In this document: positions 1 through 64,000 of the stretch, piece by piece | Layout of the letters: the number at the start of each line of letters is the position of its first letter | How positions within the stretch are numbered: position 1 is the stretch's first letter | NCBI GenBank assembly: GCA_001777575.1 | Contig: MFEL01000018.1 | Coordinates: 72,264-136,263, forward strand | Origin: Candidatus Doudnabacteria bacterium RIFCSPHIGHO2_01_FULL_46_24 | Lineage (GTDB): Bacteria > Patescibacteriota > Doudnabacteria > UBA920 > O2-02-FULL-48-8 | DNA length: 64,000 nucleotides | Direction of reading: 5' to 3' | The notes under the pieces: model-generated | Seen by the model: only the letters and a program-made list of their open reading frames with translations | Databases searched by the model: none | What the model was told of the DNA's origin: nothing | Made by a program: the position numbers and the translations under genes

Positions 1-346
1 TACGATATAAAAATTCGCCAATTGGCGTCTTAAACTTCTCCGTCTTCTTGCTGGTGGCGGAAGTTATGGCATACACTCCTTCCGGAATTAAGCCATAATA
101 GGACAAGGCCATTTGAAACGAAACATAAGAAGGCGCATAGAGCTTGTTGGCGATCAGGAAAAGCTTTTCCTCATTCAACTGCACATCCACAAACATATAA
201 TAACCGCGGCGCAGCTTCCTGAGATAACCCTTGTCCTGCCATTCGTTCAAACGCCGACGATGAAATTGTGGCTCAATCTTGCGAATGTCCATCAAGGAAA
301 ATACGAAAAAATCCTTTAATTGTGCTTGAAGTTGATTATATTGCAT
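1..346 (-). CDS. partial CDS (N-terminal about 115 aa, runs off the window start): AbiEi-like antitoxin / transcriptional-regulator N-terminal domain protein
   Basis: Manual translation of the minus strand from the ATG at 346 gives MQYNQLQAQLKDFFVFSLMDIRKIEPQFHRRRLNEWQDKGYLRKLRRGYYMF... with no stop before position 1. The W..KG.L.KLRRG.Y motif resembles AbiEi-type N-terminal domains. It is absent from the supplied ORF track, presumably because it is truncated by the window edge. Confidence 0.4.
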   Translation of the reverse strand, partial: MQYNQLQAQLKDFFVFSLMDIRKIEPQFHRRRLNEWQDKGYLRKLRRGYYMFVDVQLNEEKLFLIANKLYAPSYVSFQMALSYYGLIPEGVYAITSATSKKTEKFKTPIGEFLYR

Positions 347-429
347 ATATCCCTAAAGAATGCTATTATCCACACCCTTTAGAAACAAAATAACATATAA
401 TCTAAAAAAAGACAAATCCCCACAATAAA

Positions 430-1269
430 TTACCTGGCAGCATTAATCACAGTATTTTCAAGCAATTTAGCCACCGTAATCGGCCCCACTCCGCCGGGAG
501 TAGGAGTGATTAGGCTGGCTTTTTTTGAAACCGAAGCGAAATCCAAATCCCCCTTCAACTTCCTACCTTCGAAAGAGACTCCGGCGTCAATCGCCACTAC
601 GCCTTGCTTGACCATACTGCCTTTAATCATTCCGGGCTTGCCCACGCCGGAAATCAAAATATCGGCCATTCTGGTAAATTTCGGCAAATTTTTGGTGTCC
701 TTGTTGCAGACGGTTAGGGTCAAGGGCAGTTTGACTAGAATGTTCTTGAGCGGCTTGCCGATCAAATCCCCAGAACCCACCAGCACCACGTGCTTGGCCT
801 TAAAAATAATTCGATGGTGCTCCAGAATTTCCATCACCGCGGCTGCGGCTGGCGGCAACATTTGATTCTCTCCAATCAATAATTTACCCAAAGAAACCCA
901 AGTCAAAAAATCCACGTCAATCTCCGGCCTGATCCGGTTGAGTATGGCTTTCTTGTCCAAACCCTTGGGCAGAGGCAGTTGGACTATAATTCCATCCAAA
1001 GGATCTTCTTGAATGGCATCCATTTCCACGATCAATTGAGACTGTGAGATATTTTCCGGAAACCGGTATAGCGAAAACTTGACGCCAATAGCTTCGGCAG
1101 CTTCTTGTTTTTTGCGGACATAGGTCAAGGAAGCTGCATCGGACCCAACTAAAACTACGGCAAGGTGCGGCCTGGACCGCCGCCTTGCGATTTCTTTTTT
1201 GAGGCGCTTTAAGATATCGTCGGCAATTTTTTTGCCATCGACTACAATAGGCTTCATAGACTTAAGCAT
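430..1269 (-). CDS. folD: bifunctional methylenetetrahydrofolate dehydrogenase/cyclohydrolase FolD
   Basis: 279-aa ORF with the typical FolD layout (VVLVGSDAAS..YVRKK, GDLIGKP Rossmann motif, TPTPGGVGPITVA C-terminal motif). Confidence 0.9.
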   Translation of the reverse strand: MLKSMKPIVVDGKKIADDILKRLKKEIARRRSRPHLAVVLVGSDAASLTYVRKKQEAAEAIGVKFSLYRFPENISQSQLIVEMDAIQEDPLDGIIVQLPLPKGLDKKAILNRIRPEIDVDFLTWVSLGKLLIGENQMLPPAAAAVMEILEHHRIIFKAKHVVLVGSGDLIGKPLKNILVKLPLTLTVCNKDTKNLPKFTRMADILISGVGKPGMIKGSMVKQGVVAIDAGVSFEGRKLKGDLDFASVSKKASLITPTPGGVGPITVAKLLENTVINAAR

Positions 1270-1306
1270 TTTACCATGTAACCCAATTCCTTGTATAATC
1301 GTTATA

Positions 1307-1855
1307 ATGGTTACAGAAAAACAAATTAAGGCCTTGGTTAGGCAGGCTCAGCAGGGGGATACCGAAGTTTTTTCCGAAATCTATGATTTGTACGCGCCGA
1401 AACTCTACAATTTTCTTTACGCTCGCCTGCGGCATAAAGAAACCGCCGAAGATTTGCTGAGTACGGTGTTCATGAAGGCCTGGGACAACTTGGGTTCCTA
1501 TCAGCCTCGGGCTTCCGCCAAATTTTCGACCTGGCTGTTTCAGATCGCCAACTTCACGCTCATTGACCACTGGCGAACTAAAAAAGACGTCATAGATATG
1601 AGCAAGGTCGAAAATCTTTCCATTTTCGCCCAGGAGGCGAAGCTTTACGAAAATTACGAATTTCTTTTTAGCGAACTGATCAAGCTGCCGTCAGAATACC
1701 AGACAGTGCTGGAGCTGAGATTCAGGCAGGACTTGTCTGTTTCAGAGACGGCAGAGATCATGAACAAAAGTGAAGTCGGAATACGAGTGCTGCAGCATCG
1801 GGCGCTGAAGCTTCTCAAAAAAAACTTAGCCCTGCGGGGAATCACAGAATTATGA
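1307..1855 (+). CDS. ECF-type sigma-70 family RNA polymerase sigma factor
   Basis: Region 2 (FSEIYDLYAPKLYNFLYARLRHKETAEDLLSTVFMKAW) and region 4 HTH (LSVSETAEIMNKSEVGIRVLQHRALKLL). The start was moved to the internal ATG at 1307, which is preceded by TATAAT-like boxes. The track ORF 1199..1855 includes an upstream extension that overlaps folD. Confidence 0.8.
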   Translation: MVTEKQIKALVRQAQQGDTEVFSEIYDLYAPKLYNFLYARLRHKETAEDLLSTVFMKAWDNLGSYQPRASAKFSTWLFQIANFTLIDHWRTKKDVIDMSKVENLSIFAQEAKLYENYEFLFSELIKLPSEYQTVLELRFRQDLSVSETAEIMNKSEVGIRVLQHRALKLLKKNLALRGITEL

Positions 1856-2565
1856 AATTTTTCAGAAACAATGACAAACTGAAAGAGATGCTGAAGCAAT
1901 CGCAGCGCGATTTTTCCTTTGATCAGAAAGCGGTTAAGCAGACGGTTCTGGCGCATGCTGGGACTCATCAGCCCGTTCTGCTCGCGAAAAGTTATCGCTT
2001 GGCTTGGGCTTACACTTTTGCGGCCTTAATGCTGTTTATCGGACTCGGCACGACCTTAACGTATGCCAATACTGCCAAACCCGGGGACCGGCTCTATGCG
2101 ATGGACACCCTGCACGAACAGGCGATCTTGAAGCTGCCCCTGCCAGCGCAGACGAAAGCCAAAATCCAAGCCAACATTGCCGCCGAACGGACAGCGGAGC
2201 TAAACCAAATCAAAATCACCGGCAACAAAGTCGAACTGAAACTGAAAGCCGTCGAAACTTCCCAGCAGTCGCTGACGCAAGCAGTTGACAAAATTACGGA
2301 GAATCGCGCCAAATTCAAATTGCGCGGAAAAGAAAAGAGCGTCCATCAAATGGACGCGGTCCTGCTGAAACTGGAACAGCTGGCCTCGGAACAAGAACAA
2401 AAAGGCATCGAAATAAAACAGGAGCTGTCCGATCCCCTAGACCGGCTCGAGATCGAAAACCGGCTTGAGGAAATCAAAAAGGCGAGAACCAAAGCTCACC
2501 GACACCTGCTCGATCAAGAAGTGGAGATCGAGGGCCCAACCAAATATTTGGACAGTCCTTTGTAA
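1852..2565 (+). CDS. putative membrane-anchored anti-sigma factor (single transmembrane helix, coiled-coil C-terminal region)
   Basis: ATGA start/stop overlap with the upstream ECF sigma gene indicates translational coupling. One hydrophobic helix (WAYTFAALMLFIGLGTTL) follows a short cytoplasmic N-terminus. The assignment rests on gene context; no family motif was recognised. Confidence 0.4.
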   Translation: MKFFRNNDKLKEMLKQSQRDFSFDQKAVKQTVLAHAGTHQPVLLAKSYRLAWAYTFAALMLFIGLGTTLTYANTAKPGDRLYAMDTLHEQAILKLPLPAQTKAKIQANIAAERTAELNQIKITGNKVELKLKAVETSQQSLTQAVDKITENRAKFKLRGKEKSVHQMDAVLLKLEQLASEQEQKGIEIKQELSDPLDRLEIENRLEEIKKARTKAHRHLLDQEVEIEGPTKYLDSPL

Positions 2566-3236
2566 AAATCACGCTGGGTAGCAAGCTGCCCGCTGACCCC
2601 GGCCCAGACCAATTGCTTGTTTTCCAAATCAAACACTATTTTATCCAAGACCCGGGCCGGGACTTGGGGATTTTGGAAAACTTCCAGCTGGGAGGCGGAT
2701 AATTGCAAATTGATGCTTAAAAATTGCGACAACGCGCTGTATTCTTCCGCTCGCAATAACTTATGCGCCGTATACGCTCCGGCCGCGGTCTGCCAATCGG
2801 AATTGGAATAAACATCAGACAGGTAGGCGATATAATTTCTGGTTGCCTCTTTCGGCTCGGCCCGCTTAAATTCTTCATCGGTAATCCCCATGGCCGCAAG
2901 CAATTTAAGCCATAGTTCGCGGTCATGGCCAAGCTCGTCGCTGCGGCTCTGCTCCAACAGTGAGAGCGATGTTTCAGCCAAGGGGTCGTTTGACTCCGAG
3001 AGGTTGCCTATGGCGAAGCCCAAAAATCCCGGGTCGCCGGAGGGGCTGCCCCAAAACGCTTCTTCTGCCAGGAACCGCTGGAGCATAAACTTGCGCATTT
3101 TTTCAATCCGCGGCTTAGCGCCTCGAAGCAGCTGCAATTCGGTCCAGGCTTTGACCTCTGTGCCAATAAAGGCAAACAGCCACTCGATAAATTGTTCGCC
3201 CAATAAATTTTGGATTGCTTCTTCGGGTTTCTGCAT
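2514..3236 (-). CDS. hypothetical protein, possibly heme-oxygenase-like fold (TenA/PqqC superfamily)
   Basis: Track ORF 2514..3272, with the start trimmed to the internal ATG at 3236. The helical sequence has spaced E/H/D/W residues, but the family call is weak. Its 3-prime end overlaps the anti-sigma gene convergently by about 50 nt. Confidence 0.3.
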   Translation of the reverse strand: MQKPEEAIQNLLGEQFIEWLFAFIGTEVKAWTELQLLRGAKPRIEKMRKFMLQRFLAEEAFWGSPSGDPGFLGFAIGNLSESNDPLAETSLSLLEQSRSDELGHDRELWLKLLAAMGITDEEFKRAEPKEATRNYIAYLSDVYSNSDWQTAAGAYTAHKLLRAEEYSALSQFLSINLQLSASQLEVFQNPQVPARVLDKIVFDLENKQLVWAGVSGQLATQRDFYKGLSKYLVGPSISTS

Positions 3237-3278
3237 GATTCTATTGTAAGCTGGCTTACGCCTTTTGTGCAACTGTGC

Positions 3279-3284
3279 TAAAAT
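3279..3284 (+). promoter_or_regulatory. extended -10 element TGcTAAAAT (plus strand)
   Basis: The TG dinucleotide lies one nt upstream of the TAAAAT hexamer at about 3276-3284. About 190 nt downstream lies the 3448-3478 hairpin. Confidence 0.3.
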
Positions 3285-3445
3285 GGCCTTATTAACATGC
3301 CTTTCCCGGACTCTGCTCCAGGATCTAATCCCAAACCCAATGCAAGCTCAAAATTTCAAAGAAATAGCCCAGGGTATTTACAATATCATCGCCAGTGGCT
3401 TAATCGTCTTGCTTGAATGGGTTCGAAAAAAATCCCCTCGTTAAA

Positions 3446-3478
3446 AAACCCCGCTGCTCGCGAGCTGCGGGGTTTTTT
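3446..3478. terminator. bidirectional rho-independent terminator (ccccgctgctcg / cgagctgcgggg stem flanked by A-run and T-run)
   Basis: A 12-bp stem with one mismatch, followed by TTTTTT on the plus strand and by a T-run on the minus strand. It lies immediately downstream of the stop of the antiporter gene at 3477. Confidence 0.7.
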
Positions 3479-4433
3479 AACCTCTCATTATAATCACGGT
3501 TAAATAAAAAATATAAAACGCCACGAAAACTCCGCCTTCCCAACGCTCCAGCCGGTGGTGCTTACCAATAAACATCCAGCCGAACAGCAGCACTGCGGCG
3601 GCGGCGGCGATCATAATATCGAAGTTCAGATCGGAATTGAGGGGCAGCGGCCGGATGACCGAACTTAACCCCAGAATCAAAAAGACGTTGAAGATATTCG
3701 AACCCACGACATTGCCCACGGCTATATCCGGGCTTTTTTTGTATGCGGCAACCAGAGAGGTGGCCAGTTCCGGCAAGGATGTGCCCACGGCGACGATGGT
3801 CAAACCAATCAGGGCCTCGGATAGACCAAAGCTCTGGGCAATGCTAATCGCCCCGTTGACAATCCACTGGCCTCCGACCACCAACCCGAACAGGCCAAGT
3901 GCAATCATCCCGATGGAACGGAATAACGAATACTGCTTGGGATGAGCCAAAAACTCCTCGCCTTGGGCCTTGGCAATGCCAAAAGTGTAGTAAAGGAAAA
4001 TGATAAAGAAGGCCAATAAGGACAATCCATCGCTGCGCGTCAATAAATCAAAATCCATCCGGTCAACCAATCGGTCGTTGGCCATAAAAAACACCAAGGC
4101 AACGGCCAGCAAAGACAATGGAATCTCCTTCCAAACCGTGCCCTTGGTGACTTTCAGCGGGTAAATCACCGCTGCCAAGCCCAAGATAAATAACATGTTG
4201 ACGATATTGCTGCCAATGATATTGCCAACGGCGATGTCGGTATTGCCCTGCATGCTGGCAAAAATATTCACGAACAGTTCGGGTGCCGAAGTCCCGAATG
4301 CCACAATGGTCAATCCGATGACCAGATCTGAGACTCGCAGCCGCCGGGCAATGGAGGAAGCTCCGTCCACCAAAAGATCCGCGCCTTTGATCAGGACTGC
4401 AAAGCCTAGCAAAAACAAAGCGTAAGTAAGCAT
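3477..4433 (-). CDS. Ca2+/Na+ antiporter (CaCA family, YrbG-like)
   Basis: Duplicated alpha-repeat motifs GTSAPEL and GTSLPEL, and a multi-transmembrane 318-aa protein. Confidence 0.85.
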   Translation of the reverse strand: MLTYALFLLGFAVLIKGADLLVDGASSIARRLRVSDLVIGLTIVAFGTSAPELFVNIFASMQGNTDIAVGNIIGSNIVNMLFILGLAAVIYPLKVTKGTVWKEIPLSLLAVALVFFMANDRLVDRMDFDLLTRSDGLSLLAFFIIFLYYTFGIAKAQGEEFLAHPKQYSLFRSIGMIALGLFGLVVGGQWIVNGAISIAQSFGLSEALIGLTIVAVGTSLPELATSLVAAYKKSPDIAVGNVVGSNIFNVFLILGLSSVIRPLPLNSDLNFDIMIAAAAAVLLFGWMFIGKHHRLERWEGGVFVAFYIFYLTVIIMRG

Positions 4434-4461
4434 GTAAATATTTTACACTTTTATCCGGGTG

Positions 4462-4490
4462 TTGACAAAACCGCCTTTTTCAGGTATACT
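4462..4490 (+). promoter_or_regulatory. sigma-70-type promoter: TTGACA, 17-bp spacer, TATACT
   Basis: Perfect -35 at 4462-4467, a 17-bp spacer, then -10 TATACT at 4485-4490. AAAGGA lies upstream of the ATG at 4520. Confidence 0.6.
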
Positions 4491-4519
4491 ATACTGTTTA
4501 ATAAGCGAAAGGATCAGAC

Positions 4520-5194
4520 ATGTCGAAGCTGGTGACACTTTCAATCCTGATCGCTATTGTCTATTCCTGGGAAGACCTCAAACGCTTCCTCTGGATGATT
4601 ATTCGCTCTAAAGCTCGAAACAAAAACACAACTCGCAGTTTGCATCTCGATCAATTCGTCGCAACTGTCTTGATGTTTGTCAGCTTGCCAATAAGCCTGA
4701 TGTATTTTTTGACCAGCGAAATAGACTTAGGTCACAAACTAATCTTTATCGCAGTAGAGCTTTTGCTCATATCTATTTTGGCCTGGAGTTTGGGCATTTT
4801 TCTCAATCGCCTGCGGTTGCTCAAATTCGCCTCCGGCGCGGAAAAAATCGGCGTAGTCGCCTACTCTGTCATGGGTTTGGTCAGCCCGGGCCTAAGGTGG
4901 GTTGATCCTTGGAACATTGAACGAAGGCTCATCGCCAAATTTACTTTATTCCTGAGTATTCCCGCTCTGGTTGGCTTGGCGTTAAAACAGCTGGTCAATT
5001 GGAGCCCGACAACCGAAGCTTTGCCCAACCTCGATTTCTTGATCCAAATAGCAGTGGCCGGCCTGATGATCAACGTGACAGTCGAATTCCTTGAGCGGCA
5101 CATGAGACGCCATCGCTGGGTCTACCTGTCTGCTTATCTTCGGATTGTGCTTGGGATAGCGATTGGTTTTGCCCTCATCCGCGGCCTAAACTAA
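4520..5194 (+). CDS. hypothetical polytopic membrane protein
   Basis: 224-aa ORF with about 6 hydrophobic helices and a good promoter upstream. No family motif recognised. Confidence 0.5.
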   Translation: MSKLVTLSILIAIVYSWEDLKRFLWMIIRSKARNKNTTRSLHLDQFVATVLMFVSLPISLMYFLTSEIDLGHKLIFIAVELLLISILAWSLGIFLNRLRLLKFASGAEKIGVVAYSVMGLVSPGLRWVDPWNIERRLIAKFTLFLSIPALVGLALKQLVNWSPTTEALPNLDFLIQIAVAGLMINVTVEFLERHMRRHRWVYLSAYLRIVLGIAIGFALIRGLN

Positions 5195-5195
5195 A

Positions 5196-5228
5196 ACAGC
5201 CCGGTCGACTGACCAGGCTGTTTTTTTA
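5196..5228. terminator. bidirectional hairpin terminator between convergent genes
   Basis: acagcccggtc-gact-gaccaggctgt stem, followed by TTTTTTT. Confidence 0.6.
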
Positions 5229-7394
5229 ATTTAGTCCAAGGACAAAGAACAAGGACTTAAGCAAATCGAATTGATATTGGATCGAGATGCCACGAACTTC
5301 TCCAGAGGCGGATGGCGGTTCCAAACTTGGAGCAGTTGATTCCACAGGCGGTTTGAAATCAAAGGTTGGCGGCTGAAAGCTGCCTGTGGGCGGCTGTGAC
5401 ATCTCTGGTTTTTGCAATGAATCGGAAGGCCTGTCAAATACTCTGTCCTCGGAGCGCTTTTGGCAGAATCGGCCGTTCCAGCTGCCACCCTCCTGGATAC
5501 ACTGCCTCTGCGGATTGAATTCTTCCCTTTTTGGAACAGGAAGATTACCGTCCTCTTCCGGCCTGCGCTTAGATGCTTCATCCGATCCGCCAGCTGGAAG
5601 ATCACCTTCGCGCCGCGGCTCCTCAATCCCTCGGCCCGGAAACTGCTGCTGGCCTGGAAATCCTTCGCCGATCTTTTCCTGAAAAAATGCATTTCTCTCT
5701 TCCGCCCGCTCTTCAAACTTTCGGTACTGGTCTTCAAACTTAAATTCATACCGGCTCTCGAACCGCTGCTTCAAATCCTGCGGGATTTCCCGCTCAAAAT
5801 GCTGCTCAAATTTACGAACCTTATCAGGATCGTCTTGCACATCAAGTAGTTTTCGGAAATTGGCCGCTTGTTGGCGTTCAATCTCGCGAAACTTCGATTC
5901 AAAATTCGCGACTTCGCCCTGCAACTCGCCCTTAAGCTTTTCCAGGTATTCGATATCAGCGGGATTGAATGAGCCTAAGCGCTGGGCAAAATTGCCGTCC
6001 TGCTTCATCCGCTCAGCCATTTCCCGCTTGCCCACCTCCTCCATTTCGGCAACAAACTTTTGCTGCTGGGGCGAAAGCCTGGTTTTCAAATCTTCCATGG
6101 TTTTGAAAAAATTGGCGTCCGGCACAACCTCACCGCTCTCAACTCTGCGGTTTAAGGCCTGAAACTCTTCAGTCAGCGCCTGGGCATTTTGGTCATCGCC
6201 AAACCGGTTCAAAAATTTATCAACGCTCTCCTCATGCTTCTGCTGAACGTGCCGACGGATTTCTTCACTCGGCACAATATCTTTAATTTCATTCATGAGC
6301 TTGAGGTCCTCAACTTTGCCTTCTTTGAACTGAAACATGGCTTCGGTGATGGCTTGGCGGACCGCCTCCGAAGGGCCTGTCTCGATTCGCTTGCTGATAT
6401 GCTCGGCAATTTTGGCTTTCATTTCCGTCATCTTTTCAATCATTTCCGGCGGCAAATCGGCCCGGCTTCGGAATTGTTCCACCACTTTCATGCGCGAAAG
6501 GCCGGAACCGGGCAGTTGCTCGACATATCTTTGAAAAGTTTCAGCCTTGCGGGTGTCAGAACCAGAAAGCGTTTGGAGGTTGTTCTCGACATTGTCCAAA
6601 GACGCTTTGATGGCTTCATCCAGCGCCTCGTACCCATCTGGCAAATGTTCTTTGGCCAGTACCAGCGCCTCGGCCGCCGCAATGCCGGAAAACGGCGTCT
6701 TGAAATGTTTAAACGCCGCAGTCTTAAAAGCCTCGGCGGCTTCGGCGGAATCATCAGACGCTTTCAGCACCGCTTCGGAAGCCACAGCCAGTGCCTCTCC
6801 TTTGGTCCTTATAAAATCCGGGATCACCTCCGGATGATGCGCAAAAAGATTTTCTTGAATACTCGACAATACTCTAGGCGCGACAAATAAATTATCTTCC
6901 GCGACTCTGGCCGCCAACTCCTTGGCAAAATCCCCGTCTTTGTCTTTGATTTTTTCAATTTTATCCCGCACCGCGCCGAGCCTTGATTGGTAATCATCCA
7001 AAATTCCGACAACTTTTTCATTGCCGGGATCCAAGCTTTGCAACTTCACGGCTTCGGCTAAAGTTTTGTCTGATTGCCTCTTGAGCAGCGCTGCTGCTTT
7101 TTGGTCAGAAGCAAATGCCGAATATGCGGCTTTCTGGACATTGCGGCCGAATTTTTTGAAGCTGTAGCGAACTGAATTGAAAAAATTATTCGGCACGACC
7201 GGATCAAAATCAGCCGGCAGGCCAAATTCGGCTTTGATATCAACTTCGCCATCTGCAACCGCTTCGGCCGAAGTGGTTAACTCCTGTTCAACTTCAGCTC
7301 TGATCTCTTCCGATACCTCCTGAGCAAACGAGGCTTGAGGCAAAACTATTAATGACAAAGCCAAAAATCCTGACACGATAATTAACTTGCGCAT
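5226..7394 (-). CDS. large secreted coiled-coil-rich hypothetical protein with a Pro-rich C-terminus
   Basis: N-terminal signal peptide (MRKLIIVSGFLALSLIVLPQASFAQE), about 600 aa of E/K/R-rich predicted helices, and a PPTFDFKPP low-complexity tail. Confidence 0.5.
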   Translation of the reverse strand: MRKLIIVSGFLALSLIVLPQASFAQEVSEEIRAEVEQELTTSAEAVADGEVDIKAEFGLPADFDPVVPNNFFNSVRYSFKKFGRNVQKAAYSAFASDQKAAALLKRQSDKTLAEAVKLQSLDPGNEKVVGILDDYQSRLGAVRDKIEKIKDKDGDFAKELAARVAEDNLFVAPRVLSSIQENLFAHHPEVIPDFIRTKGEALAVASEAVLKASDDSAEAAEAFKTAAFKHFKTPFSGIAAAEALVLAKEHLPDGYEALDEAIKASLDNVENNLQTLSGSDTRKAETFQRYVEQLPGSGLSRMKVVEQFRSRADLPPEMIEKMTEMKAKIAEHISKRIETGPSEAVRQAITEAMFQFKEGKVEDLKLMNEIKDIVPSEEIRRHVQQKHEESVDKFLNRFGDDQNAQALTEEFQALNRRVESGEVVPDANFFKTMEDLKTRLSPQQQKFVAEMEEVGKREMAERMKQDGNFAQRLGSFNPADIEYLEKLKGELQGEVANFESKFREIERQQAANFRKLLDVQDDPDKVRKFEQHFEREIPQDLKQRFESRYEFKFEDQYRKFEERAEERNAFFQEKIGEGFPGQQQFPGRGIEEPRREGDLPAGGSDEASKRRPEEDGNLPVPKREEFNPQRQCIQEGGSWNGRFCQKRSEDRVFDRPSDSLQKPEMSQPPTGSFQPPTFDFKPPVESTAPSLEPPSASGEVRGISIQYQFDLLKSLFFVLGLN

Positions 7395-7478
7395 AATTTT
7401 TGTTTTATTTTTTGTTTCTGAGAGCTTTTTTCTCTTATATATAATTATAGCATATTTTCAAATTTTATGCAACATCCC

Positions 7479-7518
7479 AAAAACCGCAATCCTTAGCGGT
7501 TGCGGTTTTCCCTTTTTT
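7479..7518 (-). terminator. rho-independent terminator downstream of the DUF378 gene
   Basis: aaaaaccgcaa / ttgcggtttt 10-bp stem with a 10-nt loop and flanking A-runs and T-runs. Confidence 0.55.
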
Positions 7519-7525
7519 AGAACAT

Positions 7526-7753
7526 TTACATTTGCTGTCCGGCGCTGTCGTTTTTGCACATCTTGCAGTGCTTGCTATGCATAATCAATTCATAAAGCGC
7601 GGAAAGGCCGACTAACACGTAAACCACTTTCGATACGGCCGATTCCATGCCGCCAAAGATCTGGCCCACATCCCAGCCGGTTAACGCCCAAACGCCCCAG
7701 TTGAGTCCGCCGATGGCCAGCAGGATAAAAGTGACCATGTGTAATGCTTTCAA
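7526..7753 (-). CDS. DUF378-family small membrane protein
   Basis: FILLAIGGLNWGVWAL..VYVLVGLSALYEL matches the DUF378 two-helix pattern. Confidence 0.6.
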   Translation of the reverse strand: MKALHMVTFILLAIGGLNWGVWALTGWDVGQIFGGMESAVSKVVYVLVGLSALYELIMHSKHCKMCKNDSAGQQM

Positions 7754-7944
7754 GTTTGTCTCACCCCCTTTTATATAGGCTAGTTATTAACTTAAGCAAT
7801 ATCACTATAGCACAAATTAAATTATCCCTCGCCAACCAGCCCGGGTTTAGTTATTAGTTAATGGTTAACTCCGATTGTTCGCTTTACTGGCGTAATCGTG
7901 ATACGATTAATTAAGAATCAAGGATGGACAGTTGAATAAAAAAT

Positions 7945-8220
7945 ATGCCAGAAGCAAGGCGGTTCGAACCCAACAATCGGGACTTAGAGATTGAACAACT
8001 CAAGAGAGACTTAAGCAGTTTTGGCATTCAACTTGAAGCCGCGACTGAACAATCGGAAACGAATTATGAACAGATGTCGCCGGATGAAATCATTACGCGG
8101 TTAGTAGAACAGGGAGCCGAGTTTGGTCCGGATTTAAGAAAAGCGTTGAAACGAGCGCTGGCGGGCTTGGGAGGCGCGATGGTCAATGTCAGCAACAAAT
8201 CTATCCGTGTCTTGCTTTGA
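7945..8220 (+). CDS. hypothetical protein
   Basis: First gene of a five-ORF plus-strand block. Acidic; no recognisable motif. Confidence 0.35.
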   Translation: MPEARRFEPNNRDLEIEQLKRDLSSFGIQLEAATEQSETNYEQMSPDEIITRLVEQGAEFGPDLRKALKRALAGLGGAMVNVSNKSIRVLL

Positions 8221-8356
8221 ACAAAGCGCCAGCCATGGACAAAATCCGAAAAATTTACTATAATATAAGAAAGTAAATCAAGAGGCCGCAAAAAAACCTC
8301 TTTAGTAATATATACTGAAACAAAATCAGGCTAGAATCTAATTACATGTTAATTAC

Positions 8357-8809
8357 ATGAATGAACAAACAGAAAAGAATCGCGAGGCTGCCCGGGGAGA
8401 TTTATTGCAAAAAATCGAAGACGCTATTGATCGGGTGGTTGATTTAGGCGAGGAGGCCATGGACCTGGGCATGGACGCGCTGGAAAAAGTCGGTGATAAG
8501 CTGGAGCAAAGCTGGCTTGCGCATCAGATAATAAAGCGGTACGACCGTAGAGGATTTATTGATCCCCGGTTGATTAGTGGCTCTTCCGATGAGTATCTGT
8601 TATCTGTGCACCAAAGGATGAAAGCATTTACCGGGCTTTTAGAGGAGGAAAAAAAATTCATAGCCGCTAGCCCAACCGGTAACGAAGTTCAGGATCGCCG
8701 TGTTCTTGATGAGCAAAACGCTTTAATCGAAGGCAATGCCAGGGATTTGGAAATTTTGCTGACAGAAATAAAAAAGAGAGGACTTGAAAATGCTGCCGAA
8801 ATTGGATAA
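8357..8809 (+). CDS. hypothetical acidic protein
   Basis: 150-aa ORF with no recognisable motif. Confidence 0.4.
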   Translation: MNEQTEKNREAARGDLLQKIEDAIDRVVDLGEEAMDLGMDALEKVGDKLEQSWLAHQIIKRYDRRGFIDPRLISGSSDEYLLSVHQRMKAFTGLLEEEKKFIAASPTGNEVQDRRVLDEQNALIEGNARDLEILLTEIKKRGLENAAEIG

Positions 8810-8919
8810 TTTATTTTAAATTTATTGTCTTGCTCGTTCCAAATAATCACTACTCCTGAAACAAAAAATAATTAAAATAAAAAAATATAAATAGAGCCAG
8901 GGGCGATATTCCTCCGAGA

Positions 8920-9180
8920 ATGGATTCATCGGATCCTTACTATAATCCTGATGCCGAAAGTTTAAGGCAGGGAATAATTGAAAAACATCAGGCTAGAATG
9001 GAATCTGAGCTCGCAGATGCGCTTTGCCCGCACGGCAATATAAAATGGCAATGCCGCAAATGCCACGAACAAAACGAAGCCAAAAGAGACGCAGAAATAG
9101 AAAAGATGAGAGCCGACGCGGTTGAGGAAGCAGAGCATTTAGCAGAAAATAAGAATAATATTTATGAGCCAAGACATTGA
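8920..9180 (+). CDS. hypothetical protein with a Cys-cluster (CPHGNIKWQCRKCHEQ)
   Basis: 86-aa ORF overlapping the next ORF by 17 nt. Possible zinc-ribbon. Confidence 0.35.
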   Translation: MDSSDPYYNPDAESLRQGIIEKHQARMESELADALCPHGNIKWQCRKCHEQNEAKRDAEIEKMRADAVEEAEHLAENKNNIYEPRH

Positions 9181-10327
9181 TCCAAAAAATTTAGGAATCA
9201 ACCCCGAAGAAATGCTGACGGATGAAATTCGGGAGAGTTCGCTGGTGTCAACCCGCCCGTCGCAAACCGGAGAATTGGTCTCGGAAGAAAAAGCTATAAG
9301 TTACCAGGAGAGGAGAGAGCTGAAATTTCAGGAAAAAATAGCGATTTCGCTGGAAAAACTTGCCGGGTATGAGGATTCCCAGTTGCTGGCCGTCTATCCG
9401 GAGTACGCTTTTAACGGTCAAACCACGGAATCCGGCGGGCCTTTGGAGGTTTTAACTGTTGCTGAAATCAGGGAAAAAATAATCCAGATGAGAGACCCGC
9501 AAAAAAATTTTTCCGGCGCCAGACCCGGCATTGGAGCGGGACCGGAACAGATTATTATTGTCTATGATGACTTGCCGCCTTTGACTCAAACAGAGGATGC
9601 AAAAGCCCGCTGGCGCGATTTTTATTCGCGGACCAGGGAGGGTAAAGAACTATTTACCCCTGAAGGAGATCGGAGATATATCGAACGGCTTAAGTTTGAG
9701 GCTCTGAACGAATTGCGCGGCCTGCGCGACGACCGGAGGATAGCGATCCGGAGTATATACGATGAAGAACTGCACATTATTGCCGTGGGCGAGCTTCGCG
9801 AACTTGTTTTGGACATGGAGAACCCAGAAAACAAACTGACTCACGGCCAGGCGTTTGATTTTTGGATTGAAGAGTATTATGAACCGGAACAATATGTACA
9901 GCGAGAGAGGGCTGATCTGGCCTTGCGAGACATCCGGCAGCGTGAACACTTGCTGGCGGAGTTGGCCGAATATAGTGACGACAAGCTGTTAACCTGGGTT
10001 TATCCAAATGAATCTCGTAATTTTTCAACTGGTCAACACGTGATTATGCAAGACTTGGCAGGCGATTTAAGGAAGAGGATAAATCAGGCTGATCATGACG
10101 AATTAGATTGGTTCAGCCACGCCGGAGGAATTAGAGTGATTGCCGTGGGTGAGGTTGACCTGGGTTTAATCGAGCAAAAAATCAGGCAAGCCGAGCAAAA
10201 TTTCCAGGTATTGCTGCAGCAAGTCATCAGGGAAGCTAATCAACGCCAAGTTAAACCCAGAAAAGACAGCGGGATAATTGACATAATCCCGGTTGACCGC
10301 AAATCCTTGCCAGGGGATGAAACATGA
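9164..10327 (+). CDS. hypothetical acidic protein
   Basis: 387-aa ORF sharing an ATGA overlap with the next ORF. Confidence 0.45.
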   Translation: MSQDIDPKNLGINPEEMLTDEIRESSLVSTRPSQTGELVSEEKAISYQERRELKFQEKIAISLEKLAGYEDSQLLAVYPEYAFNGQTTESGGPLEVLTVAEIREKIIQMRDPQKNFSGARPGIGAGPEQIIIVYDDLPPLTQTEDAKARWRDFYSRTREGKELFTPEGDRRYIERLKFEALNELRGLRDDRRIAIRSIYDEELHIIAVGELRELVLDMENPENKLTHGQAFDFWIEEYYEPEQYVQRERADLALRDIRQREHLLAELAEYSDDKLLTWVYPNESRNFSTGQHVIMQDLAGDLRKRINQADHDELDWFSHAGGIRVIAVGEVDLGLIEQKIRQAEQNFQVLLQQVIREANQRQVKPRKDSGIIDIIPVDRKSLPGDET

Positions 10328-11196
10328 AATATCTTTGTGGTATTTGCGGCAGTGTAAGCCACCCTACCGAGGAACATATAAGCCTGATTGAGGAAGAAGC
10401 ACAGGCCAAACGAAAAGCCCCGCTGTCACACGCCCTGGATGTACTTGCCCGTTTGGATACGTCTCCTTCAACCCAGGAGACGATAGATTTCGTAAACCAG
10501 CCAGTGGAGGAATGGCTGAAGCAGACGAAAAACGCCTGGTTAAAAAAGACGATTTTGGCCGAAAGGAAGAAACACGAGTCACGGCGATTAGATACTTTAT
10601 ATTCTGAAGCTATATTGAAGTCAATGTACGGCAGATTGCATGATGCCGCAGAATCAAGGCCGAGAGGCATGACACACAAAGAATTTACAGCTTATCTCGT
10701 CAAAAAAATGAGAGAGTTAGAGCTTTTTCGCGGTTTCCATAGAATCTGGGCTAAAAATCTTAGCCGTTCAGAAATAGAAACCATATATTTCTATGCGCTT
10801 AAAGATGCCGAGGATTTGTTGAAAATGCTGGAAGTCGGGCCGGGGCCTAGCCGGGACGCTGCTAGCATAATAAGGCTGCTTCACCGGCGGGACGATTTGG
10901 ACGGCGTACAAATGATTTTACTTGATTGGGAGCAGGTCAACGATACAAATTTAGACGAATCTCACGCCAATAATAATTTATCAGCATTGATAAAAAAGAT
11001 AGATGAAGCTGGAGATAAAATAATGAGAGATTTGTCCGGCACCACAATGTCTTTCGCTGACGAAAGACTGGAGAGGATCGTGCGGCTTGATGCCTGGCAA
11101 GCGGAAGACAATGATTGGTGGCTGAGGCCGGCAAGTAAGAAAATAGACGAGGAAAATGAGCGGTTCTTGAAAGAATTTAATGATGAAACTCCCTAA
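10324..11196 (+). CDS. hypothetical protein
   Basis: 290-aa ORF, translationally coupled to the previous ORF. Confidence 0.45.
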   Translation: MKYLCGICGSVSHPTEEHISLIEEEAQAKRKAPLSHALDVLARLDTSPSTQETIDFVNQPVEEWLKQTKNAWLKKTILAERKKHESRRLDTLYSEAILKSMYGRLHDAAESRPRGMTHKEFTAYLVKKMRELELFRGFHRIWAKNLSRSEIETIYFYALKDAEDLLKMLEVGPGPSRDAASIIRLLHRRDDLDGVQMILLDWEQVNDTNLDESHANNNLSALIKKIDEAGDKIMRDLSGTTMSFADERLERIVRLDAWQAEDNDWWLRPASKKIDEENERFLKEFNDETP

Positions 11197-11232
11197 TTAT
11201 AAGACAGTAACCTGGCAGCTGCTGCCGAACTC

Positions 11233-11261
11233 TTGAAAATCTTGACTTTTTTTTGTATACT
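11233..11261 (+). promoter_or_regulatory. promoter for tRNA-Glu: TTGAAA, 17-bp spacer, TATACT
   Basis: -35 at 11233-11238 and -10 at 11256-11261. The tRNA starts about 15 nt downstream. Confidence 0.5.
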
Positions 11262-11276
11262 ATCTGGGCTTATCAG

Positions 11277-11351
11277 GGCCTCATCGTCTAATGGTCAGGA
11301 CACCACGCTTTCAATGTGGTAATCCGGGTTCGATTCCCGGTGGGGCTGCCA
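11277..11351 (+). tRNA. tRNA-Glu (anticodon UUC)
   Basis: The cloverleaf was folded by hand. Acceptor stem GGCCUCA pairs with UGGGGCU, with two G-U pairs. D-arm is CGUCUAAUGGUCAGGACA. Anticodon stem CCACG/UGUGG with loop CUUUCAA gives anticodon UUC. T-arm is CCGGG-UUCGAUU-CCCGG. Discriminator G and an encoded CCA follow. The architecture parallels E. coli tRNA-Glu. Confidence 0.8.
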
Positions 11352-11399
11352 CAAATCTAATTCTCGTATAATAAAATCAAACTAAGTAAACATGAGCAC

Positions 11400-12146
11400 A
11401 TGGAATCCGAAGAATCAAGGCAAAAAGAATGGGAGATCAGGACAGCCGAGCTGAAACCAATCGTGGACAGGACGAGAGACTTAGAAACTCTAGGAATCGA
11501 CGCTGTTTCGGAATATCAGGTCATGATTGCTGAATTTGGCAATGCGCTTCTGGCCAAATACCCCGATGCCCCTAAGTTTATGCTTTGGCATATTCTCGCA
11601 GGCAGCAGTCCTGACCCAAATAGCCCAACCTCTGACTTTGACACGCCAGAAGGATCAATAGAAAAATTTATTCGCAACAAACTTGGCGGACAGCAAGGCT
11701 TCATCATTGGCAAACTACTGAGTCTAATTGGATTGGCGCTGATACTTATGGTTCTTTTGTTTCTCTCGCGATTCGCGCAAGAAGGAGAAAACTTTTATCC
11801 CATGCGCGTTTTGGGCGAACAAATCGAATACTCGCTCATTCCGACTGAGAGTGGGAAGATCAATTACAAAATCGAACAGCTGGATGACAGCGCTTTCTCT
11901 TCGCGGAAATCCGCAGCACTTGACGATTTTGACAAAGTCAGACGAAACTCCGAAAAGTTCGTGGAAGAACGCCAAGAACTTCAAAAACGAGCCGAGAGCG
12001 TCCCCGATGAAAAAACCAAACAGGAACTCCAGGCCGGCCTTAATGCCGCGGTGGAAAACCAAATCTGCGCGTTAAACGATGCAATTGCCAAGGCTCCTGA
12101 GGAAGAACGGCAAAAGCTTCTGGAAATCCTGGCAAAATCGCAGTAA
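11400..12146 (+). CDS. hypothetical protein with one transmembrane helix
   Basis: 248-aa ORF with a hydrophobic segment (FIIGKLLSLIGLALILMVLLFL). Confidence 0.45.
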   Translation: MESEESRQKEWEIRTAELKPIVDRTRDLETLGIDAVSEYQVMIAEFGNALLAKYPDAPKFMLWHILAGSSPDPNSPTSDFDTPEGSIEKFIRNKLGGQQGFIIGKLLSLIGLALILMVLLFLSRFAQEGENFYPMRVLGEQIEYSLIPTESGKINYKIEQLDDSAFSSRKSAALDDFDKVRRNSEKFVEERQELQKRAESVPDEKTKQELQAGLNAAVENQICALNDAIAKAPEEERQKLLEILAKSQ

Positions 12147-12159
12147 ATGCGAAATTCCT

Positions 12160-12192
12160 AAAAGCCCGGCCATAATTGGACGGGCTTTTAGC
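12160..12192 (+). terminator. rho-independent terminator (agcccg...cgggct stem followed by TTTTAG)
   Basis: Hairpin immediately after the stop at 12146. Confidence 0.55.
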
Positions 12193-12290
12193 AAAAGTGT
12201 GATTCTGCCATTTTGTTTCGAACGTTATTTTTGTTGTTTTTGCAGGCTTAACCGCCTGTGAGTTTACGTTAGAATCAGCAGAATTCACAC

Positions 12291-12319
12291 TTGCGCGGCA
12301 ACTGATTCATCCGTATAAT
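12291..12319 (+). promoter_or_regulatory. promoter TTGCGC, 17-bp spacer, TATAAT upstream of the leader uORF of the PEBP gene
   Basis: -35 at 12291-12296 and -10 at 12314-12319. A second TATAAT lies at 12347-12352. Confidence 0.45.
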
Positions 12320-12362
12320 CCTTTCATATTAACTCTAGCCCTTCCATATAATTTGTCAAGCA

Positions 12363-12489
12363 ATGAATCCCGTTAGAAATTGGTTGCGCTTAATCGGTAA
12401 TAGGGCGCAATGATAATAATTTTAGTTAAGTCTAGATAGAGCATATTGCATATATTAAAGCCGGAGGTTAATCTATTTCTAACAGGATG
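12363..12489 (+). promoter_or_regulatory. leader module copy 1: uORF start ATGAATCCCGTTAGAAAT (MNPVRN...) plus its inverted complement ATTTCTAACAGGATG overlapping the main start codon
   Basis: The 5-prime arm is at 12363-12380 and the 3-prime arm at 12475-12489. The uORF 12363..12413 encodes 16 aa. The motif AATTTGTCAAG precedes it. A near-identical module lies at 46820-46946. Confidence 0.5.
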
Positions 12490-12945
12490 AAAATCACAAG
12501 CCCCGCGTTTGAGCACGGCGATATTATCCCCCAAACTTACACTTGCGACGGAATGGACATCAGCCCCCCGCTGTTGTTTATTGACGTCCCGAAAGAAGCC
12601 CAAAGCCTGGCCTTGATTATGGAAGACCCGGACGTGCCCAAGACCATCCGGCCGGACGGCTTGTGGGTGCATTGGCTGGTCTGGGACATGCCGTCGGACG
12701 TCGCGGAAATTCCGGAAGGAGTAGAAGCGCCAGGGGTGATTGGGCAGAATACTTCAGGCGAAGCGCGCTACCATGGCCCTTGTCCGCCCCAGGCCGAGCA
12801 TCGCTATTTCTTCAAGTTGTTCGCGCTGGATATAAATTTAACCGAAGCCCGCATCGCCAGCCGCGAGGATTTTTTCGCCGCCATGGCAGGACATATCTTG
12901 GCTGAAACGGAACTGATGGGCAAATACAACCGACAAAAAACATGA
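12487..12945 (+). CDS. YbhB/YbcL family protein (PEBP / Raf-kinase-inhibitor-like)
   Basis: 152-aa ORF with MEDPD(V)P...GLWVHWLVWDMP...YHGPCPP...HRYFFKLFALD, matching the bacterial PEBP family signature. Confidence 0.8.
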   Translation: MKITSPAFEHGDIIPQTYTCDGMDISPPLLFIDVPKEAQSLALIMEDPDVPKTIRPDGLWVHWLVWDMPSDVAEIPEGVEAPGVIGQNTSGEARYHGPCPPQAEHRYFFKLFALDINLTEARIASREDFFAAMAGHILAETELMGKYNRQKT

Positions 12946-13664
12946 AACCGAAATATTTTTTAGTCGTTGTTGCCTTTATCACAGCAGGCTTGTTGGCGAC
13001 TATAAACCAGGAGCCTCCTGCGCAAAACCTACCCGACGCAATCAGTTATGAGCAAACTGCTCAACCGGTAGCCACAGGAATCCAAATTGAGCAACTGCCG
13101 GATGAGGTCAACCTGGCAGTGCCGTTTACCAGCCAGGCGCCTCATAAAATTTGGGATGAAGAGCATAATGAATTCTGCGAAGAGGCTTCAGTGCTCATGG
13201 CCGCCCACTACATTCAAGGACTGCTCATTGCCAATGCTGACTACGCAGAGGAGCAGCTGCAAAAAATCAAGAACTGGGAAATCATAACGCTTGGATTTCA
13301 CAAAGACACGACCGCGCAAGAAACTTCCAGAATATTGACCGAATATTTTGACATCGAAAATGTCAAACTGCTCCGAGACCCAGATTTGGATCAAATCAGG
13401 AAATTCTTGGCCGAGGGTAAACTGATCGTCACACCGGCCGCTGGCCGCCTGCTCGGCAATCCCAATTTTCACAGTCCAGGACCCTTGTACCACATGCTGG
13501 TCATCAAAGGCTATACCCAAGACGGCAAGTTGATCACCAATGACCCAGGTACCCGCAAAGGAGCTGACTATATTTACGACCCGGAAGTCATCATGAACGC
13601 CATGCATGATTGGAATGACGGCGACGTATACAATGGACAAAAAATCGTGATTATTATTGGGTAA
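12942..13664 (+). CDS. C39-like (papain-fold) peptidase family protein, secreted or membrane-anchored
   Basis: N-terminal hydrophobic anchor, a Cys in the FCEEASVLMA context, and a His in the YHMLVIKGY context. ATGA overlap with the PEBP gene. Confidence 0.45.
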   Translation: MKPKYFLVVVAFITAGLLATINQEPPAQNLPDAISYEQTAQPVATGIQIEQLPDEVNLAVPFTSQAPHKIWDEEHNEFCEEASVLMAAHYIQGLLIANADYAEEQLQKIKNWEIITLGFHKDTTAQETSRILTEYFDIENVKLLRDPDLDQIRKFLAEGKLIVTPAAGRLLGNPNFHSPGPLYHMLVIKGYTQDGKLITNDPGTRKGADYIYDPEVIMNAMHDWNDGDVYNGQKIVIIIG

Positions 13665-13669
13665 CAAAC

Positions 13670-14689
13670 ATGAGAATCCTAGCGATCGAAACCAGTTGTG
13701 ATGAAACCGCCGCTGCGGTCATTGAAAACGGCAGGGTCAAATCCAATATCATCGCTTCCCAAGCCAAGCTCCACGGCAAGTATGGCGGCGTGGTGCCGGA
13801 GGTGGCTGCTCGCGAGCATGTGCCCGCCATAATCCCCACGATCAAGCTGGCTTTGAAAGATGCCAAACTCAGCTTAAAACAAATTGATGCAATTGCGGTT
13901 ACGCAGGGACCGGGACTTATGACGTCGCTCATGGTCGGAGTGGATACTGCCAGGGCTTTGGGGGTGGCTTTGGGCAAACCTGTGATTCCGGTCAATCATT
14001 TGGAAGGGCATATCTACGCGAACTTCACGTATCACGTATCACGTAACACATATCATATCTTTCCCGCGCTCATCCTCATCGTCTCTGGAGGACACACGCT
14101 TCTTGTCCTCATGAAAAATCACGGCAAGCTAAAAATCGTCGGCGAAACCGTGGATGACGCGGCGGGCGAGGCCTTTGACAAAACCGCCAAGCTTCTGGGC
14201 CTCGGTTATCCTGGAGGTCCGGCGCTTGCCAAGCTGGCAAAACAGGGCAACCCTCAAGCTTTTAATTTTCCCCGCCCCATGATCAATTCCAAAAATCTAG
14301 ATTTCAGTTTCTCTGGCCTTAAAACCGCCGTGCTTTATAAAATCACGAAACATGTACCACGCAACATGTATCATAAAACTAATCTTGCCGCCTCTATCCA
14401 GCAAGCCATTATAGACGTCCTGATTGCCAAAACCGAACAGGCTATCAAAAAATACCGCCCGAAAACCATCATGCTCGGCGGCGGCGTGGCGGCAAATAAT
14501 CTTTTGCGCCAGCGCTATCAACTATTATCTATCAACTACCAACTAAACGTAACCATCCCGGCTTTGGAATACTGCACCGACAACGCCGCCATGATCGGCT
14601 TGGTTGCTTACTATAAGATCAAAGGTCAAAGATCAAAGGTCAAAAAATACGGACCATTCTCCGCAGACCCGCACCTTATGTTAAAATAA
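13670..14689 (+). CDS. tsaD: tRNA N6-adenosine threonylcarbamoyltransferase TsaD (Kae1/Gcp)
   Basis: MRILAIETSCDETAAAV... HLEGHIYA... SGGHT... EYCTDNAAMIG motifs. Confidence 0.9.
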   Translation: MRILAIETSCDETAAAVIENGRVKSNIIASQAKLHGKYGGVVPEVAAREHVPAIIPTIKLALKDAKLSLKQIDAIAVTQGPGLMTSLMVGVDTARALGVALGKPVIPVNHLEGHIYANFTYHVSRNTYHIFPALILIVSGGHTLLVLMKNHGKLKIVGETVDDAAGEAFDKTAKLLGLGYPGGPALAKLAKQGNPQAFNFPRPMINSKNLDFSFSGLKTAVLYKITKHVPRNMYHKTNLAASIQQAIIDVLIAKTEQAIKKYRPKTIMLGGGVAANNLLRQRYQLLSINYQLNVTIPALEYCTDNAAMIGLVAYYKIKGQRSKVKKYGPFSADPHLMLK

Positions 14690-14693
14690 AATC

Positions 14694-16865
<2,172 letters not shown>

Positions 16866-16887
16866 AGAGCTAACCCTAGGCCGGTTC

Positions 16888-16926
16888 AACGCCTCACATG
16901 GTATGTGAGGCGTTAACTTTTTTATC
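16888..16926 (+). terminator. rho-independent terminator after valS (aacgcctcacat / atgtgaggcgtt stem followed by a T-run)
   Basis: 12-bp stem with a 3-nt loop, followed by TTTTTT. Confidence 0.7.
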
Positions 16927-16937
16927 AAGGCTAAACA

Positions 16938-16980
16938 ACATTCTACCTTTTTGCCCGTACGGGCAAAAAGGTAGAATGTC
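16938..16980. terminator. long perfect hairpin (18-bp stem, cattctacctttttgccc-gta-gggcaaaaaggtagaatg), a candidate terminator for the convergent minus-strand gene
   Basis: Perfect inverted repeat with internal A and T tracts. It lies downstream (minus sense) of the stop at 17112. Confidence 0.5.
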
Positions 16981-17111
16981 AAATATGGTCGACTCTGGCG
17001 GAAAGGGTGGTGATAAATTGGCTGATGCCTAATTCGTTCGCCATTCCGGATCCCGCCGACGCCAAAGCTTTGGCGGGCAGGCAAGTCCGGGGTGATTTTG
17101 CCAAGGCAAAA

Positions 17112-17594
17112 TCATCTAAATTTAACCGGGATGGCGAACGAGGCATCATGCTCCGGCAATCCGGAGGGGTTGTCTTTTTCGATGATGAGGCGACCAAATT
17201 CGGTTTCCGGCTGGGTAAATTCCAAGACATCCTCAAAAGGCACGTACTCTTCAGTCATCCAGCCTGCCCCGTACCCAGACGAAGTCTGTGGTTCGGGGTC
17301 TCCCTTTGCCTGGAAACCCTTCTGGGCTAAGATTTTTCCATCCTGGTCTTCCAAGCGCGCCGGCAAATTGGCTTCAAAATACCAAGTGCCCCGCGCCTTG
17401 CCCGAAACCTGCATGGGGCTAGTCACCAGCTGGCCCCAAGTCGGAGTGTCAATAATCACTTCCGGGTTTTCCTGCCCCTCTGGAGTGACTTCCGGCTCCT
17501 GCTTACTGGGGGCAAAATACAGCACAGCTAGGGCCAACGCGACCAATAAGAACACTTTGACGATATTTCTCATGGCACCATTATAACCCTGCAA
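17112..17594 (-). CDS. Gmad2 immunoglobulin-like domain protein (GerM-related), membrane-anchored
   Basis: N-terminal transmembrane anchor, then V.SP..V.G.ARG.WYFEA...L.D.DG..L...PFEDVLEF...G.L.....NPSG, the pattern typical of Gmad2 domains. Confidence 0.5.
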   Translation of the reverse strand: MQGYNGAMRNIVKVFLLVALALAVLYFAPSKQEPEVTPEGQENPEVIIDTPTWGQLVTSPMQVSGKARGTWYFEANLPARLEDQDGKILAQKGFQAKGDPEPQTSSGYGAGWMTEEYVPFEDVLEFTQPETEFGRLIIEKDNPSGLPEHDASFAIPVKFR

Positions 17595-17597
17595 AAA

Positions 17598-17632
17598 AAT
17601 AAAGCAACCCGAGTATTTCCCCGGGTTGTTAC
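17598..17632 (-). terminator. rho-independent terminator after rpoC (caacccg...cgggttg stem followed by a T-run on the minus strand)
   Basis: 7-bp stem with a 10-nt loop, followed on the minus strand by CTTTATTTTTTT. Confidence 0.6.
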
Positions 17633-17654
17633 ATGATACGTGTTACGACGTGGC

Positions 17655-20600
17655 CTACGCGTTATCCGCAGCTTCTGCCGCCTCTTTTTCGCCCAAAGCC
17701 TCCGGCCGATAGCCTGTGCCGGCTGGGATCAGCTTGCCGATGATGACGTTTTCTTTCAAGCCCCGTAAGTAATCGGTCTTGGCCGTGATGGCCGCTTCAA
17801 TCAAAACGCGGGTGGTTTCCTGGAACGACGCGGCGGCCAGAAACGATTCAGTATTTAGCGATGACTTGGTGATGCCCATCAGCAGCTGCTCTATCTGCGC
17901 TCCCTTACTCTTGCCGACTTTTTGGTTAGCCAAAGCCAGCCTGGATTTATCAATAATGTCCCCGATAGTCAATTCGGTACTGCCCGCATCAGCTACCCGG
18001 ACCTTGGAAAACATCTGTCTGACAATAATTTCAATATGTTTTTCATTGACATTCTGCCCCTGCGACGCGTAAATTTGTTGGACTTCTTTAATAATGTAAT
18101 CTTGGCAGGCTTCAATGCCTTTGAGGTGAAACAACTGGTGCAGGTTGAGGTTGCCTTCGGAAAGCGGCTGGCCTTGGGCCACCAGATCCCCTTCCTTCAC
18201 AATCAAGCCTAGGCCGGTTGGGACAGTGTACTCCTTAAAGCTTTCTGATTCGCGCACCACAGTCAGTTTGCCCTCAGACAACTTAACCACGCCCGATGCC
18301 GTGGCTTTTTCCATGCTCCCGGAGGCGCTGGTAAACAACGGATCGCCTTCCGACACGCTCTCTCCATCCTTGAGCTGCAGCTTGCTGTGGGCAGGGAGCG
18401 GATATTCGTCTTTGGCCACTTCTTTAGCATCGATCTTGATAACCGATTCTTTGCTCGAGGATTTGACCGACGAGACGAATCCATCAATTTCTGAAATGGC
18501 GGCTTGCCCTTTGGGCTCGCGCGCTTCCAATAACTCTTCCACGCGTGGCAAGCCCTGGGTGATGTCCAAGCCGGCCACGCCGCCGGTATGGAATGTTCTC
18601 ATGGTCAGCTGGGTGCCCGGCTCGCCAATGGCTTGGGCCGCCACAATGCCTACGGCCGCGCCCAAAGACACGGGCTTGTTGAACCCCAGGTCAAAGCCAT
18701 AGCATTTGCCGCACACGCCGCGAGTGAGGTGGCAGCGCAGCACCGTGCGCACTTCCACTTCCGAAGCGGAAGATTTATCAATCATTTCCGCGGTCTTGTC
18801 ATCAATGAAGCCACCAGCTTCCAAAAGCACTTTGCCGGAGGCGTCCAGAACATCTGAGGCTGCCACGCGGCCAAAAATCCGGCGATGCAACGGCCGGCCA
18901 AGGGCTTCGGACTGGGCACGCGTGATTATCCGGCCCTCTTTCGTCCCGCAATCTTCACCGTTAACCACAATATCCTGCGCCACATCCACCAAACGACGGG
19001 TAAGATAACCTGCGTCAGCGGTGCGGAGCGCCGTATCAGTCATCCCTTTTCTTGAACCATGAGTGGAAATGAAATATTCCAAAATATTCAAACCTTCCTT
19101 AAACGAATCTCGGGCCGGCAGCTCGATAACCTCGCCCGCCGGGTTAGTCACCAAGCCCTTCATGCCGGCCATCTGGGCAATCTGCGAAACCGATCCTCTA
19201 GCCCCGGAATTGACCATGGAATATACCGAACCGAATTCATCCAGCGTGCTGGTAATCGCTTCCGTCACCCTATCCCGCACCTCGGCCCAGATTTCTATGA
19301 CGCGGTTGTAGCGCTCCGAAGCGGTCAGCAAGCCTTGCTGGTACTGCTCGAAGGTTTTGAGCACTTCTTCGTCGGCTTTCCTAAGCAGCTCGGCTTTGAT
19401 TTGCGGCACGCGCAAATCATCCATGCCCCAGGAAATTCCAGATTTGGTGACATAATGGAAACCCAAACGCTTGATATCGTCCAAAAGCTCGCTGGTCCGC
19501 TCAATCCCATAGTCCCGGTAGCAGACTGCCACTGCCTGCTGCAGCCGTTTCTTATCCATGACATCGTTTAGGAAGCGCATGCTTTGCGGCAGAACTTCGT
19601 TAAACATCACTCTCCCGACACAAGTCTCAATTATGCCCTTGGCTCCCCATTGGCCGCCAAGCCTGATTTTAACTTTGGCCTTGAGACTGATGACATCCGA
19701 TCGGTAGGCCAGAATTGCTTCTTCGGCCGAGGCGAAAATTTTGCCTTCGCCCCGCTCGCCGGGCCTGATCTTCGTCAGCCAGTAACAGCCCAAGACCATA
19801 TCCTGGTTTGGTCCCATGATCGGCTCGCCCGAAGCTGGCTTCAACAAATTCTTAGACGAAAGCATGATATTGCGCGCTTCATCCTGGGCCGCGGTAGTCA
19901 AGGAAACGTGCACGGCCATCTGATCGCCGTCGAAATCCGCGTTAAATGCCGGACAAACCAAGGGGTGGATTTGGATGGCTTTGCCCTCAATCAAAACCGG
20001 CAGAAAGGCCTGGAAGCCCAGGCGGTGCAGAGTCGGCGCGCGGTTAAGCAAGACATAGTGGTCTTTGGTCACCTCTTCCAAGATGTCATAAACCTCGGTC
20101 CGGCCCTGTTCGATCAGGCGGTTGGCCGAACGGACATTGTGGGCATATTCGCGTTGGATGAGTTTGGAAATCACGAACGGTTTGAACAGTTCCAAAGCCA
20201 TTTTCTTGGGCAGTCCACACTGGTGCAGTTTAAGGCTGGGGCCGCCGACGATGACGCTGCGGCCGGAATAATCCACGCGCTTGCCCAAAAGATTCTGGCG
20301 AAAACGCCCCTGTTTGCCCTTGAGCATGTCGGCTAACGAGCGGAGTTTGCGTTTCTGGCCGGTCGAGGCCGTGACTTCTTTGCCGTGGCGGATGGAGTTG
20401 TCAATCAGCGCGTCCACCGCTTCCTGCAGCATGCGCTTTTCGTTGCGGGTAATAACTTCAGGTGCGCCGATTTCCAAAAGTTTTTTGAGGCGGTTGTTGC
20501 GGTTAATGACGCGGCGGTACAAGTCGTTTAGGTCAGAGGCAGCGAACCGGCCGCCGTCGAGCTGAACCATCGGCCGCAAATCCGGCGGAATCACCGGCAG

Positions 20601-21518
20601 GTTTTGAATAATCATCCATTCGGGACGAATCCCGGCTTTGATCATGGATTTCACCAGCTTGAGCCGACGAGTCAATTTTCGATAACTAACCCCCTCGGCT
20701 GTGGCGGTCTCCTCTTGCAGTTGCAAAAATAGTTTCTCTAAATCGATCTCTTCTAAAAGCTGGGAGACGGCAGAAGCCCCAATCCCGGCTTGAAACACGG
20801 GCCCATATTTCAGTGACAAGTCCCGGTATTCCAGTTCGGAGATAATTTGATACTTCTTGATCGATTTCAACTCTGAGCGGGCCAACTCGCGGATGGATTC
20901 CAAATGCTCCGATTCGTGAGCGAGCATATCAGTCAGCCTCACAACTTCCGCGTTCTCCGTCTCTTTTTCTCCCGATTTGCTTTTTGACCTGGCTTGGTTG
21001 ATCAAAACCTCATACCTAGTCTCGATTTCTTTTTTCTTGCCCTTAAACTCCCGCTCAATCTGCTCGGCGATTTGCGCGCGGGCATCCTCGTCGACGTTGG
21101 TTATGACATAAGAGGCAAAGTAGACGACTTTCTCCAACTCCTGCACCGACAGATCCAAAATTAACCCGATGCGCGAGGGCACGCCGCGCAAAAACCAGAT
21201 GTGCGTAACCGGGGAGGCCAGCTTGATGTGCCCCATCCGCTCGCGCCGCACGGCCGAGCGCGTCACCTCCACCCCGCACTTGTCACAAATTATCCCTTTG
21301 TAGCGGATGCGCTTATACTTGCCGCAATAGCATTCCCAATCCTTGATTGGTCCAAAAATTTTCTCGTCAAACAAGCCGTCCTTCTCCGGACGCTGGGTGC
21401 GATAGTTGATCGTCTCCGGCTTCGTGACTTCCCCGTAAGACCAATTGAGAATATCCTGAGGAGAGGCCAATTTGAGCCTGACGGCTTTGAATTCTTCTGT
21501 TGCTTGGATAGCGCTCAT
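17655..21518 (-). CDS. rpoC: DNA-directed RNA polymerase subunit beta-prime
   Basis: 1287-aa ORF with a zinc-binding CxxC...CxxC segment, the NADFDGDQMAVH catalytic motif, and trigger-loop and bridge-helix regions. Confidence 0.95.
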   Translation of the reverse strand: MSAIQATEEFKAVRLKLASPQDILNWSYGEVTKPETINYRTQRPEKDGLFDEKIFGPIKDWECYCGKYKRIRYKGIICDKCGVEVTRSAVRRERMGHIKLASPVTHIWFLRGVPSRIGLILDLSVQELEKVVYFASYVITNVDEDARAQIAEQIEREFKGKKKEIETRYEVLINQARSKSKSGEKETENAEVVRLTDMLAHESEHLESIRELARSELKSIKKYQIISELEYRDLSLKYGPVFQAGIGASAVSQLLEEIDLEKLFLQLQEETATAEGVSYRKLTRRLKLVKSMIKAGIRPEWMIIQNLPVIPPDLRPMVQLDGGRFAASDLNDLYRRVINRNNRLKKLLEIGAPEVITRNEKRMLQEAVDALIDNSIRHGKEVTASTGQKRKLRSLADMLKGKQGRFRQNLLGKRVDYSGRSVIVGGPSLKLHQCGLPKKMALELFKPFVISKLIQREYAHNVRSANRLIEQGRTEVYDILEEVTKDHYVLLNRAPTLHRLGFQAFLPVLIEGKAIQIHPLVCPAFNADFDGDQMAVHVSLTTAAQDEARNIMLSSKNLLKPASGEPIMGPNQDMVLGCYWLTKIRPGERGEGKIFASAEEAILAYRSDVISLKAKVKIRLGGQWGAKGIIETCVGRVMFNEVLPQSMRFLNDVMDKKRLQQAVAVCYRDYGIERTSELLDDIKRLGFHYVTKSGISWGMDDLRVPQIKAELLRKADEEVLKTFEQYQQGLLTASERYNRVIEIWAEVRDRVTEAITSTLDEFGSVYSMVNSGARGSVSQIAQMAGMKGLVTNPAGEVIELPARDSFKEGLNILEYFISTHGSRKGMTDTALRTADAGYLTRRLVDVAQDIVVNGEDCGTKEGRIITRAQSEALGRPLHRRIFGRVAASDVLDASGKVLLEAGGFIDDKTAEMIDKSSASEVEVRTVLRCHLTRGVCGKCYGFDLGFNKPVSLGAAVGIVAAQAIGEPGTQLTMRTFHTGGVAGLDITQGLPRVEELLEAREPKGQAAISEIDGFVSSVKSSSKESVIKIDAKEVAKDEYPLPAHSKLQLKDGESVSEGDPLFTSASGSMEKATASGVVKLSEGKLTVVRESESFKEYTVPTGLGLIVKEGDLVAQGQPLSEGNLNLHQLFHLKGIEACQDYIIKEVQQIYASQGQNVNEKHIEIIVRQMFSKVRVADAGSTELTIGDIIDKSRLALANQKVGKSKGAQIEQLLMGITKSSLNTESFLAAASFQETTRVLIEAAITAKTDYLRGLKENVIIGKLIPAGTGYRPEALGEKEAAEAADNA

Positions 21519-21531
21519 GGAGATTGATTAA

Positions 21532-21589
21532 TTACGGATTAACGAATTACGAATTGGCAATTCGTTAATTCGCAATCCGCAATTGAATT

Positions 21590-21590
<1 letters not shown>
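21532..21590. repeat. tandem 7-8-nt repeat array (ACGGATT AACGAATT ACGAATT GGCAATT CGTTAATT CGCAATC CGCAATT) in the rpoB-rpoC intergenic spacer
   Basis: Read directly. It contains the palindrome CGAATTG-G-CAATTCG. Similar CGAATT-type arrays occur at 55981-56020. Confidence 0.6.
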
Positions 21591-24940
<3,350 letters not shown>

Positions 24941-25000
24941 AAAAGAATGTAAAATATTGACAGAAAAAAGGGCTAACTTTAGCCATTTTTCGCGATATGA

Positions 25001-25040
25001 GACACAAAAATAACCTCTTTTTGCGCATATGCAAAAAGAG
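25001..25040 (-). terminator. rho-independent terminator after the MFS gene, upstream of the rpoB promoter region
   Basis: ctctttttgc / gcaaaaagag 10-bp stem with a 6-nt loop, followed on the minus strand by TTATTTTTG. Confidence 0.55.
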
Positions 25041-25091
25041 CCGCGGAGGCTTTAATTTCTTATTAAATTATAAGTCACATCTATATATTAC

Positions 25092-26312
25092 TCACGCGCT
25101 CGATTTTGTCAAGGAGGTACGGTAAAAGCCATAGGCAAACAGCAACATGAGCAGGCCAAGGCTTAAAAAAATCACTTTCAAAGATACGGCGTCGGCCCAA
25201 GCTCCCACCAGCACCGTCGGCAATGTTGCCGAGGCCTGGAGAAAAACGTACAAAGCTCCGTAAATACGCCCCCGGGCGGTTTCGTTGGCATAGGTCTGAA
25301 GCAGCGCATGGGCTGGGGCAAAAATATGGGCATTGAAAAATCCGGCTAGCAGCCCGGCGGCAAAATAATAAGCGAAGCGGAAAGGCAAGTCGTTGAGCAA
25401 TCCAAAACTGGCAATCATCAAACCCATGCCGGCAAACCCGATCGCCACCAGCCGGTGGCGGCTGAAGAACCGATTCTGAAAACCCAAACTCAATGCCCCA
25501 AGCAAAATACCCAACCCCAAGGGTGCGATGACCAAAAACGAACCGCTCTCTAAATTCAACCCAAGCCACCTGTCCACAAACACGGGTGCTAACATAATCA
25601 AAATTCCGTTAATCAGCTGACCTAAGATCAGCGCAATCAAAGGGAAATGCAAAAACTGATCATTCCAAAAATACCTGACACCGCCCTTGAATTCGTGCCA
25701 GACGTTCTCCAAAAATTCAAACTTAGGTAAGTTTGGCTTCAAGGCTGGAAGCGAGAGCGTAGCTATGCCGGCGATCCCCAACAGCACCATGCCGATGAAA
25801 AAAATCGCCTGGAAGCCGAAATACGAAACGATCGGGCCGGCGGCGGCAAAACCCAAAACCATGGAACCGTTGGCCGTGAAAGAAAAGTAACTGTTGGCAA
25901 TCAGCACTTGCTCCTTCTTAACCAAATTGGGTATGGACGGCGCTTCTGACGGCAGATAAAACTGGTTAAGGGAAGAATACAAAAACGTAACTCCGGCCAG
26001 AGCCCAAAAATTATTTTCAGACAACAGGAAGAGCCCCAAGACCGCAGCCTGCGCAAAATTGACAATGGTCATGATCCATTTCCGGTCAAAACGATCCGCA
26101 TACACCCCGGCAAATGCGCCAAAGACCAAAGTTGCGGCCCCAAACGACAAAATGATCAAAGAGACAGCCAACGAAGACTCAGTCAGACGAAACACCTTAA
26201 TCAGCACCGCGTAACTGAGTAAGAAATTGGTCAATTGGGAGCAAAGCTGGGAAACCCAGAGCTTGGTAAAATCAGTATTCTTCAATACGGATAAATAGGC
26301 GACAAGCGTCAT
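25092..26312 (-). CDS. MFS transporter
   Basis: 406-aa ORF with 12 predicted helices, a DRFGRK-like loop (ADRFDRKW), and major-facilitator topology. Confidence 0.75.
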   Translation of the reverse strand: MTLVAYLSVLKNTDFTKLWVSQLCSQLTNFLLSYAVLIKVFRLTESSLAVSLIILSFGAATLVFGAFAGVYADRFDRKWIMTIVNFAQAAVLGLFLLSENNFWALAGVTFLYSSLNQFYLPSEAPSIPNLVKKEQVLIANSYFSFTANGSMVLGFAAAGPIVSYFGFQAIFFIGMVLLGIAGIATLSLPALKPNLPKFEFLENVWHEFKGGVRYFWNDQFLHFPLIALILGQLINGILIMLAPVFVDRWLGLNLESGSFLVIAPLGLGILLGALSLGFQNRFFSRHRLVAIGFAGMGLMIASFGLLNDLPFRFAYYFAAGLLAGFFNAHIFAPAHALLQTYANETARGRIYGALYVFLQASATLPTVLVGAWADAVSLKVIFLSLGLLMLLFAYGFYRTSLTKSSA

Positions 26313-26668
26313 CTTTTAGACTTGGTTATATTTGGCGGTTTTTGATAAAAAGGCAAAACCAGCCGGCTAAACTTCTTTTCCTTCTGGCCAACCTCAACTC
26401 CGGCAACCCGAATGTTCAGCCCATACGCCAAGGCATTGGCAGTGGCAACGCCGGTCCTCACCCGGCTAAAAAAACCTGGCCCTCTGACCACTATAATTTT
26501 TTTTAAGTCTGAAATTTTTTTCTTGTTCTTTTCAATAAGCGCGGAAATTTGCGGCATCAAAGTTTCGGACAATCGCCTCGTCCGCCATTGTTTGGAAAAC
26601 TTTTTGTCCTTCACGAGCAGTGTGATTTTGACCAAATCATTGTCCGTGGTGTCAATAAACAATGTCAT
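26309..26668 (-). CDS. tsaB: tRNA threonylcarbamoyladenosine biosynthesis protein TsaB (short form, YeaZ N-terminal domain only)
   Basis: MTLFIDTT...RRLSE.LMP.I..L......DL..I.VVRGPGFFSRVRTGVATANALA. Confidence 0.65.
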   Translation of the reverse strand: MTLFIDTTDNDLVKITLLVKDKKFSKQWRTRRLSETLMPQISALIEKNKKKISDLKKIIVVRGPGFFSRVRTGVATANALAYGLNIRVAGVEVGQKEKKFSRLVLPFYQKPPNITKSKR

Positions 26669-27930
26669 GAAATTTTAGCAAGCTCCTCTCTGATCAACTT
26701 TCGATCGTCCCATTGAATATAACCGCCCCTGACAGCCATCTTCTGTTCCGCGCCTTTTCCAGTGACAATCACCAAGTCCCCCGCTCTGGCTAAACTTAGC
26801 GCTTTGGCAATCGCTTCTCGCCGGTCGAGAATCTTGATGGCTTTCAGGCTGCCCGCTGCAACATCATCAATAATTTGCTGGGGGTCATCATCGTACGGGT
26901 CTTCGTTGGTGACAATGACAACATCCGCAAACTGATCGGCGATCTGGCCCAGGATTTTTCGACGCGACACGTCTCTGCCGCCGCCAGTCGAGCCCAAAAT
27001 ATGAATAATCCGATTCTTAGGCCATTGAACAATCGAGGCATACATCTGGCGCAAGGATTCCGGCTCCGGCGCATAGTCAACCAGCACTTTGAAATTTGGA
27101 CCGTCAATGATTTCCATGCGGCCAGGAATATTCTGCACTTTTTCCAATGCCTGTCTGCAAACAGCCAAATCTATACCCAATGCTTTGGCCGTGGCGATCG
27201 CGGCCAAAGCATTATAAAAATCGAAGCGCCCTTTCAAGTGCAGATTGAAACTCTGATTGCCCACTTCGAAGCTGATTCCCTGCTCCGCAACAGTCAGCCT
27301 CTGTCCACGAATGTCTGCATTCGAGTTTTGGCCGAAGCTAATCACTTGAGGAACTCTGAAATTCGTAAACTCAGCATAATATGGATCGTCCACGTTGGCC
27401 ACGATGGCTTTTTTTGCCTGGGCAAATAATTTCAACTTAGCCCGTTTATAGTTCTCAAATCCGCCATGAGCTTCGAGATGCTCCGGTGTGAGGTTGGTAA
27501 ACACGCAAACATCAAAATGAACGCCGCGGTGGCGGTGGTGCTCAATGCCTTCGGAAGAAACTTCAAGAACAGCATGAGTGCAGCCAACCTTAACTCCCCT
27601 GGCCAGAATGCTCTGCAAGAAAAACCGTCCCGGCATAGTCATCTTCAAATCATTCAGTTTTTCATCTGAACCGATTTTGAAATTCACAGTTGATGTTGCC
27701 ACCACTTTTCCGCCAGCTGGCGGACCCGCCTCTTCAAGAATCTTAGCAATCAGGTTGACTGTAGTGGATTTGCCATTAGTGCCGGTAACACCAATCACGA
27801 CCAGCTTTTCCGAAGGGTTGCCATAAACCACTGCCGCCAGCCACGACAAAAACCGGTGATACCCGCTCACCACACGTCTGCCCACCAATTTTTTAATCAA
27901 ATTCTTGATTGCGTGCACGCCTACTATCAT
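26665..27930 (-). CDS. Mur ligase family protein, MurE-like (UDP-MurNAc-tripeptide synthetase), short form
   Basis: GVTGTNGKSTT P-loop, TPEH motif, and a C-terminal LGSTGGGRDVSRRKILGQIADQFADVVIVTNEDP segment that resembles the MurE C-terminal domain. It lacks the usual N-terminal domain. Confidence 0.6.
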   Translation of the reverse strand: MIVGVHAIKNLIKKLVGRRVVSGYHRFLSWLAAVVYGNPSEKLVVIGVTGTNGKSTTVNLIAKILEEAGPPAGGKVVATSTVNFKIGSDEKLNDLKMTMPGRFFLQSILARGVKVGCTHAVLEVSSEGIEHHRHRGVHFDVCVFTNLTPEHLEAHGGFENYKRAKLKLFAQAKKAIVANVDDPYYAEFTNFRVPQVISFGQNSNADIRGQRLTVAEQGISFEVGNQSFNLHLKGRFDFYNALAAIATAKALGIDLAVCRQALEKVQNIPGRMEIIDGPNFKVLVDYAPEPESLRQMYASIVQWPKNRIIHILGSTGGGRDVSRRKILGQIADQFADVVIVTNEDPYDDDPQQIIDDVAAGSLKAIKILDRREAIAKALSLARAGDLVIVTGKGAEQKMAVRGGYIQWDDRKLIREELAKIS

Positions 27931-27954
27931 AACAAAAAATCGCCCTCAGGGCGA

Positions 27955-28530
27955 TTATGCCACCTCTCTGTGCCGTTCCACTTCCTTTTTGTGGCGCTGG
28001 TGGAAGCGGACCAATTTGATGACTTTTTTCACCAATTTTTTGGGATCGGAATCAAACACGATATTCCGCCGGCCGCGTTTGGCGGCTTTAAGAATATGGT
28101 CAATCTCCGTTTCCGTGCCCCCGGTACCGGTAAGTACTCCGATCACTCGTTTTTCCTCAAAGGCCGTGGTGAATTCGTTGATCGTCCCGATGCGGCCGCA
28201 GATGACAATCACGGCATCCGCCGCCCGGGTCATGAGCATGTTGCGCCCCGAATAATCAAAACCGGTATAGATAATCAAGTCCATGTAACCTGTAGGTAAA
28301 TGGTACGTGTTTACGTGAGCGCTGCGGGAAATTGCCGGAGAGAGGCCAATGGAAATGCCGCCGGCCGACTTGGCTCCCCTCGTCGCCCACTGTGGCACGC
28401 CAATGGTCGCGCCGGTTAACAGCACCGCACCCTGCAGGGCAATCTGCCGGCCAACCTCATAGGCTTTTTTGAAGGCGCCGCGGGCGCAATTGTTTTCGGC
28501 GGAACCTGAGACGGCGATTTTATACTGCAT
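27955..28530 (-). CDS. LOG-family / TIGR00725-like Rossmann-fold nucleotide-binding protein
   Basis: Start trimmed from the track ORF 27955..28614 to the ATG at 28530. The motifs are IAVSGSA, GAVLLTGATIGV, and GGxGTxxE-like (LTGTGGTETEI). Confidence 0.5.
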   Translation of the reverse strand: MQYKIAVSGSAENNCARGAFKKAYEVGRQIALQGAVLLTGATIGVPQWATRGAKSAGGISIGLSPAISRSAHVNTYHLPTGYMDLIIYTGFDYSGRNMLMTRAADAVIVICGRIGTINEFTTAFEEKRVIGVLTGTGGTETEIDHILKAAKRGRRNIVFDSDPKKLVKKVIKLVRFHQRHKKEVERHREVA

Positions 28531-28537
28531 AAATGTG

Positions 28538-28637
28538 ATGCGAATAATACAAATTTTATGCGAATCTACGGATATGCAAATCTCGGAGAATTGGCATATT
28601 TGCCAGATCCGCATTACATTCCTAGATCCGCATCACA
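28538..28637. promoter_or_regulatory. promoter region of the LOG-family gene with direct repeats (three ATGCGAAT/ATGCAAAT copies; two AGATCCGCAT(T/C)ACA copies 19 bp apart)
   Basis: Repeats read directly at about 28538-45, 28558-65 and 28574-81, and at 28605-18 and 28624-37. Confidence 0.4.
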
Positions 28638-28642
28638 CTAAA

Positions 28643-29614
28643 CTATTGCCTCAACAGCTTTCGGACAAGCCGGGCTTGCTTATAGACATTATACCAGACC
28701 GGGGAAAAAACTAAATCAAAGCTGCCCGGATAGACCACTTCGAACCCGCCAAAAGATTTTTTGAAGCGTGTAATTCCCGCCCAGGAGCCGGTTGGTTCCC
28801 GCCCATCTTTGATGGGCGAGGCTCGCCCAGACTGTGTCTGGACGGCTATGCCACCAAAATCGTAAGTTGCAAGTCCCAGTCTTTTTGCCAATCGTATGGC
28901 TTCCCAGTGCAGCAAGTAAGGCGCCATGGCATCTTTCATCTGCCACGATGAACCGCCGTGCACATACGCGGCCGTTGAGCCAAACAAAGTCAGGAGCATG
29001 GCAGCCAAAGGTTGTCCTTTATATTCCGCCACCTGGAGTTTCAAAAATTTCGGGGAAAGATGCTCATGCATCTGCCAATAATAATTCTGCGGATGCAGTT
29101 GAAACTTGTTCCGACCAGCGGTTTCCAGAAATAACCGGTAAGCCACGATTAAATCTTGTTTGCTTCCTTCCCGCACCGTCACTCCCTTACGCTGCGCCAA
29201 ATTGATGTTGTAGCGGGTTTTGGGCTTCATGCGCATCAAAATTTCTTCGTCACTTTTATCCAGACTCAGCATCCAATTATGGCTGGGCTGGGTTTCTTTT
29301 GGTGACGACGGCAAGTTGAGTTTTTCATTCGGTTCCACTCGGCTGAACACGATCGAAGTATCCTCGGACAAACTCTTCAAATCAGCCAAGGCTGCTTGGG
29401 CGTCCCCCAACGGCCCTCGCGGGCAATAAGCATATTTCTTATTCAGCGGCAGGGCGATTTCCAAAGCCTGGGCCATGAATTGATCAGAAGAAAATCTATG
29501 TAATCTATACCCGAAACTTTCCTGAAACTGCCCCCAGGCCCAGGATTGCAAAATCGAGCCTCCGAGCTCGACCACTTTCGCATCCCATTGTTCTTGGGTT
29601 AAGCTTGAGATCAT
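28643..29614 (-). CDS. FemAB-family peptidoglycan interpeptide-bridge aminoacyltransferase
   Basis: 323-aa ORF with the FemAB/Acetyltransf_6 pattern (KTRYNINLAQRKGV, family FGG motif). Its context beside the Mur ligase supports the call. Confidence 0.6.
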   Translation of the reverse strand: MISSLTQEQWDAKVVELGGSILQSWAWGQFQESFGYRLHRFSSDQFMAQALEIALPLNKKYAYCPRGPLGDAQAALADLKSLSEDTSIVFSRVEPNEKLNLPSSPKETQPSHNWMLSLDKSDEEILMRMKPKTRYNINLAQRKGVTVREGSKQDLIVAYRLFLETAGRNKFQLHPQNYYWQMHEHLSPKFLKLQVAEYKGQPLAAMLLTLFGSTAAYVHGGSSWQMKDAMAPYLLHWEAIRLAKRLGLATYDFGGIAVQTQSGRASPIKDGREPTGSWAGITRFKKSFGGFEVVYPGSFDLVFSPVWYNVYKQARLVRKLLRQ

Positions 29615-29722
29615 ATAGTAAAAACGTTGAGAGGTTACGACGCCCGTATCGTGAGAGGGTGACGTTAGACGTTTAACTCTAAACGATACTGGCTTCGTTA
29701 CCGACTAACGCTAAACGACGAG

Positions 29723-30289
29723 CTATTTGCTAAAACTTTTTAACACAAACCTAACCTTGTCCTGAAGTTTTGTTATCTCATTTGGCACGGCCTTTAATGC
29801 CTCCCGCGCTTGCTGTTGGCTGTAGCCCAAAGCCAAAAGCGCATCCACGGCATCCGAATGTTCCCTGGCCACCGGCATTTTATCCGCCTCTCCTTTCAAT
29901 TTGTCCTTCAGCTCAATAATCACCCGTTCCGCGGTTTTTCTCCCGATGCCGGAAACTTTGGTGAATACACTCGGATCTTCAGACACAATGGCGGATTTGA
30001 TCATGTCCACGGAAGCTAGAGACATGATGCCTAAGGCTGATTTCGGTCCAACTCCCGAAACAGTCAAAAGCAGCTCAAAAAATTCGAGCTCGGCAAGCTT
30101 TTCAAAGCCATACAAAGTAATCTGGTCTTCGCGGACATAAGTGTGAATTACCAAGCTTAATTCTTGACCTGTTTTCAGGCTGACATGCAAAACCGGAGTG
30201 ACAAAAACCTTGTAGCCGACTCCTGATGTTTCCAGAATGATGTAGTTGACCGCTTTATGACTAATTTTCCCTTTAATTGAACCGAGCAT
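29723..30289 (-). CDS. ruvA: Holliday junction branch migration protein RuvA
   Basis: MLGSIKGKI...VGYKVFV...SGVGPKSALGIMS, helix-hairpin-helix motifs, and a C-terminal domain III. Confidence 0.9.
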   Translation of the reverse strand: MLGSIKGKISHKAVNYIILETSGVGYKVFVTPVLHVSLKTGQELSLVIHTYVREDQITLYGFEKLAELEFFELLLTVSGVGPKSALGIMSLASVDMIKSAIVSEDPSVFTKVSGIGRKTAERVIIELKDKLKGEADKMPVAREHSDAVDALLALGYSQQQAREALKAVPNEITKLQDKVRFVLKSFSK

Positions 30290-30379
30290 AAGTCTATTAT
30301 AGAACTCCTTGATAAAAATGCCAAAGTATACTATATTAATTTACTGATCTTCTCTGACACTGACTGACGGAGGAAACTC

Positions 30380-30562
30380 ATGAATCTGACCGATTCGCAA
30401 CGCAGATTGTTGAAATCAGCCGACTGTGACGGTCGAGTGTTCGCGAGGCTAAGTCGAGAACTGGAAGAACTAATCCAGGGAGGATACCTCGAAGAGAACG
30501 TATACAACGGCAACTGCTACCGGGTTCGAAAAACTGCTGACGGGAAAAACGTCCCTCCCTGA
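30380..30562 (+). CDS. small hypothetical protein (60 aa)
   Basis: Preceded by GGAGG 7 nt upstream of the ATG. No motif recognised. Confidence 0.3.
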   Translation: MNLTDSQRRLLKSADCDGRVFARLSRELEELIQGGYLEENVYNGNCYRVRKTADGKNVPP

Positions 30563-30704
30563 CGTGCTGGCCGACGGCGTCTATGCGACCGCCAAAAGCG
30601 TCGACTCTCTATAGGGATCGGCGCTTCTTTTTTTTACCTTAGGCCTCTATACAAAAATTTCTTAAATCTGTTAAACTGCAATTTGAGCCCTTTACAACCA
30701 TCAC

Positions 30705-30788
30705 GAGCGACTGCTTTAGATCAAGGTCCAACCTTGATCTAAGAATCATCTTTAGCTAAAGGTTGGACCTTTCGCTAAGAGCAGTCGC
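30705..30788. repeat. about 85-nt imperfect palindrome with mutually exclusive alternative hairpins, immediately upstream of the uvrB promoter
   Basis: Outer GCGACTGCT / AGCAGTCGC arms. Alternative inner stems are agatcaagg/ccttgatct (30718-30740) or aggtccaacctt/aaggttggacct (30724-30770). Confidence 0.5.
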
Positions 30789-30826
30789 AGCCGCCTTGAC
30801 TCGCAATGGGTTACTTTTCTATAACT

Positions 30827-32938
30827 ATGAATTTTAAATTAGTATCACAATTCAAACCCGCCGGGGATCAACCCCAGGCCATTGAAAAACTCGTTAAGGG
30901 TCTGAAAAAAAATTACCTCTACCAAACACTGTTGGGTGTCACGGGCAGTGGTAAGACTTTTACCATGGCCAATGTCATAGAAAAAACCCAGCGGCCGACT
31001 CTGGTCATTTCCCACAACAAGACCCTGGCTGCGCAGTTGGCGAGCGAATTTCAGGATTTTTTCCCGGACAATGCCGTGCATTATTTTGTTTCCTATTATG
31101 ATTACTACCAGCCTGAAGCCTATATTCCCCGCAGTGACACATATATTGAAAAAGAAACCGAGATTAACGAGGAAATTGACAAACTACGCAATGCCGCCAC
31201 GCAAAGTTTGCTTTCGCGCCAGGATGTTCTGATCGTCGCCTCTGTCTCGTGCATTTACGGCCTGGGCAACCCGGGCGACTATCTGGAACTTTCCATTCCG
31301 CTCAAGGTCGGGACGAAAATCAAACGCGACAAGTTCCTGCGACGGCTGACTGATCTGCAGTTTATGCGCAATGACGTGAATTTACAGCGCGGGACTTTCC
31401 GCGTGCGGGGGGATGTGGTGGAAATAATTCCGGCTTCGGAAGACAAAATTTACCGGATAAATTTTTTTGGCGACGAGATTGAGAAAATTACCCTGCATGA
31501 TCCGTTGACCGGGCAAGATTTAACAAATAGGTTAACGTTGGACGGCAGCGCGACGCGTATCGGTAAACGTGAACCGGCAGGCGTCTTGAAGACGTATTAC
31601 GCCACCGAAAAACGAAACGCGCAGCGCCGCCCATCAACGCTTGACGCATTAACTATTTTCCCGGCTAAGCACTTTGTCACGCCGCGGGAAAAAATGCTGG
31701 CAGCCATCAAAAATATCCAAAACGAACTGGCCGAGCGGATCAAGTTTTTCAAAAGCCGGGATAAACTCATAGAAGCCCAAAGGATCGAGCAGCGCACCAA
31801 CTTTGACCTGGAGATGATGGTGGAAACCGGCTTTGTTAACGGCATTGAAAATTATTCCCGGCATCTGGATTTCCGCCGAAGCGGCGAGCCGCCGTCCACG
31901 CTCATTGACTATTTCCCGGACGATTTTTTGCTATTCATTGATGAGTCGCACATCACTTTGCCGCAGATCGGCGGCATGTACGAAGGCGACCACTCTCGCA
32001 AACAAACTTTAGTGGATTTCGGCTTTCGTCTGCCCAGCGCCATGGACAACCGGCCATTGAAGTTCGAGGAGTTTGAGAAAAAAATTGACCAGACAATTTT
32101 TGTCTCGGCCACGCCGAAAGCTGAACGCGAACTCAAAATTTCCAAACAAGTCGCCGAGCAGTTAATCCGCCCGACGGGATTGCTGGATCCAGAAATAGAA
32201 ATCCGGCCGATCAAAAACCAGATTGACGATTTGATGGAAGAAATCCAGACACGCGTCAAAAAGAAACAGCGCGTGCTCGTCACCACTCTGACCAAAAACA
32301 TGGCCGAGGAACTATCAAATTACTTGACCGAATACGGAGTAAAAGTCCATTATCTGCATTCCGACGTGGAAACCTTGGAGCGGCTGGAAATCCTGCGCGA
32401 TCTTCGCCTGGGGGTTTATGACGTGGTCGTGGGCATCAACCTTTTGCGCGAAGGCCTGGATCTGCCGGAAGTTTCCCTGGTCGCAATACTCGACGCGGAC
32501 AAGGAAGGATTTTTGCGAAGCGAAACATCGCTCATCCAAACCATGGGCCGGGCCGCCCGGCATGTCGAGGGGCGCGTGATTATGTATGCTGACCAAGTCA
32601 CGGGGTCAATGGACAGGGCTATGAAAGAAGTCGAACGGCGGCGCAAGATCCAAGAAGCATACAATAACAAACACGACATTACGCCGATGAGCATCCAAAA
32701 AGCCATCAAGGAGTCGCGTCTTGCCGGCATGAAGCAGGAAACAGAAATCAGTAAACAGAAATCAGAACTAGACCTAACCCGGATGGACAAGAAAGAAATC
32801 GCTTACCTGATTGAAGAGCTGCGCGACCAGATGGATCTGGCGTCCCGCAATTTGGATTTTGAAAAGGCCGCCGCTCTACGGGACCAAATCCAAGTCATTC
32901 GCGACAAGAGTCGCATGAAGCGGCATAAGTTTGGTTAG
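30827..32938 (+). CDS. uvrB: excinuclease ABC subunit B
   Basis: N-terminal [21 protein letters not shown] Walker A, helicase motifs, and a C-terminal UVR domain ([11 protein letters not shown]). The track ORF starts at 30806, but the conserved N-terminus begins at the ATG at 30827. TTGACT at 30795 and a TATAAC -10-like box lie upstream. Confidence 0.9.
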
Positions 32939-32978
32939 TAATTAATAACGAGTAACAAATAAAAAGCTCAACGCTTAA

Positions 32979-33007
32979 TTGACCGTCATTGGTTTTTTTG
33001 CTAAACT
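32979..33007 (+). promoter_or_regulatory. promoter TTGACC, 17-bp spacer, TAAACT upstream of rpsT
   Basis: -35 at about 32979-84 and -10 at about 33002-07. Confidence 0.4.
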
Positions 33008-33049
33008 TTTGAAGTTCTCCTTATTACTAATTACTCCTTACTATTTACT

Positions 33050-33289
33050 ATGCCTAACACTAAATCCGCCATCAAGGCCGCCAGGCAAAATATCAAGCGC
33101 CGGGTTGCCAACCTCCTGACCCTGGAGAAAATCAAAAAAGCCGCCAAGCAGGCGCGCAAGCTTAAAACAGCTGAATCGCTGATTGAGGCTTTTTCCGCCC
33201 TGGACAAAGCCGCCAAAAAGCATGTCATCCACAAAAACAAGGCTTCGCGCCTCAAATCCCGGCTGTCGAAACTTTTAGCAAAGAAATAA
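33050..33289 (+). CDS. rpsT: 30S ribosomal protein S20
   Basis: MPNTKSAIKAARQNIKRR...KKHVIHKNKASRLKSRLSK matches the bS20 family pattern. Confidence 0.85.
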   Translation: MPNTKSAIKAARQNIKRRVANLLTLEKIKKAAKQARKLKTAESLIEAFSALDKAAKKHVIHKNKASRLKSRLSKLLAKK

Positions 33290-33420
33290 AGTTGAAACAA
33301 ATTGAAATACAATAGAAACAGGCTCCGTCACTTTCGAGGTCTTGGAATTTAATATAACTATTTCTATTTGTTTCCATATGTTTCTATTTTGTTTCTATCT
33401 GTTTCAATTGTATTTCTACT
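33290..33420. repeat. AT-rich inverted-repeat and tandem TGTTTCTAT-like repeat region between rpsT and ppa
   Basis: gttgaaacaaattgaaatacaatagaaacag (33292-33325) is approximately the reverse complement of ctgtttcaattgtatttctactctgtttc (33386-33420). The interior carries about seven tttctat-like units. Confidence 0.5.
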
Positions 33421-33945
33421 CTGTTTCGCCTTCTGTATTTCCTCAATCGCCTTTCTAATTGCCTCGACTGCCTCGTTTTTATCTCCGAAGCCGGTAATCT
33501 CAACGGTTTTCTGCTTTTGCCTGGCGACTTCGGCGTAAAAATCTCTAAATTTTTGTTTTTCTTCTTCGGTCAGATTTCGTTCCAGTTCATCTGCGGGAAC
33601 GGCAATGATTTTATCATCTTGGACTCCACGATCCAGTTGTTTGATCACGGCAATCGGACGGCAAAGAATAATGCTGCCGGAGAGTAAAATTTTTTCGGTC
33701 AAAATAAAGACGTCAAGAGTGTCGCCGTCGCCTGTGGCTGTTTGAGGGATAAAGCCATAGTTATTTATGAACCGCAAGCCCTTCTTAAAGACAAAATCCA
33801 CAAACATTTTATCTTTGTTTTCGTCATATTCAATTTTATCCACGGAGCCGCGAGGAATTTCTACGATAACATTAAACCGCTCCGGGCTTCCGAGAGGTGT
33901 ATCTTTAAGCGCCATATTTCTCCATGTCTTTCCAGTTTGGGCCAA
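33364..33945 (-). CDS. ppa: inorganic pyrophosphatase (family I)
   Basis: VVEIPRGS..KIEYD, DGDTLDV, and YGFIPQT motifs. The C-terminal 25 aa (..RNTIETDRNKIETYGNK) are encoded by the repeat region and may be a non-native extension. Confidence 0.85.
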   Translation of the reverse strand: MAQTGKTWRNMALKDTPLGSPERFNVIVEIPRGSVDKIEYDENKDKMFVDFVFKKGLRFINNYGFIPQTATGDGDTLDVFILTEKILLSGSIILCRPIAVIKQLDRGVQDDKIIAVPADELERNLTEEEKQKFRDFYAEVARQKQKTVEITGFGDKNEAVEAIRKAIEEIQKAKQSRNTIETDRNKIETYGNK

Positions 33946-36175
33946 GTTTGGCTTCGACCACGATCGGCACCTTCAATTGATAAACCGATTCCATAATTTG
34001 TTTGAGCTTAAGGATAAGCTCATCAACTTTTTCTGGTTTGATTTCGAACACCAGTTCGTCATGCACAGTCAGCAGCATTCGGCAATCTCGTGATTCGTGA
34101 TTCTTGATTCGTGATTCGATTTTTATCATGGCCATTTTCAAAATATCCGCAGCCAGGGATTGCATGGGCATGTTGACGGCCGCGCGCTCGGCAGCAGCCC
34201 GCAGCCCCCAATTCGGCGAGTGAATGTCGGGGAAAAAACGCACCCGGCCCAGCGGATTTTTGACAAACCCGTCTTTGTGCGCCTGCTCAATGACGCTGTC
34301 AATGTATATTTTAAGCTGCTTAAACACTTCATAATATTTTTTGATATGCTCGCCGGCTTCGGCCCGCGTCATTTCCGACCGCTCGGACAGGCCAAAAGCC
34401 GACACGCCATACAACACGCTGAAGTTGATAGTCTTGGCATCGCGCCGCTGCGCAGGGGTGACTTCTGATTCCTTCACGCCGAAAATACGAGCAGCCGTGG
34501 CCGCGTGAAAATCGCCGCCGTTTTGGAAAATTTTAATCATTTCGGGGTCATTGGCAAGCGACGCGGCAATGCGCAATTCAATTTGGGAATAATCAAGCGA
34601 AGCCAGAACGTATCCTTTGTCTGCCACAAACGCCTGGCGGACTTGGTTGCCCAACTCGGTTTTGATCGGGATATTTTGGAGATTCGGCTCGGATGAAGAC
34701 AGCCGTCCAGTAGCCGCAATAGTTTGGCTGTACTGCGTATGCAGTCGGCCGTCTTTGCCCACTAACTTTGGCAGGGCATCCAGATAGGTGGATTTAAGCT
34801 TAGTCAGTTCGCGGTAGTCAAAAATCGAATCAACAATTGGGTGCAAACCCCGCAATTTTTCCAGCTGCCCAGCCGCGGTGGACAAGGCCTTGGTCTTGCC
34901 GGTTTTACGCAGGCCTTCTACGGGAATTTGCAGCTTGTCAAACAAAATTTCGCGCAACTGGATGGGGGAAGCAATATTAAACTCGCCGCCAGCCAACTTG
35001 TGGATTTTTTGAGTCAACTTACCGATCTCGCTCTCCGCGTCTTTCGAAAGCCGGGCCAAATATGCCGTATCGAGCTTGATGCCTCGCTTCTGCATATTTG
35101 CCAAAACCTGCATCAGCGGCAACTCGATCTCTTGATATATCCCAAAAAGCCCATGTTTTTTCAATCGTTCAATCAGCACGGCCAAATCTTGCGGCTCATA
35201 ACTGCGCTGACCGGGATTCAAAAGATACGCCGTAATTAGAGCTTCTGGTTTCTGCTCTAAAGAGGAGTTCTTTTTAGTGTCAAAGATTCCCTTTGACACT
35301 AATCCTGGTAAGCGATTAATTAAAGCCTTAATCCCCAGTTCATTCAATAATTTTATAACTTTCTGCCTATCATAATCTCCGATTTTTGTTTTCTCAAAAT
35401 CGAAATCGAGATGATTTTTTTGATCAATGTACGCAAGTTTTTTTGACAAATGTGCCTTATCTTTTCCGTCAACAAGTTTTTTCAGAATTCCCGGCTTGAT
35501 TTTTTTGTCTTGTTTTTCTACTGCTTCATATACACCGTCGAGCGAACCGAAGGTTTTGATCAAATCCAACGCGCCTTTTTCGCCAATACCGGGTACACCC
35601 GGAATATTATCCGAAGCGTCCCCGCGGATGGCTTTGTAATCCACCCATTGCGATGGCTTGAGGCCGTAAATTTCCACCATTTTGTCCGCGTCAAAAATTT
35701 GGATATCCGAAAAGCCGATTTTGAACCGGTAAACTTCCGTATGGCTGTCAATCAGCTGCAGCAAATCCAAATCCCCGGTGACAATGATGTTCAAAACATC
35801 TTTCGCCGTTTTGGCAGCAATAATACCCAGCAAATCGTCAGCTTCAAATCCCGCTTTTTCGTAAATGGGAATATCCAGCCCGGCCAAAATCTCTTTGACT
35901 TTCGGCAGCTGCATGGTCAGTTCATCAGGCGGCGCTTTTCTCGTGGCTTTGTAATCCGCGGCCAATTTATCGCGGAACGTCCCCCCGGGCACATCAAAAA
36001 CAACCACGGCATGCGTGGGTTTGATGTCAGCCAGCGCTTTGAAAAACATGGAAAAAAATCCAAAAATCGCCCCGGTGGGGAATCCATCCGAGTTGCTCAT
36101 GGCCGGCAAGGCATGGAAAGCGCGGTGGAACAGCGCATGCCCATCAATCAATAAAAGTTTTTTCTTGAGCTCCAT
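33905..36175 (-). CDS. polA: DNA polymerase I (5-prime to 3-prime exonuclease plus polymerase domains; no obvious 3-prime to 5-prime exonuclease domain)
   Basis: N-terminal FEN domain (LLLIDGHALFHRAFHAL), polymerase motifs A/B/C (DYSQIELR, RRDAKTINFSVLYG, VHDELVFE). The 756-aa length is Taq-like. Confidence 0.9.
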   Translation of the reverse strand: MELKKKLLLIDGHALFHRAFHALPAMSNSDGFPTGAIFGFFSMFFKALADIKPTHAVVVFDVPGGTFRDKLAADYKATRKAPPDELTMQLPKVKEILAGLDIPIYEKAGFEADDLLGIIAAKTAKDVLNIIVTGDLDLLQLIDSHTEVYRFKIGFSDIQIFDADKMVEIYGLKPSQWVDYKAIRGDASDNIPGVPGIGEKGALDLIKTFGSLDGVYEAVEKQDKKIKPGILKKLVDGKDKAHLSKKLAYIDQKNHLDFDFEKTKIGDYDRQKVIKLLNELGIKALINRLPGLVSKGIFDTKKNSSLEQKPEALITAYLLNPGQRSYEPQDLAVLIERLKKHGLFGIYQEIELPLMQVLANMQKRGIKLDTAYLARLSKDAESEIGKLTQKIHKLAGGEFNIASPIQLREILFDKLQIPVEGLRKTGKTKALSTAAGQLEKLRGLHPIVDSIFDYRELTKLKSTYLDALPKLVGKDGRLHTQYSQTIAATGRLSSSEPNLQNIPIKTELGNQVRQAFVADKGYVLASLDYSQIELRIAASLANDPEMIKIFQNGGDFHAATAARIFGVKESEVTPAQRRDAKTINFSVLYGVSAFGLSERSEMTRAEAGEHIKKYYEVFKQLKIYIDSVIEQAHKDGFVKNPLGRVRFFPDIHSPNWGLRAAAERAAVNMPMQSLAADILKMAMIKIESRIKNHESRDCRMLLTVHDELVFEIKPEKVDELILKLKQIMESVYQLKVPIVVEAKLGPNWKDMEKYGA

Positions 36176-36178
36176 AAG

Positions 36179-36217
36179 GATAGAATAACAAAAAAGCCCT
36201 TTCGGGGCTATTCTATC
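36179..36217 (-). terminator. rho-independent terminator after the Pif1-like helicase gene (gatagaata..agcccctttcggggct..tattctatc)
   Basis: Nested stems, followed on the minus strand by TTTTTTG. It overlaps the stop codon. Confidence 0.55.
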
Positions 36218-37779
36218 AGTCCGAGCTTGGCCAGGCGCGATCGGATGGCGCCTGTTTTGCGGCCAAAGATTGCCGCTAATTCCTTGACGGGCAGATTTTG
36301 CCCAAACGATTCCCGCAGCTTTTGATCTTGCTCTTCATCCCACGGCCGGTAAGCGTTTGGGTGAGTCTTCCTGGTCTGTTCAAAAGTCCCCTTAACCTCC
36401 TCGCTTGGCTCATTGACTTGCAAAATTTCTCCGCCGCTTCCGCGGATAAAATTTTCGTGCATCTTTTTTAGTTCCTTGGCCTCGAGCCTGCCAAATACCG
36501 CTACCGCTTCGTCCGAAGCCTGGCGAAACTCCTGGTCAGCCTCCAGGATTTCCGGGTGAACCTCAAACGTTCGCTCATTCCAGCCCAAAAGATGCAAACC
36601 AGCCAATGACCGGACTCTTGATAACGCCACGTAACCTTGCCCAAATTCAAACACGGCTCGTAAATCCATGACCGCCGCGTCCAGGCTCATGCCCTGGCTT
36701 TTGTGAACCGTGATGGCCCAGGCCAGGCGCAAGGGCAGCTGCGTGATGGTGGCCAGCACCCGGCCATTATCTTCCACAGTCCAGTCCATGGGCTCAACGT
36801 GGATTTTCTGGCCGGTGTGAGTTTTAACGATTGGATAACCAGATTGACTGTCGAAGCCTGCGACCAGGCCCAGAGTCCCGTTGACAAACCCCTCGCGCGG
36901 ATTATTCTTGGTAAACATAACCGCGGCCTTGGGCTTGAGTATAAGCCGCTCCGGCGACAAACAGGTTCTCTTCAAGACTTCCACTAATTTCGGCCGGCCT
37001 TTTTGGCGCATGGCAAACGTCCGCGGCTGGCCGGGCAGCTGGTTCAATTTTTCCTCGTTGACGCGATCCACGTCGGCATTGTGCGAAAACAGCTTGGGAA
37101 TGTTTTGCGGATGATTGTCAGCCTGGACGATCCGGCCCTCCAGATGCTGCAAATGGCTGCCGTCATTATTGAATTTATTGCCCCGAATCGCGCTCAAAAT
37201 CGTCAAAAAATCCAAATCTTCCTGCCGATACTGCTCGGTCAGATAGCAAACCGCCAGCTTGGCCGCAGGCCAGGCTTGGGACTTGTAAGCAAACCGGTCG
37301 AAAAGCCCTTGCAGCAGTCTGGGTTGCTGCTCATCCGCGCTTTGCACCGGCGGCAGCTGGAAAAAATCGCCGACCAAAATTATTTGCAAGCCCCCAAACG
37401 GCTCCTGATTTCTTTTAATTTCGCGGCAAACCGCATCCACCAGTGACAAGGTTTGAGCCGAGAGCATGGAGACTTCGTCAATGATCAAAACCTTGGCCCG
37501 GTTGACCCGCTCAAAGACATAGCGATTGCCGCTCAGCCGGTCCAGCTCGTAACGGTCCAAAAAAGTTTTGATGCCAATGCCGCTCCAGGAATGAACAGTC
37601 GTGCCGCCAATGTGCGTGGCCGCAATGCCGGTCGAGGCCGTGATGGCCGGCTCAATCTTGCGCTGGCGCAAATAGGAAACATATTGGTTGACGAGGTAGG
37701 TCTTGCCCGAACCCGGCTCGCCGGTCAAAAACACGTTGGCCCCGGTTTTGAGGATATTAAGCGCTTGTGCTTGAGTCAT
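36208..37779 (-). CDS. PIF1/RecD-like (AAA_30) ATP-dependent DNA helicase with a C-terminal HTH-like extension
   Basis: GEPGSGKT Walker A, IIDEVSML Walker B, and the QLPPV motif. 523 aa. Confidence 0.7.
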   Translation of the reverse strand: MTQAQALNILKTGANVFLTGEPGSGKTYLVNQYVSYLRQRKIEPAITASTGIAATHIGGTTVHSWSGIGIKTFLDRYELDRLSGNRYVFERVNRAKVLIIDEVSMLSAQTLSLVDAVCREIKRNQEPFGGLQIILVGDFFQLPPVQSADEQQPRLLQGLFDRFAYKSQAWPAAKLAVCYLTEQYRQEDLDFLTILSAIRGNKFNNDGSHLQHLEGRIVQADNHPQNIPKLFSHNADVDRVNEEKLNQLPGQPRTFAMRQKGRPKLVEVLKRTCLSPERLILKPKAAVMFTKNNPREGFVNGTLGLVAGFDSQSGYPIVKTHTGQKIHVEPMDWTVEDNGRVLATITQLPLRLAWAITVHKSQGMSLDAAVMDLRAVFEFGQGYVALSRVRSLAGLHLLGWNERTFEVHPEILEADQEFRQASDEAVAVFGRLEAKELKKMHENFIRGSGGEILQVNEPSEEVKGTFEQTRKTHPNAYRPWDEEQDQKLRESFGQNLPVKELAAIFGRKTGAIRSRLAKLGLIE

Positions 37780-37780
37780 A

Positions 37781-37830
37781 AAGTATCGATACCGCTACTA
37801 CGTATACGCAAACCACGTGGTTTCCGCAGT
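37781..37830. promoter_or_regulatory. cluster of three perfect palindromes (GTATCGATAC, CGTATACG, AACCACGTGGTT) upstream of the Pif1-like gene
   Basis: Read directly. Confidence 0.4.
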
Positions 37831-37880
37831 TATTTCTTGTTGATCAAATTCACGATCAATTTGATGATCGTGTCTTTCTG
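37830..37880 (-). pseudogene. remnant of a Fic-gene 3-prime end (encodes ..QKDTIIKLIVNLINKK-stop), a duplicate of the C-terminus of the Fic gene at 38496..39488
   Basis: The 51-nt segment is about 84 percent identical to 38496-38546 and is in frame with the same stop, but has no upstream ORF. Confidence 0.5.
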
Positions 37881-37886
37881 TTCCCG

Positions 37887-38156
37887 CTAAGATATCGATA
37901 CTTTTAGTTTGCTGTCTAATGCTTTGGCCACTCGCCCAAGAAATTTTAGACTCGGGTTGAAGTTTCCTTGCTCCAAGCGGGAAATGACTGGCTGTTTAGT
38001 ACCAATCCTTTTGGCTAGTTGCTTTTGGGTCAAACCTTTTTGCAAACGCTTGGCAATCAACGTTTCTACCAAAGCAAACTCAACGCCTAATTCATCATAG
38101 GCTCTTTTAACCGCTTTGTCTTGCAGTAATTTAGACTTGAACCGTTTATATTCCAT
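37887..38156 (-). CDS. XRE-family HTH antitoxin (HigA-like)
   Basis: 89-aa ORF with an HTH (LTQKQLAKRIGTKQPVISRLE). It lies immediately downstream of the toxin gene with a 14-nt gap. Confidence 0.65.
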   Translation of the reverse strand: MEYKRFKSKLLQDKAVKRAYDELGVEFALVETLIAKRLQKGLTQKQLAKRIGTKQPVISRLEQGNFNPSLKFLGRVAKALDSKLKVSIS

Positions 38157-38170
38157 ATTACCAATATAAC

Positions 38171-38488
38171 TTATAAGTTATAACTTGTCAAGGCCTTAAG
38201 TTTACTCTTGGCTCTGTCTAATTCTTTCCGGGGCGTTTGTTGAGATTTCTTAACGAACCCTGAAAGCAGATAAATTTTACCTTGACAAAAGCAATAAAAT
38301 ATTCTCACTTCCTGTCGGCCTCGAGTTCTTAGCTCAAATAAATTCCCGGTAATTTTTTTGCTATGCGGCATTGGCAGGCGGTAACTAAATCTTTCCAGTA
38401 AATCAACGGTTCGCAAAACTTTGGCAATCGTCTGCTTCTCTAGCGAGAAAATAAATTCTTCTATTTCTGAGTTAGTAATTATATCCAT
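38171..38488 (-). CDS. RelE/ParE-superfamily toxin, HigB / Gp49-like (DUF891)
   Basis: 105-aa ORF with NLFELRTRGRQEVRIFYCF..KIYLLSGFVKKSQQTP, typical of Gp49-like killer proteins. The order (toxin upstream of antitoxin) matches HigBA. Confidence 0.6.
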   Translation of the reverse strand: MDIITNSEIEEFIFSLEKQTIAKVLRTVDLLERFSYRLPMPHSKKITGNLFELRTRGRQEVRIFYCFCQGKIYLLSGFVKKSQQTPRKELDRAKSKLKALTSYNL

Positions 38489-38495
38489 AAAAGGA

Positions 38496-39488
38496 TTATT
38501 TTTTATTGATCAGATTCACGATCAGCTTGATGATTACGTCTTTCTGCGAAGGATCAGACTCCGCCGTCAGCAGCGTCACGGCGGTCAGTGCCGCATCATT
38601 GATCTTGCGCTCGCCGCGCCGGTTGTAAAAAATGTCGTTCTGGATCAGATACTGCAAAAACAGCAAGGATCCGACGCGCTTATTGCCGTCCACGAACGGG
38701 TGCCCCTTGACCACAAAATACAACAAGTGCGCCGCCCGCTCCTCCAAACTTGGGTAAAGCGGCTTGCTGTTAAAAGATTGGTCAATGCTGCCGACGATGG
38801 AAGCCAGCTTGTGGCTGACTTCCACGCCGAACAGATCGCTGGCCTGTTTCGCGTTTTGCAGACGCTGCCGGAAGCGCTTGATGCTTTTGAGCACTTCTTC
38901 ATAGTTAAGCACTCTACCCGGTTTTTCGCTGACATTACTGATCGCCAGTTTCTGCTCATCATACAAATTCAAAACAAACCAGGTGTTGGCGTAGTCGGAA
39001 ATGATTTTCAAAAGTTCGCGTTCGTAGCCCTCGGCCCGATACGATTCCAGCGCCTGCTGGATGAGTTTATGCGCGGTTTCCAGTTCCTTGAGTTTCGCCA
39101 CGTGAGCTTCGGGAAGGCGCTTAGCGTTGACGACAAACCCCTTGATCAGATAGTCGCGCATTTTCTGCGTCGCCCAGATACGAAACTGGGTTGCCCGTTT
39201 GGAATTGACCCTGTATCCCACGGATAAAATAAAATCAAGATTATAAAATTTTACCGGTTTATCAGAATTTGCAATGTGCAAATTTTGCACATTGCTTTTT
39301 TCTGCCAATTCCCCTGATTTTATTATGTTTCTAAGGTGCTTGGCAACAGAACTCCGATCAGTCTGAAAAAGCTCAGAAATGCCAGCTTGGGTCAGCCAGA
39401 CAGTTTCATCATAAAGACTAACCCGCAGTTCCGGGCCGGTTTCGGCCTTATAAATGACAATTTCGCCCTTGTGTTCTTGCTTGTCCAT
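38496..39488 (-). CDS. RhuM-family N-terminal domain fused to a Fic/DOC domain protein
   Basis: The C-terminal region carries the Fic motif HPFVDGNKRVG. The N-terminal two-thirds matches RhuM-like virulence-protein family composition. Confidence 0.65.
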   Translation of the reverse strand: MDKQEHKGEIVIYKAETGPELRVSLYDETVWLTQAGISELFQTDRSSVAKHLRNIIKSGELAEKSNVQNLHIANSDKPVKFYNLDFILSVGYRVNSKRATQFRIWATQKMRDYLIKGFVVNAKRLPEAHVAKLKELETAHKLIQQALESYRAEGYERELLKIISDYANTWFVLNLYDEQKLAISNVSEKPGRVLNYEEVLKSIKRFRQRLQNAKQASDLFGVEVSHKLASIVGSIDQSFNSKPLYPSLEERAAHLLYFVVKGHPFVDGNKRVGSLLFLQYLIQNDIFYNRRGERKINDAALTAVTLLTAESDPSQKDVIIKLIVNLINKK

Positions 39489-39557
39489 ACTTGTCCATAA
39501 TAGAAAAACGGCCTTCGAAACGTCTGACGTTTCTTCCGCCGCCTTTATTATTATACT

Positions 39558-41198
39558 CTATTCCTCGGTCACGCGGAAGACTTCCTCCACATCAGTAATT
39601 CCGGCAAGCACTTTCAAGATGCCGTCTTGGGCCATGGTCAGCATGCCGGAGGCTAGAGCCTGCCGCTTGATTTCCGTATTCGACGCGCCTTGGTTGATCA
39701 GCTTCTCGATTGATTCGTTGACTACAAAAATTTCATAAACCCCGACCCGCCCCTTATAGCCCAATCCTTTGCATTTGCCGCATCCCGGGCTGTGATAAAA
39801 TTTCAAATTTTTCGGCACGTCAACTTTGGCATTCTTGGGAACGGCGGCCAAAATTGTTTCCACGTGCTGAATAAGTCGCGGAGCCGGTTGATACTCAACC
39901 TTGCAGGCTGAGCAGATCTTGCGCACCAATCGCTGTCCGATGATGGCATTGATGGCCGGGGAAAGCGTAAACGGTTTGACGCCCAAATCCAAAAGCCTCG
40001 GAATGGCCCCGGCCGCATCGTTGGTGTGAAGGGTCGACAACACAATATGCCCGGTCAGCGCCGCCTGGCAGCCGATTTCAGCCGTTTCCAAATCGCGCAT
40101 TTCTCCGACCATGACAACATCCGGGTCCTGCCGCAACACCGCGCGCAAGCCTGAGGCAAACGTCATGCCAGCTTGCGCATCAATTGGGGTCTGGGTAATA
40201 CCGGCAATTTTGTATTCCACCGGATCCTCCAGGGTGATGATCTTCACCCCCGGCTCATTGAGTTTGTTCAAAATGGCATAGAGCGTGGTGGTCTTGCCGC
40301 TGCCGGTCGGGCCAGTGGTCAAAATCATGCCATTAGGCTTCTCCATTTCTTTCAGTAGCTGATCATAAGCCAGCCCTTTGATGCCCAATTCTTCAAACTG
40401 AAGCGCGCCCTTGTCCTGCCGCAAAATTCTCATTACCACTGATTCACCGAACGCCGACGGCAGCACGGAAACGCGGACATCCACCTGCTGGCCATCATAT
40501 GTGAGGCTAAATGAGCCGTCCTGGGGCGTGGTCGTGACATTGAGCTTGAGCTTCGACAAAACTTTGATGCGGGAAACCAGCTGGTGCTGGAGCTCGCGGG
40601 ACAGCACCGTGACATCCTGCAGCACCCCGTCGATGCGGAAGCGGACATGCATGTCTTTGGCTGTTGGCTCCACGTGAATGTCCGAGGCGTCCAAATGCAA
40701 CGCGTTGCCCAAAAGCATTTCTATCACTTCCGTGGGCGAAGCATTGGTCAGTTTCTCCCCCATGTCCTTGAGCGTTGCCCCGCTTTGTTGGAAAGATTTG
40801 CTTATTAGGAGAATCTCCTGTGATTTTCTTTTGCCGGACACCAACCGGTCATACATGCTGAGCGCTTTGTTAAAACTGCTTTGAGAAATGATGAACAGCT
40901 CGACATAATAGCTCTGCTCTTTGAGCTGGCCCAAGAACTTGTTAATCTCATCGCTTGGTTCAAGCGCCCCGAGCTTGATATTCCGCCCTTCTTTGTAGAA
41001 TGTAGCGACCTTCAAACGCTCGGCTTCTTCCTTGGGCACGATTGCCAAGGCTGCATGATCAACCGGGAAGCCGTAAAGGTTGATATAAGGCAAACCAAAA
41101 GACTCGGCAGTGCGCTGGGCCTGCTCTTCCTCGTATTTGCGGTCAAGTTCCGAATAGATTTGTTTCAGCCGGATGGCCTTGTCATCGGCGCTAAGCAT
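39558..41198 (-). CDS. type II secretion / type IV pilus assembly ATPase (GspE/PilB family)
   Basis: GPTGSGKTTTL Walker A, DPVEY, Asp and His boxes, and a C-terminal tetracysteine zinc motif (CSACK..CGKCKG). Confidence 0.85.
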   Translation of the reverse strand: MLSADDKAIRLKQIYSELDRKYEEEQAQRTAESFGLPYINLYGFPVDHAALAIVPKEEAERLKVATFYKEGRNIKLGALEPSDEINKFLGQLKEQSYYVELFIISQSSFNKALSMYDRLVSGKRKSQEILLISKSFQQSGATLKDMGEKLTNASPTEVIEMLLGNALHLDASDIHVEPTAKDMHVRFRIDGVLQDVTVLSRELQHQLVSRIKVLSKLKLNVTTTPQDGSFSLTYDGQQVDVRVSVLPSAFGESVVMRILRQDKGALQFEELGIKGLAYDQLLKEMEKPNGMILTTGPTGSGKTTTLYAILNKLNEPGVKIITLEDPVEYKIAGITQTPIDAQAGMTFASGLRAVLRQDPDVVMVGEMRDLETAEIGCQAALTGHIVLSTLHTNDAAGAIPRLLDLGVKPFTLSPAINAIIGQRLVRKICSACKVEYQPAPRLIQHVETILAAVPKNAKVDVPKNLKFYHSPGCGKCKGLGYKGRVGVYEIFVVNESIEKLINQGASNTEIKRQALASGMLTMAQDGILKVLAGITDVEEVFRVTEE

Positions 41199-41219
41199 GC
41201 CATAAGTATAACAAATTTG

Positions 41220-42344
41220 TCAGCTGATTGCTTCGCGCAGCTTGCTCAGCACCAAGCTTTCGGTTTGGTTCAAGTTTTGGAACGATTCAAACCTGATGGC
41301 CGAGCCCTGAATCTGGGGCTTATATTCCAAAAAGGCCTGCGGCAGATTGACCGGTGAAATTGTCTGGCCGAAAATTTCGACCTTGTCCCCCCGTTCCACC
41401 ATAAAAAAGAAAGTCTTGGCAAAAGACAGCTGCAATGTCATTTCCTTGATAACCATGCCCACGTCTTCGGCCGTGGCTTCGGCCTTGTCAACATCAGAGG
41501 CGACAATCATTGAATAGACCAAAGACAGCTGGGGGTCTTGTTTGAGGCGGGCCAACACCCGGCCCCACAACTTCAGGAATCCCATAGACTTGCTTTTGTA
41601 AAGCCGGCTCATGATCTGCGGCTGGTCCGCGCCGAGGCTGATCAAATTCGAAGCTTTCAAAAAAGCCGCCGGAGTCGTGCGGACATGCTGGAAACTGTTG
41701 GTCTCGGCAATAATGCCGGTCAATAGCGCCGTGGCGATGGATTGGTCGAGAAGCGAACTTTCAAACACGGAGATGAGATCAAGCATAATCTCGGAGTTGG
41801 AAGTGGCAGACAGGTCAATTAAATTGTACGAGCCATAGCTTTCATTTTGGGCGCTGCGGTCAATGTTGATGATCGGGGTTTCAAAAAACAAATCCGAATT
41901 CTGGATATAGAACTCGCCTAAATTTTCGAGGCTGAACACACCGATGCTGACGATTAAGTCAAACGGAAAATTGGAGCTGCGGAAACTGACGTCCTTATCG
42001 CTAAACTGCCCCTTTTTCGGTTTGACATAAATCGACAGCCGTTCCGGTTCCTTTTTGTAGCTCAACTCATCAATCTCCGACGCTTTGGTGGACAAATCAA
42101 TGACAAAACTTTTGGCGATGCTGAGGTGGTCTTTGACCTCCTCAAACCCGGTCAAAAAATCGAATTTGGCGTTGGGGGGACCGGGACTGATTAAGACTAC
42201 CTCTTTTTCCAGTTTGCGCAGGAAAGTCCGCAAAGCCAAAGCCGCCGACAGATCATCACCCGAGGCCTGCGGCGGGGTCAAAATCAAAATACTGTTGGCT
42301 TTATTCAGTTTATCCGCGATGGGATTGAGTTCTTCTGCCTGCAT
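41220..42344 (-). CDS. DHH-family phosphoesterase-like protein (NrnA-like, possibly degenerate)
   Basis: Start trimmed from the track ORF 41220..42644 to the ATG at 42344. ILILTPPQASGDDLSAALAL resembles DHH motifs I-II, but the canonical DHH and GGGH residues were not seen. Confidence 0.4.
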   Translation of the reverse strand: MQAEELNPIADKLNKANSILILTPPQASGDDLSAALALRTFLRKLEKEVVLISPGPPNAKFDFLTGFEEVKDHLSIAKSFVIDLSTKASEIDELSYKKEPERLSIYVKPKKGQFSDKDVSFRSSNFPFDLIVSIGVFSLENLGEFYIQNSDLFFETPIINIDRSAQNESYGSYNLIDLSATSNSEIMLDLISVFESSLLDQSIATALLTGIIAETNSFQHVRTTPAAFLKASNLISLGADQPQIMSRLYKSKSMGFLKLWGRVLARLKQDPQLSLVYSMIVASDVDKAEATAEDVGMVIKEMTLQLSFAKTFFFMVERGDKVEIFGQTISPVNLPQAFLEYKPQIQGSAIRFESFQNLNQTESLVLSKLREAIS

Positions 42345-42377
42345 AAATTCATTAAGAAATCTTAATAATATACAGTG

Positions 42378-42406
42378 TTGGCAAGCCAATGTCAAACTGT
42401 TAAAAT
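42378..42406 (+). promoter_or_regulatory. promoter TTGGCA, 17-bp spacer, TAAAAT for tsaE, embedded in the TTGGC-AA-GCCAA inverted repeat
   Basis: The -10 ends 5 nt before the ATG at 42412, giving a near-leaderless transcript. Confidence 0.45.
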
Positions 42407-42411
42407 AAGCT

Positions 42412-42837
42412 ATGGTCCAAAGCTTTGAAAATCTCACGCTGAAGCAGGTGAAAAAACTGGCAGCGGACTTAAGTACGCAGCTTAATAACAGCAGAGCCAA
42501 GATCGGGCTGGTCGGAAGCTTAGGCAGCGGCAAGACAACTTTTGCCAAACAATTTGCCCACCGCTTAGGCCGGATCAGACTGAAAAGCCCGACGTTTACC
42601 GTAATTGACACGCATAAATTCGGAAAAAAAATTCTGCACCACATCGACTTATACCGCCTCCGCCATTATTCAGAGCTGCGGGCCATCGGATTTGAAGAAC
42701 TGCTTCAACCAAACACCGTGATTTTGATCGAGTGGGCGGATAAATTTAGGCAAGTAGCAAAACAGTGCGGCTTGCTGATTGAATTTAAGTTTACCCCACA
42801 ACACAATAGACGCGATGTCAAAATTACTTTTAAGTAG
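42412..42837 (+). CDS. tsaE: tRNA threonylcarbamoyladenosine biosynthesis ATPase TsaE (YjeE)
   Basis: GSLGSGKTTF P-loop, SPTFTVI, HIDLYRL, and IEWADKF motifs. Confidence 0.8.
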   Translation: MVQSFENLTLKQVKKLAADLSTQLNNSRAKIGLVGSLGSGKTTFAKQFAHRLGRIRLKSPTFTVIDTHKFGKKILHHIDLYRLRHYSELRAIGFEELLQPNTVILIEWADKFRQVAKQCGLLIEFKFTPQHNRRDVKITFK

Positions 42838-43909
42838 CATAATATTCGCCAGTCTTTTGCTGACGGCCCACAAAGCCGCAGCGGGGACAAATGACGCCGT
42901 CAGTATGCGCAACTGGGGGGCTGTTCAAACAGCCAAATTGGTTTTGCTAAACCAAGCCCCGCCAGCGCCACCCCTGCTTGACCCTGAGGAATTGAGTCAA
43001 ATTGAGGCGGTGGTGGCAGAAACCAATCAAAAAAGTGCCTCAGCCAAACTGGTCATCGAAAACGGACGCGCGGTGGAATTTGAGCGGGGCCAAAACGGCC
43101 AAAGCGTAGACGTATACGCGCTTTCTCAGCTGCTTATAAAACAAGCAGGTCTCGCCTTCGTCCCCATGTTCGTTTCCCAGCCAGCAGTTAACCTTGCCGA
43201 CACCAACAGCCTGGGCATTGCGGAACTCGTGGCCGTGGGCGAATCGGATTTTTCCGGCTCGCCCAAAAATCGGATTCACAACATCAAGGTCGGCAGCGCT
43301 AAATACAACGGCATTATCATCCAGCCAAGTCAAGAATTTTCTTTTAATAAATTCCTGGGCGACGTGGATGCGGAAAACGGCTTTTTGCCCGAGCTGGTGA
43401 TTAAGCGCACGGGTGTCGTGCCGGAATTCGGCGGTGGGCTCTGCCAGGTTTCCTCCACCGCGTTCCGGGCCGCCATGAATGCCGGCCTGCCGATTGTGGA
43501 ACGGCGGAACCATTCCTTTGCCGTTAAGTACTATGCCCCGCAAGGCACGGACGCCACTATTTATCCGGGTTCCACCGACCTGCGCTTCACCAATAATCTC
43601 TCCTCCCACCTTCTGATTTGGACACGAATCGAAGGCTATAAATTATACTATGATTTTTACGGAACCAAAGACGACCGGCTGGTTGAATTTGACGGCCCGA
43701 CCCAGTATGATAAAAAGGCGGACGGCTCCATGAAGGCGATCTGGACGAGGCACGTCAGCTTAAACGGCCAACAGAGCGAGCAAATCTTCAAAAGCACTTA
43801 TCTGCCGCCGGCCCTGTTCCATCCGGAAGAGCAGGCCACTACCCCAAACCCGCAAACGCCGCCGGAGCCTGCCGAAACTACACAACCCACACCAAACGAA
43901 CAGCCATGA
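42815..43909 (+). CDS. VanW-family protein with an N-terminal membrane anchor and a Pro/Thr-rich C-terminal tail
   Basis: GGGLCQVSSTAFRAA matches the VanW core. The start was set at the ATG at 42815 (MSKLLLSS...). The track ORF begins at 42779 and overlaps tsaE. Confidence 0.65.
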   Translation: MSKLLLSSIIFASLLLTAHKAAAGTNDAVSMRNWGAVQTAKLVLLNQAPPAPPLLDPEELSQIEAVVAETNQKSASAKLVIENGRAVEFERGQNGQSVDVYALSQLLIKQAGLAFVPMFVSQPAVNLADTNSLGIAELVAVGESDFSGSPKNRIHNIKVGSAKYNGIIIQPSQEFSFNKFLGDVDAENGFLPELVIKRTGVVPEFGGGLCQVSSTAFRAAMNAGLPIVERRNHSFAVKYYAPQGTDATIYPGSTDLRFTNNLSSHLLIWTRIEGYKLYYDFYGTKDDRLVEFDGPTQYDKKADGSMKAIWTRHVSLNGQQSEQIFKSTYLPPALFHPEEQATTPNPQTPPEPAETTQPTPNEQP

Positions 43910-43915
43910 CATTAA

Positions 43916-44989
43916 CTATCGCTCTGGTATGACAGCCGTGCCCGTTCTTTCAAAATACTCCCTATCAAAAACCAACTGAAGCAAATCTTGCTCCAAGCCA
44001 TGGCCATTGCAGTGCGTGAGCATACCCAAATACGATTGGATTGTCTGGATAAAAGATCCTTGACTTAATTGCCCGGCTTCAAATTTATTGCGGGCCAGTG
44101 CTATTTTTCTAAACATCCGCCTTTTAGTCTTATTTCTCAAGACTATATGATGGGGCAGAATTATATAGCCCAGAGAATCAATTCCTTGCCCAAATTTTCT
44201 GATCGATACTTTATCGGGGTGCAACGATAGCTGCAGTTCTTGCTGCAAAAGATGTTGAATGGTAGCGCACTGGTTTATCAGCTCGTGTTTATTCGACGAT
44301 AAAATTATAAAATCGTCAGCGTACCGAAAATAATGCCTGGCATGCAGCCGATGTTTAATAAACTGATCTAGTTCATTCAAATATATGTTGGCAAAAATCT
44401 GCGAGCTTAAATTCCCAATCGGAAGTCCTGTAACTCTCTCTCTCTCTCTTGAAAAATTATCCACAACAAAACTTTTAACAACCTCTTCAATTAGCCACAA
44501 AAAGTGTTTGTCGCTGATTTTATTTTTAATTATCTGCAACAGCTTCTGGTGAGAAACGCTGTAGAAAAACTTGTAGATGTCGCATTTGAGCGCAAATACA
44601 TTCCTGCTATTGTTGCGGCTTACCTTTCTTAAAGCGATTGCCAAATTATTAACAGCCAAATGCGTTCCCTTATCCAAACGGGAAGCATAGGAGTGGTAAA
44701 TAAATTTGGGGTCAAATATCCGATACAGTTCATTAAAAATCAGATGATGAACCAGGCGATCACGAACAGTCGCCTTGCTAATAACCCGGTGTTTCGGATC
44801 CCAAATATGGAAAGTAATATAAGGTCCGTGCCGATAAGTCTGATTCTCAAGTTGTCGGTGAAGTTCAAAAATATTATCTTCCAAGTGCCGCTCAAATTCC
44901 AAGACATCCCTCTTCTTTTGTTTCTCTTTCCTAAATTCGTCCCAGCATAAAAATAAATTATCAATATGCAAGAATTGCCTATTCTCCAT
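43916..44989 (-). CDS. DGR-type reverse transcriptase
   Basis: RT motifs are present, including LPIGNLSSQ (the DGR-specific I/LGxxxSQ form of motif 4) and YADDFIIL (motif 5). The N-terminus (CWDEFRKEKQKKRDV..TYRHGPYITFHIWDPKHRVISKATVRDRLVHH) matches the general DGR RT pattern. Confidence 0.85.
   Translation of the reverse strand: MENRQFLHIDNLFLCWDEFRKEKQKKRDVLEFERHLEDNIFELHRQLENQTYRHGPYITFHIWDPKHRVISKATVRDRLVHHLIFNELYRIFDPKFIYHSYASRLDKGTHLAVNNLAIALRKVSRNNSRNVFALKCDIYKFFYSVSHQKLLQIIKNKISDKHFLWLIEEVVKSFVVDNFSRERERVTGLPIGNLSSQIFANIYLNELDQFIKHRLHARHYFRYADDFIILSSNKHELINQCATIQHLLQQELQLSLHPDKVSIRKFGQGIDSLGYIILPHHIVLRNKTKRRMFRKIALARNKFEAGQLSQGSFIQTIQSYLGMLTHCNGHGLEQDLLQLVFDREYFERTGTAVIPER
44434..44449. 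repeat. (CT)8 dinucleotide simple-sequence repeat inside the RT coding sequence (encodes R-E-R-E-R on the minus strand)
   Basis: Read directly and cross-checked against the protein FSRERERVTG. Confidence 0.8.
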
Positions 44990-45304
44990 AAATTAACCGA
45001 ATTTTATAAAACATTTTATCTCTATCTCGCCTCTTTTCCTCAAAAGGATAAATATGCCCTTGGCGCCAAATGCGAAGGCTATATTATTTCAACTCTTGAA
45101 TTATTATTGGCAGCGGAATACGCCAGCAAAAATCAAAGGCTGCAACTAATACAGCAGGCTTCCGTCAAATTCGATATGCTTAAGTCTTTTATCCGTATCG
45201 CCAAGGAGCTGAAAATTCTGGATCAGAAAAAATACATCCGCCTGGAAGCGGAATTACAAGAGATCGGCCGCCAGCTGGGAGGCTGGCAGCGATCTTTGAG
45301 CTAA
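44966..45304 (+). CDS. Avd-like accessory variability determinant (four-helix-bundle protein)
   Basis: 112-aa ORF. Its C-terminus (..EIGRQLGGWQRSL) and the SFPQKDKYALGAK..ASKNQ segment resemble the general Avd/four-helix-bundle family pattern. The first 24 nt are shared with the RT start on the other strand. Confidence 0.75.
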   Translation: MQELPILHKLTEFYKTFYLYLASFPQKDKYALGAKCEGYIISTLELLLAAEYASKNQRLQLIQQASVKFDMLKSFIRIAKELKILDQKKYIRLEAELQEIGRQLGGWQRSLS

Positions 45305-45315
45305 AGCATAGACGC

Positions 45316-45437
45316 AACCCGAGGAGGCACACGCCGCCGGAGTAGTTGTCGTTGGCATTCAGATTCCTGTTGTCGAACTTCAACTTGTCGTCGTTGGCCT
45401 TGAAGTAGAGCGAGTGCTGCTTCGACTGCCAGAATTT
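45316..45437 (-). repeat. DGR template repeat (TR)
   Basis: Aligns with 45706-45827 at an offset of 390 nt. Plus-strand T (minus-strand A) in the TR corresponds to A, C or G in the VR at about 23 positions. There is one non-A difference (TR 45396, G versus A). Confidence 0.85.
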
Positions 45438-45621
45438 GTCTTTTTCCTTCCACTAGCACCGGAGAATAATTACTTATCCTCCTGAATTTCATTTCGTCCG
45501 CAATGGACGTTGAAAAAAGACAAGTAGTGTCTATACTTTTTGCATGTATAGGATTTCAGCGGCTTAAGTCCGTAAACTTAAGCGCATTAACCTACTTTCA
45601 AGAATAATTTTATAACAAAAG

Positions 45622-45672
45622 AAAAACGGGAGCAATCAAGGACTGCTCCCGTCCGGACTCCTCCGAGAGTCC
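45622..45672 (-). terminator. two hairpins downstream of the target gene and VR: GGACTC-ctccga-GAGTCC, and GGGAGCA-atcaaggac-TGCTCCC followed by a T-run on the minus strand
   Basis: Read directly. The second has terminator character. Hairpins immediately 3-prime of the VR are a known DGR feature. Confidence 0.5.
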
Positions 45673-45704
45673 AAAACCCAAAACCCGAGAAACCGACGAA
45701 TGCA

Positions 45705-46646
45705 CTACCCGAGGAGGCACACGCCGCCGGAGTAGTTGTCGTAGGCACACAGATCCCCGCAGCCGAACCACAACCGGTCGCCGAAAGCCCTGAAGTAGAG
45801 CGAGTGCTGCCCCGACTGCCAGAGCACTGCGGCACAGTCCAAACCCGGCGTCTGGTAATCGCGCGCCAGCACGTCTGGGTAGGTGGTCAGCGCTGCTGCC
45901 GGCTCGATGACCCCGCACAGCAACACGTCCGCAGGCAGCGTAGCCATCTGCTCCCGATCTGCCGGGATCGAAAATCCCTGCAGGCAGTTCGGGGAATAGC
46001 CCAGCACAACCGAACCTTCGGCCAGCTTGCGCAGCAGGCGGTTGTGGCTTTGGGCCACGACCTTGACCTGCTTGGCCAGTTCCCCTTCGCGGTAGTTCTT
46101 GAAGCTGCGCCCGGGAAATTGCTGCTCGTAAGCCCGCTTGACCCCGGCCAGCAGCTTGTCGTCGGTAAACTGGCCTAGATCGCCAATCTGCATTTTCGGC
46201 AACGCCAACGGCAACACCATGCCATGAGTAGGCAGGTTGGCCATGAGCGGATCAGTCGCGAGACGGCAGAGAATCGCCGCGAACCGCGCTTCGAACTCGT
46301 CAGCTGACATGAACGCGCTGCCGCCGAAGTGCTCCACGAACCGCTCGAGACGCGCCGCAAAGTCCACTTTCGGCTGGTCGAGGTAGAACGACCGGTTCGC
46401 ATCCACAGCCTTGGCCTTCATGCCTTGGGGTGGGATGCGACGGCCGTTGCTGTCGAACAGCGGTTTGATCGGCTCTTCCAGCACGAACTCGCCCGATTCG
46501 TTTTCCGTGTCTGGCTTGGTAATCTTGAAAACGAGCCTGCCGCTCTTCACGGCTAACGCGTTCTCATTACCGCCAAGGTTGCTGATGAGCGAGCGGTAGT
46601 CGTTCCCGCTCCAAGGCCCCAACGTTTCCCATTCTATGAGTTTCAT
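45705..46646 (-). CDS. DGR target (variable) protein; the VR occupies the last 40 codons or so
   Basis: 313-aa ORF. The C-terminus (..AYDNYSGGVCLLG) is encoded by the VR. The TR-encoded equivalent reads ..NANDNYSGGVCLLG, with Asn (AAC) codons at the varied positions. GGAGGA lies upstream of the ATG. No signal peptide is evident. Confidence 0.75.
   Translation of the reverse strand: MKLIEWETLGPWSGNDYRSLISNLGGNENALAVKSGRLVFKITKPDTENESGEFVLEEPIKPLFDSNGRRIPPQGMKAKAVDANRSFYLDQPKVDFAARLERFVEHFGGSAFMSADEFEARFAAILCRLATDPLMANLPTHGMVLPLALPKMQIGDLGQFTDDKLLAGVKRAYEQQFPGRSFKNYREGELAKQVKVVAQSHNRLLRKLAEGSVVLGYSPNCLQGFSIPADREQMATLPADVLLCGVIEPAAALTTYPDVLARDYQTPGLDCAAVLWQSGQHSLYFRAFGDRLWFGCGDLCAYDNYSGGVCLLG
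45706..45827 (-). repeat. DGR variable repeat (VR) at the 3-prime end of the target gene
   Basis: See the TR entry. Confidence 0.85.
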
Positions 46647-46768
46647 ATTTCCTCCTTCAGGCTAACTTGCCCGAAGAACATTTGCCCCTTATCCCGAGGC
46701 CCAGGGTCCGAGTTCTGTCGGAGCCGCAGTTGTCCCCCTGATTGCAGGACATCGTATCCTAGCCATTT

Positions 46769-46798
46769 TTGACGAATTTGTCAAGGCTGGGTTACAAT
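46769..46798 (+). promoter_or_regulatory. promoter TTGACG, 18-bp spacer, TACAAT overlapping the palindrome TTGACGAATTTGTCAA, upstream of leader module copy 2
   Basis: -35 at 46769-74 and -10 at 46793-98. The motif AATTTGTCAAG is shared with copy 1. Confidence 0.45.
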
Positions 46799-46819
46799 AC
46801 CAATAAGTATTCATCAACC

Positions 46820-46946
46820 ATGAATCCCGTTAGAAATAGGCCAACCTCTTCCTTTAATATAAGCTCGTTGTTTTATCAAAATTTAAGCAAAATTAATTAT
46901 CATCGCGCTTTGTTTCCGTTAAGCGCGGCTGATTTCTAACGGGATG
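46820..46946 (+). promoter_or_regulatory. leader module copy 2: uORF ATGAATCCCGTTAGAAAT... (39 aa, stop TAA inside the 3-prime arm) plus the inverted complement ATTTCTAACGGGATG overlapping the aminopeptidase start codon
   Basis: 5-prime arm at 46820-46837, 3-prime arm at 46932-46946, with a 14-nt perfect inverted repeat ATCCCGTTAGAAAT. Confidence 0.5.
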
Positions 46947-48188
46947 AAAAAAAATTACCAACCGCCCCAAATCATTCTTGACCGCTACGCCAAAGTTTTG
47001 GTGCGGTTTGCGCTGGGCGGCGGCAAGGGTATCAAAAAAGGCGATGTCGTGCGCGTTTCCAGCAGCGAATCCGGGCGCCAGCTGTATTTAGCCGTGTGCA
47101 ACGCCGTGATTGACGAAGGCGGCCACGTCCTGCCGCATTATTCGCCGGATGACGAACAAGGCGATAAGCGCCGCAACGAAAGCTTTACCCGATACTTCTA
47201 TGAACACGCGCAGGACCACCAGATGGATCACTTCCCGCATAAATATCTCAAGGGCTTGGTCGAGCAGATGGATCATTCAATTTTTATTCTGGCTGATGCC
47301 GACCCGCATGCGCTCAAAGGAGTCAATCCTAAAAAAATTATGCGCCGCGGCGTGGCCTTAAAGCCGTTCATGGACTGGCGGCACAAAAAAGAGTGGCAGG
47401 GCAGATTTACCTGGACCATTGCGCTTTATGGCACGCCGGCCATGGCCGCCGAAGCCGGCCTTTCCCCGAAAGCGTATTGGAACCAAATAATCAAGGCCTG
47501 CTTTCTTGACCAGAAAGATCCAATTGCGAAATGGAAAGATGTTTACCGGAAATTGGAACACTATCGCCGAGCGTTAAATCGGCTCTCGCCCCGAATTGAC
47601 CGGCTCCATGTTGTCGGGCCGGATGTCAATCTTTGGATCAAACCGGGCGAGAAAAGGCTGTGGCTGGGCGGCAGCGGCCGCAACATTCCCAGTTTTGAAC
47701 TGTTCACTTCTCCAGACTGGCGCGGCACTAAAGGTTGGATTCGGTTCAACCAGCCGCTTTATCGTTACGGCAGTAAGGTCACCGGCATTCAACTTTGGTT
47801 TGAAAACGGCCAGGTTATCAAAAGCCAGGCCAGAACAGGCGAAAAGCTGCTGAAAGAAATGATTGCCACGCCTGGCGCCAATAAGGTTGGAGAGTTCTCC
47901 TTAACCGACCGCCGCTTCAGCCGCATCACCAAGTTCATGGCCGAAACGCTGTTTGACGAAAACATGGGCGGGCCCCACGGCAACACCCACATCGCCCTGG
48001 GCATGTCTTACCGCGATACGTTCGACGGCAACGCCGCCAAACTTTCCAAAAAACAAGCCGAGGCCCTGGGGTTCAACGACTCGTCTGTCCATACCGACAT
48101 CATCTCCACCGCGCCCCGCACGGTCACGGCGCATCTGAAAAACGGCCAAGAAAAAATCATCTACAACCGCGGTCAGTTTGTCATCTAA
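46944..48188 (+). CDS. aminopeptidase, M29 family (AmpS/PepS-like)
   Basis: 414-aa ORF. Its length and conserved segments (GANKVGEFSLTD, HGNTHIALG, VHTDII) fit the M29 thermophilic metalloprotease family. Confidence 0.7.
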   Translation: MKKNYQPPQIILDRYAKVLVRFALGGGKGIKKGDVVRVSSSESGRQLYLAVCNAVIDEGGHVLPHYSPDDEQGDKRRNESFTRYFYEHAQDHQMDHFPHKYLKGLVEQMDHSIFILADADPHALKGVNPKKIMRRGVALKPFMDWRHKKEWQGRFTWTIALYGTPAMAAEAGLSPKAYWNQIIKACFLDQKDPIAKWKDVYRKLEHYRRALNRLSPRIDRLHVVGPDVNLWIKPGEKRLWLGGSGRNIPSFELFTSPDWRGTKGWIRFNQPLYRYGSKVTGIQLWFENGQVIKSQARTGEKLLKEMIATPGANKVGEFSLTDRRFSRITKFMAETLFDENMGGPHGNTHIALGMSYRDTFDGNAAKLSKKQAEALGFNDSSVHTDIISTAPRTVTAHLKNGQEKIIYNRGQFVI

Positions 48189-48220
48189 GCCGCATGCGAT
48201 GGTCATGCTATACTTAAGAC

Positions 48221-49258
48221 ATGATTCAGACCAACGCGGATGAAATAGACATTGTCAATCCATCACCCAAAAAAAACGAGGGGTTTTTCGAAGCAACCCT
48301 CCGGCCCCAAACCCTCGGAGAGTATGTCGGCCAGGGCAAAATCAAAGACAATCTGAAAATTTTCATTGACGCGGCGCAAAAAAGAAAAGAGGTCCTGGAG
48401 CATATCCTGCTCTACGGCCCGCCGGGCTTGGGCAAAACCACGCTCGCCCACATCATTGCCCGCGAAAGCGGAGTCTCGATCAAGGTCACTTCCGGCCCGG
48501 CCATCGAAAAAAGCGGCGACTTGGCTTCCCTGCTGACCGCGCTGGAGCCCAATGACGTTTTGTTCATTGACGAAATCCACCGCCTGCCCAAAGCGGTGGA
48601 GGAAATTCTCTACCCGGCCATGGAAGATTATTGCCTGGATATTGTCTTGGGCAAAGGCGCCGGAGCCAAAGCCTTGCGCTTGGATTTGCCGAAATTCACT
48701 TTAATCGGCGCCACCACGCGCATCGGGCTGATTTCCGCACCCCTTCGCGACCGTTTCGGTTCCACTTACCGGCTCGACTATTATGAAGAAAATGAAATCG
48801 AGCAAATCATCGAACGGGCCGCGCACATTCTGAAAATCAAGATTGACCGCGGCGGCAAACAAGAAATCGCCAAGCGCAGCCGCCGCACCCCCCGCATCGC
48901 CAACCGGCTCTTAAAGCGCGTGCGCGACTTTGCCCAAGTCAAGGCGTCGGGCAAAATCACTGGCGACATTGCCCATGACGCGCTCAACATGCTGGAAGTG
49001 GACAGTCTGGGCTTGGATGCCAATGACCGCCGCCTCCTTTCCGCTTTGATCGAAAAATTCAGCGGGGGGCCAGTCGGGCTTTCCTCCCTAGCCGCAGCCA
49101 CCTCAGAGGAGCAGGAGACTTTAGAAGACGTCTATGAGCCATTCTTGATCCGCATCGGATTTCTAGCCCGCACGCCCAAAGGGCGCATCGCCACCCCTGC
49201 GGCCTACGAGCATCTGAGGGTATCTATGAAACAAGCCAAAGGGCAAACACTACTATAA
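48221..49258 (+). CDS. ruvB: Holliday junction DNA helicase RuvB
   Basis: [11 protein letters not shown] Walker [11 protein letters not shown], sensor motifs, and a winged-helix C-terminus. Confidence 0.95.
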
Positions 49259-49269
49259 TTTGCAATTAT

Positions 49270-49340
49270 CAATGGTCAATAGAAAACTGAAAATTAGAAA
49301 ATTAATTGAAATTTGAAATTTGTAAATTGATAATTCTCCC
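49270..49340. repeat. GAAAATT-type heptamer tandem array (about 7 units) upstream of the small membrane-protein gene
   Basis: gaaaactgaaaattagaaaattaattgaaatttgaaatttgtaaattgataatt. Confidence 0.5.
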
Positions 49341-49342
49341 AT

Positions 49343-49567
49343 ATGCTCAACGTCTACCAACCCACTAACCTTCTGCACACCGGCATTGCGCTGGTTTTTT
49401 ACCTGCTCATGGCCGGCTTTGTAGTCTATAGTTTTTTGGCGCTGTATGCCCTCAACCGCTTTGGCCATTCCAAACTTTTAGCTACGGTCATTTCGCTGAT
49501 TTACATTGTCATCATCGCCAGCCTGTTTGCCGCGGCCCAGACGAATCTGAATAGCATTAAATTTTGA
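49343..49567 (+). CDS. small hypothetical membrane protein (74 aa, two helices)
   Basis: Hydrophobic ORF immediately upstream of, and abutting, the next gene. Confidence 0.35.
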   Translation: MLNVYQPTNLLHTGIALVFYLLMAGFVVYSFLALYALNRFGHSKLLATVISLIYIVIIASLFAAAQTNLNSIKF

Positions 49568-49568
49568 C

Positions 49569-50144
49569 ATGTATCTACCAAGTCTCAAAAAAATCCTCGG
49601 CGAAAGCCAGTTTCCCGGCCAGCAGGAAAACGAGGAAGTCTGCCTGGTCATCCGCCAGCACTGGTTCGTGTTTTTCATGCGCCTTACGCTTTGGCTCCTG
49701 TTCGCCGCCATTTTGCTCGCCACGGACTGGTACATCGGCCGCTACGCGCCGGTCCTAGCAAATTCACCCTATGCCGAAATCGTCTCGCTCATCAAAAGCA
49801 TTTACCTCATGTTTTTGATGTTGGGACTGCTCATGCTTTGGACCATTTATTATTTGAACATGCAGATTGTCACCAACGAACGGCTGGTGGACATTGATCA
49901 GCATTCGCTTTTGCACCACAAAATTTCCGAGCTCTACCTCTCGCGCATGCAGGACGTCACGGCCGAAGTCAAGGGCTTGTTTCCGACTTTTTTCAACTAC
50001 GGCAACGTCTACATCCAGTCCGCGGCTGAAGTTGAGCGGTTTGTGTTCACCAACATCCCCAACCCCACAGCCGTGGCCAAGCTCATCTCCGACCTCTACG
50101 AAAAACTCCCGGTTGATGAAAAACAAAAAGGCCGGACAGAATAA
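49569..50144 (+). CDS. membrane protein with a bacterial PH-like (bPH_2/YdbT-like) domain
   Basis: Two N-terminal transmembrane helices, then NERLVDIDQHSLLHHKISELYLSRMQDVTAE...YGNVYIQSA, matching bPH_2 architecture. Confidence 0.4.
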   Translation: MYLPSLKKILGESQFPGQQENEEVCLVIRQHWFVFFMRLTLWLLFAAILLATDWYIGRYAPVLANSPYAEIVSLIKSIYLMFLMLGLLMLWTIYYLNMQIVTNERLVDIDQHSLLHHKISELYLSRMQDVTAEVKGLFPTFFNYGNVYIQSAAEVERFVFTNIPNPTAVAKLISDLYEKLPVDEKQKGRTE

Positions 50145-50170
50145 CTATAGTGCAATATCTTTGTTTTAAA

Positions 50171-50200
50171 GGCTCAACCGTCGGTTGAGCCTTTGCGGTA
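50171..50200 (+). terminator. hairpin ggctcaacc-gtc-ggttgagcc followed by TTTG (weak terminator after 49569..50144)
   Basis: 9-bp stem with a 3-nt loop and a short T-run. Confidence 0.4.
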
Positions 50201-50240
50201 CCTAAAATAGGCATGGCACAAATAGGTACCAGTGATTATA

Positions 50241-50280
50241 AAAAGAAAAAAGCTTGGGCAACCGTGGCGGTCGCCCAAGC
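50241..50280 (-). terminator. rho-independent terminator after the GC-rich hydrolase gene (gcttgggc...gcccaagc followed by a T-run on the minus strand)
   Basis: 8-bp stem with a 13-nt loop. The plus strand has an A-run just upstream, which is a T-run on the minus strand. Confidence 0.5.
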
Positions 50281-50288
50281 GAGAATGC

Positions 50289-51833
50289 TCACCGCGAGGC
50301 GGTGGCTTTTTGATAGACAACTGTGAAGAACTGCTCCCACTCGGGGTGGACCACGACGTGAATCGTGTCCTGCGACCCTTCGGGGATGAACGCCAACATG
50401 CCCACACTCTCAAGGTCCGAGAGTATGAACAACAGATCGCGGCGGTAGGCCGAGGACTTGCCTTTGAGGGGCAAATCGAACGCCTTGCCGATGGTGTGAG
50501 TCGGGAGTGCCGTGCGGGCGTTGGGGTTGCTTCCCTGCAGCCGCCCCTGGTATTCCTCGCTGCGCACCAGACTGTTGACTTCGATTGCCTGGAAGTTGCG
50601 GCCGGCAAGCAGCCGCGCCTCATTGGCGATGTAGATCAGCAGCCCGACCGTGGCCGGCTCCGAAGCGACGTACGCCTGCCGATTTTTCGGATCCCTCTCC
50701 GCAATCGGTGACTTACCAGCCAACCGCGGCGACAGTCCGTACTGAGCGTACGGGACCGGCAGGGGTACCAATCGCCGCTCTGCGGTGACAGAGCCAGTCG
50801 CTTGGCGCGTGGCCTCCTGGATCGCCGCCAAGTCCTCAAACTTGAGCTGTTCAACCTGCTCGGGCGTGAAGAAGGTCCACATGCGGCTGGGGGCCACCCG
50901 GTCGTCAAAGCGGTTGCGGTGAAGCGCAAACCGCTTGGCGTACGAACTGGGGTCCTTGCGGAAGTTGGCCAGCAGCTCCCACGCCTTGATGACGCGGGGA
51001 TAGTAGGTCTTGCCGAAGTCCGGCAGACGTTGGAGAGCCGAATACACCCCGGTTCGATAGTAGGGAGTGTTGCCGAAGTACACCGAGGCGTAGCTCAAAC
51101 CGTGACGCTTGATTGCCGCCGCAGCCGTACTACTGTTCACCGAGCCACCGGCTGCCGCAGACAACACCCGCAACACTCGACCCATGCCGTCGTGGTATTC
51201 CTGGACGGCAAAATCTCCGCGGTTGCCGAACAGTCGGATGGTGCGGCTAAACCTGCGCGCCATAGCCGGAATGATTTTCTCCGGCATGAGCCGCTCGTCA
51301 TAAACCACCACGTCCCCATAAACCGGCTTTGTCACTGCCGGAATCAGGCGGCGGTTTTTGCCAGTCCCAACCCAGCGCGCCTTGCGCGTGACGCGCGTGC
51401 CAATCTGCCTCCGCTCGGTCTTGATAACCAGGCCTTCCTCTTTGGCCGAGGCGCGGGAGAATTGTCCAAGGCCACGAGGTCCGGTCGGCGATTGTGCATC
51501 TGCCTCGCAGTAGCTTTCGACGAAAGCTACGGACGCGAGCAGGAACGGATCGATTCGCGGAGTGACTGAAGTACTGCCAGACTCGAAGAGCGGCCAGTAC
51601 TTCATGCACCTCGCCGGCGCGCCTTCAGCCTTGGGGTGCCGCAGCAGCCAGAACTCTTGGGCGTCTTGCAGCAGCCTCATCCGCGCCTCGAGCAATTGAG
51701 GCGTGAGCTTCTCCCGATCCTTGCCCACTCCGACAATGCGATCGAAGGAGGAGGCGTGCAGTGCAACGATGCCGGCAAGCATAACTATTGCCAGTATCAG
51801 CAGTTTCTTCATTGTCTCCTCCTCTGGAAACAA
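50289..51833 (-). CDS. secreted cell-wall hydrolase: lytic transglycosylase (SLT) domain plus a C-terminal M15/VanY-like (LAS) peptidase motif
   Basis: Signal peptide, an SLT core (ASVAFVESYCEADAQSPTGPRGLGQF, the E-S...GLxQ pattern), and C-terminal THTIGKAFDL (SxHxxGxAxD-like) and DTIHVVVHPEWE. GC content is much higher than the flanks. Confidence 0.45.
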   Translation of the reverse strand: MFPEEETMKKLLILAIVMLAGIVALHASSFDRIVGVGKDREKLTPQLLEARMRLLQDAQEFWLLRHPKAEGAPARCMKYWPLFESGSTSVTPRIDPFLLASVAFVESYCEADAQSPTGPRGLGQFSRASAKEEGLVIKTERRQIGTRVTRKARWVGTGKNRRLIPAVTKPVYGDVVVYDERLMPEKIIPAMARRFSRTIRLFGNRGDFAVQEYHDGMGRVLRVLSAAAGGSVNSSTAAAAIKRHGLSYASVYFGNTPYYRTGVYSALQRLPDFGKTYYPRVIKAWELLANFRKDPSSYAKRFALHRNRFDDRVAPSRMWTFFTPEQVEQLKFEDLAAIQEATRQATGSVTAERRLVPLPVPYAQYGLSPRLAGKSPIAERDPKNRQAYVASEPATVGLLIYIANEARLLAGRNFQAIEVNSLVRSEEYQGRLQGSNPNARTALPTHTIGKAFDLPLKGKSSAYRRDLLFILSDLESVGMLAFIPEGSQDTIHVVVHPEWEQFFTVVYQKATASR

Positions 51834-52005
51834 AAAGGTGCCCGGACCTATTCCGGAACACCAAATCCTAGCATTTTAGGCCTCTTTCGTCAAGCACTGC
51901 TCTTGACAAATTGGCCAGAAAGGAGTATACTTAGGGGTTTCAAGCTGCCCATGCAACAGGAGAGCTTGGAACAGCAGATTTCAATATAGAAGGGGGGGAT
52001 ATTTT

Positions 52006-52269
52006 TTGAAGGCAAGAGGGCGACCGGCGTGCGCCGGGTATGTCGTGGGCTTTGAAGTTTCCAAGCATGATCCAACGCGGGTCAATTGGAAAGTCAAAGT
52101 CCAGGCCGGCCCTCGAGCGCTCGTCGGCAAGAAGTTCTGCATTGAGTCGCACCACGTGCCCAAGAACATTCACGAGGGCATGGACGTGTTGTTCGATGTG
52201 GACGACCACGGGGTAGGGAAACCGGTGGCGATCAACGTGTTCCGCGTGGTGATCGTCGCCAACCGTTAA
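52006..52269 (+). CDS. small hypothetical protein in the GC-rich island (TTG start)
   Basis: A G-rich Shine-Dalgarno-like tract precedes the TTG start. No motif recognised. Confidence 0.25.
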   Translation: MKARGRPACAGYVVGFEVSKHDPTRVNWKVKVQAGPRALVGKKFCIESHHVPKNIHEGMDVLFDVDDHGVGKPVAINVFRVVIVANR

Positions 52270-52312
52270 CCGCTCGGGTAGTCCCGCACAAGGCGGGACA
52301 AGGAGAGCAGAG

Positions 52313-53194
52313 ATGAAGCGATTCACGTCGTTCCTCGTCGTCCTGGCCGTGCTGTGCATGGCCAACCTCGCGTTCGCGCAGGCCAACCCGGCAGGGCTGC
52401 CGACCGGTCCCTCGACCGGCGGCGTGAACCCCGCGCAGACGCCGCCCACCGCGACCTCGCCGGACGCCGTGCGCCAGGCCATGGCTGACAAGGCCAAGGC
52501 CGACGCGACCGAGAAGGCGACCAAGGACAAGGCGGCCATCGATGCGCGTCTCTCGATCGCAACGGCGCAGGCCGAGGCGGACAAGGCTGCGGTCGATTCG
52601 CGACTCGCGGTTCTCAACGCGCAGATTGACGGGCAGCTCAGCACGAACGCCCCGATCAATGTGGCCGGCGTGAACCTCACGACGACCATGACAGCGGCCG
52701 TCCCGAGCGAGAGCGACCCGCTGTTCCGGTCGTTCCTCCGCGGCATGGCCGAGGAGTACGGGGTCAACTACAACGACCTCGTTAAACTCCTGCAGTCCCG
52801 GAAGGCCGGCACGTCGAAGCAGGCCGTTGAGACGCTCTTCGCCGCGCGGGAGAAGAGCTTCAGCGACCGCATCGAGCAGCGGCTCGCCGAGCTCGCGACC
52901 AAGGCCGAGGTCAATACCCTCGGCTCGCGCATCAACGGCGCGGCAACGGAAGCCGCAACGGCCATCGCCGCGGCGGACACAGCTTCCAACGACGCCGCAT
53001 TCGCCCTCGAGGGTGTCGGCGTCATCACCAACGCCCTCAACCGGGCGACGGTGACGGAGCGGAGACCGACGCCGGTGCTGTCGATTTTCGGCCACAGTAA
53101 GGCTGTGGAGCGGCCGTTGTTCGAGGATCCCCTCGTCATCGACCGCGTCGTCGCGCGAATCGCCGCGCTCAGGAAGACGGGCGTCATCAAGTAG
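52313..53194 (+). CDS. secreted Ala/Thr-rich hypothetical protein (GC-rich island)
   Basis: Signal peptide (MKRFTSFLVVLAVLCMANLAFAQA), a low-complexity Ala-rich N-terminal half, and a strong terminator downstream. Confidence 0.45.
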   Translation: MKRFTSFLVVLAVLCMANLAFAQANPAGLPTGPSTGGVNPAQTPPTATSPDAVRQAMADKAKADATEKATKDKAAIDARLSIATAQAEADKAAVDSRLAVLNAQIDGQLSTNAPINVAGVNLTTTMTAAVPSESDPLFRSFLRGMAEEYGVNYNDLVKLLQSRKAGTSKQAVETLFAAREKSFSDRIEQRLAELATKAEVNTLGSRINGAATEAATAIAAADTASNDAAFALEGVGVITNALNRATVTERRPTPVLSIFGHSKAVERPLFEDPLVIDRVVARIAALRKTGVIK

Positions 53195-53242
53195 TAGGCC
53201 TAATCGCGGACTCTATATCCGCGAACAGGTCTCGAAGTGTGA

Positions 53243-53283
53243 CAGAAGGCAATCCCACAGTGGATTGCCTTCTTCTTTTTGTG
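53243..53283 (+). terminator. rho-independent terminator (gaaggcaatcc-acagt-ggattgccttc followed by TTCTTTTTG)
   Basis: 11-bp perfect stem, 5-nt loop, and a T-run. Confidence 0.75.
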
Positions 53284-53291
53284 CGCGGAAA

Positions 53292-53495
53292 TTAATGCTT
53301 AAATTTCCGGCAGGTGTTTATGAGAACTTCATAAACCCCTTCACGATTTTCGAGTAAATCATTATTCCAAAACCTAAATTCTGTTATTTTATAAGCACTC
53401 AAAATGCTCCAAAGAATTCGCTCGCAATCAGTTTGGGTTTTCCTTAACTGCCGACGGCGGTCCTTGAAATTGGCTTTGTTATATACTACTCCCAT
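53292..53495 (-). pseudogene. truncated DUF559-family (endonuclease-domain) gene fragment
   Basis: The 67-aa ORF carries the DUF559 N-terminal signature (LRKTQTDCERILWSIL) but is about half the normal length. Confidence 0.4.
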
Positions 53496-53565
53496 TTATT
53501 TGCTTTAAACACAACTCCCCCGCTAGGGTTTTGGCTTTAGTGCCTAAGGCATTGCGGCGGAGTTC

Positions 53566-54771
53566 TTACTTTATTTGATTCTCTTCCACCTTCAAGACCT
53601 GCGCATCCTCGGCCAATTTCGGCAAGTGATGTTCTTCCGTGGAGGTGATGAAGATCTGGTGCCCGCTTAAATTTTCCAAAAGCTTGGCCCGCCGGGTTTC
53701 ATCCAATTCCGAGAAAACATCGTCAAGTAAAATGATCGGCGGCTTTCGGTGCTGGTCCAAAAACCTGGCTTCCAGAAGTTTCAGGGCCAGGACTTGCGCG
53801 CGCAATTCGCCCTGCGAAGAATTATTGAGGTTATGCTCACCGTCTTTTTTGAACATGAAATCTTCGCGGTGCGGACCCGCAAGGTTTTGCCCCAGCCGAA
53901 TTTCCTGCGGGCGCAATTTTCTTAACTGCCCCAAAAACTCTTCCTTACTCGGGGCTGCAGGCGCATACTCGATCTCAAACTTATTCTCAAACCCGGTCAG
54001 GTTCTTAAGAATTCCAGGCAGGCCCTGCTTAAGAAACTCCGCCAGAACGGATCTGGCCGCGTCAATCTTCACTGATATCTCAGCCAGTTGCTCGTCCCAC
54101 AGTCCCAGTTCGCTCTCTTGAGCGCGGCGCTCGAACAATTGCTCCAAAAGCGCTTTGCGCTGTTTGAGCACGTAATCCAAAGACACCAAGTCAGCCGCGT
54201 ACTCGCTGAAGGTTTGGGCCAGGGTTTCGTCCAGGAATCTTCTTCTGAGGCTGGGCCCGAGGCTGAATAAGTTTAAGTCCGGCGGAATAAACAGCACCGC
54301 GGCAAACGAGCGCCAGAGCTGGCGGGAAACTTTCTGCCCGTTAATTTTGAACGCGCGCCTAAGGACGGGCTTGGTTTGGACTATGGCTTCAAGTTCCAGG
54401 CCATCCCGGACTTGACGTGTCCCAGACCCCGATCCGGGATCCGGGATCCTATCATGACCCCTGTCAAGATCCCCGATTTCTCCCCAAGTCCTCGCCTCGG
54501 GGATGGACATAAAGGGAGAGCCTGTTCCTTGCGTCGGGGGTGGGGCGCTGTGCATGCGGGCTCCAACCCTAAAAAAATCCTCTCCTTTTTTGACCAATAC
54601 CTGGTCCGCCGCGCGAAAGGATCTAAGCGCGGAAAGATAATAAATGCTTTCCAGAAAATTGGTTTTACCCGAAGCGTTCTCCCCCAAAATCAAAACGAGA
54701 TCGGAGTTTATCGCGACCTCAGCTTTTGAGTAATTTCTAAAATTATCTAAGGTAATTTGAGTTAATCGCAT
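53566..54771 (-). CDS. recF: DNA replication and repair protein RecF (with an internal insertion of about 40 aa)
   Basis: GENASGKTNFLE Walker A, ABC signature-like and Walker B/D-loop regions (ILLDDVFSELD). Extra Pro/Gly-rich segment at about aa 70-135. Confidence 0.8.
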   Translation of the reverse strand: MRLTQITLDNFRNYSKAEVAINSDLVLILGENASGKTNFLESIYYLSALRSFRAADQVLVKKGEDFFRVGARMHSAPPPTQGTGSPFMSIPEARTWGEIGDLDRGHDRIPDPGSGSGTRQVRDGLELEAIVQTKPVLRRAFKINGQKVSRQLWRSFAAVLFIPPDLNLFSLGPSLRRRFLDETLAQTFSEYAADLVSLDYVLKQRKALLEQLFERRAQESELGLWDEQLAEISVKIDAARSVLAEFLKQGLPGILKNLTGFENKFEIEYAPAAPSKEEFLGQLRKLRPQEIRLGQNLAGPHREDFMFKKDGEHNLNNSSQGELRAQVLALKLLEARFLDQHRKPPIILLDDVFSELDETRRAKLLENLSGHQIFITSTEEHHLPKLAEDAQVLKVEENQIK

Positions 54772-54835
54772 AATATCCTAGTATCTTGATATCCCAATAT
54801 CGATATTAGGATACTGAGATATTTAGATATTGACT

Positions 54836-55930
54836 CTAGAGTTTAATCGGCATGACGATGTAGAGGTAATTGTCGCGGCCCTCGGGGACAATTTGAGCAG
54901 GCGACGCGTCATTGATCATCCGAAACACCACTTTCGGCTCAGCCAGATTGTTCAGGCAGTCAAGCATGTACCGGAAATTAAACGTTGCCGTATTTTTCTC
55001 GCCCGTAACCTTAGCTGAAACCTTGGTCACGTTTTCACCGGCTTGCGCGGAAGAGGCATTAACCGTTACCCCGTCTTTATCCACGCTGATTTGGACATTG
55101 TTCGATTCTGGCGCAAATAAACTGGCGGCCTTAAGCGCATGTGTCAAATCATCTTTGGACAACCCCGCCTCGGTCTTAAACTCTTTGGGGATGATTTGGC
55201 GGTAATCCGGATAATTTCCGTCAATCAGGCGCGAGATTATTTCGGTTTCGTCGAATTTGAACAGAACTTGGGTTTCTGAAAAATAAATCTCAACCATGCC
55301 CTTGCTGCTGCCGAGGATTTTGTAAAGCTCCATGACAGTGCGGGACGGCACAATGGCTTCGCGGGAAGCGCTGACTGGTTGGTCCAAAACCACCATTCTT
55401 TCAGCCAACCGGTAGCGGTCAGTGGCGGCAAGCCTAAGTTTACCCTCTTCGAACGCCATAAAAATTCCGGAAATTTCCGGCTGGGTTTCGTTTTGAGAGG
55501 AGGCCCAGACGGTTTCAGAAAGCGCTTTCCTCAACTCTTCGCTGTCGATTTTGGTGTAAGCTTCATCTAAAACTTGGGGGATAAGCGGGAAGTCTTCGGA
55601 CGAAAGCCCGCGAATATTGGTATGGTAATTCTCCGATTCCAGGCTTAGGGTGGTGTCTTTAACACTCATAGTCACCTTGTCCGTTGGCAGGTTAGTGATA
55701 TATTCATTTATCAGCCGCGCTGGAACCGTCAGCGCCCCCTCCTCCTCCACCTTGCCGCCGATCCACGTGTTGACCCCAATTTCTAAATTAGTAGAGGAAA
55801 GTTTAAGCCGCCCTTGGTCGGTTTTGAGTAAAATATTATTAAGTACGGCCAGAGAGTTGCCGCTGCCCACCACCCGGCTGACCGCAAACAGACCTTTTTT
55901 TAAGTTATCCTTAGTGCATACTAACTTCAT
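54836..55930 (-). CDS. dnaN: DNA polymerase III beta sliding clamp
   Basis: 364-aa ORF with a three-domain clamp pattern (MKLVCTKDNLKKGL...). Confidence 0.9.
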   Translation of the reverse strand: MKLVCTKDNLKKGLFAVSRVVGSGNSLAVLNNILLKTDQGRLKLSSTNLEIGVNTWIGGKVEEEGALTVPARLINEYITNLPTDKVTMSVKDTTLSLESENYHTNIRGLSSEDFPLIPQVLDEAYTKIDSEELRKALSETVWASSQNETQPEISGIFMAFEEGKLRLAATDRYRLAERMVVLDQPVSASREAIVPSRTVMELYKILGSSKGMVEIYFSETQVLFKFDETEIISRLIDGNYPDYRQIIPKEFKTEAGLSKDDLTHALKAASLFAPESNNVQISVDKDGVTVNASSAQAGENVTKVSAKVTGEKNTATFNFRYMLDCLNNLAEPKVVFRMINDASPAQIVPEGRDNYLYIVMPIKL

Positions 55931-56108
55931 AAATTTATAAAATGATAATGATAATAGAAACTGTTAATTTGTGTATTTGTTAAAATTATCTATTGACGAA
56001 TTGCGAATTAACGAATTAATTATTTGAATTACTGTTTTTATTTTGGGTGTAAGTTGGGTATAAAAAACCGAAATCCGAAACCCGAAATTTTTAATTCACA
56101 ATTTATCC
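55931..56108. promoter_or_regulatory. AT-rich dnaA-dnaN intergenic region with CGAATT and CCGAAAT tandem repeats; candidate DNA unwinding element and oriC component
   Basis: The 178-bp spacer is strongly AT-rich and contains cgaattgcgaattaacgaattaatt and ccgaaatccgaaacccgaaat. A DnaA-box-like aatttatccc is also present. Confidence 0.4.
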
Positions 56109-57443
56109 CTATGGCATATACAACCTATCCTTAATCAAATCAATCTCCTGTTTGAGGCTGTTGCGCTCTTTCATGTGCCGCTCGATCTTGTCGACGGCGT
56201 GGATGACTGTGGTGTGATCGCGGCCGCCAAAGAATTCGCCGATGGACGGCAGGGACGTTTCCAATTCGCGGCGGATGATGAACATGGCGATTTGTCTTGG
56301 ATTGACGTACTCCTTCTTTCTTGACTGTTTGAGCAGGTCTTCCACGGAAACATTGTAGAAATCCGCCACCACCTCAATGATTTTTTTGGCGGAAATCCCG
56401 CGTTTTTTGGGTGGGGTGATGACGTTAACTAGGATACTTTTGACCTGTTCGATGGTCGGGTTGGTGTTGTTGAGTTGGCAGTAAACCATGAGCCGGTTTA
56501 AGGCCCCCTCCAGTTCGCGGATGTTGCTCTGGATGGTTTCCGCGATGTAAGTTAGGATTTCCGGCTCAATGTTATAATTTTTTTCCCGGGCTTTGGTTCT
56601 TAAAATTGCCAAGCGGGTTTCCAGATCCGGCGCTTGGATATCCGCCACCATCCCCCATTCAAATCGGGACACCAGCCGCTCTTCAATGGCTGGAATTTCC
56701 TTCGGCAGCCGATCCGAAGTCATGACCACCTGCTTGTTGTTTTGGTGCAGCGCGTTGAAAGTGTGAAAAAATTCTTCTTGTGTGCCTTCGCGGCCGGCCA
56801 GAAACTGGATATCATCCACCAACAACACATCGACGTTGCGGTAAAGGGATTTGAAAGTGTTGGTTTTGCCTGCAGAAACGGCAGTCACGAATTCATTGGT
56901 GAATCTTTCCGAGGTTACGTATAAAACCTTGGCTTCCGGGGTTTTTTTAAGCACCTCTGCCCCGACAGCTTGCATTAAATGGGTTTTGCCCAACCCCACG
57001 CCCCCATAGATGAACAGCGGGTTGTAGATTTGCCCGGGCTTTTTGCTGACTGCCTGGGAGGCGGCGTGCGCCAATTGGTTGTTGGAGCCGACGACAAAAC
57101 TGGTAAAGGTGTATTTGGGGTTGAGGTTTTGGTTTTCCGCTCGTTTGGCAGATTGGGGCCTGACCACCTCTTTGGTTGCGGGCAGCGGCATGGCTGAGGG
57201 GCTGACAATCTGATACTTAACCTCTTTGATTTCCGGAGAAATGGTTTTGAGCGCTTTCAGGATCTCTTGGTGATACTTGTTCTGCAGCCACTCTTTGGAA
57301 AATGCGCTCGGCACGCCAACCGCAATTCCGATTTCACTCTTTTCAATAATTGAGGTGTGCTTAAACCATGTGGTGAAATTAGCTTTGCTTAAAGTTAACT
57401 CCAAATTTCCCAGTATTGCCTGCCAAAGTTGCTGATTAGTCAT
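56109..57443 (-). CDS. dnaA: chromosomal replication initiator protein DnaA
   Basis: AAA+ motifs (GGVGLGKTHLMQAVG, LLVDDIQF), and a C-terminal domain IV DNA-binding signature. Confidence 0.95.
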   Translation of the reverse strand: MTNQQLWQAILGNLELTLSKANFTTWFKHTSIIEKSEIGIAVGVPSAFSKEWLQNKYHQEILKALKTISPEIKEVKYQIVSPSAMPLPATKEVVRPQSAKRAENQNLNPKYTFTSFVVGSNNQLAHAASQAVSKKPGQIYNPLFIYGGVGLGKTHLMQAVGAEVLKKTPEAKVLYVTSERFTNEFVTAVSAGKTNTFKSLYRNVDVLLVDDIQFLAGREGTQEEFFHTFNALHQNNKQVVMTSDRLPKEIPAIEERLVSRFEWGMVADIQAPDLETRLAILRTKAREKNYNIEPEILTYIAETIQSNIRELEGALNRLMVYCQLNNTNPTIEQVKSILVNVITPPKKRGISAKKIIEVVADFYNVSVEDLLKQSRKKEYVNPRQIAMFIIRRELETSLPSIGEFFGGRDHTTVIHAVDKIERHMKERNSLKQEIDLIKDRLYMP

Positions 57444-57621
57444 AAGTTAGGTCAACCGTCATTTTAGCAGATTAGTTATCAACATGTAAATCCTGAAATT
57501 TTGGCTAATCTTAGCCTAAATTATTTTAGAGTGTTAATAAAGTGTGGAATGCTGGTTGAAAGCTTGTGTGAGCGGCAGCCTAGGTGACAAAAACGAGAAA
57601 ATTTAGTATAATCATCTGGCT
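57444..57621. promoter_or_regulatory. dnaA-rpmH divergent intergenic region with DnaA-box-like sequences (GTTATCAACA; GTGTGGAAT) and the rpmH promoter GTGACA, 17-bp spacer, TATAAT (57584-57612)
   Basis: Read directly. rpmH and dnaA diverge here, and gene orientation switches from predominantly minus to plus. Confidence 0.45.
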
Positions 57622-57756
57622 ATGCAACCGACATATAGGCCGAAAAAATTGAGAAGAAAGCGTGTGCATGGGTTCCGAGCTCGCATGAAAAGCCGAGCCG
57701 GCCGCTTGGTTTTGTCGCGCCGACGCGCCAAGGGCCGGAAGCGGCTGACAGTTTGA
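57622..57756 (+). CDS. rpmH: 50S ribosomal protein L34
   Basis: The 44-aa [47 protein letters not shown] was found by hand; it is below the 60-aa cutoff of the track. It matches the universal bL34 pattern and shares an ATGA-type overlap with rnpA. Confidence 0.85.
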
Positions 57757-58085
57757 TGAAGCCAATATTTCTTACAAGTAAAGCGGATTTCGAGAAATTC
57801 CGCACCAGCAAAGCGTTTTACAGCGAAGGCATGAAACTGCGGGTGGCTTGGTCGAACCAAAACTTTCCTCGTTTTGGTTTTATTATTCCAAAAAAAGTCC
57901 TGCCTAAAGTTTCCGACCGCAATAAGCTCAAGCGCCGCTTGCGCGCGATCATCCGCGCAAATTTGAGCCGGGTTGCCAGCAAAGACCTGCTCATTTTCCC
58001 GAAATCGGGCGCCATCAGAAAAACTTACAAGCAGTTAAATGCTGAATTTATTTCCCTTTTAACCCAAGCGAGATTATGGAAATGA
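57753..58085 (+). CDS. rnpA: ribonuclease P protein component
   Basis: 110-aa basic protein with RNR-like motif context ([11 protein letters not shown]), located downstream of rpmH. Confidence 0.8.
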
Positions 58086-58339
58086 ACACGGTTCAAGTAT
58101 TGAATAAAACACTGGCCCTGCCTATGGTTGGGGTGATTTATCTTTACCAAAAAACCCTCTCGCCTGATCATGGAATTTTTCGAAGCCGCTACCCCTATGG
58201 TTTTTGCAAGCATTACCCCAGCTGCTCCATGTATGCCAAACAGATTTTTATTAAGCGGGGCGTGCTGGGTTTGCCTCGCGTAATGCGCCGAATTATCTCG
58301 TGCAACCCCTGGAGCTTGGGAGGAATTGATTTGCCATGA
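58076..58339 (+). CDS. yidD: membrane protein insertion efficiency factor YidD
   Basis: C.HYPSCSMYA...GGIDL pattern, as in YidD. Confidence 0.8.
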   Translation: MEMNTVQVLNKTLALPMVGVIYLYQKTLSPDHGIFRSRYPYGFCKHYPSCSMYAKQIFIKRGVLGLPRVMRRIISCNPWSLGGIDLP

Positions 58340-59040
58340 TCAGTCAGATTTTTAATCAAGCTTTGGTTTATCCCCTGCTGAACCTGCTGGTGTTTTTTTA
58401 TAATTATATTCCGGACATCGGCGCGGTAATTATTATTTTGACCGTGATTGTCCGGCTGATTTTGTATCCGTCCTTCCACCGCTCACTTAAGCACCAGCGC
58501 GCGCTTTCCGCCCTGCAGCCCAAGATGAATGAGATCAAGGAGAAATACAAGGACAATAAAGAACAGCAGGCCAAGGCCATGATGGAACTGTACAGTGCCC
58601 ACAAAGTCAACCCGTTAAGCTCCTGTCTGCCGCTTTTGGTCCAACTGCCCATTTTGATTGCGCTTTATCAGGTGTTTATTCAAAGCCTCAACGGCGCTGG
58701 CTTGCAGGGCATTTACAATTTTATCCCAACGCCCGATAAGATTGATCCCATGTTTCTCAATTTTATTAACCTTAAGGACCGCAATGTCTGGATGCCGGCC
58801 ATTGCCGCCATCCTTCAGTACTTCCAAAGCAAGCTGACCCTGCCCAAGGCTTCCGGCGGAGACACCATGAGCAAAATGATGGCCATGCAAACCTTGTATA
58901 TGTTTCCAGTTTTGACTTTCTTCATCGGCTTGCAGTTCCCGGCCGGCCTTACGCTGTATTGGATAGTCACCACTCTTTTTGGCATCGGCCAGCAGTATTA
59001 CATTTTGCGTAAAGAAGCCAAGGAGGCATTGACATCATGA
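58336..59040 (+). CDS. yidC: membrane protein insertase YidC (short Gram-positive/CPR-type form)
   Basis: 234-aa ORF with 5 transmembrane helices and the YidC/Oxa1 core. ATGA overlap with yidD. Confidence 0.8.
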   Translation: MISQIFNQALVYPLLNLLVFFYNYIPDIGAVIIILTVIVRLILYPSFHRSLKHQRALSALQPKMNEIKEKYKDNKEQQAKAMMELYSAHKVNPLSSCLPLLVQLPILIALYQVFIQSLNGAGLQGIYNFIPTPDKIDPMFLNFINLKDRNVWMPAIAAILQYFQSKLTLPKASGGDTMSKMMAMQTLYMFPVLTFFIGLQFPAGLTLYWIVTTLFGIGQQYYILRKEAKEALTS

Positions 59041-59537
59041 ATGAGAAAGAGTTGATAAAACAACAGCTCCTGGACCTGCTCAAACACATGGGGTTTGATG
59101 CGGACATCCTGGAGCGACAGGAAGAGGGGCGGATGGTGTTTAACATCAAAACGCAAGATGCTCAGCTTTTGATTGGCAAGCAGGGGGCCAATCTTGAGGC
59201 GCTGCAGTACATCATTCGCGCCTTCAGCCGCAAAAATCCGGAGTCCGAGCGGTTCCCGTTCGCACTGGATGTGGATGATTACAAAGACAAGCGCGTGATT
59301 TATCTGAAAGAACTGGCGCGCCGCGCTGCGCACCAAGCGCGCAGCAGCAAGCGCAGCGTCGGCCTGCCGCTGATGCCGGCCTTTGAGCGCAAAGTCGTGC
59401 ATGACTACCTTTCACTATTTGCCGATATTTCCTCTGAAAGCCAGGGAATGGAGCCCAACCGCCGCGTGGTCATCCGAAACAAAAAATCTACCCCCCAGCA
59501 ACCCTCAGACGACTTCGTGTTTATAGAAAATTCCTAA
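59037..59537 (+). CDS. jag: Jag/KhpB-like RNA-binding protein (KH plus R3H domains)
   Basis: N-terminal Jag_N, a KH-like LIGKQGANLEALQYI segment, and a C-terminal R3H (RKVVHDYL). Confidence 0.75.
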   Translation: MNEKELIKQQLLDLLKHMGFDADILERQEEGRMVFNIKTQDAQLLIGKQGANLEALQYIIRAFSRKNPESERFPFALDVDDYKDKRVIYLKELARRAAHQARSSKRSVGLPLMPAFERKVVHDYLSLFADISSESQGMEPNRRVVIRNKKSTPQQPSDDFVFIENS

Positions 59538-59613
59538 ACCCGAGATTGACAAAATGATTGCTGGCGGTTAGCATTTAAATATACAAGGCGGCGGAAAGGC
59601 CGTTTTTGTATTT

Positions 59614-60024
59614 ATGAACAATAACTTCTCAAAGACAATCCAGCGCTTTGCTGATTGGGCCAAGCTGAAGCTTGGTATCCACTTAAATCGAAAGCCTTAT
59701 GCGATTTATTTCAAACCGCGCCAAATCTGGTGGGTAAACTTAGGACAAAATATTGGTAGTGAACAAAACGGCAAGCATAAAAATTTTGAACGGCCGGTTT
59801 TAATTCTTAAAAAATTTAATGCTGAAATATTTTTGGCAGTTCCACTGTCAAGCCAGGTTAAGTCCGGAGCTTTCAGGGTTGTGTTTCAGAAGGGCAATAA
59901 TAATTTCACGGCCAATCTTTCTCAAATTAGAGTTTTGAGCAGTAAACGCCTGCTTCGTCAGATTGGTAAAATGGACAAACAGGCATATGAAACGATTAAG
60001 CAGGTGTTCCACAAACTGGCGTGA
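59614..60024 (+). CDS. MazF/PemK-family endoribonuclease toxin (orphan, with no adjacent antitoxin)
   Basis: IWWVNLG...GSEQNGKHKNFERPVLIL...AVPLSSQVK...SQIRVLSSKRL matches the PemK/MazF fold signature. Confidence 0.55.
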   Translation: MNNNFSKTIQRFADWAKLKLGIHLNRKPYAIYFKPRQIWWVNLGQNIGSEQNGKHKNFERPVLILKKFNAEIFLAVPLSSQVKSGAFRVVFQKGNNNFTANLSQIRVLSSKRLLRQIGKMDKQAYETIKQVFHKLA

Positions 60025-60043
60025 ATCTTAAATAATAAACGGC

Positions 60044-60075
60044 TCCCTATTTCTAGGGAGCCTCGGAACTCCTTG
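60044..60075. terminator. hairpin ggctcccta-tttc-tagggagcc (possible bidirectional terminator)
   Basis: 9-bp perfect stem, T-rich on the minus-strand side only. Confidence 0.35.
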
Positions 60076-60268
60076 CGGAGTCAAAATGTATTTATACATT
60101 ATCAGCTATCTGAACTTTTGTCAATAGCGCTGCCATAAGAAAATTATTTGGACCTGTTCTTAAATAGTGGTTATAGAGTTCCCTTGTTAAAGCCTCAAAA
60201 GTTTTCCACCTGTCTCGACCACAGTACCAGAAGCTTCGCTTCGGTACGTGGCATGCTTGGTCGGGCAA

Positions 60269-61423
60269 TTAGTTTTTGATATAAAACAAAGAAATCATAA
60301 ACCAAAACAGGATCGAGAGATCGTTTTTGAAGTAAGGGACATCAACCAACCCATGAACAACTATCGTAACCAGGAACATGGCTGCGGCCAAGCGGAGGGG
60401 GGTTGGTTTTAGTTTGTGTTGCTTAAGGCAAACAAGGATCAGAAAGAAAAAACTTAAGAGCCCGAGCATGCCAAGTTCCAGCCAGAAGTTAAGGAAAATA
60501 TTGTGGGGGTAATTAAGAACTTCCTGCTTGAATTGCATGCTTTCCAGAGTATGGCGAAAGCCGGAGAGACCGTTGCCCAGGATCGGACTTTGCAGAACTG
60601 CCCGCGCGGAATATTTGTAGAGCTCAAGCCGCGCTGAAGCAGACGGGTCGGTTAATATTTGTTTTCCCGGATACAATAAGGCCGCGGCTGTGATGGCCAG
60701 TGCCAAAAACGGCACGACAATTTTCCAAGGGATTTTTTTTGCAGCCAAAATAGCCAAGACAACCAACACAGCTAGCCAAGCACCGCGGGAGAAGGTTAGA
60801 ATTAAGGCGATCAATCCCAGTCCCGTTGTCCAAAACAATAGCTTGCGGTTGATTAATGTGCTTTTGGAATAGATTAATGCAAGAAAAAAGGCAAGCAGAG
60901 GCCCAAGATATAAAGCCAAAGCATTTGGATATTCGAACACGCTGACAATTCTTTTGACGCCTTCCCCAAACCCCCAGAACCGCAGAGGCAAACCCAAAAG
61001 CGTGACGTACTGAATAAGCCCGAACAGACTAATGACTAATATCGATAACGATAACAGCGTCAGCGGCAGCTTGAGGTCGCTTTCTTTTCTAAGGATCAAC
61101 ACGCAGGCATAAAAAAACAACACAGGTTCGATAATAAAGGCTTTCAGCTGGCCCAGGGCCTTGATCGGCTCCGGTGAAATAATCGTGGAAATTATTCCCG
61201 CCAAAACAAAGGCTATTATGGCCAGGTTTGCCGGGCCGAGTTTTTTTAGTTCCGCAACCAGGCTCCGCGGGTGAGTGAAAAAAACAGCCAACAAAAAAAT
61301 CGCCAAAATAATTTCCAGCAGAGTGGTGGGCAAGCCAAAAATTGTAAACCGAACCAGGTATGTCGGCAGCAGGGCCAAGACCAGCCCCAATAACCACCTA
61401 TTGATTTGCGTTAGCCGTGACAT
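60269..61423 (-). CDS. O-antigen ligase / Wzy_C-family polytopic membrane protein
   Basis: 384-aa ORF with about 10 helices and the SRG-containing loop (LTFSRGAWLAV) typical of the Wzy_C family. Confidence 0.55.
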   Translation of the reverse strand: MSRLTQINRWLLGLVLALLPTYLVRFTIFGLPTTLLEIILAIFLLAVFFTHPRSLVAELKKLGPANLAIIAFVLAGIISTIISPEPIKALGQLKAFIIEPVLFFYACVLILRKESDLKLPLTLLSLSILVISLFGLIQYVTLLGLPLRFWGFGEGVKRIVSVFEYPNALALYLGPLLAFFLALIYSKSTLINRKLLFWTTGLGLIALILTFSRGAWLAVLVVLAILAAKKIPWKIVVPFLALAITAAALLYPGKQILTDPSASARLELYKYSARAVLQSPILGNGLSGFRHTLESMQFKQEVLNYPHNIFLNFWLELGMLGLLSFFFLILVCLKQHKLKPTPLRLAAAMFLVTIVVHGLVDVPYFKNDLSILFWFMISLFYIKN

Positions 61424-63968
61424 TGATTCGAATGCTGTTTTGGATGACTTCGCCGTTTTGGAGTTTGACCACAGCTGTCAGCGTCTGCCAGCCTTTTTTT
61501 GCACTCTCAACCGTGAAGCTGTAGGGCGGCGAAATTTTGGAGCCAAGATATTCCCCTTCCAAAATCAGATCCAGACCTGCCACACTGCTGCCGCTGATGT
61601 TGACCTGGACATTGAAGGGCGCGATCACTTCCTGGTCATTGACCGGAGTTAAGAAACTAACTTGGTTTGGGAGCAATTCCGGGCTGATACTGCCGTCATC
61701 CTCTTCGGTCGGAGGAAAAGAGTAGCCAGCCGCCTCCGCCCAGGCCCGGACCGGCCCTTCCCAATCGGGATTGTCCGGCATTTCGGAATGAATAACAGTA
61801 TAAATTCTGGTTTCAACAAGCTCTTGAGGAGTTTGCGCATTTGCGCGTTTGCCGTTTTGTTTGTTGATTTTGACCGCTATGTGTACGTCATCGAATTGCT
61901 GCGGCAGAGCGAACTCAGCAAAGACCTCAGTTTTGGTGGACTGGGTGTATTGCGTGGGCAGTTTGCCGGAAATGGCATCCACCACTACGTGCTGAATCCC
62001 GGCCGGCTCGGTGAACTGTTCCGGCGGCGTATCTGTCAAAGCCGCGCGCATGAATTGGTTCCAAATCGGGGCTGCGACGATGACGCCGTCCGCCCCGGCT
62101 CGCATTTCTTCCCCGCGGCTGTTGCCGCGCCACACGCCGGCTACGAGCGAAGGCGTGAACCCGATGGTCCAGCCGTCTTTCCAGGCCTGAGTGGTGCCGG
62201 TTTTGGCAGCCACGACGCGGTCAGGCAAGACCAAGGGGGAACGGGACCCAAAGATGAAACTGCGCGCGTCGTTGTCTGACATGATACTCACAACCTGGTA
62301 GGCGATTTGCGGGTCCAAAACTTCTTCGGCGTTATCCTCGTATTTTTCCAAAACATTTCCCTTGCTGTCCAGTACTTCCAGGATCGGGGTTTTTTCATGA
62401 CGCACGCCTCCGGCGGCAAATACGCCCATGGCCGAGACATGGTCTATAAGCTTGAGTTCGCAGCCGCCCAAAACCAAGGCCAACCCGCAGCGCTCGGCGC
62501 TGATGTTGGAAGTAATCCCCAAATCTTTGGCCAGGCTAATGGCTTTATCCACGCCGGTTAGAGCCAGAGTTTTGACTGCCGGCACGTTTAGCGAACCGGC
62601 CAGCGCTTTGCGCATGGAGAGAATGCCGTGGTTTTGCCCGTCATAATTTTGCGGGATGTATTCATCGTTGCCGTAAGTGCCGAATGAGGTTTTGACATCC
62701 ACCAGCATGGTGGCTGGCGAATAGCCTTCTTTGAACGCGGCCGCGTAAATATACGGCTTGATTGACGAACCAGGCTGGCGGTCGCGCAAGGCGACATTGA
62801 CCTGGCCGTCATGCTCCTCATCAAAGAAATCGCGGGAGCCGACCATAGCCAGAATTTGCCCGGTTTTCGGGTCAATGGCCACCAAGGCGGCGTTGTGTGC
62901 CTTGTTCCGGTTTTCGTCTTTGGCCACCCCTTCGGCAACAGTTTTTTCCGCAATTTCCTGCAGGCGATAATCCAAGGTGGTAATGATTTTTAAGCCGCCT
63001 TCCTCCAAAGTTTTCTCGCCGTATTTTTCAGCCAGCAGATCCTGGACGTAGAGCACAAAGTGTGGAGCGATGATGGCATCTTTGATTTTGCTGAAAGTCA
63101 CTTTTTCGGCTTTGGCTGTATCATGCGCAGTCTGAGTGATGTATCCCTGGTCCAGCATTGCCGCCAGCACGAGATTTTTGCGGTTTTCCAGCCGGTCGCG
63201 GTTGGGACCGGAGGGCGAGTAGAAGGTCGGAGCCTGGGGCAGGGCGGCAAGGTAAGCCGATTCGGCCAGAGTCAGATCGCGGGCGCGCTTGCCAAAATAT
63301 GTTTGGGACGCAGCCTCGATGCCGTAAGCGTTTTGGCCGTAAGGAATTTCATTGAGGTACAATTTGAGGATCTCGTCCTTGGTGAATTTTTGCTGGATTT
63401 CAATGGCCAGGACTATCTCCTTGATTTTGCGCGTAAAAGTTTTTTCGCGCGTGAGTATGGCGTTGCGGACAAACTGCTGCGTGATGGTCGAACCGCCCTG
63501 GCCAGTCAGTTCTCCGCGCGTGATGTTGCGGAATACCGCCCGCAGAATCCCCCGCCAATCAACACCCGGGTTGTTGTAATAATTTTTGTCCTCAATGGCG
63601 ATGGTAGCCTCTTTCGCATAATCGGGAATTTCAGCAAGCTCAATCAATGTTCGTTTAGCCTCCCCGTGAATTTCATAAAGCAGGGTCGTCCCGTCCCGGG
63701 CGTAAATTTTGGTTGATTGGGGGACTATGCGCGCATTAATTTTGTTGGGGTCAGGCAGTGAGAGTGAGACCACAGCGAAAGTCAGGCTGACCAGGATCAA
63801 AAATGCCGCGGCCAAATACAAAGCCAGCTTGAAGATTCTCCTGCGCAATTTTTTTTCCTGTTTCAATCTTAACCATAGGCCTCGTGGCAGGCTCCAGACC
63901 GATTTCAAAACCTTTTTGAAAGAAGGCGAGCGATGGTTGCGGTTCCAATTGGAGTGATAATGTTGCAT
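61398..63968 (-). CDS. class A penicillin-binding protein (PBP1A-type; transglycosylase plus transpeptidase) with a C-terminal extension
   Basis: GT51 motifs (EDKNYYNNPGVD, GGSTITQQ), transpeptidase SxxK/SxN/KTG motifs, and an N-terminal membrane anchor. Confidence 0.9.
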   Translation of the reverse strand: MQHYHSNWNRNHRSPSFKKVLKSVWSLPRGLWLRLKQEKKLRRRIFKLALYLAAAFLILVSLTFAVVSLSLPDPNKINARIVPQSTKIYARDGTTLLYEIHGEAKRTLIELAEIPDYAKEATIAIEDKNYYNNPGVDWRGILRAVFRNITRGELTGQGGSTITQQFVRNAILTREKTFTRKIKEIVLAIEIQQKFTKDEILKLYLNEIPYGQNAYGIEAASQTYFGKRARDLTLAESAYLAALPQAPTFYSPSGPNRDRLENRKNLVLAAMLDQGYITQTAHDTAKAEKVTFSKIKDAIIAPHFVLYVQDLLAEKYGEKTLEEGGLKIITTLDYRLQEIAEKTVAEGVAKDENRNKAHNAALVAIDPKTGQILAMVGSRDFFDEEHDGQVNVALRDRQPGSSIKPYIYAAAFKEGYSPATMLVDVKTSFGTYGNDEYIPQNYDGQNHGILSMRKALAGSLNVPAVKTLALTGVDKAISLAKDLGITSNISAERCGLALVLGGCELKLIDHVSAMGVFAAGGVRHEKTPILEVLDSKGNVLEKYEDNAEEVLDPQIAYQVVSIMSDNDARSFIFGSRSPLVLPDRVVAAKTGTTQAWKDGWTIGFTPSLVAGVWRGNSRGEEMRAGADGVIVAAPIWNQFMRAALTDTPPEQFTEPAGIQHVVVDAISGKLPTQYTQSTKTEVFAEFALPQQFDDVHIAVKINKQNGKRANAQTPQELVETRIYTVIHSEMPDNPDWEGPVRAWAEAAGYSFPPTEEDDGSISPELLPNQVSFLTPVNDQEVIAPFNVQVNISGSSVAGLDLILEGEYLGSKISPPYSFTVESAKKGWQTLTAVVKLQNGEVIQNSIRINVTANANQ

Positions 63969-64000
63969 ATATGCTTGGTTATTGTATCAAAAAGTTGCTA

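Follow-up and report, generated by a model that had tools for sequence, protein, structure and literature searches.

The two inverted-repeat leader modules found in the window (the whole 64-kb stretch of DNA that was analysed) very probably belong, as ORF-less MITE-like forms of 120 bp, to a widespread family of tiny mobile elements with terminal inverted repeats (TIRs), one sitting at the start codon of a PEBP/YbhB-family gene (copy 1) and the other at that of an M29 aminopeptidase gene (copy 2). Shared ends, flanking duplications, empty sites in orthologues and nuclease-coding relatives together identify the window copies as MITE-like derivatives. More tentatively, we propose that the family may represent a new class of prokaryotic transposable element, whose autonomous members (~275-290 bp) would be the smallest known, encode a bare Slx1-like GIY-YIG nuclease that acts on the element's own hairpin or cruciform ends, and live as start-codon parasites, the window copies being their non-coding descendants; we regard this wider proposal as a serious possibility that stops short of being probable. 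No description of such an element was found in the open-access papers and preprints searched, and the family is apparently undescribed.

The initial annotation had described, 5' of the PEBP gene, two complementary arms, ATCCCGTTAGAAAT and ATTTCTAACAGGAT, the first of which supplies the opening codons of a short upstream ORF (uORF) and the second of which overlaps the main start codon; the window does contain these arms, the 16-codon uORF and, at 46824-46945, a second copy. The uORF starts with an ATG at 12363-12365, continues with AAT CCC GTT AGA AAT (MNPVRN) and terminates after 16 codons at a TGA (12411-12413). The 5' arm of copy 1 occupies 12366/7-12380 and the 3' arm, ATTTCTAACAGGAT, occupies 12475-12488, and its final AT also opens the PEBP start codon (12487-12489). 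Complementarity holds at 13 of 14 arm positions, the exception being a C.A mismatch, and 94 nt separate the arms, close to the 95 nt or so originally reported. The TIRs within these arms, TCCCGTTAGAAAT (12368-12380) and ATTTCTAACAGGA (12475-12487), differ by one mismatch, and the A at 12487, the terminal base of the element, is also the A of the regenerated PEBP ATG. Comparison with empty sites (see below) identifies the uORF ATG as the original PEBP start codon, cut off from its gene by the insertion, and uORF codons 2-6 come from the duplicated TGAA and the 5' arm. The -10 box of the upstream promoter-like site ends 10 nt before this original ATG, so that the leader of the PEBP gene would be very short or absent. 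The features of both loci are collected in Table 1.

Table 1. Coordinates, strand and basis of the features assigned at the two element loci of the window.
Feature	Coordinates	Strand	Basis or remark
Promoter-like site TTCATA-18-TATAAT, PEBP transcription unit	12323..12352	+	Consensus scan
uORF of copy 1, MNPVRNWLRLIGNRAQ then stop	12363..12413	+	Sequence and empty-site comparison
Left target-site duplication TGAA, copy 1	12364..12367	+	
120-bp element, very probably non-autonomous (MITE-like), copy 1	12368..12487	unassigned (.)	
Host gene, PEBP/YbhB family, 152 aa, from regenerated ATG	12487..12945	+	PF01161
Right target-site duplication TGAA, copy 1	12488..12491	+	TG completes the regenerated start codon
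Promoter-like site TTGACG-18-TACAAT, 5' of copy 2	46769..46798	+	Consensus scan
uORF of copy 2, MNPVRNRPTSSFNISSLFYQNLSKINYHRALFPLSAADF then stop	46820..46939	+	Begins at the original aminopeptidase ATG, crosses the whole element, stops at the 3' arm TAA
Left target-site duplication TGAA, copy 2	46821..46824	+	
120-bp element, copy 2	46825..46944	unassigned (.)	Perfect TIRs 46825-46837, 46932-46944
Host gene, M29 aminopeptidase, 414 aa, from regenerated ATG	46944..48188	+	PF02073
Right target-site duplication TGAA, copy 2	46945..46948	+	Orthologue comparison

The second locus exists as the initial annotation had it, with arms that pair perfectly (14/14; 46824-46837 and 46932-46945) and that adjoin the ATG (46944) of the aminopeptidase gene. 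Copy 2 equals copy 1 in its 122-bp span, its ATGA left flank and its GAAAA right flank, and its uORF stops at a TAA that belongs to the 3' arm (46937-46939) and lies 4 nt short of the regenerated ATG. Both copies are 120-bp cassettes with 13-nt TIRs, and each has TGAA on either side, a 4-bp direct repeat in which part of the host start codon is duplicated. When the copies are read in the same orientation, their likeness is confined to the arms: it is with the reverse complement of copy 2 that the 94-nt interior of copy 1 can be aligned (66/95 identical, 69%; score 35, compared to -9.5 +/- 4.6 for shuffled controls), whereas the plus strand of copy 2 scores only -11. With interiors that run in opposite directions, the copies conserve neither uORF nor loop, and the two uORFs, of 16 and 39 codons, have only the arm-encoded MNPVRN in common. 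The arms differ at 1 position in 28 nt versus 31% divergence of the interiors. With just 69% identity between them, the window copies bear no trace of recent activity here. Six strain-level contigs (assemblies) have copy 2 in identical form and in the same orientation. Designation of copy 2 as the "sense" form on the basis of its ..ADF-stop tail was rejected because the arm itself dictates that tail.

Orthologous loci in other Doudnabacteria provide the corresponding empty sites. Four aminopeptidase orthologues (80-87% identical, in TsaE-VanW-aminopeptidase-RuvB synteny) and two PEBP orthologues (74-77% identical, in PEBP-C39-TsaD synteny) lack the element, and at all six loci the junction reads ATGAAAA, such that removing the element and one TGAA from the window sequence yields that of the orthologues. 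At the junction (marked by a slash), the PEBP orthologue L251 reads ...TCTAACT/ATGAAAATC... and the aminopeptidase orthologue L127 reads ...CCAATAGCC/ATGAAAAAAAATTACCAACC. The description of the module as a conserved leader does not survive these comparisons, as the interiors are mutually inverted and the orthologues of both genes, at 74-87% identity, do without it. Presence/absence polymorphism within the population was not seen among the six strain-level contigs, all of which have copy 2; the target duplications, the empty sites in related species and the dispersion of the copies nonetheless point to mobility.

The 14-mer arm, with up to two mismatches allowed, occurs 4 times where 0.44 occurrences are expected. 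The initial annotation had suggested a search for further copies in other genomes, and these proved numerous: arm pairs spaced by 80-110 nt were recovered at no fewer than 119 loci in genome contigs, versus roughly 2-4 expected, and arm pairs spaced by 240-270 nt at no fewer than 120 metagenome loci, where they delimit elements of 270-290 bp. Both collection scans demanded exact arms and their counts are lower bounds, so that the proportions reported here come from a biased sample. Among the matches listed, the short elements reside mostly in Patescibacteria, with some in Deltaproteobacteria and Planctomycetota, while viral contigs gave 0 matches to the short-element pattern. Across the family the arm-pair spacing ranges from about 20 to 290 bp, and the ends conform to (T/C)CCCGTTAGA(A/G)AT ... 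AT(T/C)TCTAACGGG(A/G).

An exact 4-nt direct repeat flanks 163 of the 303 elements listed, compared to ~1.2 expected by chance, and 3-nt or 5-nt flanking repeats show no enrichment in the same set; the duplicated 4-bp target is mostly TGAA, TAAA or TGGA. The outermost arm pair is complementary, with T:A or C:G covarying, in 281/303 elements listed. Covariance of the arms had been put forward as a check on the leader reading, and the arms do covary, but the TIRs of a transposable element covary likewise, so that covariation cannot tell a leader from a mobile element; moreover, the search patterns fixed the arm sequence, and wobble-pair statistics would therefore be biased. Rfam, searched with the whole window at the gathering threshold, returned only a tRNA (11277-11348), and at E<=1 it returned nothing for both loci; no known RNA family fits. 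An attC/integron site was also considered and rejected on sequence grounds, as the arm order, GTT...AAC, is the reverse of that in attC and no integrase was found.

In Patescibacteria, most copies lie exactly at a host start codon (among the matches listed). The original A-TGAA stays to the left of the element, and the terminal purine of the element together with the duplicated TG forms a new ATG or GTG on the right. This exact R-TG junction, followed by an ORF of at least 60 codons, is found in 80 of the 135 short elements listed, and 65 of these 80 also keep the upstream start codon (among the matches listed). The elements hardly vary in their orientation towards the host gene: 34/35 pairs of similar short elements agree, copy 1 being the lone exception, and 48 full-length elements are co-directional with the host gene versus 1 that is divergent (both among the matches listed).

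The long elements supply the coding counterpart of the window copies. In 109 of the 121 listed, the only product is an 85-95-aa Slx1/UPF0213-like GIY-YIG nuclease, whose ORF fills the 270-290-bp element. The nuclease matches the Pfam GIY-YIG family (PF01541, E 1e-16), its profile matches only 1zg2 and 1ywl (UPF0213) and SLX1 entries in the PDB, and its invariant columns comprise Tyr, Tyr-x-Gly, Arg, His and Glu. It is without any DNA-binding extension, and the NCBIfam model for group I intron endonucleases scores it at 29-31 bits, under the 56-bit cut-off. Among the matches listed, the ORF is closely fitted to the element ends: the duplicated target supplies its stop, TGA or TAA, in 63/108 cases and the arm TAA does so in a further 24/108, and in 11 elements it begins at the flanking (host) ATG, reading "MNPVRD...". 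Where the duplicated target provides a TGA stop, this stop overlaps the regenerated host start (ATGA), and a single locus, L093, displays the entire arrangement at once.

Long and short elements occur together within 8-kb loci (L029, L059 and L093), and in the largest short-element family the peptide tail, ..NRIGFGR..ASASYF-stop, resembles the nuclease C-terminus, ..SGMGKRYLKNRLGASYL-stop. The window itself contains no match to the GIY-YIG nuclease in its 64 kb by tblastn or profile hmmsearch, and local alignments of the window interiors to the 109 full-length elements are at noise level in both orientations; as the interiors thus show no detectable similarity to the sampled nuclease elements, the derivation of the window copies is traced by shared ends, duplication and position only.

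Among the matches listed, 23/65 occupied start codons (35%) have a strong -10 box 5-9 nt 5' of the ATG, compared to 94/757 control genes (12%; p = 6e-6), and a distance of 6-7 nt is common. A general targeting of transcription start sites was considered and set aside, given that only 13/160 elements off start codons have a -10 box at this distance, even with both strands tried. The idea that the hairpin places a Shine-Dalgarno sequence from further 5' beside the downstream AUG was likewise rejected, as an SD-like 4-mer, even a weak one, precedes only 8/65 occupied starts.

At the RNA level, the stem that the initial annotation placed over the main start codon is predicted in both leaders, whose minimum-free-energy folds pair the two arms over the long range and enclose the A and U of the main AUG in the resulting stem (-39.1 kcal/mol, z -1.7, for copy 1; -37.1 kcal/mol, z -4.0, for copy 2). 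The accompanying idea that translation of the uORF opens this stem holds up in part. It is plausible family-wide, in light of the co-orientation with host genes and of a uORF frame that is open through the element in 30/80 short elements listed, versus 5 and 10 for the other sense frames, but in copy 1 the uORF stops too early, 73 nt 5' of the PEBP ATG. The openness signal is itself modest, as short elements often have open antisense frames too (16-25/80) and the difference between sense and antisense is marginal (30 vs 18 of 80, p=0.057; among the matches listed). Moreover, the uORF is interrupted in 50 of the 80 short elements listed, copy 1 among them, and coupling therefore cannot be the general route of host gene expression. 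With its interior in the opposite orientation and its uORF stopping after 16 codons, copy 1 probably leaves PEBP translation impaired, or reliant on stem breathing. As by-products of insertion, the uORF and the stem over the start codon may still affect host translation, through uORF read-through and termination-reinitiation.

From these features we infer the following cycle. The element would land at +2 to +5 of a gene, often a leaderless one, and would borrow the host promoter and start codon to express its nuclease; ribosomes would then be handed back to the host ORF at an ATGA or TAA-N4-ATG stop/start junction built from the terminal purine and the duplicated TG(A). The inverted repeat would serve as a recognition or structure element of the mobile element at the DNA level, and the hairpin or cruciform formed by the arms would probably be cut by the nuclease, which is of a structure-specific type and may act in trans on the window copies. 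In the transcript, ribosomes reading through would melt the arm stem, and the host ORF would be translated by termination-reinitiation, a coupled arrangement that copy 2 appears to retain in the short spacing between its arm TAA and the ATG. As non-coding descendants, the window copies would still impose a uORF and a stem on their two host genes.

Several other readings of the modules have to be weighed against an insertion. In an evolved cis-regulatory leader, the stem would hide the main AUG and uORF translation would melt it, placing PEBP and the aminopeptidase under condition-dependent control; the minimum-free-energy stem covering the A and U of the AUG in both leaders, the uORF beginning at the base of the stem and the far better conservation of the arms relative to the interior would all suit such a leader. 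That conservation is, however, also what transposon ends show, and a leader would account poorly for the absence of the module from orthologues of both genes, for an interior, and hence a uORF and loop, that is inverted between the copies, for the flanking TGAA and other 4-bp duplications, for the hundreds of copies at unrelated genes and non-genic sites in several phyla, for the nuclease-coding versions, or for the lack of an Rfam match even at the permissive threshold. We therefore consider the evolved leader or attenuator of the initial annotation quite improbable. An invertible DNA switch, in which the interior flips between inverted-repeat recombination sites to turn the downstream gene on or off, with the two copies caught in opposite states, strikes us as more improbable again. 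Inverted repeats do flank a short segment directly 5' of genes, the interior orientation is opposite in the two copies, and a post-insertion flip could explain why copy 1 is the sole exception to the orientation rule of the family; yet neither element contains a promoter-like site, no invertase or recombinase domain was found among the ORFs tested around both copies, copy 2 keeps one orientation in six independent assemblies, family-wide, elements hardly ever differ in orientation towards the host gene (among the matches listed), and invertons are not characterised by 4-bp target duplications or empty sites. Scarcely credible, in our view, is a paired operator, with two transcription-factor sites looping the DNA over the promoter and start region: the identical 14-bp inverted sites at a constant 108-bp spacing at two loci would invite this interpretation, but in the family as a whole the sites lie anywhere from about 20 to 290 bp apart, they are found at hundreds of unrelated genes of different phyla, accompanied by target duplications and by an ORF running through them, and there is no associated regulator gene.

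The remaining alternative accepts mobility and assigns it to a different enzyme: the 120-bp and ~280-bp elements would be passengers of an unseen conventional transposase, for example of the DDE type, with the GIY-YIG ORF as cargo or as an addiction-type stabiliser. No GIY-YIG enzyme is known to perform cut-and-paste transposition, a fixed 4-bp duplication is typical of DDE transposases, and kilobase-spaced arm pairs were examined in the fetched loci only, all of which speak for a passenger. Against it, no DDE-type transposase was found between arm pairs 0.3-5 kb apart in the fetched loci (~250; one scan covered the first 0.9 Mb), where distant arm pairs enclosed ordinary genes only, such as RuvC and ribosomal proteins. 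The nuclease ORF is also precisely fitted to the ends, its termini being arm-encoded and its stop lying in the arm or the duplication, and this fit holds in >100 diverged copies with conserved catalytic residues; in addition, long and short forms co-occur. On balance, we judge the passenger scenario unlikely.

If the nuclease is the mobility enzyme, the family would constitute a transposon class whose enzyme is neither DDE, HUH nor a recombinase, and would reduce the minimum size known for autonomous mobile DNA. By rebuilding the start codon and coupling translation, selfish DNA would become nearly harmless in the very compact genomes of Patescibacteria, a strategy not described before. In CPR metagenome-assembled genomes, such insertions could account for many spurious leaders of the "uORF plus hairpin" kind and for many N-terminal errors in gene calls. 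Part of the UPF0213/Slx1-like family, until now taken for housekeeping proteins of vertical descent, would have to be re-labelled as selfish. The link to leaderless promoters may, furthermore, offer a handle on translation initiation in uncultivated bacteria.

The elements share with bacterial MITEs (Correia/NEMIS of Neisseria, RUP, MITEAba12) a length of ~100-150 bp, TIRs, a fixed-length duplication, the lack of a transposase, many dispersed copies, possible co-transcription with neighbouring genes and long mRNA hairpins. Known MITEs, however, derive from DDE insertion sequences, whereas the only coding relative here is a minimal GIY-YIG nuclease; unlike them, the Patescibacteria insertions are overwhelmingly at start codons (among the matches listed), and the element end is built such that its terminal purine and the duplicated TG restore the start codon. 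The byps of Magnusiomyces mitochondria and the Rickettsia palindromic elements are small palindromic mobile insertions in or at coding sequences, tolerated because translation copes with them, and duplication of target bases provides them with matching codons at the two ends. They lie within ORFs and undergo bypass or in-frame translation, in contrast to the present family, which inserts at the start codon and lets the host ORF restart from a regenerated ATG. REPIN/RAYT and IS200/IS605-derived elements are likewise dispersed hairpins of ~100 bp, mobilised in trans by a single small nuclease-type enzyme as is proposed for the present family, but they depend on HUH (Y1) transposases, make no target duplication, have species-specific sequences and are extragenic, and they thereby differ from a family with a GIY-YIG nuclease, a 4-bp duplication, ends that are identical across phyla and a start-codon position. 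Closer in enzyme type are the GIY-YIG homing endonuclease genes (I-TevI, Seg, Mob), which are also selfish, have the nuclease as sole gene and spare the host gene; these enzymes possess a DNA-binding domain, address one cognate allele and spread by gene conversion with no inverted repeats or duplications, whereas here a bare 85-95-aa domain of the Slx1/UPF0213 branch is associated with dozens of unrelated targets, inverted-repeat ends and 4-bp duplications. It is UPF0213/YhbQ and eukaryotic Slx1 that the nuclease of the full-length elements matches, keeping their conserved Tyr, Arg and Glu. While this branch has been described as a vertically inherited, non-selfish, minimal form of GIY-YIG (PMC1564403), the subset encountered here lies inside a mobile cassette with inverted repeats and duplications.

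Each copy of the repeated module lies at a gene start, copy 1 at that of a PEBP-family gene and copy 2 at that of an M29 aminopeptidase gene. The initial annotation had described an upstream ORF (uORF) beginning in the 5′ arm of copy 1 and a complementary 3′ arm lying over the main ATG, and both are present, the arms being complementary at 13/14 positions and separated by 94 nt. The second locus that it mentioned has perfect arms, again abutting a gene ATG, and RNA folding of both leaders returned the predicted long-range arm stem, enclosing the A and U of the main AUG, as the minimum-free-energy structure. What does not stand is the reading of the pair as a conserved leader module. In the alignment, same-strand agreement between the copies is confined to the arms, while the 94-nt interior of copy 1 (the stretch between its arms) matches the reverse complement of the copy 2 interior (66/95 identical; global score 35, whereas shuffled sequences gave −9.5 ± 4.6 and the plus strand gave −11); the uORFs, of 16 and 39 codons, are not conserved past MNPVRN, and orthologues of both genes lack the element. 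Since the interiors match in opposite orientation, the object is an inverted-repeat-bounded cassette that occurs in both orientations. Where the pairing reaches into the PEBP ATG, the A is contributed by the element, whose terminal purine it is, and the T, first base of a target-site duplication, pairs by chance with the A that closes the left TGAA.

Coordinates in the window of both copies, the genes they adjoin and neighboring features
Feature	Position	Strand	Description
tRNA gene	11277-11348		No other Rfam hit in the window; precedes copy 1 by ~1 kb
Copy 1 uORF	ATG at 12363, stop 12411-12413	+	16 codons, MNPVRNWLRLIGNRAQ then stop
Copy 1 5′ arm	12366-12380	+	AATCCCGTTAGAAAT; holds first uORF codons
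Copy 1 element proper	12368-12487		120 bp, TGAA either side
Copy 1 3′ arm	12475-12488	+	Complement ATTTCTAACAGGAT; final AT is bases 1-2 of the PEBP start codon
PEBP-family gene	12487-12945	+	152 aa, PF01161
VanW gene	42779-43909
Diversity-generating retroelement	43916-46646		Directly upstream of copy 2; also has a bAvd gene
Reverse transcriptase	43916-44989	-	PF00078
Template repeat	45317-45433
Retroelement target gene	45705-46646	-	313 aa; variable repeat at its 3′ end
Variable repeat	45707-45823
Copy 2 arms	46824-46837 and 46932-46945		Perfect; 122-bp span, as in copy 1
Copy 2 element proper	46825-46944		120 bp, TGAA either side
M29 aminopeptidase gene	ATG at 46944	+	Adjoins copy 2

An 11-mer, AATTTGTCAAG, lies upstream of both copies (12350-12360 and 46775-46785) at differing distances from the ATG; its minus strand supplies a TTGACA −35-like hexamer to promoter-like sites detected by the scan, and it may be a coincidence. 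Two palindromes (30716-30778 and 54772-54831) are unrelated to the element, one being an inverted repeat of 27 nt (81% complementary, loop of 9 nt), the other an AT-rich overlapping palindrome composed of AATATC/GATATT units.

Orthologous loci show both genes without the cassette. All four aminopeptidase orthologues (80-87% identity; common downstream synteny of aminopeptidase, RuvB and the next two small genes) and both PEBP orthologues (74-77% identity; synteny PEBP, C39 peptidase, TsaD) lack it, and in all cases at both genes deletion of the element with one TGAA recreates the orthologous start exactly. At the aminopeptidase, the empty junction of one relative (locus L127) reads CCAATAGCC joined directly to ATGAAAAAAAATTACCAACC, and the window reads CAACC-ATGAA[T...A-TGAA]AAAAATTACCAACC; at PEBP, ...TCTAACT is joined to ATGAAAATC... 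in the orthologue, and the window reads AAGCA-ATGAA[T...A-TGAA]AATCAC. The start codons of two unrelated genes in this genome have therefore each received a cassette that ends in inverted repeats and is flanked by a 4-bp duplication of the target. This evidence is between species, with none from within a population, as copy 2 is present in the same orientation in 6/6 strain-level contigs with an identical aminopeptidase; the window is from a Candidatus Doudnabacteria genome, and proteins identical to its own occur in GCA_001777815.1. In four related Doudnabacteria (loci L126-L129) VanW adjoins the aminopeptidase start or runs into it, and in the window a ~3-kb retroelement cassette and the 120-bp element separate the two (region 42779-46944). 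Template and variable repeats of the retroelement differ at plus-strand T, or coding-strand A, in 18/19 mismatches.

A pattern scan of genome contigs for the exact arm pair CCGTTAGAAAT...ATTTCTAACRG at 80-110 nt spacing (short elements) found at least 119 loci, vs a chance expectation of ~2-4 calculated for 596 Gb, and a metagenome scan with arms 240-270 nt apart (long elements) found at least 120. Both scans accept exact arms only, the ORF criterion is mechanical, and the loci are mostly from metagenome-assembled genomes. The listed loci belong in majority to Patescibacteria (Saccharibacteria, Kaiser-, Yanofsky-, Giovannoni- and Doudnabacteria, Kazan and others) and in minority to Deltaproteobacteria/Thermodesulfobacteriota, Planctomycetota and Stahlbacteria. 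The short-element pattern had 0 matches in the viral collection, and no Rfam family matches the element.

The flanks of the listed elements conform to one layout, N-[4 nt]-Y-CCCGTTAGA(A/G)AT ... AT(T/C)TCTAACGGG-R-[same 4 nt], whose outermost Y and R can pair, as T:A or C:G, in 281 of the 303 matches listed. An exact 4-nt flanking direct repeat is present in 163 of these 303, vs ~1.2 by chance, with no enrichment of 3-nt or 5-nt repeats among them, so the duplication is exactly 4 bp. Its listed spectrum (TGAA 73, TAAA 24, TGGA 15, TGAG 10, TCAA/TTGA 10) follows the host's second codon (ATGAA, ATGGA, ATGAG, ATGCG), and the duplicated sequence is thus the host's, outside the element. Among the short elements listed, 80/135 have an ORF of at least 60 codons starting exactly at R-TG on one side, and 65 of these 80 keep a start codon on the opposite side as well; the left side therefore keeps the original A-TGNN, and the right (A/G)TG is the last element base plus the duplicated TG. 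Listed copies from Deltaproteobacteria and Planctomycetes have mostly GTAAAC-type flanks that are not gene starts. Tandem elements, or elements beside degraded older arms, were seen at four loci (L092 4586-4890, L079 ~3940-3965, L066 ~2939 and L027 ~1185), where the newer copy has inserted at the start codon that the older copy had rebuilt, which indicates that the same site is struck repeatedly.

Occupied starts are distinctive in their promoters. A strong −10 box ends 6-7 nt before the ATG at 23/65 (35%) of those listed, vs 94/757 (12%) of control genes from these loci (p = 6e-6, odds ratio 3.9). With full-length elements added, the count is 48/138 of those listed. A Shine-Dalgarno-like sequence precedes only 8 of the 65. 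A −10 box directly before the ATG without a Shine-Dalgarno sequence is the architecture of leaderless genes. As the link is not seen for elements off gene starts (13/160), it is to start codons, leaderless ones especially, and not to transcription starts generally. These box frequencies suggest that many genes in the loci are leaderless and that the element prefers them. At copy 1 a TATAAT ends 10 nt before the original ATG, and at copy 2 a TACAAT ends 21 nt before it. Strong −10 boxes 6-8 nt before the ATG are common across the Patescibacteria loci (L001-L249).

In coding members of the cassette's family, the sole gene between the same ends is that of an Slx1-like GIY-YIG nuclease. Two loci (L059 and L029) hold ~276-bp versions with wider arm spacing, enclosing an ORF of ~85 aa that is a GIY-YIG catalytic domain (Pfam, E 1e-16), and such an ORF fills the entire element in 109 of the 121 long elements listed (269-293 bp). 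The 3′ arm codes the nuclease C-terminus (...RLKRFLSLTG or ...FFxxDF / ...GASYL). Among the matches listed, the stop is supplied by the duplicated target in 63 (TGA in 48, overlapping the regenerated host start as ATGA, and TAA in 15) and in 24 others by a TAA within the 3′ arm that precedes the host ATG by 4 nt; the ORF begins at the flank ATG and runs through the 5′ arm (MNPVRD...) in 11 and has its own ATG 13-28 nt inside the element in ~70. One locus (L093) displays the full arrangement, ATG-AGT-CCC-GTT-AGA... (MSPVRSQSKWYVYLL...GIY-YIG...), the arm TAA and then CGGG-ATG-AAG of the host ORF; MNPVRN is thus an arm-coded N-terminal extension of the family nuclease when fused to a host start. 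The Tyr, Tyr-x-Gly, Arg, His and Glu columns of the nuclease alignment are invariant. A same-family ORF at L078 5250-5540 (minus strand) lies between a variant inverted repeat, CCCTGTTAAAT...ATTTAACAGGG, and sister families with other ends probably exist; arms are not recognizable around GIY-YIG ORFs in L118 and L056. The 64-kb window holds no nuclease gene, and no similarity could be detected between the interiors of its two copies and the nuclease genes sampled.

Orientation is strongly biased. Of the listed full-length elements located at gene starts, 48 point in the host gene's direction and 1 diverges from it; of the listed pairs of gene-start short elements with significantly similar interiors, 34/35 share their orientation to the host gene, the lone exception being the window's own pair. 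The upstream-ATG frame is open through 30 of the 80 short elements listed, vs 5 and 10 for the other sense frames, with antisense frames open in 16-25, a modest signal. The largest short-element family codes a ~40-aa peptide, MxPVRNRGR...I(N/S)xNRIGFGR...ASASYF-stop, whose tail is similar to the nuclease C-terminus and which could be a remnant of it or a micro-protein in its own right; its conserved core was seen at L009, L019, L023, L071, L078, L088, L115 and other loci.

We propose that the inverted repeat is a DNA-level element end, presumably recognized or cut by the GIY-YIG nuclease, for which a hairpin or cruciform is an appealing candidate substrate given its relation to structure-specific nucleases, and that the window copies would be mobilized in trans. 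A copy inserted in sense at a start codon would gain a free promoter and initiation site and pass ribosomes on to the host ORF through a stop/start junction of its own making. This would explain why orientation is biased and why T-R-A targets, which provide the stop codon, are preferred. In RNA, the arms would form a stem hiding the regenerated AUG, to be opened by ribosomes arriving from the original AUG. Copy 2 fits such coupling, the TAA in its arm closing the uORF 4 nt short of the ATG, whereas copy 1 departs from it, its uORF stopping 73 nt ahead of the gene; translation of PEBP is probably weak or dependent on stem breathing, or alternatively the copy 1 interior may have flipped after insertion.

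An evolved attenuator or leader, as initially annotated, fails on conservation, the inverted interior and the transposon hallmarks. Opposite interiors could also recall an inverton, an invertible promoter switch, against which stand the lack of a promoter within the element, of a recombinase among the nearby ORFs tested and of orientation polymorphism in six assemblies. Paired operators for a DNA-binding protein do not fit a spacing of 20-290 bp or an ORF that passes through the sites. The most serious rival to nuclease-driven mobility is an unseen conventional transposase moving both size classes, although none was found in the loci retrieved.

Against the PDB, the nuclease profile matches only UPF0213 (1zg2, 4e-12; 1ywl) and SLX1 structure-specific endonucleases, and not I-TevI or UvrC; the nuclease scores under the cut-off of the NCBIfam group I intron endonuclease model. 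In a standard survey of the GIY-YIG superfamily, the Slx1-like proteins of bacteria are treated as a minimal, non-selfish branch passed on vertically (PMC1564403). No description of the element was found in open-access papers and preprints, whether by arm sequence or by GIY-YIG with inverted repeats, MITE, UPF0213 or transposon. We regard the window feature as a MITE whose partner, target and design are unusual and, if the nuclease is the mobility enzyme, the whole family would represent a transposable element of a new kind.

Follow-up and report, generated by a model that had tools for sequence, protein, structure and literature searches.

The window, i.e. the whole stretch of DNA analysed here (64,000 nucleotides from Candidatus Doudnabacteria bacterium RIFCSPHIGHO2_01_FULL_46_24, an uncultured groundwater CPR bacterium), carries on its minus strand a toxin-antitoxin pair placed between tightly packed housekeeping-type genes without mobile-element machinery. 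The gene upstream of the pair (38496-39488) encodes a 330-aa protein of the RhuM/Fic-DOC family (PF13310, E = 1e-21; PF02661, E = 1.1e-10), referred to below as Fic, whose NCBI homologs bear the name "virulence protein RhuM/Fic/DOC family protein". Its translation contains the Fic active-site motif HPFVDGNKR, which is Doc-like and fits the pattern HxFx(D/N)(A/G)NKR, and its score against the TIGR01550 model (DOC_P1) is 32.9 bits, under the cutoff of 38.65, so the protein is best described as possessing a Doc-like domain and not as an equivalog of P1 Doc. The gene downstream of the pair (36208-37779, minus strand) encodes a helicase of the PIF1 family (PF05970, E = 3.2e-35).

The cassette between them comprises a HigB-type toxin gene (38171-38488, minus strand, 105 aa), whose product belongs to the Gp49/RelE-ParE superfamily (PF05973, E = 1.8e-21; 76.4 bits, with the cutoff at 23.9) and was matched by none of the NCBIfam models, and a HigA-type antitoxin gene (37887-38156, minus strand, 89 aa) of the XRE/HTH_3 type (PF01381, E = 3.2e-14). 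HigB precedes HigA with a gap of 14 nt, which is the reversed gene order typical of HigBA. Homologs of HigB at 60-73% identity are widespread in CPR bacteria, and each homologous locus that was examined has the two genes as a pair. The cassette is a GC-poor compositional island: its GC content is 38.5%, as compared to 49% in the body of the Fic gene and 54% in the PIF1 gene, and it is among the lowest-GC stretches of the window. A scan of the stretch between the Fic stop codon and the HigB ATG found no promoter-like site, which suggests that HigB is probably read through from the Fic transcript. HigA is predicted to have its own promoter, a putative sigma-70-like site at 38163-38191 (minus strand; TTGACA-17-TATATT, assigned by a consensus match at 11 of 12 positions), which lies at the 3' end of HigB and is placed to drive HigA.

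Two copies of the Fic 3' end around the cassette

The 615-nt stretch with the two genes (37881-38495; in ascending coordinates 6 nt, HigA, 14 nt, HigB and 7 nt) is bracketed by two direct repeats of 51 nt, which we call tail A (37830-37880) and tail B (38496-38546), both on the minus strand. An earlier note on this DNA had described 51-bp direct repeats of about 84% identity around the toxin-antitoxin pair; its coordinates proved exact, and alignment gave 43 identical positions out of 51 (84%). The starts of the repeats are 666 nt apart, the inter-repeat stretch together with one repeat copy making up a 666-nt unit. Tail B is the translated end of the Fic gene, its last 51 nt, and the HigB ATG follows 7 nt downstream. 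Tail A is an orphan, untranslated Fic 3' end, which has no ORF of its own, just as the note had stated, and is separated by a spacer of 50 nt (37780-37829, minus strand) from the PIF1 start codon. The C-terminal codons of Fic and the stop codon were also claimed to be retained in frame in both copies, and this is borne out by the minus-strand translations, QKDTIIKLIVNLINKK for tail A and QKDVIIKLIVNLINKK for tail B.

The resemblance of the two tails, whose GC content is 31% in both cases, is not accidental: the number of such pairs expected by chance was zero in a shuffle test, a degenerate 29-mer designed from the repeat matched twice in the 64-kb window (i.e. both copies) and never in 100 shuffles, and a BLASTN comparison of the 800 nt upstream with the 800 nt downstream of the cassette returned E = 5e-12. 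The longest perfect run shared by the copies is 11 nt. The similarity stops abruptly at both edges, namely at the TAA stop codon and at a CAG 51 nt upstream of the end of the TAA, and the homology of tail A to Fic may reach 6 nt beyond, to position 37886. A second pair of repeats of similar spacing (8312-8342 and 8974-9004; 31 nt, 77%, spacing 662) was judged to be due to chance, with one copy in a leader and the other within an unrelated ORF.

Tail A is in the same frame as HigA, behind its TAG, and starts two codons past this stop (...VSIS* R E QKDT...). Readthrough of the TAG into tail A deserves no more than a mention, as the sharing of a frame is a one-in-three chance, and we know of no recoding of TAG in this lineage. 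A terminator-like hairpin in tail A (37851-37872) was discarded, since it lies on the antisense strand and is a product of the Thr-Ile...Ile-Val codons.

Pattern of substitutions in the tails

All five isolated base differences between tails A and B are synonymous, and the only other difference is a single codon changed at all three bases (Thr/Val), so that 15 of 16 residues and the stop codon are kept. Random single substitutions in the codons of the tail would be synonymous in only about 18-21% of cases, and in simulations of eight random substitutions at most one amino-acid change was obtained with P = 4.5e-5. Such a pattern is not expected under unconstrained drift, therefore tail A was not copied from the adjacent Fic gene. 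Its source is another Fic allele, one evolving under selection, and the two tails diverged under purifying selection while each was the functional coding end of its own Fic allele. The tails are thus neither the target duplication of a transposition event, nor a gene end and an orphan that decayed after being duplicated on the spot. As one of two alternatives, the earlier note had proposed that insertion of the cassette into the end of a Fic gene, or recombination there, duplicated this end; our analysis upholds the recombination, and in view of the five synonymous changes and the one full codon it does not support the duplication. Which of the tails is native is not discriminated by codon usage, as the host genes use TTG/CTG, AAA/AAG and AAT/AAC in a balanced manner; by a hand count from the alignment, both are identical to the tail of the syntenic relative L118 at 41 of 51 positions, and the identity profile along Fic given below does not separate them either.

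The Fic|PIF1 junction in other genomes

Ten contigs, assembled independently in several projects, show the arrangement of repeats and cassette at 99.9-100% identity, and this agreement excludes an assembly artefact. A polymorphic empty site was sought in these same-species contigs, 10 of the 23 that carry the identical Fic gene, and no empty allele was found.

Three syntenic relatives (L117, L118 and L119) share the gene order PilB-Fic-PIF1-PolA, with about 70% amino acid identity in all four proteins; PIF1 is the conserved downstream neighbour of Fic in all of them, and each has a single Fic gene. In L118 the Fic TAA is followed after 5 nt by the PIF1 ATG, i.e. the site is empty, and in L117 and L119 a gene for a PemK-type toxin stands between Fic and PIF1, the insertion in L117 having no duplicate of the Fic tail. 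The earlier note had advised a comparison with syntenic loci that lack the toxin-antitoxin pair, where an intact second Fic gene would speak against insertion; no such gene is present in these relatives. Another locus, L059, in which Fic and PIF1 are 4 kb apart, proved to be unrelated.

A genome scan with Fic returned 80 loci, the nearest of which (L011, 69% aa identity) is in another context. Neither HigBA adjacency nor an orphan tail was found at any other fetched locus with a Fic homolog (80 from genome contigs and 8 retrieved via Fic or PIF1 homologs), and no tandem Fic was seen in any locus fetched. A protein search with PIF1 found closest relatives at 70-72% identity, and a metagenome scan with PIF1 yielded relatives of at most 62% identity (apart from one short fragment at 70%), without shared synteny. 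The viral collection contained neither a close HigB nor an exact match to a degenerate 24-mer designed from the tail's end. Neither the donor lineage nor a relative of more than 90% identity, be it with the cassette or without, emerged from these searches, and the 10 same-species contigs are identical; both points count against the explanation that we prefer below.

The Fic genes of Doudnabacteria are numerous and mosaic, and occur in several different housekeeping contexts, which indicates that recombination in Fic is frequent. Along the Fic gene of the window the identity to relatives, calculated in windows, reveals a mosaic N-terminus and a C-terminal half that is as close to L117 and L118 as these are to each other; due to this equidistance a breakpoint of import near tail B is not visible, which also counts against our preferred explanation.

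Scars beside HigBA homologs in other bacteria

Of five distinct loci of HigBA homologs in other CPR bacteria, two (L107 and L111) have comparable scars at their flanks. In L107 an orphan RsmI tail, LTKENTKGEFTVLVSFK*, is situated directly upstream of HigB, and in front of it the YebC leader and first codons occur for a second time. This orphan differs from the resident RsmI tail by 12 synonymous codon differences (37 of 51 nt and 16 of 17 aa identical), a pattern reached in none of 200,000 simulations (P < 5e-6). In L111 the HigB ATG is immediately preceded by 27 nt that copy, at 85% identity, the leader of the downstream gene. The claim that scars around HigBA are general is based on few loci, two of five.

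Origin of the orphan tail

The explanation that we prefer, and consider fairly probable, takes the 51-mer at 37830-37880 for the 3' end of a Fic allele that was pushed out of place and stayed behind when this Doudnabacteria lineage recombined with DNA of a diverged relative where Fic meets PIF1. The ancestral order would have been PilB-Fic-PIF1-PolA, with the start of PIF1 just past the Fic stop codon, and either the cassette would have been imported or the Fic allele replaced, through recombination with DNA of the diverged relative. The homologous exchange would have occurred in Fic or farther upstream if the cassette was incoming, and in PIF1 if the cassette-free side was incoming, while an illegitimate junction would have formed at the other end, immediately past the HigA stop codon and 51-57 nt short of the stop codon of the other Fic allele. 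The product would be Fic(tail B)-HigB-HigA-orphan tail A-PIF1, with an untranslated Fic tail, predicted to be inert, in front of PIF1. The repeat would be only apparent, arising because both parental genomes carried Fic, a family that is most conserved at its C-terminus. The molecular route would be either homology-facilitated illegitimate recombination (HFIR) of linear DNA or a single crossover of a fragment that had been circularised; like this route, the direction of the transfer and the identity of the native tail are matters of inference.

Two features expected of such a one-sided scar are observed: the flanking duplicate is of heterologous origin, both at this locus and in L107, and the junction exists in alternative states in relatives (empty in L118, with PemK in L117 and L119). 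The 6 nt before tail A (CGG GAA) agree at four of six positions with the Fic codons CCG GAG of the relatives, and are only suggestive of a possible microhomology at the junction. The hexamer TAGCGG is present at the stop codon of HigA; a second copy ends 38 nt downstream of tail A, with 29 nt between the stop of the tail and the start of this copy. On the other side, classical HFIR yields an insertion plus a deletion, and the trimming of the cassette to at most 7 nt from its ORFs on both sides is not predicted by recombination alone. A true 51-nt duplication via a single crossover would call for RecA pairing across DNA of 84% identity with a perfect run of 11 nt, which is inefficient.

According to the second reading offered by the earlier note, the tail is what remained of a second Fic paralog. 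In this scenario the order was Fic1-HigBA-Fic2-PIF1, and a deletion took Fic2 except for its last 17 codons and halted at the HigA stop, because loss of the antitoxin would be lethal. Such decay also accounts for the abrupt edge at HigA and for tails diverged under purifying selection, and Fic genes are indeed numerous and mobile in Doudnabacteria. Nevertheless, it needs an extra, unseen duplication or insertion and a deletion ending 0-6 nt from the HigA stop, and it leaves unexplained the scars in L107 and L111, where leaders and 5' codons from genes present in single copy are concerned. The single Fic gene at the locus in L117 and L118, as well as in L119, and the lack of a tandem Fic or another orphan tail in any fetched locus also speak against a lost paralog, which we regard as unlikely. 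A related version, in which the tail was left by a resident Fic allele on its replacement and not by a tandem paralog, may hold.

That the cassette entered the 3' end of Fic by site-specific integration is distinctly unlikely. The cassette could have been mobilised in trans by a recombinase, or it could be a decayed prophage whose attP held a surrogate Fic tail, with the addictive HigBA left between attL and attR. The repeats do bracket the cassette exactly and the Fic reading frame is restored intact, the tail carries the palindromic motif TTGATCAA, HigB homologs adjoin phage portal and terminase genes in three loci (L113-L115), and the Fic|PIF1 junction carries different toxin cargo among species. 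However, no integrase or recombinase is encoded within or beside the unit, whose neighbours are PilB, PIF1 and PolA, no viral contig in the collection scanned has the tail or a close HigB, and a second cassette bounded by Fic tails is absent from the other fetched Fic loci. Moreover, the PemK insertion in L117 lacks a duplicate of the tail, and the scars beside other HigBA pairs vary in length and come from unrelated neighbouring genes, which does not fit a fixed att site.

A target-site-like duplication followed by drift of the non-coding copy, or a chance resemblance, is highly improbable: insertion classically leaves direct repeats on either side of the new segment, but 51 nt far exceeds the target duplications made by transposases, neither terminal inverted repeats nor a transposase ORF are present, the 84% identity with its synonymous pattern and preserved stop codon (P = 4.5e-5) effectively refutes duplication with drift, and zero matches are expected by chance.

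If recombination with a diverged relative did displace the tail, annotators should not take the 51-mer for an attachment site or for the pseudogene of a paralog that was lost. The pattern of synonymous differences assigns the two tail copies to separate genomes, and if such scars prove common near small cassettes of CPR bacteria, they would offer an inexpensive way, from sequence alone, to mark gene flow of the transformation type and to gauge how far donor and recipient had diverged in unculturable organisms. A broader and rather doubtful proposition is that the ends of conserved housekeeping genes, and the conserved Fic/Doc tail in particular, are recurrent docking points for minimal, integrase-less HigBA and PemK cassettes, which are passed among CPR bacteria by natural transformation, each transfer leaving a heterologous gene-end scar. 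If true, the exchange of cassettes would be driven purely by host recombination, and the scars, which record donor and recipient, would document past horizontal transfer in uncultured lineages as fossils do.

Comparison with known systems

The cassette itself resembles systems of the Rts1 higBA type, as far as can be read from its sequence: the toxin gene comes first, HigB is of the Gp49/RelE-ParE type and HigA of the XRE-HTH type, and a separate promoter-like site precedes higA. The activity that defines such modules, cleavage of mRNA by the toxin in dependence on the ribosome and its neutralisation by the antitoxin, is putative for this pair. HigB starts here 7 nt after the Fic stop codon without a promoter region, whereas its homolog in L107 has a 68-nt leader with a TTGACA-17-CATAAT motif (read by eye).

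Among elements that use gene ends, e14 and phage 21 integrate in the 3' end of icd in E. coli and supply a surrogate 3' end; they encode an integrase and are kilobases long. As in these elements, the target gene stays intact through a diverged replacement 3' end and the original end persists as a pseudo-fragment on the far side, i.e. Fic is intact with tail B, and the displaced tail A is located beyond the insert. On the other hand, the 666-nt unit encodes only HigB and HigA, and neither a recombinase nor a recurring att site was found between the repeats or in the other fetched Fic loci.

In the Rhs, CDI and T6SS effector-immunity loci, C-terminal displacement was described by Jackson et al. 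2009, as far as this work is related in PMC5361080; displacement of the HFIR type leaves orphan 3' ends in T6SS and Rhs loci, HFIR being the mechanism proposed (PMC5361080). There, as here, an incoming module that shares a conserved part of a gene pushes the old 3' end downstream, where it is kept as an untranslated orphan. The difference lies in the pieces: there the displaced tip is a variable toxin domain with an immunity gene, whereas here it is the conserved 17-codon tail of a Doc-type Fic and the cargo is the unrelated HigBA.

The third parallel is HFIR, or single-crossover integration of circularised fragments, in transformation or conjugation, known from S. pneumoniae, A. baylyi, P. 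stutzeri and E. coli, in which single crossovers produced duplications of 109-950 bp (PMC3240628). The likeness is that foreign DNA enters beside a conserved anchor gene, one junction being homologous and the other illegitimate, and that a single crossover duplicates the homologous segment. In contrast, the event considered here is deduced from a natural scar in an uncultured CPR bacterium, and the duplicated segment is only 51 nt long and 84% identical.

Organization of the Fic-HigBA locus

In this Candidatus Doudnabacteria genome, which comes from aquifer metagenomes, every gene in the PilB-to-PolA part of the window is carried by the minus strand: PilB (39558-41198), a RhuM/Fic-DOC gene (38496-39488), HigB (38171-38488; Pfam Gp49, E 1.8e-21), HigA (37887-38156; HTH_3, E 3.2e-14), a PIF1-family helicase (36208-37779) and PolA (33905-36175). 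HigB starts 7 nt from the Fic stop, and 6 nt past the end of HigA lies an orphan copy (copy A, 37830-37880) of the Fic 3' end (copy B, 38496-38546). The two copies match at 43/51 positions and start 666 nt apart, exactly at the coordinates and at the identity of about 84 percent reported in an earlier note. The similarity ends sharply, with the stop codon at one side and CAG at the other, and a degenerate 29-mer taken from the repeat finds only these two sites in 64 kb, with no match in 100 shuffles. On the coding strand copy B reads QKDVIIKLIVNLINKK and copy A QKDTIIKLIVNLINKK, each followed by an in-frame stop; copy A lacks a start codon, so that the absence of an ORF there, also claimed earlier, is borne out. 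The whole Fic-HigBA-orphan tail structure is kept at 99.9-100% identity in 10 contigs that come from several sampling projects and were assembled independently.

The orphan tail is most likely inert. It lies in the frame of HigA, two codons past the HigA TAG, and readthrough (37830-37889, minus strand) would append REQKDTIIKLIVNLINKK to HigA; sharing of the frame has a one-in-three chance, and there is no evidence of recoding. Copy A also contains a perfect 8-bp inverted repeat (CACGATCA...TGATCGTG, 37851-37872) that is made by a Thr codon ACG and disrupted in copy B by the Val codon GTA, and thus all three bases of the only non-synonymous codon track gain or loss of the hairpin.

Elsewhere in the window, the origin-region genes dnaN, dnaA, rnpA, yidD, yidC and jag were recognized by eye from translations at 54836-59537, which places the Fic/HigBA locus ~17 kb from dnaA. 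A diversity-generating retroelement occupies 43916-45823, with a reverse transcriptase (~43916-44902) and a bAvd accessory gene (~44966-45304), both with coordinates converted from the annotation of L001, and a 117-nt template/variable repeat pair (45317-45433 and 45707-45823, 84% identical). Its mismatches fall in 18/19 cases at plus-strand T (minus-strand A) of the first copy, which is the classic adenine-mutagenesis pattern.

Divergence of the two Fic tails

The eight bases that differ between the copies comprise five isolated ones, all of them synonymous (AAA/AAG, TTG/CTG twice, AAC/AAT, AAG/AAA), and three within a single codon changed at every position (ACG Thr vs GTA Val), while the stop codon is conserved. 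Random single substitutions in these codons are synonymous in only 18-21% of cases, and when 8 random substitutions were simulated 200,000 times, at most one amino-acid change (stop included) was obtained at a frequency of 4.5e-5. Each tail therefore has a past as functional coding sequence in a Fic gene of its own, and only later were the two joined; drift of an untranslated copy after duplication on the spot would leave a different pattern. Transposition-type duplication of a target is therefore excluded, and the proposed derivation of copy A from the adjacent Fic gene has to be corrected in favor of two different Fic genes.

Syntenic relatives and the Fic family

The gene order of the window is shared by three contigs with ~70% protein identity. 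In one of them (L118) 5 nt separate the Fic stop codon from the PIF1 start codon, i.e. the site is empty; another (L117) has the order PilB-Fic-PemK toxin-PIF1-PolA, and in the third (L119) this PemK C-terminus recurs ahead of PIF1. The comparison with relatives proposed earlier thus indicates an ancestral arrangement with a single Fic gene and PIF1 directly after it, and the junction has been filled independently by differing small toxin genes. Neither the orphan tail nor this HigBA beside Fic was found in any fetched locus outside the species. The window has an apparently solitary PemK/MazF-type toxin ORF of its own at 59614-60024 (plus strand, 136 aa, PF02452 E 2.6e-13); it sits in a GC-poor island right behind jag, near dnaA/dnaN, and shares 39% identity (E 2e-27) with the junction PemK of L117.

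The Fic protein has a Doc-like motif HPFVDGNKR and a sub-threshold DOC_P1 match. Doudnabacteria are rich in this family, whose most conserved part is the C-terminal ...KL[IV]VNLINKK tail, and other homologs are tightly packed past PolA (L116, PilB-hyp-PolA-Fic-S20), between FtsK and RodZ-RecA (L120, FtsK-hyp-Fic-RodZ-RecA) and past RpoC (L122, RpoC-Fic). The N-terminal region has been exchanged between Doudnabacteria lineages: alignment columns 41-80 of the window protein are 82% identical to L116 and 30-35% to L117 and L118. The gene resembles a mobile, mosaic cassette.

The HigBA cassette and scars at other loci

The HigBA cassette is of foreign origin. The two repeat copies enclose 615 nt with a GC content of 38.5%, among the lowest in the window, compared to 49% in the Fic body, 54% in PIF1 and 49.6% in the window as a whole. 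The closest HigB homologs outside the species are 72-73% identical and scattered across many CPR lineages, either between unrelated housekeeping genes or adjoining phage portal/terminase genes. At L113-L115, homologs 66-69% identical to the window HigB lie directly upstream of phage portal-like genes, with a terminase (GpA_ATPase) nearby in L115; phages are a possible vehicle of this cassette family. The 7 nt between Fic and HigB hold no promoter-like site, and a strong sigma-70-like match (TTGACA-17-TATATT) is located at the HigB 3' end ahead of HigA, which suggests that HigB may be transcribed along with Fic and HigA from its own predicted promoter.

Of five distinct loci with HigBA homologs, two (L107, L111) bear a scar of the kind seen in the window, and L104, L113 and L115 have none. 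At L107, whose sample also yielded one of the window's contigs, the scar segments are 4632-4976 and 5589-5723. The resident RsmI (TP_methylase) gene ends in ...LTKENTKGEFTVLISFKK and a stop, and an orphan tail, LTKENTKGEFTVLVSFK and a stop, lies 220 nt downstream, directly before the HigB leader; the tails are identical at 37/51 nt with 12 synonymous codon differences, a pattern matched by none of 200,000 random-substitution simulations (P < 5e-6). Fused to and preceding the orphan tail is a diverged second copy of the YebC leader and first ~12 codons, which includes a perfect 16-mer. At L111, the 27 nt that run up to the HigB ATG duplicate, at 85% identity, those just upstream of the next gene (3973-3999 and 4729-4755; terminator T-tract, TATAAT, leader), one copy abutting the HigB ATG and the other ending 5 nt before the ATG of a DUF5674 gene. 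In these scars, leaders and 5' codons are affected whose genes are single-copy; the lengths vary, and the copies differ from each other. Recombination between diverged genomes agrees with this, whereas neither a fixed attachment site nor decay of a paralog does.

Origin of the orphan tail

The simplest reading is an exchange at the Fic-PIF1 junction with one homologous and one illegitimate end. A donor fragment with the Fic 3' part, HigB and HigA would have aligned with the resident Fic or somewhere upstream of it, and its other end, just past the HigA stop, would have been joined to the resident Fic 51-57 nt before the stop of that gene, leaving the resident tail A in front of PIF1. Equally possible is the mirror case, in which a cassette-free fragment would be anchored in PIF1 with its ragged end beginning in the donor's own Fic tail; either tail may be native. 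Two hints of microhomology, neither significant, are CGG GAA before copy A, resembling CCG GAG in relatives, and TAGCGG at the HigA stop, which recurs with its end 38 nt downstream of tail A. Another route would be integration of a circularised fragment by a single crossover, an event known to produce duplications (PMC3240628); a single crossover inside the 51-mer is a less appealing option, as the copies share no perfect run longer than 11 nt.

Decay of a tandem Fic paralog, of which only the tail was left, would account for the signature of selection in both tails, but it requires an unseen second Fic gene and a deletion stopping at the HigA stop, and leaves the L107 and L111 scars unexplained; we regard it as unlikely. 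Still less probable is site-specific integration or a decayed prophage, which would explain the exact bracketing of the cassette, but there is no recombinase at the locus, no recurrence in the fetched Fic loci and no viral match. Chance and drift after local duplication are effectively excluded by the shuffles and the simulated frequency, respectively. Of the earlier proposal of recombination with duplication, recombination at the Fic end is supported, while duplication from the adjacent Fic is contradicted by the synonymous divergence.

If a survey found such scars to be general, they would document how CPR bacteria exchange cassettes. One-side-homologous exchange is the experimentally defined homology-facilitated illegitimate recombination, and orphan 3' ends at T6SS effector and Rhs loci have been explained along the same lines (PMC5361080). 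We regard the tail in front of PIF1 as a scar of recombination, with a new setting for a generally known type of orphan gene end.

Follow-up and report, generated by a model that had tools for sequence, protein, structure and literature searches.

Components of the retroelement

The analyzed stretch of 64,000 nucleotides from Candidatus Doudnabacteria (the 64-kb window) harbors a reverse transcriptase (RT) gene of a diversity-generating retroelement (DGR), a gene for an accessory variability determinant (avd), a template repeat (TR) plus a target gene that ends in a variable repeat (VR). A sequence-only reading had described this set as a complete DGR, and every part was found where it had been placed; the RT is closest to the Bordetella phage enzyme bRT, Avd passes the Pfam bAvd cutoff, and the mismatches between TR and VR are adenine-specific.

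The RT gene (43916..44989, minus strand) is an ORF of 357 aa counted from the first ATG, with matches to Pfam RVT_1 (2.7e-24), PHROG_1423 (5e-110) and PDB entries. Both motifs predicted for a DGR-type enzyme were located and align with bRT: IGNLSSQ (aa 191-197, 44399-44419), an IGxxxSQ motif, with IGSLTSQ, and the YADD box (aa 223-226, 44312-44323) with YMDD. The top PDB match is bRT of Bordetella phage BPP-1 (8ub7, E 1.8e-36), whereas group II intron and retron RTs match at about 1e-19, 17 orders of magnitude weaker. The RT thus has the [I/V/L]GxxxSQ motif 4 and the YxDD box of the DGR clade, a placement based on these motifs and the bRT match rather than on a formal phylogeny. Other annotations of this gene begin 6 or 29 codons later than the first ATG.

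The avd gene (44966..45304, plus strand, 112 aa) is oriented opposite to RT, TR and target, and at its start it shares 24 nt, head-to-head, with the longest RT ORF. Its product, also proposed from the sequence, scores 72.2 bits with Pfam bAvd (cutoff 40), falls narrowly short, by 5 bits, of the NCBIfam DivGenRetAVD cutoff (75 vs 80 bits) and matches PHROG_3206, 'Avd protein of DGR', at 8e-18.

Repeat search and alignment identified the TR (45317..45433, minus strand, 117 nt, 30 adenines) and the VR (45707..45823, minus strand, 117 nt), which encodes the last 38 residues of the target. They form the sole direct repeat within 42000-49000, and no further TR-like copy exists in the whole window. 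On the coding minus strand the two differ by 19 mismatches, 18 of them with A in the TR copy (binomial P of at least 18 of 19 at A, 3.3e-10; Fisher P = 2e-12), so that the divergence is almost confined to template adenines, as had been noticed from the sequence. The remaining mismatch is a synonymous C to T change (GCC to GCT). All 30 TR adenines occupy codon positions 1 or 2, and the mismatches result in 12 amino-acid differences over 38 codons; four TR codons are AAG, which adenine mutagenesis can convert to TAG. The GC-rich ends of the two repeats, IMH*-like in the TR (45317-45344) and IMH-like in the VR (45707-45734), are identical: these last 28 nt contain a single adenine, in position 2 (TACTCC...), and the 26 nt after it are free of A. 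Identity of the ends extends across 44 nt and breaks off past the shared end, where the VR continues with TAG and the TR with TTG. The arrangement of a VR with a 3' IMH inside the target ORF and an IMH* at the TR end is that of a DGR.

Related loci were collected via a 15-sequence alignment of the target family. Nineteen of the 39 genome loci encoding a target homolog share the order target-TR-(avd)-RT, and 15 of these 19 have TR/VR pairs with mismatches mostly or only at TR adenines: all mismatches are at adenines in L011 (16/16), L017 (24/24), L018 (23/23), L032 (19/19) and L037 (13/13), and the weakest bias is that of L023 (12/18). The VR columns that vary within the family match TR codons in which A occurs (16/4 against 2/16, P=2e-5).

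The gene arrangement had been called unusual, which does not hold. The window has the TR, avd on the reverse strand and the RT in this order, with the target upstream on the TR/RT strand; this TR-(avd)-RT layout, defined by the reversed avd between TR and RT, is architecture B3, which accounts for 90% of the DGRs of CPR bacteria (Wu et al. 2018, PMC5758913), and the 19 related loci share both order and orientation with the window. We found no essential difference between the window element and CPR DGRs (B3; clade 2), which it resembles in host group, gene order and inverted avd, in a target without transmembrane or known domains and in the chromosomal, non-viral setting. The CPR origin guessed from the sequence proved right, the target matching proteins of Candidatus Doudnabacteria RIFCSPHIGHO2_12_FULL at 100% identity. 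The element is very probably a complete chromosomal CPR-lineage DGR of architecture B3; it probably belongs to clade 2 (Roux et al. 2021, PMC8144416), as judged from host and target type rather than from an RT tree. Among the related loci only L027 shares a flanking gene (ruvB) with the window, so the cassette sits in differing contexts across genomes. A phage origin is not supported, since an IMG/VR search gave no relative of the target protein.

The target gene and its product

The target gene (45705..46646, minus strand, 313 aa) is preceded by the ribosome-binding site GGAGG within 46644-46658 and has a GC content of 0.61 (GC3 0.79). Consensus scanning suggested a sigma-70-like promoter candidate, TTGACA-17-TAGGAT, at 46756..46784 on the minus strand. 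Right after the stop codon, the minus strand carries an array of six to seven YTTGG/YTCGG motifs spaced by 7-8 nt (45651..45706), which includes a 6-bp hairpin (45655-45672) and whose conservation extends over 19 aligned loci, among them homologs that have no RT beside them. It is followed by a predicted intrinsic terminator of the target gene with a 7-bp GC stem and a U-run (45616..45650, minus strand; scan match 45654-45624). A terminator between VR and TR counts against the DGR model.

Searches of Pfam, NCBIfam, PHROGs, PADLOC and PDB sequences gave no match to the target. The statement that it matches nothing therefore stands for curated families, but not beyond them: the protein is a member of a large CPR-restricted family with 473 representatives at 50% identity and no Pfam model. 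A Pfam scan of 42 family members and 10 longer members gave nothing except TIR/SEFIR in two, and a profile of the family alignment matched PDB sequences only at chance level (E 0.19). As had been proposed, there is no sign of a signal peptide: the N-terminus lacks a hydrophobic stretch (residues 1-30 average -0.6 in hydropathy), and over 19-residue windows the peak value is 1.49, at residue 235. CPR clade-2 targets are typically devoid of transmembrane or known domains (Roux et al. 2021, PMC8144416), and the VR class of this target might correspond to a 'UVR' class that Wu et al. left unnamed.

The suspicion of a C-type-lectin fold at the C-terminus is borne out by a predicted structure (pLDDT 93.2), in which the VR-bearing domain appears to be a distant C-type-lectin/FGE-type fold. 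Its C-terminal part superposes on TvpA (2y3c), Mtd (1yu0), TaqVP (5vf4) and other C-type-lectin folds, and, as in C-type-lectin/FGE-type DGR variable proteins, the final strands and loops of the model are VR-encoded. A Foldseek search of the model against PDB was not significant, and no solved structure matches the N-terminal 190 aa. The model lends support to what Roux et al. 2021 expected, namely divergent C-type-lectin folds hidden in unannotated CPR targets, and it points to an N-terminal domain without a known relative. The protein may be a cytoplasmic ligand-binding protein.

A structured RNA at the template repeat

The 5' end of the TR is abutted by a conserved structured leader RNA of about 120 nt (45434..45551, minus strand). 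It comprises helix P1 (45512-45523 with 45436-45447), P2 (45495-45509) and P3 with a GUAA loop (45461-45482), all on the minus strand, and the conserved single-stranded parts UAC, AAUAAAAUUCA and GGUG. It is conserved across 16 loci. In a MAFFT alignment 18 of the 32 pairs show compensatory changes, a number reached by none of 500 shuffles, and 94.9% of the cells are paired; the leader is a structured RNA. Our covariance model of the leader has exactly one match per TR-bearing locus, adjoining the TR in 16 of 16 cases and occurring nowhere else in 529 kb; it is missing from the decayed locus L036 and from homologs that have no RT beside them.

Leader and TR are enclosed by a long-range helix. 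Its 5' strand (45527-45535, minus strand) lies at the 5' edge of the leader and pairs with a strand directly 3' of the TR (45307..45315, minus strand; GCGUCUAUG, family consensus GUGUCUA). Here 84% of the cells are paired and four of the nine pairs show compensatory changes (12 loci), for example AGGCAC/GUGCCU in L020. Only 12 nt separate the TR from avd in the window. Minimum free energy folding yields a 14-bp hairpin from the last avd codons (IGRQLGGWQRS; 45261..45295), at the same place as the intergenic hairpin or terminator just 3' of the TR in related loci; a strong hairpin occurs 8-20 nt past the TR flank motif in every related locus. A consensus scan also revealed a terminator-like hairpin with a U-run on the TR-sense minus strand inside the antisense avd (45227..45252), possibly the 3' end of the TR RNA; the same kind of scan did not find a promoter of this RNA. 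A BPP-1-like structured RNA 3' of the TR was considered and rejected: that side holds only a hairpin/terminator and then the antisense avd, and Rfam RT-10 (RF03022), the BPP-1-type spacer RNA, has no match at E <= 10 in 44900-45750.

The leader resembles Rfam RT-16 (RF03019), an RT-associated candidate RNA (Weinberg et al. 2017). The RT-16 model aligns over its full length to the TR-proximal leader, scoring 30.4 bits for the window and 32.4 bits for L029; none of nine related loci reaches the gathering score of 50. Both RNAs have a closing stem and unpaired CUAC, AUAAAAU.CAG and GGUG in common, but the leader carries a different hairpin in place of one inner stem of the model. We therefore treat it as a putative distant relative of RT-16 and not as a member. 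The literature searched assigns no function to RT-16 and describes no role of a leader RNA in DGRs; the structured leader, long-range helix, YTTGG array and GC island are without mention in the CPR DGR literature searched.

The prototype DGR of BPP-1 (mtd-avd-TR-brt) shares with the window element a bRT-like RT with IGxxxSQ and YxDD, an Avd, adenine-specific divergence from TR to VR, a C-terminal VR on a C-type-lectin-type fold and an A-free GC-rich IMH-like end. Unlike in BPP-1, avd stands in inverted orientation between TR and RT, the structured RNA is 5' of the TR instead of an RT-10/Sp RNA 3' of it, IMH and IMH* are identical over 44 nt, the YTTGG array stands after the IMH in place of a GC-rich cruciform, the element is hosted by a cell rather than a phage, and its target is no tail fibre. 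The unit also resembles retron msr-msd RNA in topology: inverted repeats close a structured RNA and then the template, with the 3' end of the template beside the closing helix. The RT is of the DGR and not the retron type, and this likeness is an analogy and not membership.

Alternative explanations and a proposed mechanism

That the RT comes from a different kind of retroelement or from a defence system (group II intron, retron, DRT/UG), and that the 117-nt repeat is an ordinary duplication, is effectively refuted. The highest-scoring NCBIfam model for the RT is indeed a group II RT/maturase, which is explained by the lack of a DGR RT model in that library, and PADLOC gives generic RT/DRT matches. 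However, the scores are far below the curated cutoffs for group II (TIGR04416, 146 vs 300), Retron St85 (62 vs 235) and Drt3a (66 vs 200), the remaining group II, retron and DRT models score lower, and bRT is by far the closest solved relative. An avd gene adjoins the RT, the mismatches between TR and VR are adenine-specific (P=3e-10), and the TR/VR signature recurs in 15 related loci. The element being a DGR, it could still be intact and currently silent or very rarely firing, with TR/VR differences left by past homing and an effectively fixed VR. All full-length copies and the five loci read have the same VR, and look-ups of the 90% protein cluster and of the exact protein gave a single allele; the one exception is an assembly from raw reads, which differs at a non-adenine position. 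Four loci are 100% identical over 3.5 kb and a shorter fifth over 1.3 kb, one TR/VR mismatch is away from adenine, L036 has retained an RT and a truncated avd but neither TR nor leader, and no RT lies within 8 kb of about 15 target homologs. This test of VR variation is weak, though, since the assemblies are probably not independent, sampling one aquifer population, and as consensus sequences would hide minority variants. Scans of a metagenome collection with a VR pattern (N at TR-adenine positions plus the VR-specific flank) and then with the IMH alone matched nothing, not even the known allele, while the pattern does match the window; the organism is thus absent from the collection and the scan uninformative. 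Silence appears improbable to us, as RT, Avd, TR, leader and IMH have each stayed intact and the 117 nt hold substitutions at 18 of the 30 adenines but only a single further change, a sign of homing that is recent relative to the background mutation rate. The Doudnabacteria DGR may well be active at present.

For the leader, the choice is between a part of the retroelement machinery and a 5' UTR or regulatory element acting, for example, on read-through into antisense avd and RT, with a long-range complementarity that would be a by-product of the avd terminator region. RT-16-type RNAs have not been connected with DGRs by any experiment (PMC5737381), and the hairpin on the 3' side of the TR resembles a bidirectional or avd terminator; nevertheless, a purely regulatory leader seems doubtful, given that it lies on the TR sense strand, accompanies the TR in 16 of 16 TR-bearing loci and nothing else in 529 kb, and that the long-range helix has compensatory changes such as those in L020, while the RT-10 spacer RNA is missing and the antisense avd fills the space 3' of the TR. 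We tentatively suggest instead, as a possible reading, that in CPR TR-(avd)-RT DGRs the RNA that recruits RT and Avd and primes synthesis is permuted relative to BPP-1: an RT-16-like three-helix leader at the 5' side, a closing helix and an invariant UAC linker (45524-45526) near the template start would form a retron-like unit, and the YTTGG array and GC island might be target-recognition parts.

In the mechanism proposed for the element as a whole, the TR would be transcribed on the minus strand within a structured RNA consisting, from 5' to 3', of the long-range strand, the three-helix leader of about 120 nt, the 117-nt TR, the second long-range strand and a hairpin, with a predicted extent from about 45551 to 45300-45230. 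The leader may serve as a scaffold binding RT and Avd, and the priming site is presumptive too. RT and Avd would copy the TR into cDNA, misincorporating opposite the 30 template adenines, and the cDNA would take the place of the VR at the 3' terminus of the 313-aa target gene, with the A-free GC-rich end common to TR and VR as its guide. Up to 20 codons could be recoded in this way, giving about 2.6e17 possible proteins that vary on the C-terminal C-type-lectin-like domain of a target without signal peptide or membrane segment.

Among the DGRs of its host group the element is unremarkable, and the finding itself adds little, since genomes of this group were surveyed for DGRs years ago; the survey by Paul et al. 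2017 (Nat Microbiol 2:17045) is reportedly the earliest of CPR DGRs. What could matter is a covariation-backed RNA that accompanies each TR of the CPR lineage and sits on the other side of the template than the BPP-1 Sp, the only DGR RNA understood mechanistically. A permuted RNA, if true, would mean a different priming solution within DGRs and a function for RT-16, so far an orphan Rfam family. Leader, TR and 9-nt flank make up a small, concrete construct for priming tests in the largest environmental DGR clade.

The unexplained adenine-poor GC island of the target family could matter as well. A-poor GC islands are present in the target genes of 29 of the 31 loci compared, with A showing the largest fall (-9.6 points) and T falling by 4.0 points. 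Adenine-specific depletion as a simple cause fits in part: T falls too, and L032 and L037, DGR loci active in appearance, show no composition shift.

The diversity-generating retroelement and its gene order

The sequence-only reading of this region as a complete diversity-generating retroelement (DGR) was confirmed: a reverse transcriptase (RT), Avd, an adenine-specific pair of template repeat (TR) and variable repeat (VR) and a target gene are all present. On the reverse strand, a promoter-like site (46784-46756) and a ribosome-binding site precede the target ORF of 313 aa (46646-45705), whose last 117 nt form the VR (45823-45707); an intrinsic terminator (45650-45616) and about 180 nt of AT-rich non-coding DNA separate it from the 117-nt TR (45433-45317), the non-coding copy of the repeat on the same strand. 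Then come a 12-nt spacer (45305-45316), the Avd ORF of 112 aa (44966-45304), which lies on the forward strand, antisense to the other parts, and the RT ORF of 357 aa (44989-43916, reverse strand). The TR/VR pair is the sole direct repeat in 42000-49000, with a single TR-like copy in the whole 64-kb window, and the flanks carry housekeeping genes (tsaE, a VanW-like gene, an M29 aminopeptidase gene and ruvB).

The RT matches Pfam RVT_1, and its closest solved relative is the DGR RT of Bordetella phage BPP-1 (8ub7, E 1.8e-36), whereas for RTs of group II introns and retrons E is about 1e-19. The motifs from which the DGR type had been read, IGxxxSQ and YADD, hold in this alignment: IGNLSSQ aligns with IGSLTSQ and YADD with YMDD of the BPP-1 enzyme. 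The RT scored far under the cutoffs of all NCBIfam group II, retron and DRT models (NCBIfam is without any DGR-RT model), while the Avd ORF passed Pfam bAvd (72 bits, cutoff 40), matched the PHROG family 'Avd protein of DGR' and fell 5 bits short of the cutoff of the NCBIfam Avd model.

The gene arrangement, previously described as unusual, is the rule for the lineage and the standard architecture of the Patescibacteria group (CPR). It corresponds to architecture B3 of Wu et al. 2018, TR-(avd)-RT, in which avd is encoded on the reverse strand; B3 makes up 90% of the CPR set in that study (PMC5758913). The order target, TR, inverted avd, RT is identical in 19 of the 39 genome loci encoding a target homolog, and a TR/VR pair is detectable in 15 of those 19, with mismatches mostly or all on TR adenines (for example 16/16, 24/24, 23/23, 19/19 and 13/13; 12/18 in the weakest, L023); the arrangement is therefore normal for the lineage. 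By host and target type, the element probably belongs to clade 2 of Roux et al. 2021, which holds a Patescibacteria-restricted DGR set and whose targets typically have neither transmembrane segments nor known domains (PMC8144416). Proteins of Candidatus Doudnabacteria bacterium RIFCSPHIGHO2_12_FULL are 100% identical to the target, and the element is probably already in published DGR catalogues.

The avd gene and the longest RT ORF start head-to-head with a 24-nt overlap (44966-44989), as they also do in one related locus (L010), so that hardly any room for a promoter is left between these divergent genes; the gap between the starts is 30-60 nt in the other loci. The sole synteny found among the 39 loci is with L027 (4222-5226), where ruvB lies beside the target as in the window. 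In L011 (10782-11244) a DGR RT ends about 460 nt ahead of a 16S rRNA gene.

Adenine-specific variation and the target family

TR and VR differ at 19 positions, 18 of which are A in the non-coding copy, read on the coding strand (P=3.3e-10, given 30 A in 117 nt), which bears out the earlier statement that they differ almost solely at template adenines; the remaining mismatch is a synonymous C->T change. The repeats are identical over the last 44 nt, the last 26 of them A-free and GC-rich, resembling an IMH, and they diverge from the stop codon onwards, the VR having TAG and the TR having TTG. All 30 TR adenines occupy codon positions 1 or 2, the A-containing codons including AAC and GAC (four each), AAT (two) and AAG (four). 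Because of the mismatches, 12 of 38 codons differ in the amino acid encoded; with full A-to-N mutagenesis, 20 codons would be open to recoding and about 2.6e17 proteins would be possible. Adenine mutagenesis can reach TAG from the four AAG codons, whereas stops are impossible from the usual AAC/AAT.

Variable columns of the target family coincide with A-containing codons. With a variable column defined as one with no majority residue in the last 38 positions of the family alignment, and codons taken from the window's TR, A-containing codons fall in 16 variable and 4 conserved columns and A-free codons in 2 and 16, respectively (P=2e-5). The A-free codons encode the VR scaffold SL.F.A.D..L.F....L.A.G.YSGGL..LG.

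The claim that the target matches nothing stood for Pfam, NCBIfam, PHROGs, PADLOC and PDB sequences, none of which gave a match, but not for the protein as such, which has 69 homologs at 90% clustering and belongs to a CPR family of 473 representatives at 50% clustering (E <= 0.001). Nearly all members are about 300 aa long, all matches with a taxonomic name are from Patescibacteria, and a search of IMG/VR found no target relative. The target is of a type already known from CPR, in which no domains are recognisable. Hydropathy shows no signal peptide, as had been noted, and no membrane-spanning segment. The AlphaFold model from a 42-sequence alignment is confident (pLDDT 93.2, pTM 0.86), and a Foldseek search with it returned nothing significant; the fold is probably a divergent C-type-lectin fold.

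In two distant homologs (P0068 and P0069) a TIR/SEFIR domain replaces the N-terminal ~100 residues, and in L048 (240-1382) the neighbouring gene of the TIR/SEFIR homolog likewise appears TIR-like; this 2.6-kb contig contains no TR and no RT. These homologs give no more than a hint that the shared domain may serve in sensing inside the cell.

The leader RNA attached to the template repeat

The part of the element deserving specialist attention is the structured leader RNA abutting the TR, together with its long-range helix. When the 175-nt stretches preceding the TR were aligned across 16 loci, a block stood out that is far better conserved than the proteins (40-60% identical). Rfam RT-16 (RF03019) matches it over its full length (45551-45430) with a sub-threshold score of 30.4 bits (gathering score 50), and at the homologous site of L029 the score is 32.4 bits. 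Weinberg et al. 2017 reported RT-16 among 19 RT-associated candidate RNAs, of which a DGR link was made only for RT-10, the BPP-1 spacer (PMC5737381). RT-10 was not detected in the element, and no functional assignment of RT-16 was found in the later literature.

In the proposed three-helix structure, the leader is closed by the stem P1 (45512-45523 with 45436-45447), which ends 2-3 nt ahead of the TR and encloses the hairpins P2 (45495-45509) and P3 (45461-45482, with a GUAA loop); its conserved single strands are UAC, AAUAAAAUUCA and GGUG. A 9-nt stretch directly preceding the UAC linker on its 5' side (45527-45535, consensus UAGACAC) is complementary to the conserved flank that adjoins the TR on its 3' side (45307-45315, consensus GUGUCUA). 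Covariation supports these helices: when 12 loci are aligned with plain MAFFT, the paired share of cells is 89.4%, compared with 46-59% after sliding the partners; compensatory double changes occur in 18 of the 32 pairs, and none of 500 shuffles reached any of the five measures. P1 is 97% paired with seven compensatory pairs, and the long-range helix 84% with four (for example, AGGCAC/GUGCCU in L020).

A covariance model built from nine loci has exactly 16 matches in 529 kb. Each TR-bearing locus has one, in every case directly next to the TR and on the TR's sense strand; seven lie in loci outside the building set. Within these 529 kb it matched neither homologs without an adjacent RT nor L036. 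In the covariance-model alignment, which is model-fitted and leans towards the structure, 94.9% of cells are paired and 18 of 23 pairs are compensatory.

In related loci the flank motif 3' of the TR is followed by a strong hairpin, which looks like a bidirectional or avd terminator, and then by antisense avd. We infer that the DGR RNA of the lineage would comprise the 5' long-range strand, the leader, the TR, the 3' long-range strand and this hairpin. A protein-binding scaffold would then be placed 5' of the template, and the closing helix may take the role of the BPP-1 upstream:Sp duplex (Sp, spacer RNA), the 'cPRT stop' (bioRxiv 10.1101/2023.10.23.563531); the geometry of the proposed closing helix and template resembles that of retron a1/a2. 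The intergenic hairpin of all related loci is lost in the window, where the spacer has only 12 nt; in its place the last avd codons form a 14-bp hairpin (45261-45295), absent from the corresponding codons of relatives, followed by a terminator-like hairpin (45252-45227).

Activity, decay and targets without an adjacent RT

Recent activity of the element would fit its intact parts and its 18 substitutions at adenines, next to which there is just one change of another kind. The VR is the same in all full-length copies on record except for one non-adenine difference in a raw-read assembly, the copies being consensus assemblies that probably sample one aquifer population; the locus is 100% identical over 3.5 kb in four loci and over 1.3 kb in a fifth, shorter one. 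Pattern scans for other VR alleles matched nothing in a metagenome collection that is without the organism.

L036 (2913-5176) has the appearance of a DGR from this lineage that has decayed: the target homolog, the RT and a truncated avd are present, and the TR and leader RNA are absent. In L013 (2493-2590), on a 3.4-kb contig, a TR-type flank (TGTCT, hairpin, antisense avd) directly follows the target stop codon, probably owing to assembly collapse between VR and TR. L008, a Logan contig covering this locus, breaks off (2031) exactly at the last VR base; a break of this kind would be expected either because the TR and VR ends are identical over 44 nt or because the reads are heterogeneous.

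About 15 target homologs (L009, L012, L019, L022, L024, L025, L028, L031, L035, L038, L039, L041, L042, L044 and L045) lack both RT and avd in the 8 kb downstream; one of them, L009, is the closest relative of the target (77% identity) and sits between uvrC and uvrA. A DGR elsewhere could act on such homologs in trans, or they could once have been targets. In a 19-locus alignment, the target stop codon is directly followed by 6-8 YTTGG/YTCGG motifs spaced 7-8 nt (45651-45706 in the window, reverse strand) and then by the terminator, at the site where BPP-1, in contrast, has a GC-rich cruciform. This array and the CTCGGG-TAG-TG end are retained in many homologs without an RT within 8 kb, and those bearing the array may be targets served in trans.

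The target gene in the window is a sharp GC island (GC 0.61, GC3 0.79); the GC of RT and avd is 0.40-0.41 and that of the window as a whole 0.50. Target GC exceeds the surroundings by more than 5 points in 29 of 31 related loci (L009-L045; exceptions L032 and L037), while RT and avd are at or below the host level. The mean excess of target genes is +14.6 points, with GC3 up to 0.97, and relative to host coding strands A and T change by -9.6 and -4.0 points and C and G by +8.1 and +5.6, respectively.

Follow-up and report, generated by a model that had tools for sequence, protein, structure and literature searches.

Genes and Repeats at the Locus

The stretch of DNA analysed here (the window, 64,000 nt) belongs to a metagenome-assembled genome (MAG) of Candidatus Doudnabacteria from the Rifle aquifer. 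Between positions 43916 and 46646 it holds a reverse transcriptase (RT) gene, an accessory variability determinant (avd) gene, a template repeat (TR) and a gene for a target protein of 313 aa whose 3' end is the variable repeat (VR), with the housekeeping genes TsaE, VanW, M29 peptidase and RuvB nearby. The RT gene (43916–44989, minus strand) encodes 357 aa as its longest open reading frame, and 351 or 328 aa according to other gene callers. The protein matches RVT_1 with 86.5 bits, and its best match in the PDB is the Bordetella enzyme bRT (8ub7, E=1.8e-36), with the RTs of group II introns and retrons ranking below it. In this alignment IGNLSSQ of the window's RT is placed against IGSLTSQ of bRT, and YADD against YMDD. 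The [LIV]GxxxSQ signature in motif 4, the presence of the catalytic YxDD and the position of bRT as the nearest solved relative identify the enzyme, judged from its sequence, as an RT of the diversity-generating retroelement (DGR) type.

The avd gene (44966–45304, plus strand, 112 aa) runs antisense to RT, TR and target. Its product matches PF22296 (bAvd) with 72.2 bits at a cut-off of 40, and NCBIfam NF033474 (DivGenRetAVD) with 75 bits, just under the cut-off of 80. The starts of avd and RT are back-to-back and overlap by up to 24 nt, depending on the RT start chosen, and the avd stop is separated by 12 nt from the 3' end of the TR. The TR itself (45317–45433, minus strand, 117 nt, 30 adenines) is non-coding and intergenic, with the RT start 327 nt downstream on the same strand. 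The VR (45707–45823, minus strand, 117 nt) makes up the last 39 codons (residues 275–313) of the target gene (45705–46646, minus strand) and ends at its stop codon. The open reading frames of RT, Avd and target are all intact.

Adenine-Specific Differences between the Repeats

Read in minus-strand sense, TR and VR align over 117 nt without gaps at 84% identity (repeat finder) and with an offset of exactly 390 nt, a spacing that a previous, sequence-only reading of this DNA had already given correctly. Outside these limits the identity drops to chance level, and the homology ends abruptly. The repeat contains 19 mismatches, 18 of which fall on a plus-strand T, that is, on a sense-strand adenine of the TR, and at these adenines the VR shows 11 A>G, 6 A>T and 1 A>C changes. 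The sole exception, at 45396, is a sense-strand C>T at codon position 3 that turns GCC into GCT and is synonymous. Thus 18 of the 30 TR adenines are changed, versus 1 of the 87 other bases (one-sided Fisher p=2.2e-12). All 30 adenines occupy codon position 1 (11) or position 2 (19) of the target frame and none occupies position 3, and the varied ones are accordingly at positions 1 or 2 throughout. Tabulated by TR base, the substitutions show no spread over the four bases, a spread that would have spoken against a DGR, as would the lack of the catalytic YADD, which is present in the RT.

The sequence-only reading had counted 23 adenine-type differences among 24 mismatches. In the interval it used (45316–45437 versus 45706–45827) we find 21 of 24 at plus-strand T, the other three being at 45316 (A), 45396 (G) and 45434 (A). 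Its count was slightly off because five of the 24 mismatches (45316 and 45434–45437) belong to the flanks; its repeat boundaries overshot by 1 nt at the low end and by 4 nt at the high end. The claim that every difference except 45396 lies at a template adenine therefore holds within the true repeat (18/19) but not within that wider interval. It was right that the VR carries varied bases at template adenines (A>G, A>T and A>C each occur), and the quoted translations (..DNRNLNANDNY.. for the TR and ..GCGDLCAYDNY.. for the VR) are accurate. The description as an AAC-codon pattern fits only in part: AAC accounts for 4 of the 20 adenine-containing TR codons, which comprise 4 AAC, 2 AAT, 4 AAG, 4 GAC, 2 CAG, 2 TAC, 1 CAC and 1 AGG. 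The four AAG codons can be converted to the stop codon TAG, and the design is in this respect less 'safe' than a purely AAC-based one. Both the observation and its interpretation as a DGR are correct, and our corrections are limited to the mismatch count and the repeat boundaries.

The final 36 nt at the 3' end are GC-rich and identical in TR and VR, and within the repeats IMH and IMH* cannot be told apart. A search of the whole 64-kb window for further VRs, by match to the TR at its non-adenine positions, returned the known pair alone and no third copy.

Related Loci and Population Data

Relatives of the RT were collected by a scan of one genome per species, from which the 80 most similar loci were taken (RT 43–58% identical). 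Almost all of them are labelled Patescibacteria/CPR. Among the 72 related loci with a recognisable Avd, 71 have avd directly upstream of the RT gene on the opposite strand, and 66 of 82 related loci contain an adenine-biased repeat pair, defined by a share of adenine mismatches of 75% or more. The order is nearly always VR, a spacer of ~250–400 nt, TR, 0–60 nt, antisense avd and RT; the layout in the window is therefore the norm of its clade. Together with the RT, the Avd and the 39-codon C-terminal VR, the pattern in these 66 loci bears out the proposal of the sequence-only reading that the repeats are a DGR TR/VR pair whose VR closes a minus-strand target gene at its 3' end.

That CPR bacteria carry DGRs is well established (PMC10221324, which cites Paul et al. 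2017), and one DGR RT clade is restricted to Patescibacteria; its targets as a rule show no transmembrane or other recognisable domain (PMC8144416; PMC11661182). The locus resembles this clade ('DGR clade 2', Roux et al. 2021, PMC8144416) in its host phylum, its aquifer/aquatic source, its chromosomal location and its single target without a recognisable transmembrane or other conserved domain (PMC8144416), as well as in the order VR-TR-RT (PMC11661182), and differs from it in nothing substantive. We found no description of antisense avd as a rule of the clade, or of this target family, in the literature covered, which did not extend to Paul et al. 2017. That paper (Nat Microbiol 2:17045) reportedly deals with the DGRs of CPR/Patescibacteria.

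Contigs assembled from several JGI, ENA and NCBI samples carry the same 8.8–8.9 kb at 99.98–100% identity, and over the target gene a Logan contig of 2 kb is identical too. The assemblies are clonal, with at most 2 differences in 8.9 kb; the sole 2 differences in 4.3 kb of one locus (L004) are in the RT gene, outside the VR. At consensus level the VR is the same in the 6 loci compared, which come from 6 samples, and in the cluster members, and the flanks are equally invariant. A 98%-identical variant (P0074) has scattered non-adenine differences, and near-identical protein variants share the same VR.

The Target Protein and Its Variable Positions

The target protein is identical to the hypothetical proteins OGE80807.1 and OGE96124.1 from Candidatus Doudnabacteria MAGs of the RIFCSP series. 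Sequence searches of Pfam, NCBIfam and the PDB gave no match, and the protein has no signal-like hydrophobic stretch at its N terminus. Its structure model is confident. In the predicted structure the C-terminal domain matches folds of the CLec/FGE superfamily, including those of the DGR variable proteins TvpA, Mtd and TaqVP, and Foldseek against PDB and viral structures returned nothing significant; the model hints weakly at a C-type-lectin/FGE-like fold of the C-terminal ~100–130 aa. The predicted arrangement resembles that of the CLec-fold DGR variable proteins Mtd (1yu0), TvpA (2y3c) and TaqVP (5vf4) in that the variable residues would fall in a C-terminal CLec/FGE-like domain and the adenine-free codons encode scaffold residues.

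The protein belongs to a family of 69 members, nearly all from CPR, for which there is no Pfam model. Across 67 of these members, alignment columns that correspond to adenine-containing TR codons have an entropy of 2.74 bits, versus 1.11 bits for those of adenine-free codons (p=7e-7). The nearly invariant residues W276, S282, L283, F294, S306 and G308 all derive from adenine-free codons. A family member from Falkowbacteria is found in the same cassette, and there 16 of 16 mismatches are at adenines. Three homologues from other CPR genomes (L007, L012 and L014) have neither RT nor TR within 4–5 kb; for L007, a 77%-identical homologue from Doudnabacteria, no cognate TR or RT was found within 5 kb, and it differs from the window's TR at 29 positions, of which 17 are adenines.

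RNA Structures Next to the Repeats

Immediately 5' of the TR lies a putative structured RNA element (45430–45551, minus strand). MFE folds of the window's sequence give an architecture with a closing helix P1 (45512–45523 paired with 45436–45447) that ends 2 nt before the TR, a hairpin P2 (CGUCC/GGACG) and a hairpin P3 (45474–45482 paired with 45461–45469) with a GUAA loop and conserved CAG...GGUG flanks. The element is similar to Rfam RF03019 (RT-16), whose model is matched over its full length (1–158) with 30.4 bits (E=0.004 in a search of 201 nt), a score below the gathering score of 50 bits, so that the resemblance is one of structure and sequence motifs only. Both share a CUAC..GC box, AUAAAAU-CAG, a hairpin, GGUG and the closing helix, and RT-16 was likewise reported by its authors as a motif near RT genes (PMC5737381), but one of the model's helices gives way here to a local hairpin. 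Over the window, tRNA is the sole Rfam family that reaches its gathering score. No RT-16 match was obtained in 22 distinct related loci (18 searched at the gathering score and 8 at E<=1), so the element found across the clade extends beyond what the Rfam model describes.

An alignment of the upstream regions of 65 loci shows the conserved boxes ACUNC-UUGC, AAUAAAAU-CAG, GGUG and GGCAAA. Single-sequence MFE folds give the same architecture in 29 of 30 loci, namely a closing helix P1 of ~11–13 bp, one or two internal hairpins and P3 flanked by CAG...GGUG. The P1 3' strand usually ends 0–8 nt before the TR. Two approaches to the structure gave little: RNAalifold on the gappy 65-sequence upstream alignment predicted no structure, and the comparison of duplex energies with mononucleotide shuffles was uninformative in AT-rich sequence (median z -1.1). 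They were replaced by a test of cognate against non-cognate strands and by a trimmed alignment of 16 loci. P1 sequences diverge strongly among loci while the complementarity of the two strands is kept: a best 11-mer pairing of at least 10/11 is reached by 41 of 65 cognate strand pairs versus 2.3% of non-cognate ones (Mann-Whitney p=4e-29). For P3, RNAalifold on the trimmed, sequence-only alignment of 16 loci found compensatory double changes in 7 of 7 predicted pairs; 96% of the cells are paired, versus 55% in shuffles and at most 56% in slid controls, and the covariation score is 1.115 versus 0.27 in the shuffled and slid controls. Altogether, covariation supports a conserved secondary structure as the predicted state of the 5' element.

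On the other side of the TR, the segment 45228–45316 (minus strand), which is antisense to the last ~25 avd codons, may form an Sp-like part of the DGR RNA. A 14-pair hairpin (45261–45295) and a second hairpin (45237–45252) followed by a U-run occur there, all within the antisense of avd codons 89–110. Many related loci have a strong hairpin and U-run just past the TR, and the avd stop codon falls within or beside it.

Two further hairpins lie between VR and TR. The one at 45652–45675 (minus strand, 4-nt loop CGGA) is located 31 nt downstream of the VR and is a candidate counterpart, by analogy, of the hairpin/cruciform that the Bordetella DGR needs for target recognition; since a comparable hairpin follows the VR in only 23 of 61 related loci, its role is uncertain. 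An intrinsic-terminator-like hairpin of 14 pairs with a T-run (45614–45654, minus strand) is the probable end point of the target-gene mRNA, ahead of the TR unit. A sigma-70 scan between this terminator and the TR gave no convincing minus-strand promoter for a TR transcript.

Interpretation as a DGR of the CPR Clade

We interpret the locus as a chromosomal DGR that a Candidatus Doudnabacteria genome carries and that falls in the Patescibacteria (CPR) clade, a reading to which we assign a probability of about 0.93. Both the system and this clade of it are known, and the element is a typical member and nothing new in kind; as this clade has already been described in CPR bacteria, the element is real but ordinary. 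Its proposed mechanism follows that of the Bordetella BPP-1 system (PMC6182149; 10.1101/2023.10.23.563531). A TR-containing RNA would be transcribed from the minus strand, and an RT-Avd complex would reverse transcribe the TR portion, cis-priming from RNA located 3' of the TR and misincorporating opposite TR adenines. The cDNA would then take the place of the VR, with the GC-rich 3'-terminal 36 nt, identical in the two repeats, serving as guide. As a result up to 20 codons could be recoded on the ligand-binding face of the putative C-type-lectin-like domain, with the adenine-free scaffold codons remaining fixed. Comparative RNA analysis suggests that the TR RNA of the clade would consist, in addition to the TR, of a conserved multi-stem 5' domain, whose closing helix would abut the 5' edge of the TR, and of a hairpin (with a U-run) on the 3' side, which here would be antisense to the end of avd.

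The prototype BPP-1 DGR (mtd-avd-TR-brt) shares with the locus a TR-to-VR transfer specific to adenines, the 3'-terminal position of the VR in the target gene, an Avd partner and an RT with IGxxxSQ and Y(A/M)DD motifs, bRT being the best solved relative, as well as GC-rich 3' repeat ends, a hairpin downstream of the VR and a variable domain that is, here putatively, of CLec type. In contrast to the phage-borne BPP-1 element, the one described here is cellular, shows no IMH* mismatches and has a conserved structured RNA (RT-16-like) 5' of the TR. Rfam RT-10, which represents the BPP-1 Sp element located 3' of the TR (PMC5737381), was not detected here. In BPP-1, Sp is the pairing partner of the segment that directly precedes the TR (the 'cPRT stop' duplex; 10.1101/2023.10.23.563531), whereas here that segment is the 3' strand of P1, whose partner lies ~75 nt further upstream.

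Alternative Explanations

Two direct repeats 390 nt apart could also arise by an ordinary segmental duplication whose copies diverged by point mutation or gene conversion, without any reverse transcription. Such a process is hard to reconcile with 18 of 19 differences on one base of one copy (p=2e-12), with all three replacements of A occurring and no adenine change at codon position 3, or with the adjacent RT and Avd and the same pattern in 66 related loci. As the window comes from a MAG, one may also think of a chimeric contig or a collapsed repeat produced by metagenome assembly; against this, independent JGI, ENA and NCBI assemblies contain the same 8.8–8.9 kb at 99.98–100% identity, the Logan contig (2 kb) over the target is identical and the layout is kept in 80 other genomes. 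We consider duplication with ordinary divergence and assembly artefact equally and extremely improbable, the substitution spectrum and the independent assemblies respectively ruling them out. Editing of the deaminase type was rejected as well, because it would give A>G alone and the spectrum also includes A>T and A>C.

A DGR at the locus could be a fossil, in which mutagenic retrohoming took place in the past, the gene is no longer diversified and the VR has become a fixed allele. The identical VR in all assemblies and cluster members found would fit this, as would the single non-adenine C>T difference, which could postdate the last homing event, and the homologous targets L007, L012 and L014 that have no RT or TR within 4–5 kb. 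On the other hand, RT, Avd and target have kept intact reading frames, the catalytic YADD is present and the conserved RNA elements are intact. The assemblies, moreover, are clonal everywhere (at most 2 differences in 8.9 kb), and minor variants are hidden by the consensus; as the flanks are as invariant as the VR, the invariance of the consensus VR says little about activity. We regard a fossil as unlikely, and we lean slightly towards a DGR that may still be active.

A Possible Second Architecture of DGR RNAs

The motifs RT-1 to RT-19 were reported near RT genes, RT-10 being the BPP-1 spacer, and their authors (Weinberg et al. 2017) speculated that other RT motifs act in DGRs (PMC5737381). 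In the literature covered we found no link between RT-16 and DGRs. It is tempting to speculate that the DGR ribonucleoprotein of the CPR clade is wired unlike that of Bordetella, with a 5' scaffold RNA, a stop or docking role for P1 and a 3' hairpin doubling as terminator, an idea that we put forward tentatively and with more doubt than confidence. In this arrangement a conserved scaffold RNA of ~90–135 nt, similar to RT-16, may sit 5' of the TR throughout the clade. P1 may serve as a polymerisation stop and/or as a docking site for Avd/RT, since it ends 0–8 nt from the 5' edge of the TR and since the segment upstream of the TR is the P1 3' strand and not a partner of Sp; in BPP-1, the stop role belongs to a duplex between the 3' end of avd and the downstream Sp (10.1101/2023.10.23.563531). 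Finally, the 3' hairpin used for priming or Avd binding, here within avd codons 99–110, may double as a terminator common to the TR unit and the convergent antisense avd. If true, this would provide a function for an orphan Rfam motif and a second architecture of DGR RNAs. The evidence, backed by covariation, that an RT-16-like RNA domain constantly adjoins the TR on its 5' side in about 65 CPR DGRs could be useful to specialists.

The locus also offers a clean worked example, as it combines a complete and intact cassette with a single target and a confident target structure model, for a family without a Pfam model in which the hypervariable columns coincide with the adenine-containing template codons. 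Some target homologues have a TIR domain, and in some relatives the sensor module of the family is fused to TIR or SEFIR; these fusions, which could likewise be of use to specialists, bear on the role of non-membrane targets of CPR DGRs.

Organization of the cassette and its flanking RNA structures

The avd gene of the DGR cassette (44966-45304, plus strand) lies on the strand opposite to RT, TR and the target gene, with its stop codon only 12 nt from the 3' end of the TR and its start placed back-to-back with that of the RT gene, the two overlapping by no more than 24 nt. We found the same antisense arrangement of avd and RT in 71 of the 72 Avd-bearing related CPR loci (L011, L015-L094). As the two genes start back-to-back on opposite strands, the promoter of each must be located within or beyond the other gene, unless transcription of the TR continues into RT.

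On the 3' side of the TR, the window carries hairpins (45228-45316, minus strand) that are encoded in the antisense of avd codons 89-110, a stretch that includes the conserved LGGW motif of Avd. Many related loci carry the counterpart of these hairpins in the 20-90 nt that follow the TR: a strong hairpin and a U-run directly after the repeat, with the avd stop codon within or adjoining this structure. The combination of hairpin and U-run in these relatives resembles a bidirectional terminator. Among the five loci L036, L041, L052, L063 and L076, all except L041 have a run of 6-11 G residues approximately 80-95 nt past the TR.

Directly 5' of the TR is a multi-stem RNA domain (45430-45551, minus strand), which matches the Rfam family RT-16 (RF03019) with a score of 30.4 bits, i.e., below the threshold of 50 bits. 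This domain is conserved in the approximately 90-135 nt upstream of each TR in 65 related loci, its closing helix (P1) stopping 0-8 nt short of the repeat, and strong covariation was observed both in P1 and in P3, the hairpin flanked by CAG...GGUG. Our literature search found no text in which RT-16 is assigned to DGRs.

The codon make-up of the TR itself (45317-45433, minus strand) differs from that of typical DGR templates, which use AAY codons, in that four of its 20 adenine-containing codons are AAG. Adenine mutagenesis of such codons can yield TAG stops; in the present VR, the four AAG codons appear as GGG, AGG, CGG and TGG.

Relationship between the cassette and its target gene

Base composition changes sharply within the cassette (43916-46646). 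The RT gene, avd and the spacer between VR and TR have GC contents of 39.5%, 41.3% and 41.0%, respectively, whereas the target gene reaches 61.3% and the TR 55.6%; for comparison, the mean of the whole window is 49.6% and flanking housekeeping genes lie at 53-55%. This contrast suggests that the target gene and the RT-avd-RNA module have had separate histories.

Homologues of the target gene are also present at L007 (5001-5939), from another Doudnabacteria genome, and at L012 (4001-4900) and L014 (4001-4882), the sources of which are, in the order listed, a member of the Uhrbacteria and a 788-kb contig. RT, Avd and TR are all absent within 4-5 kb of these three homologues, and the VR-like segment of L007 shows 29 differences from the window TR, of which 17 fall on adenines. 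The three genes represent remote targets, trans targets or orphaned former targets.

In two further members of the target family, P0068 (380 aa) and P0069 (370 aa), the conserved C-terminal module is fused to a TIR/SEFIR domain at the N-terminus (TIR_2, E=4e-18). This fusion hints that, in a signalling or defence protein, the module could take the role of the sensor. The window target protein has neither a signal peptide nor a transmembrane segment.

Sequence downstream of the VR and placement of the VR in related loci

In related loci, the 90 nt directly past each VR are T-rich and contain CTT[GT] motifs at approximately 3.7 per 90 nt versus a background of 1.0, with a spacing that peaks at 7-8 nt, which makes up tandem repeats of the form ..CTTGA... 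The counterpart in the window is weak, consisting of GGGTTTT twice on the sense strand (45671-45686). At L024, L038 and L057, the VR is located downstream of RT rather than upstream, on the opposite strand and inverted relative to the TR, an arrangement that is a variant of the cassette.
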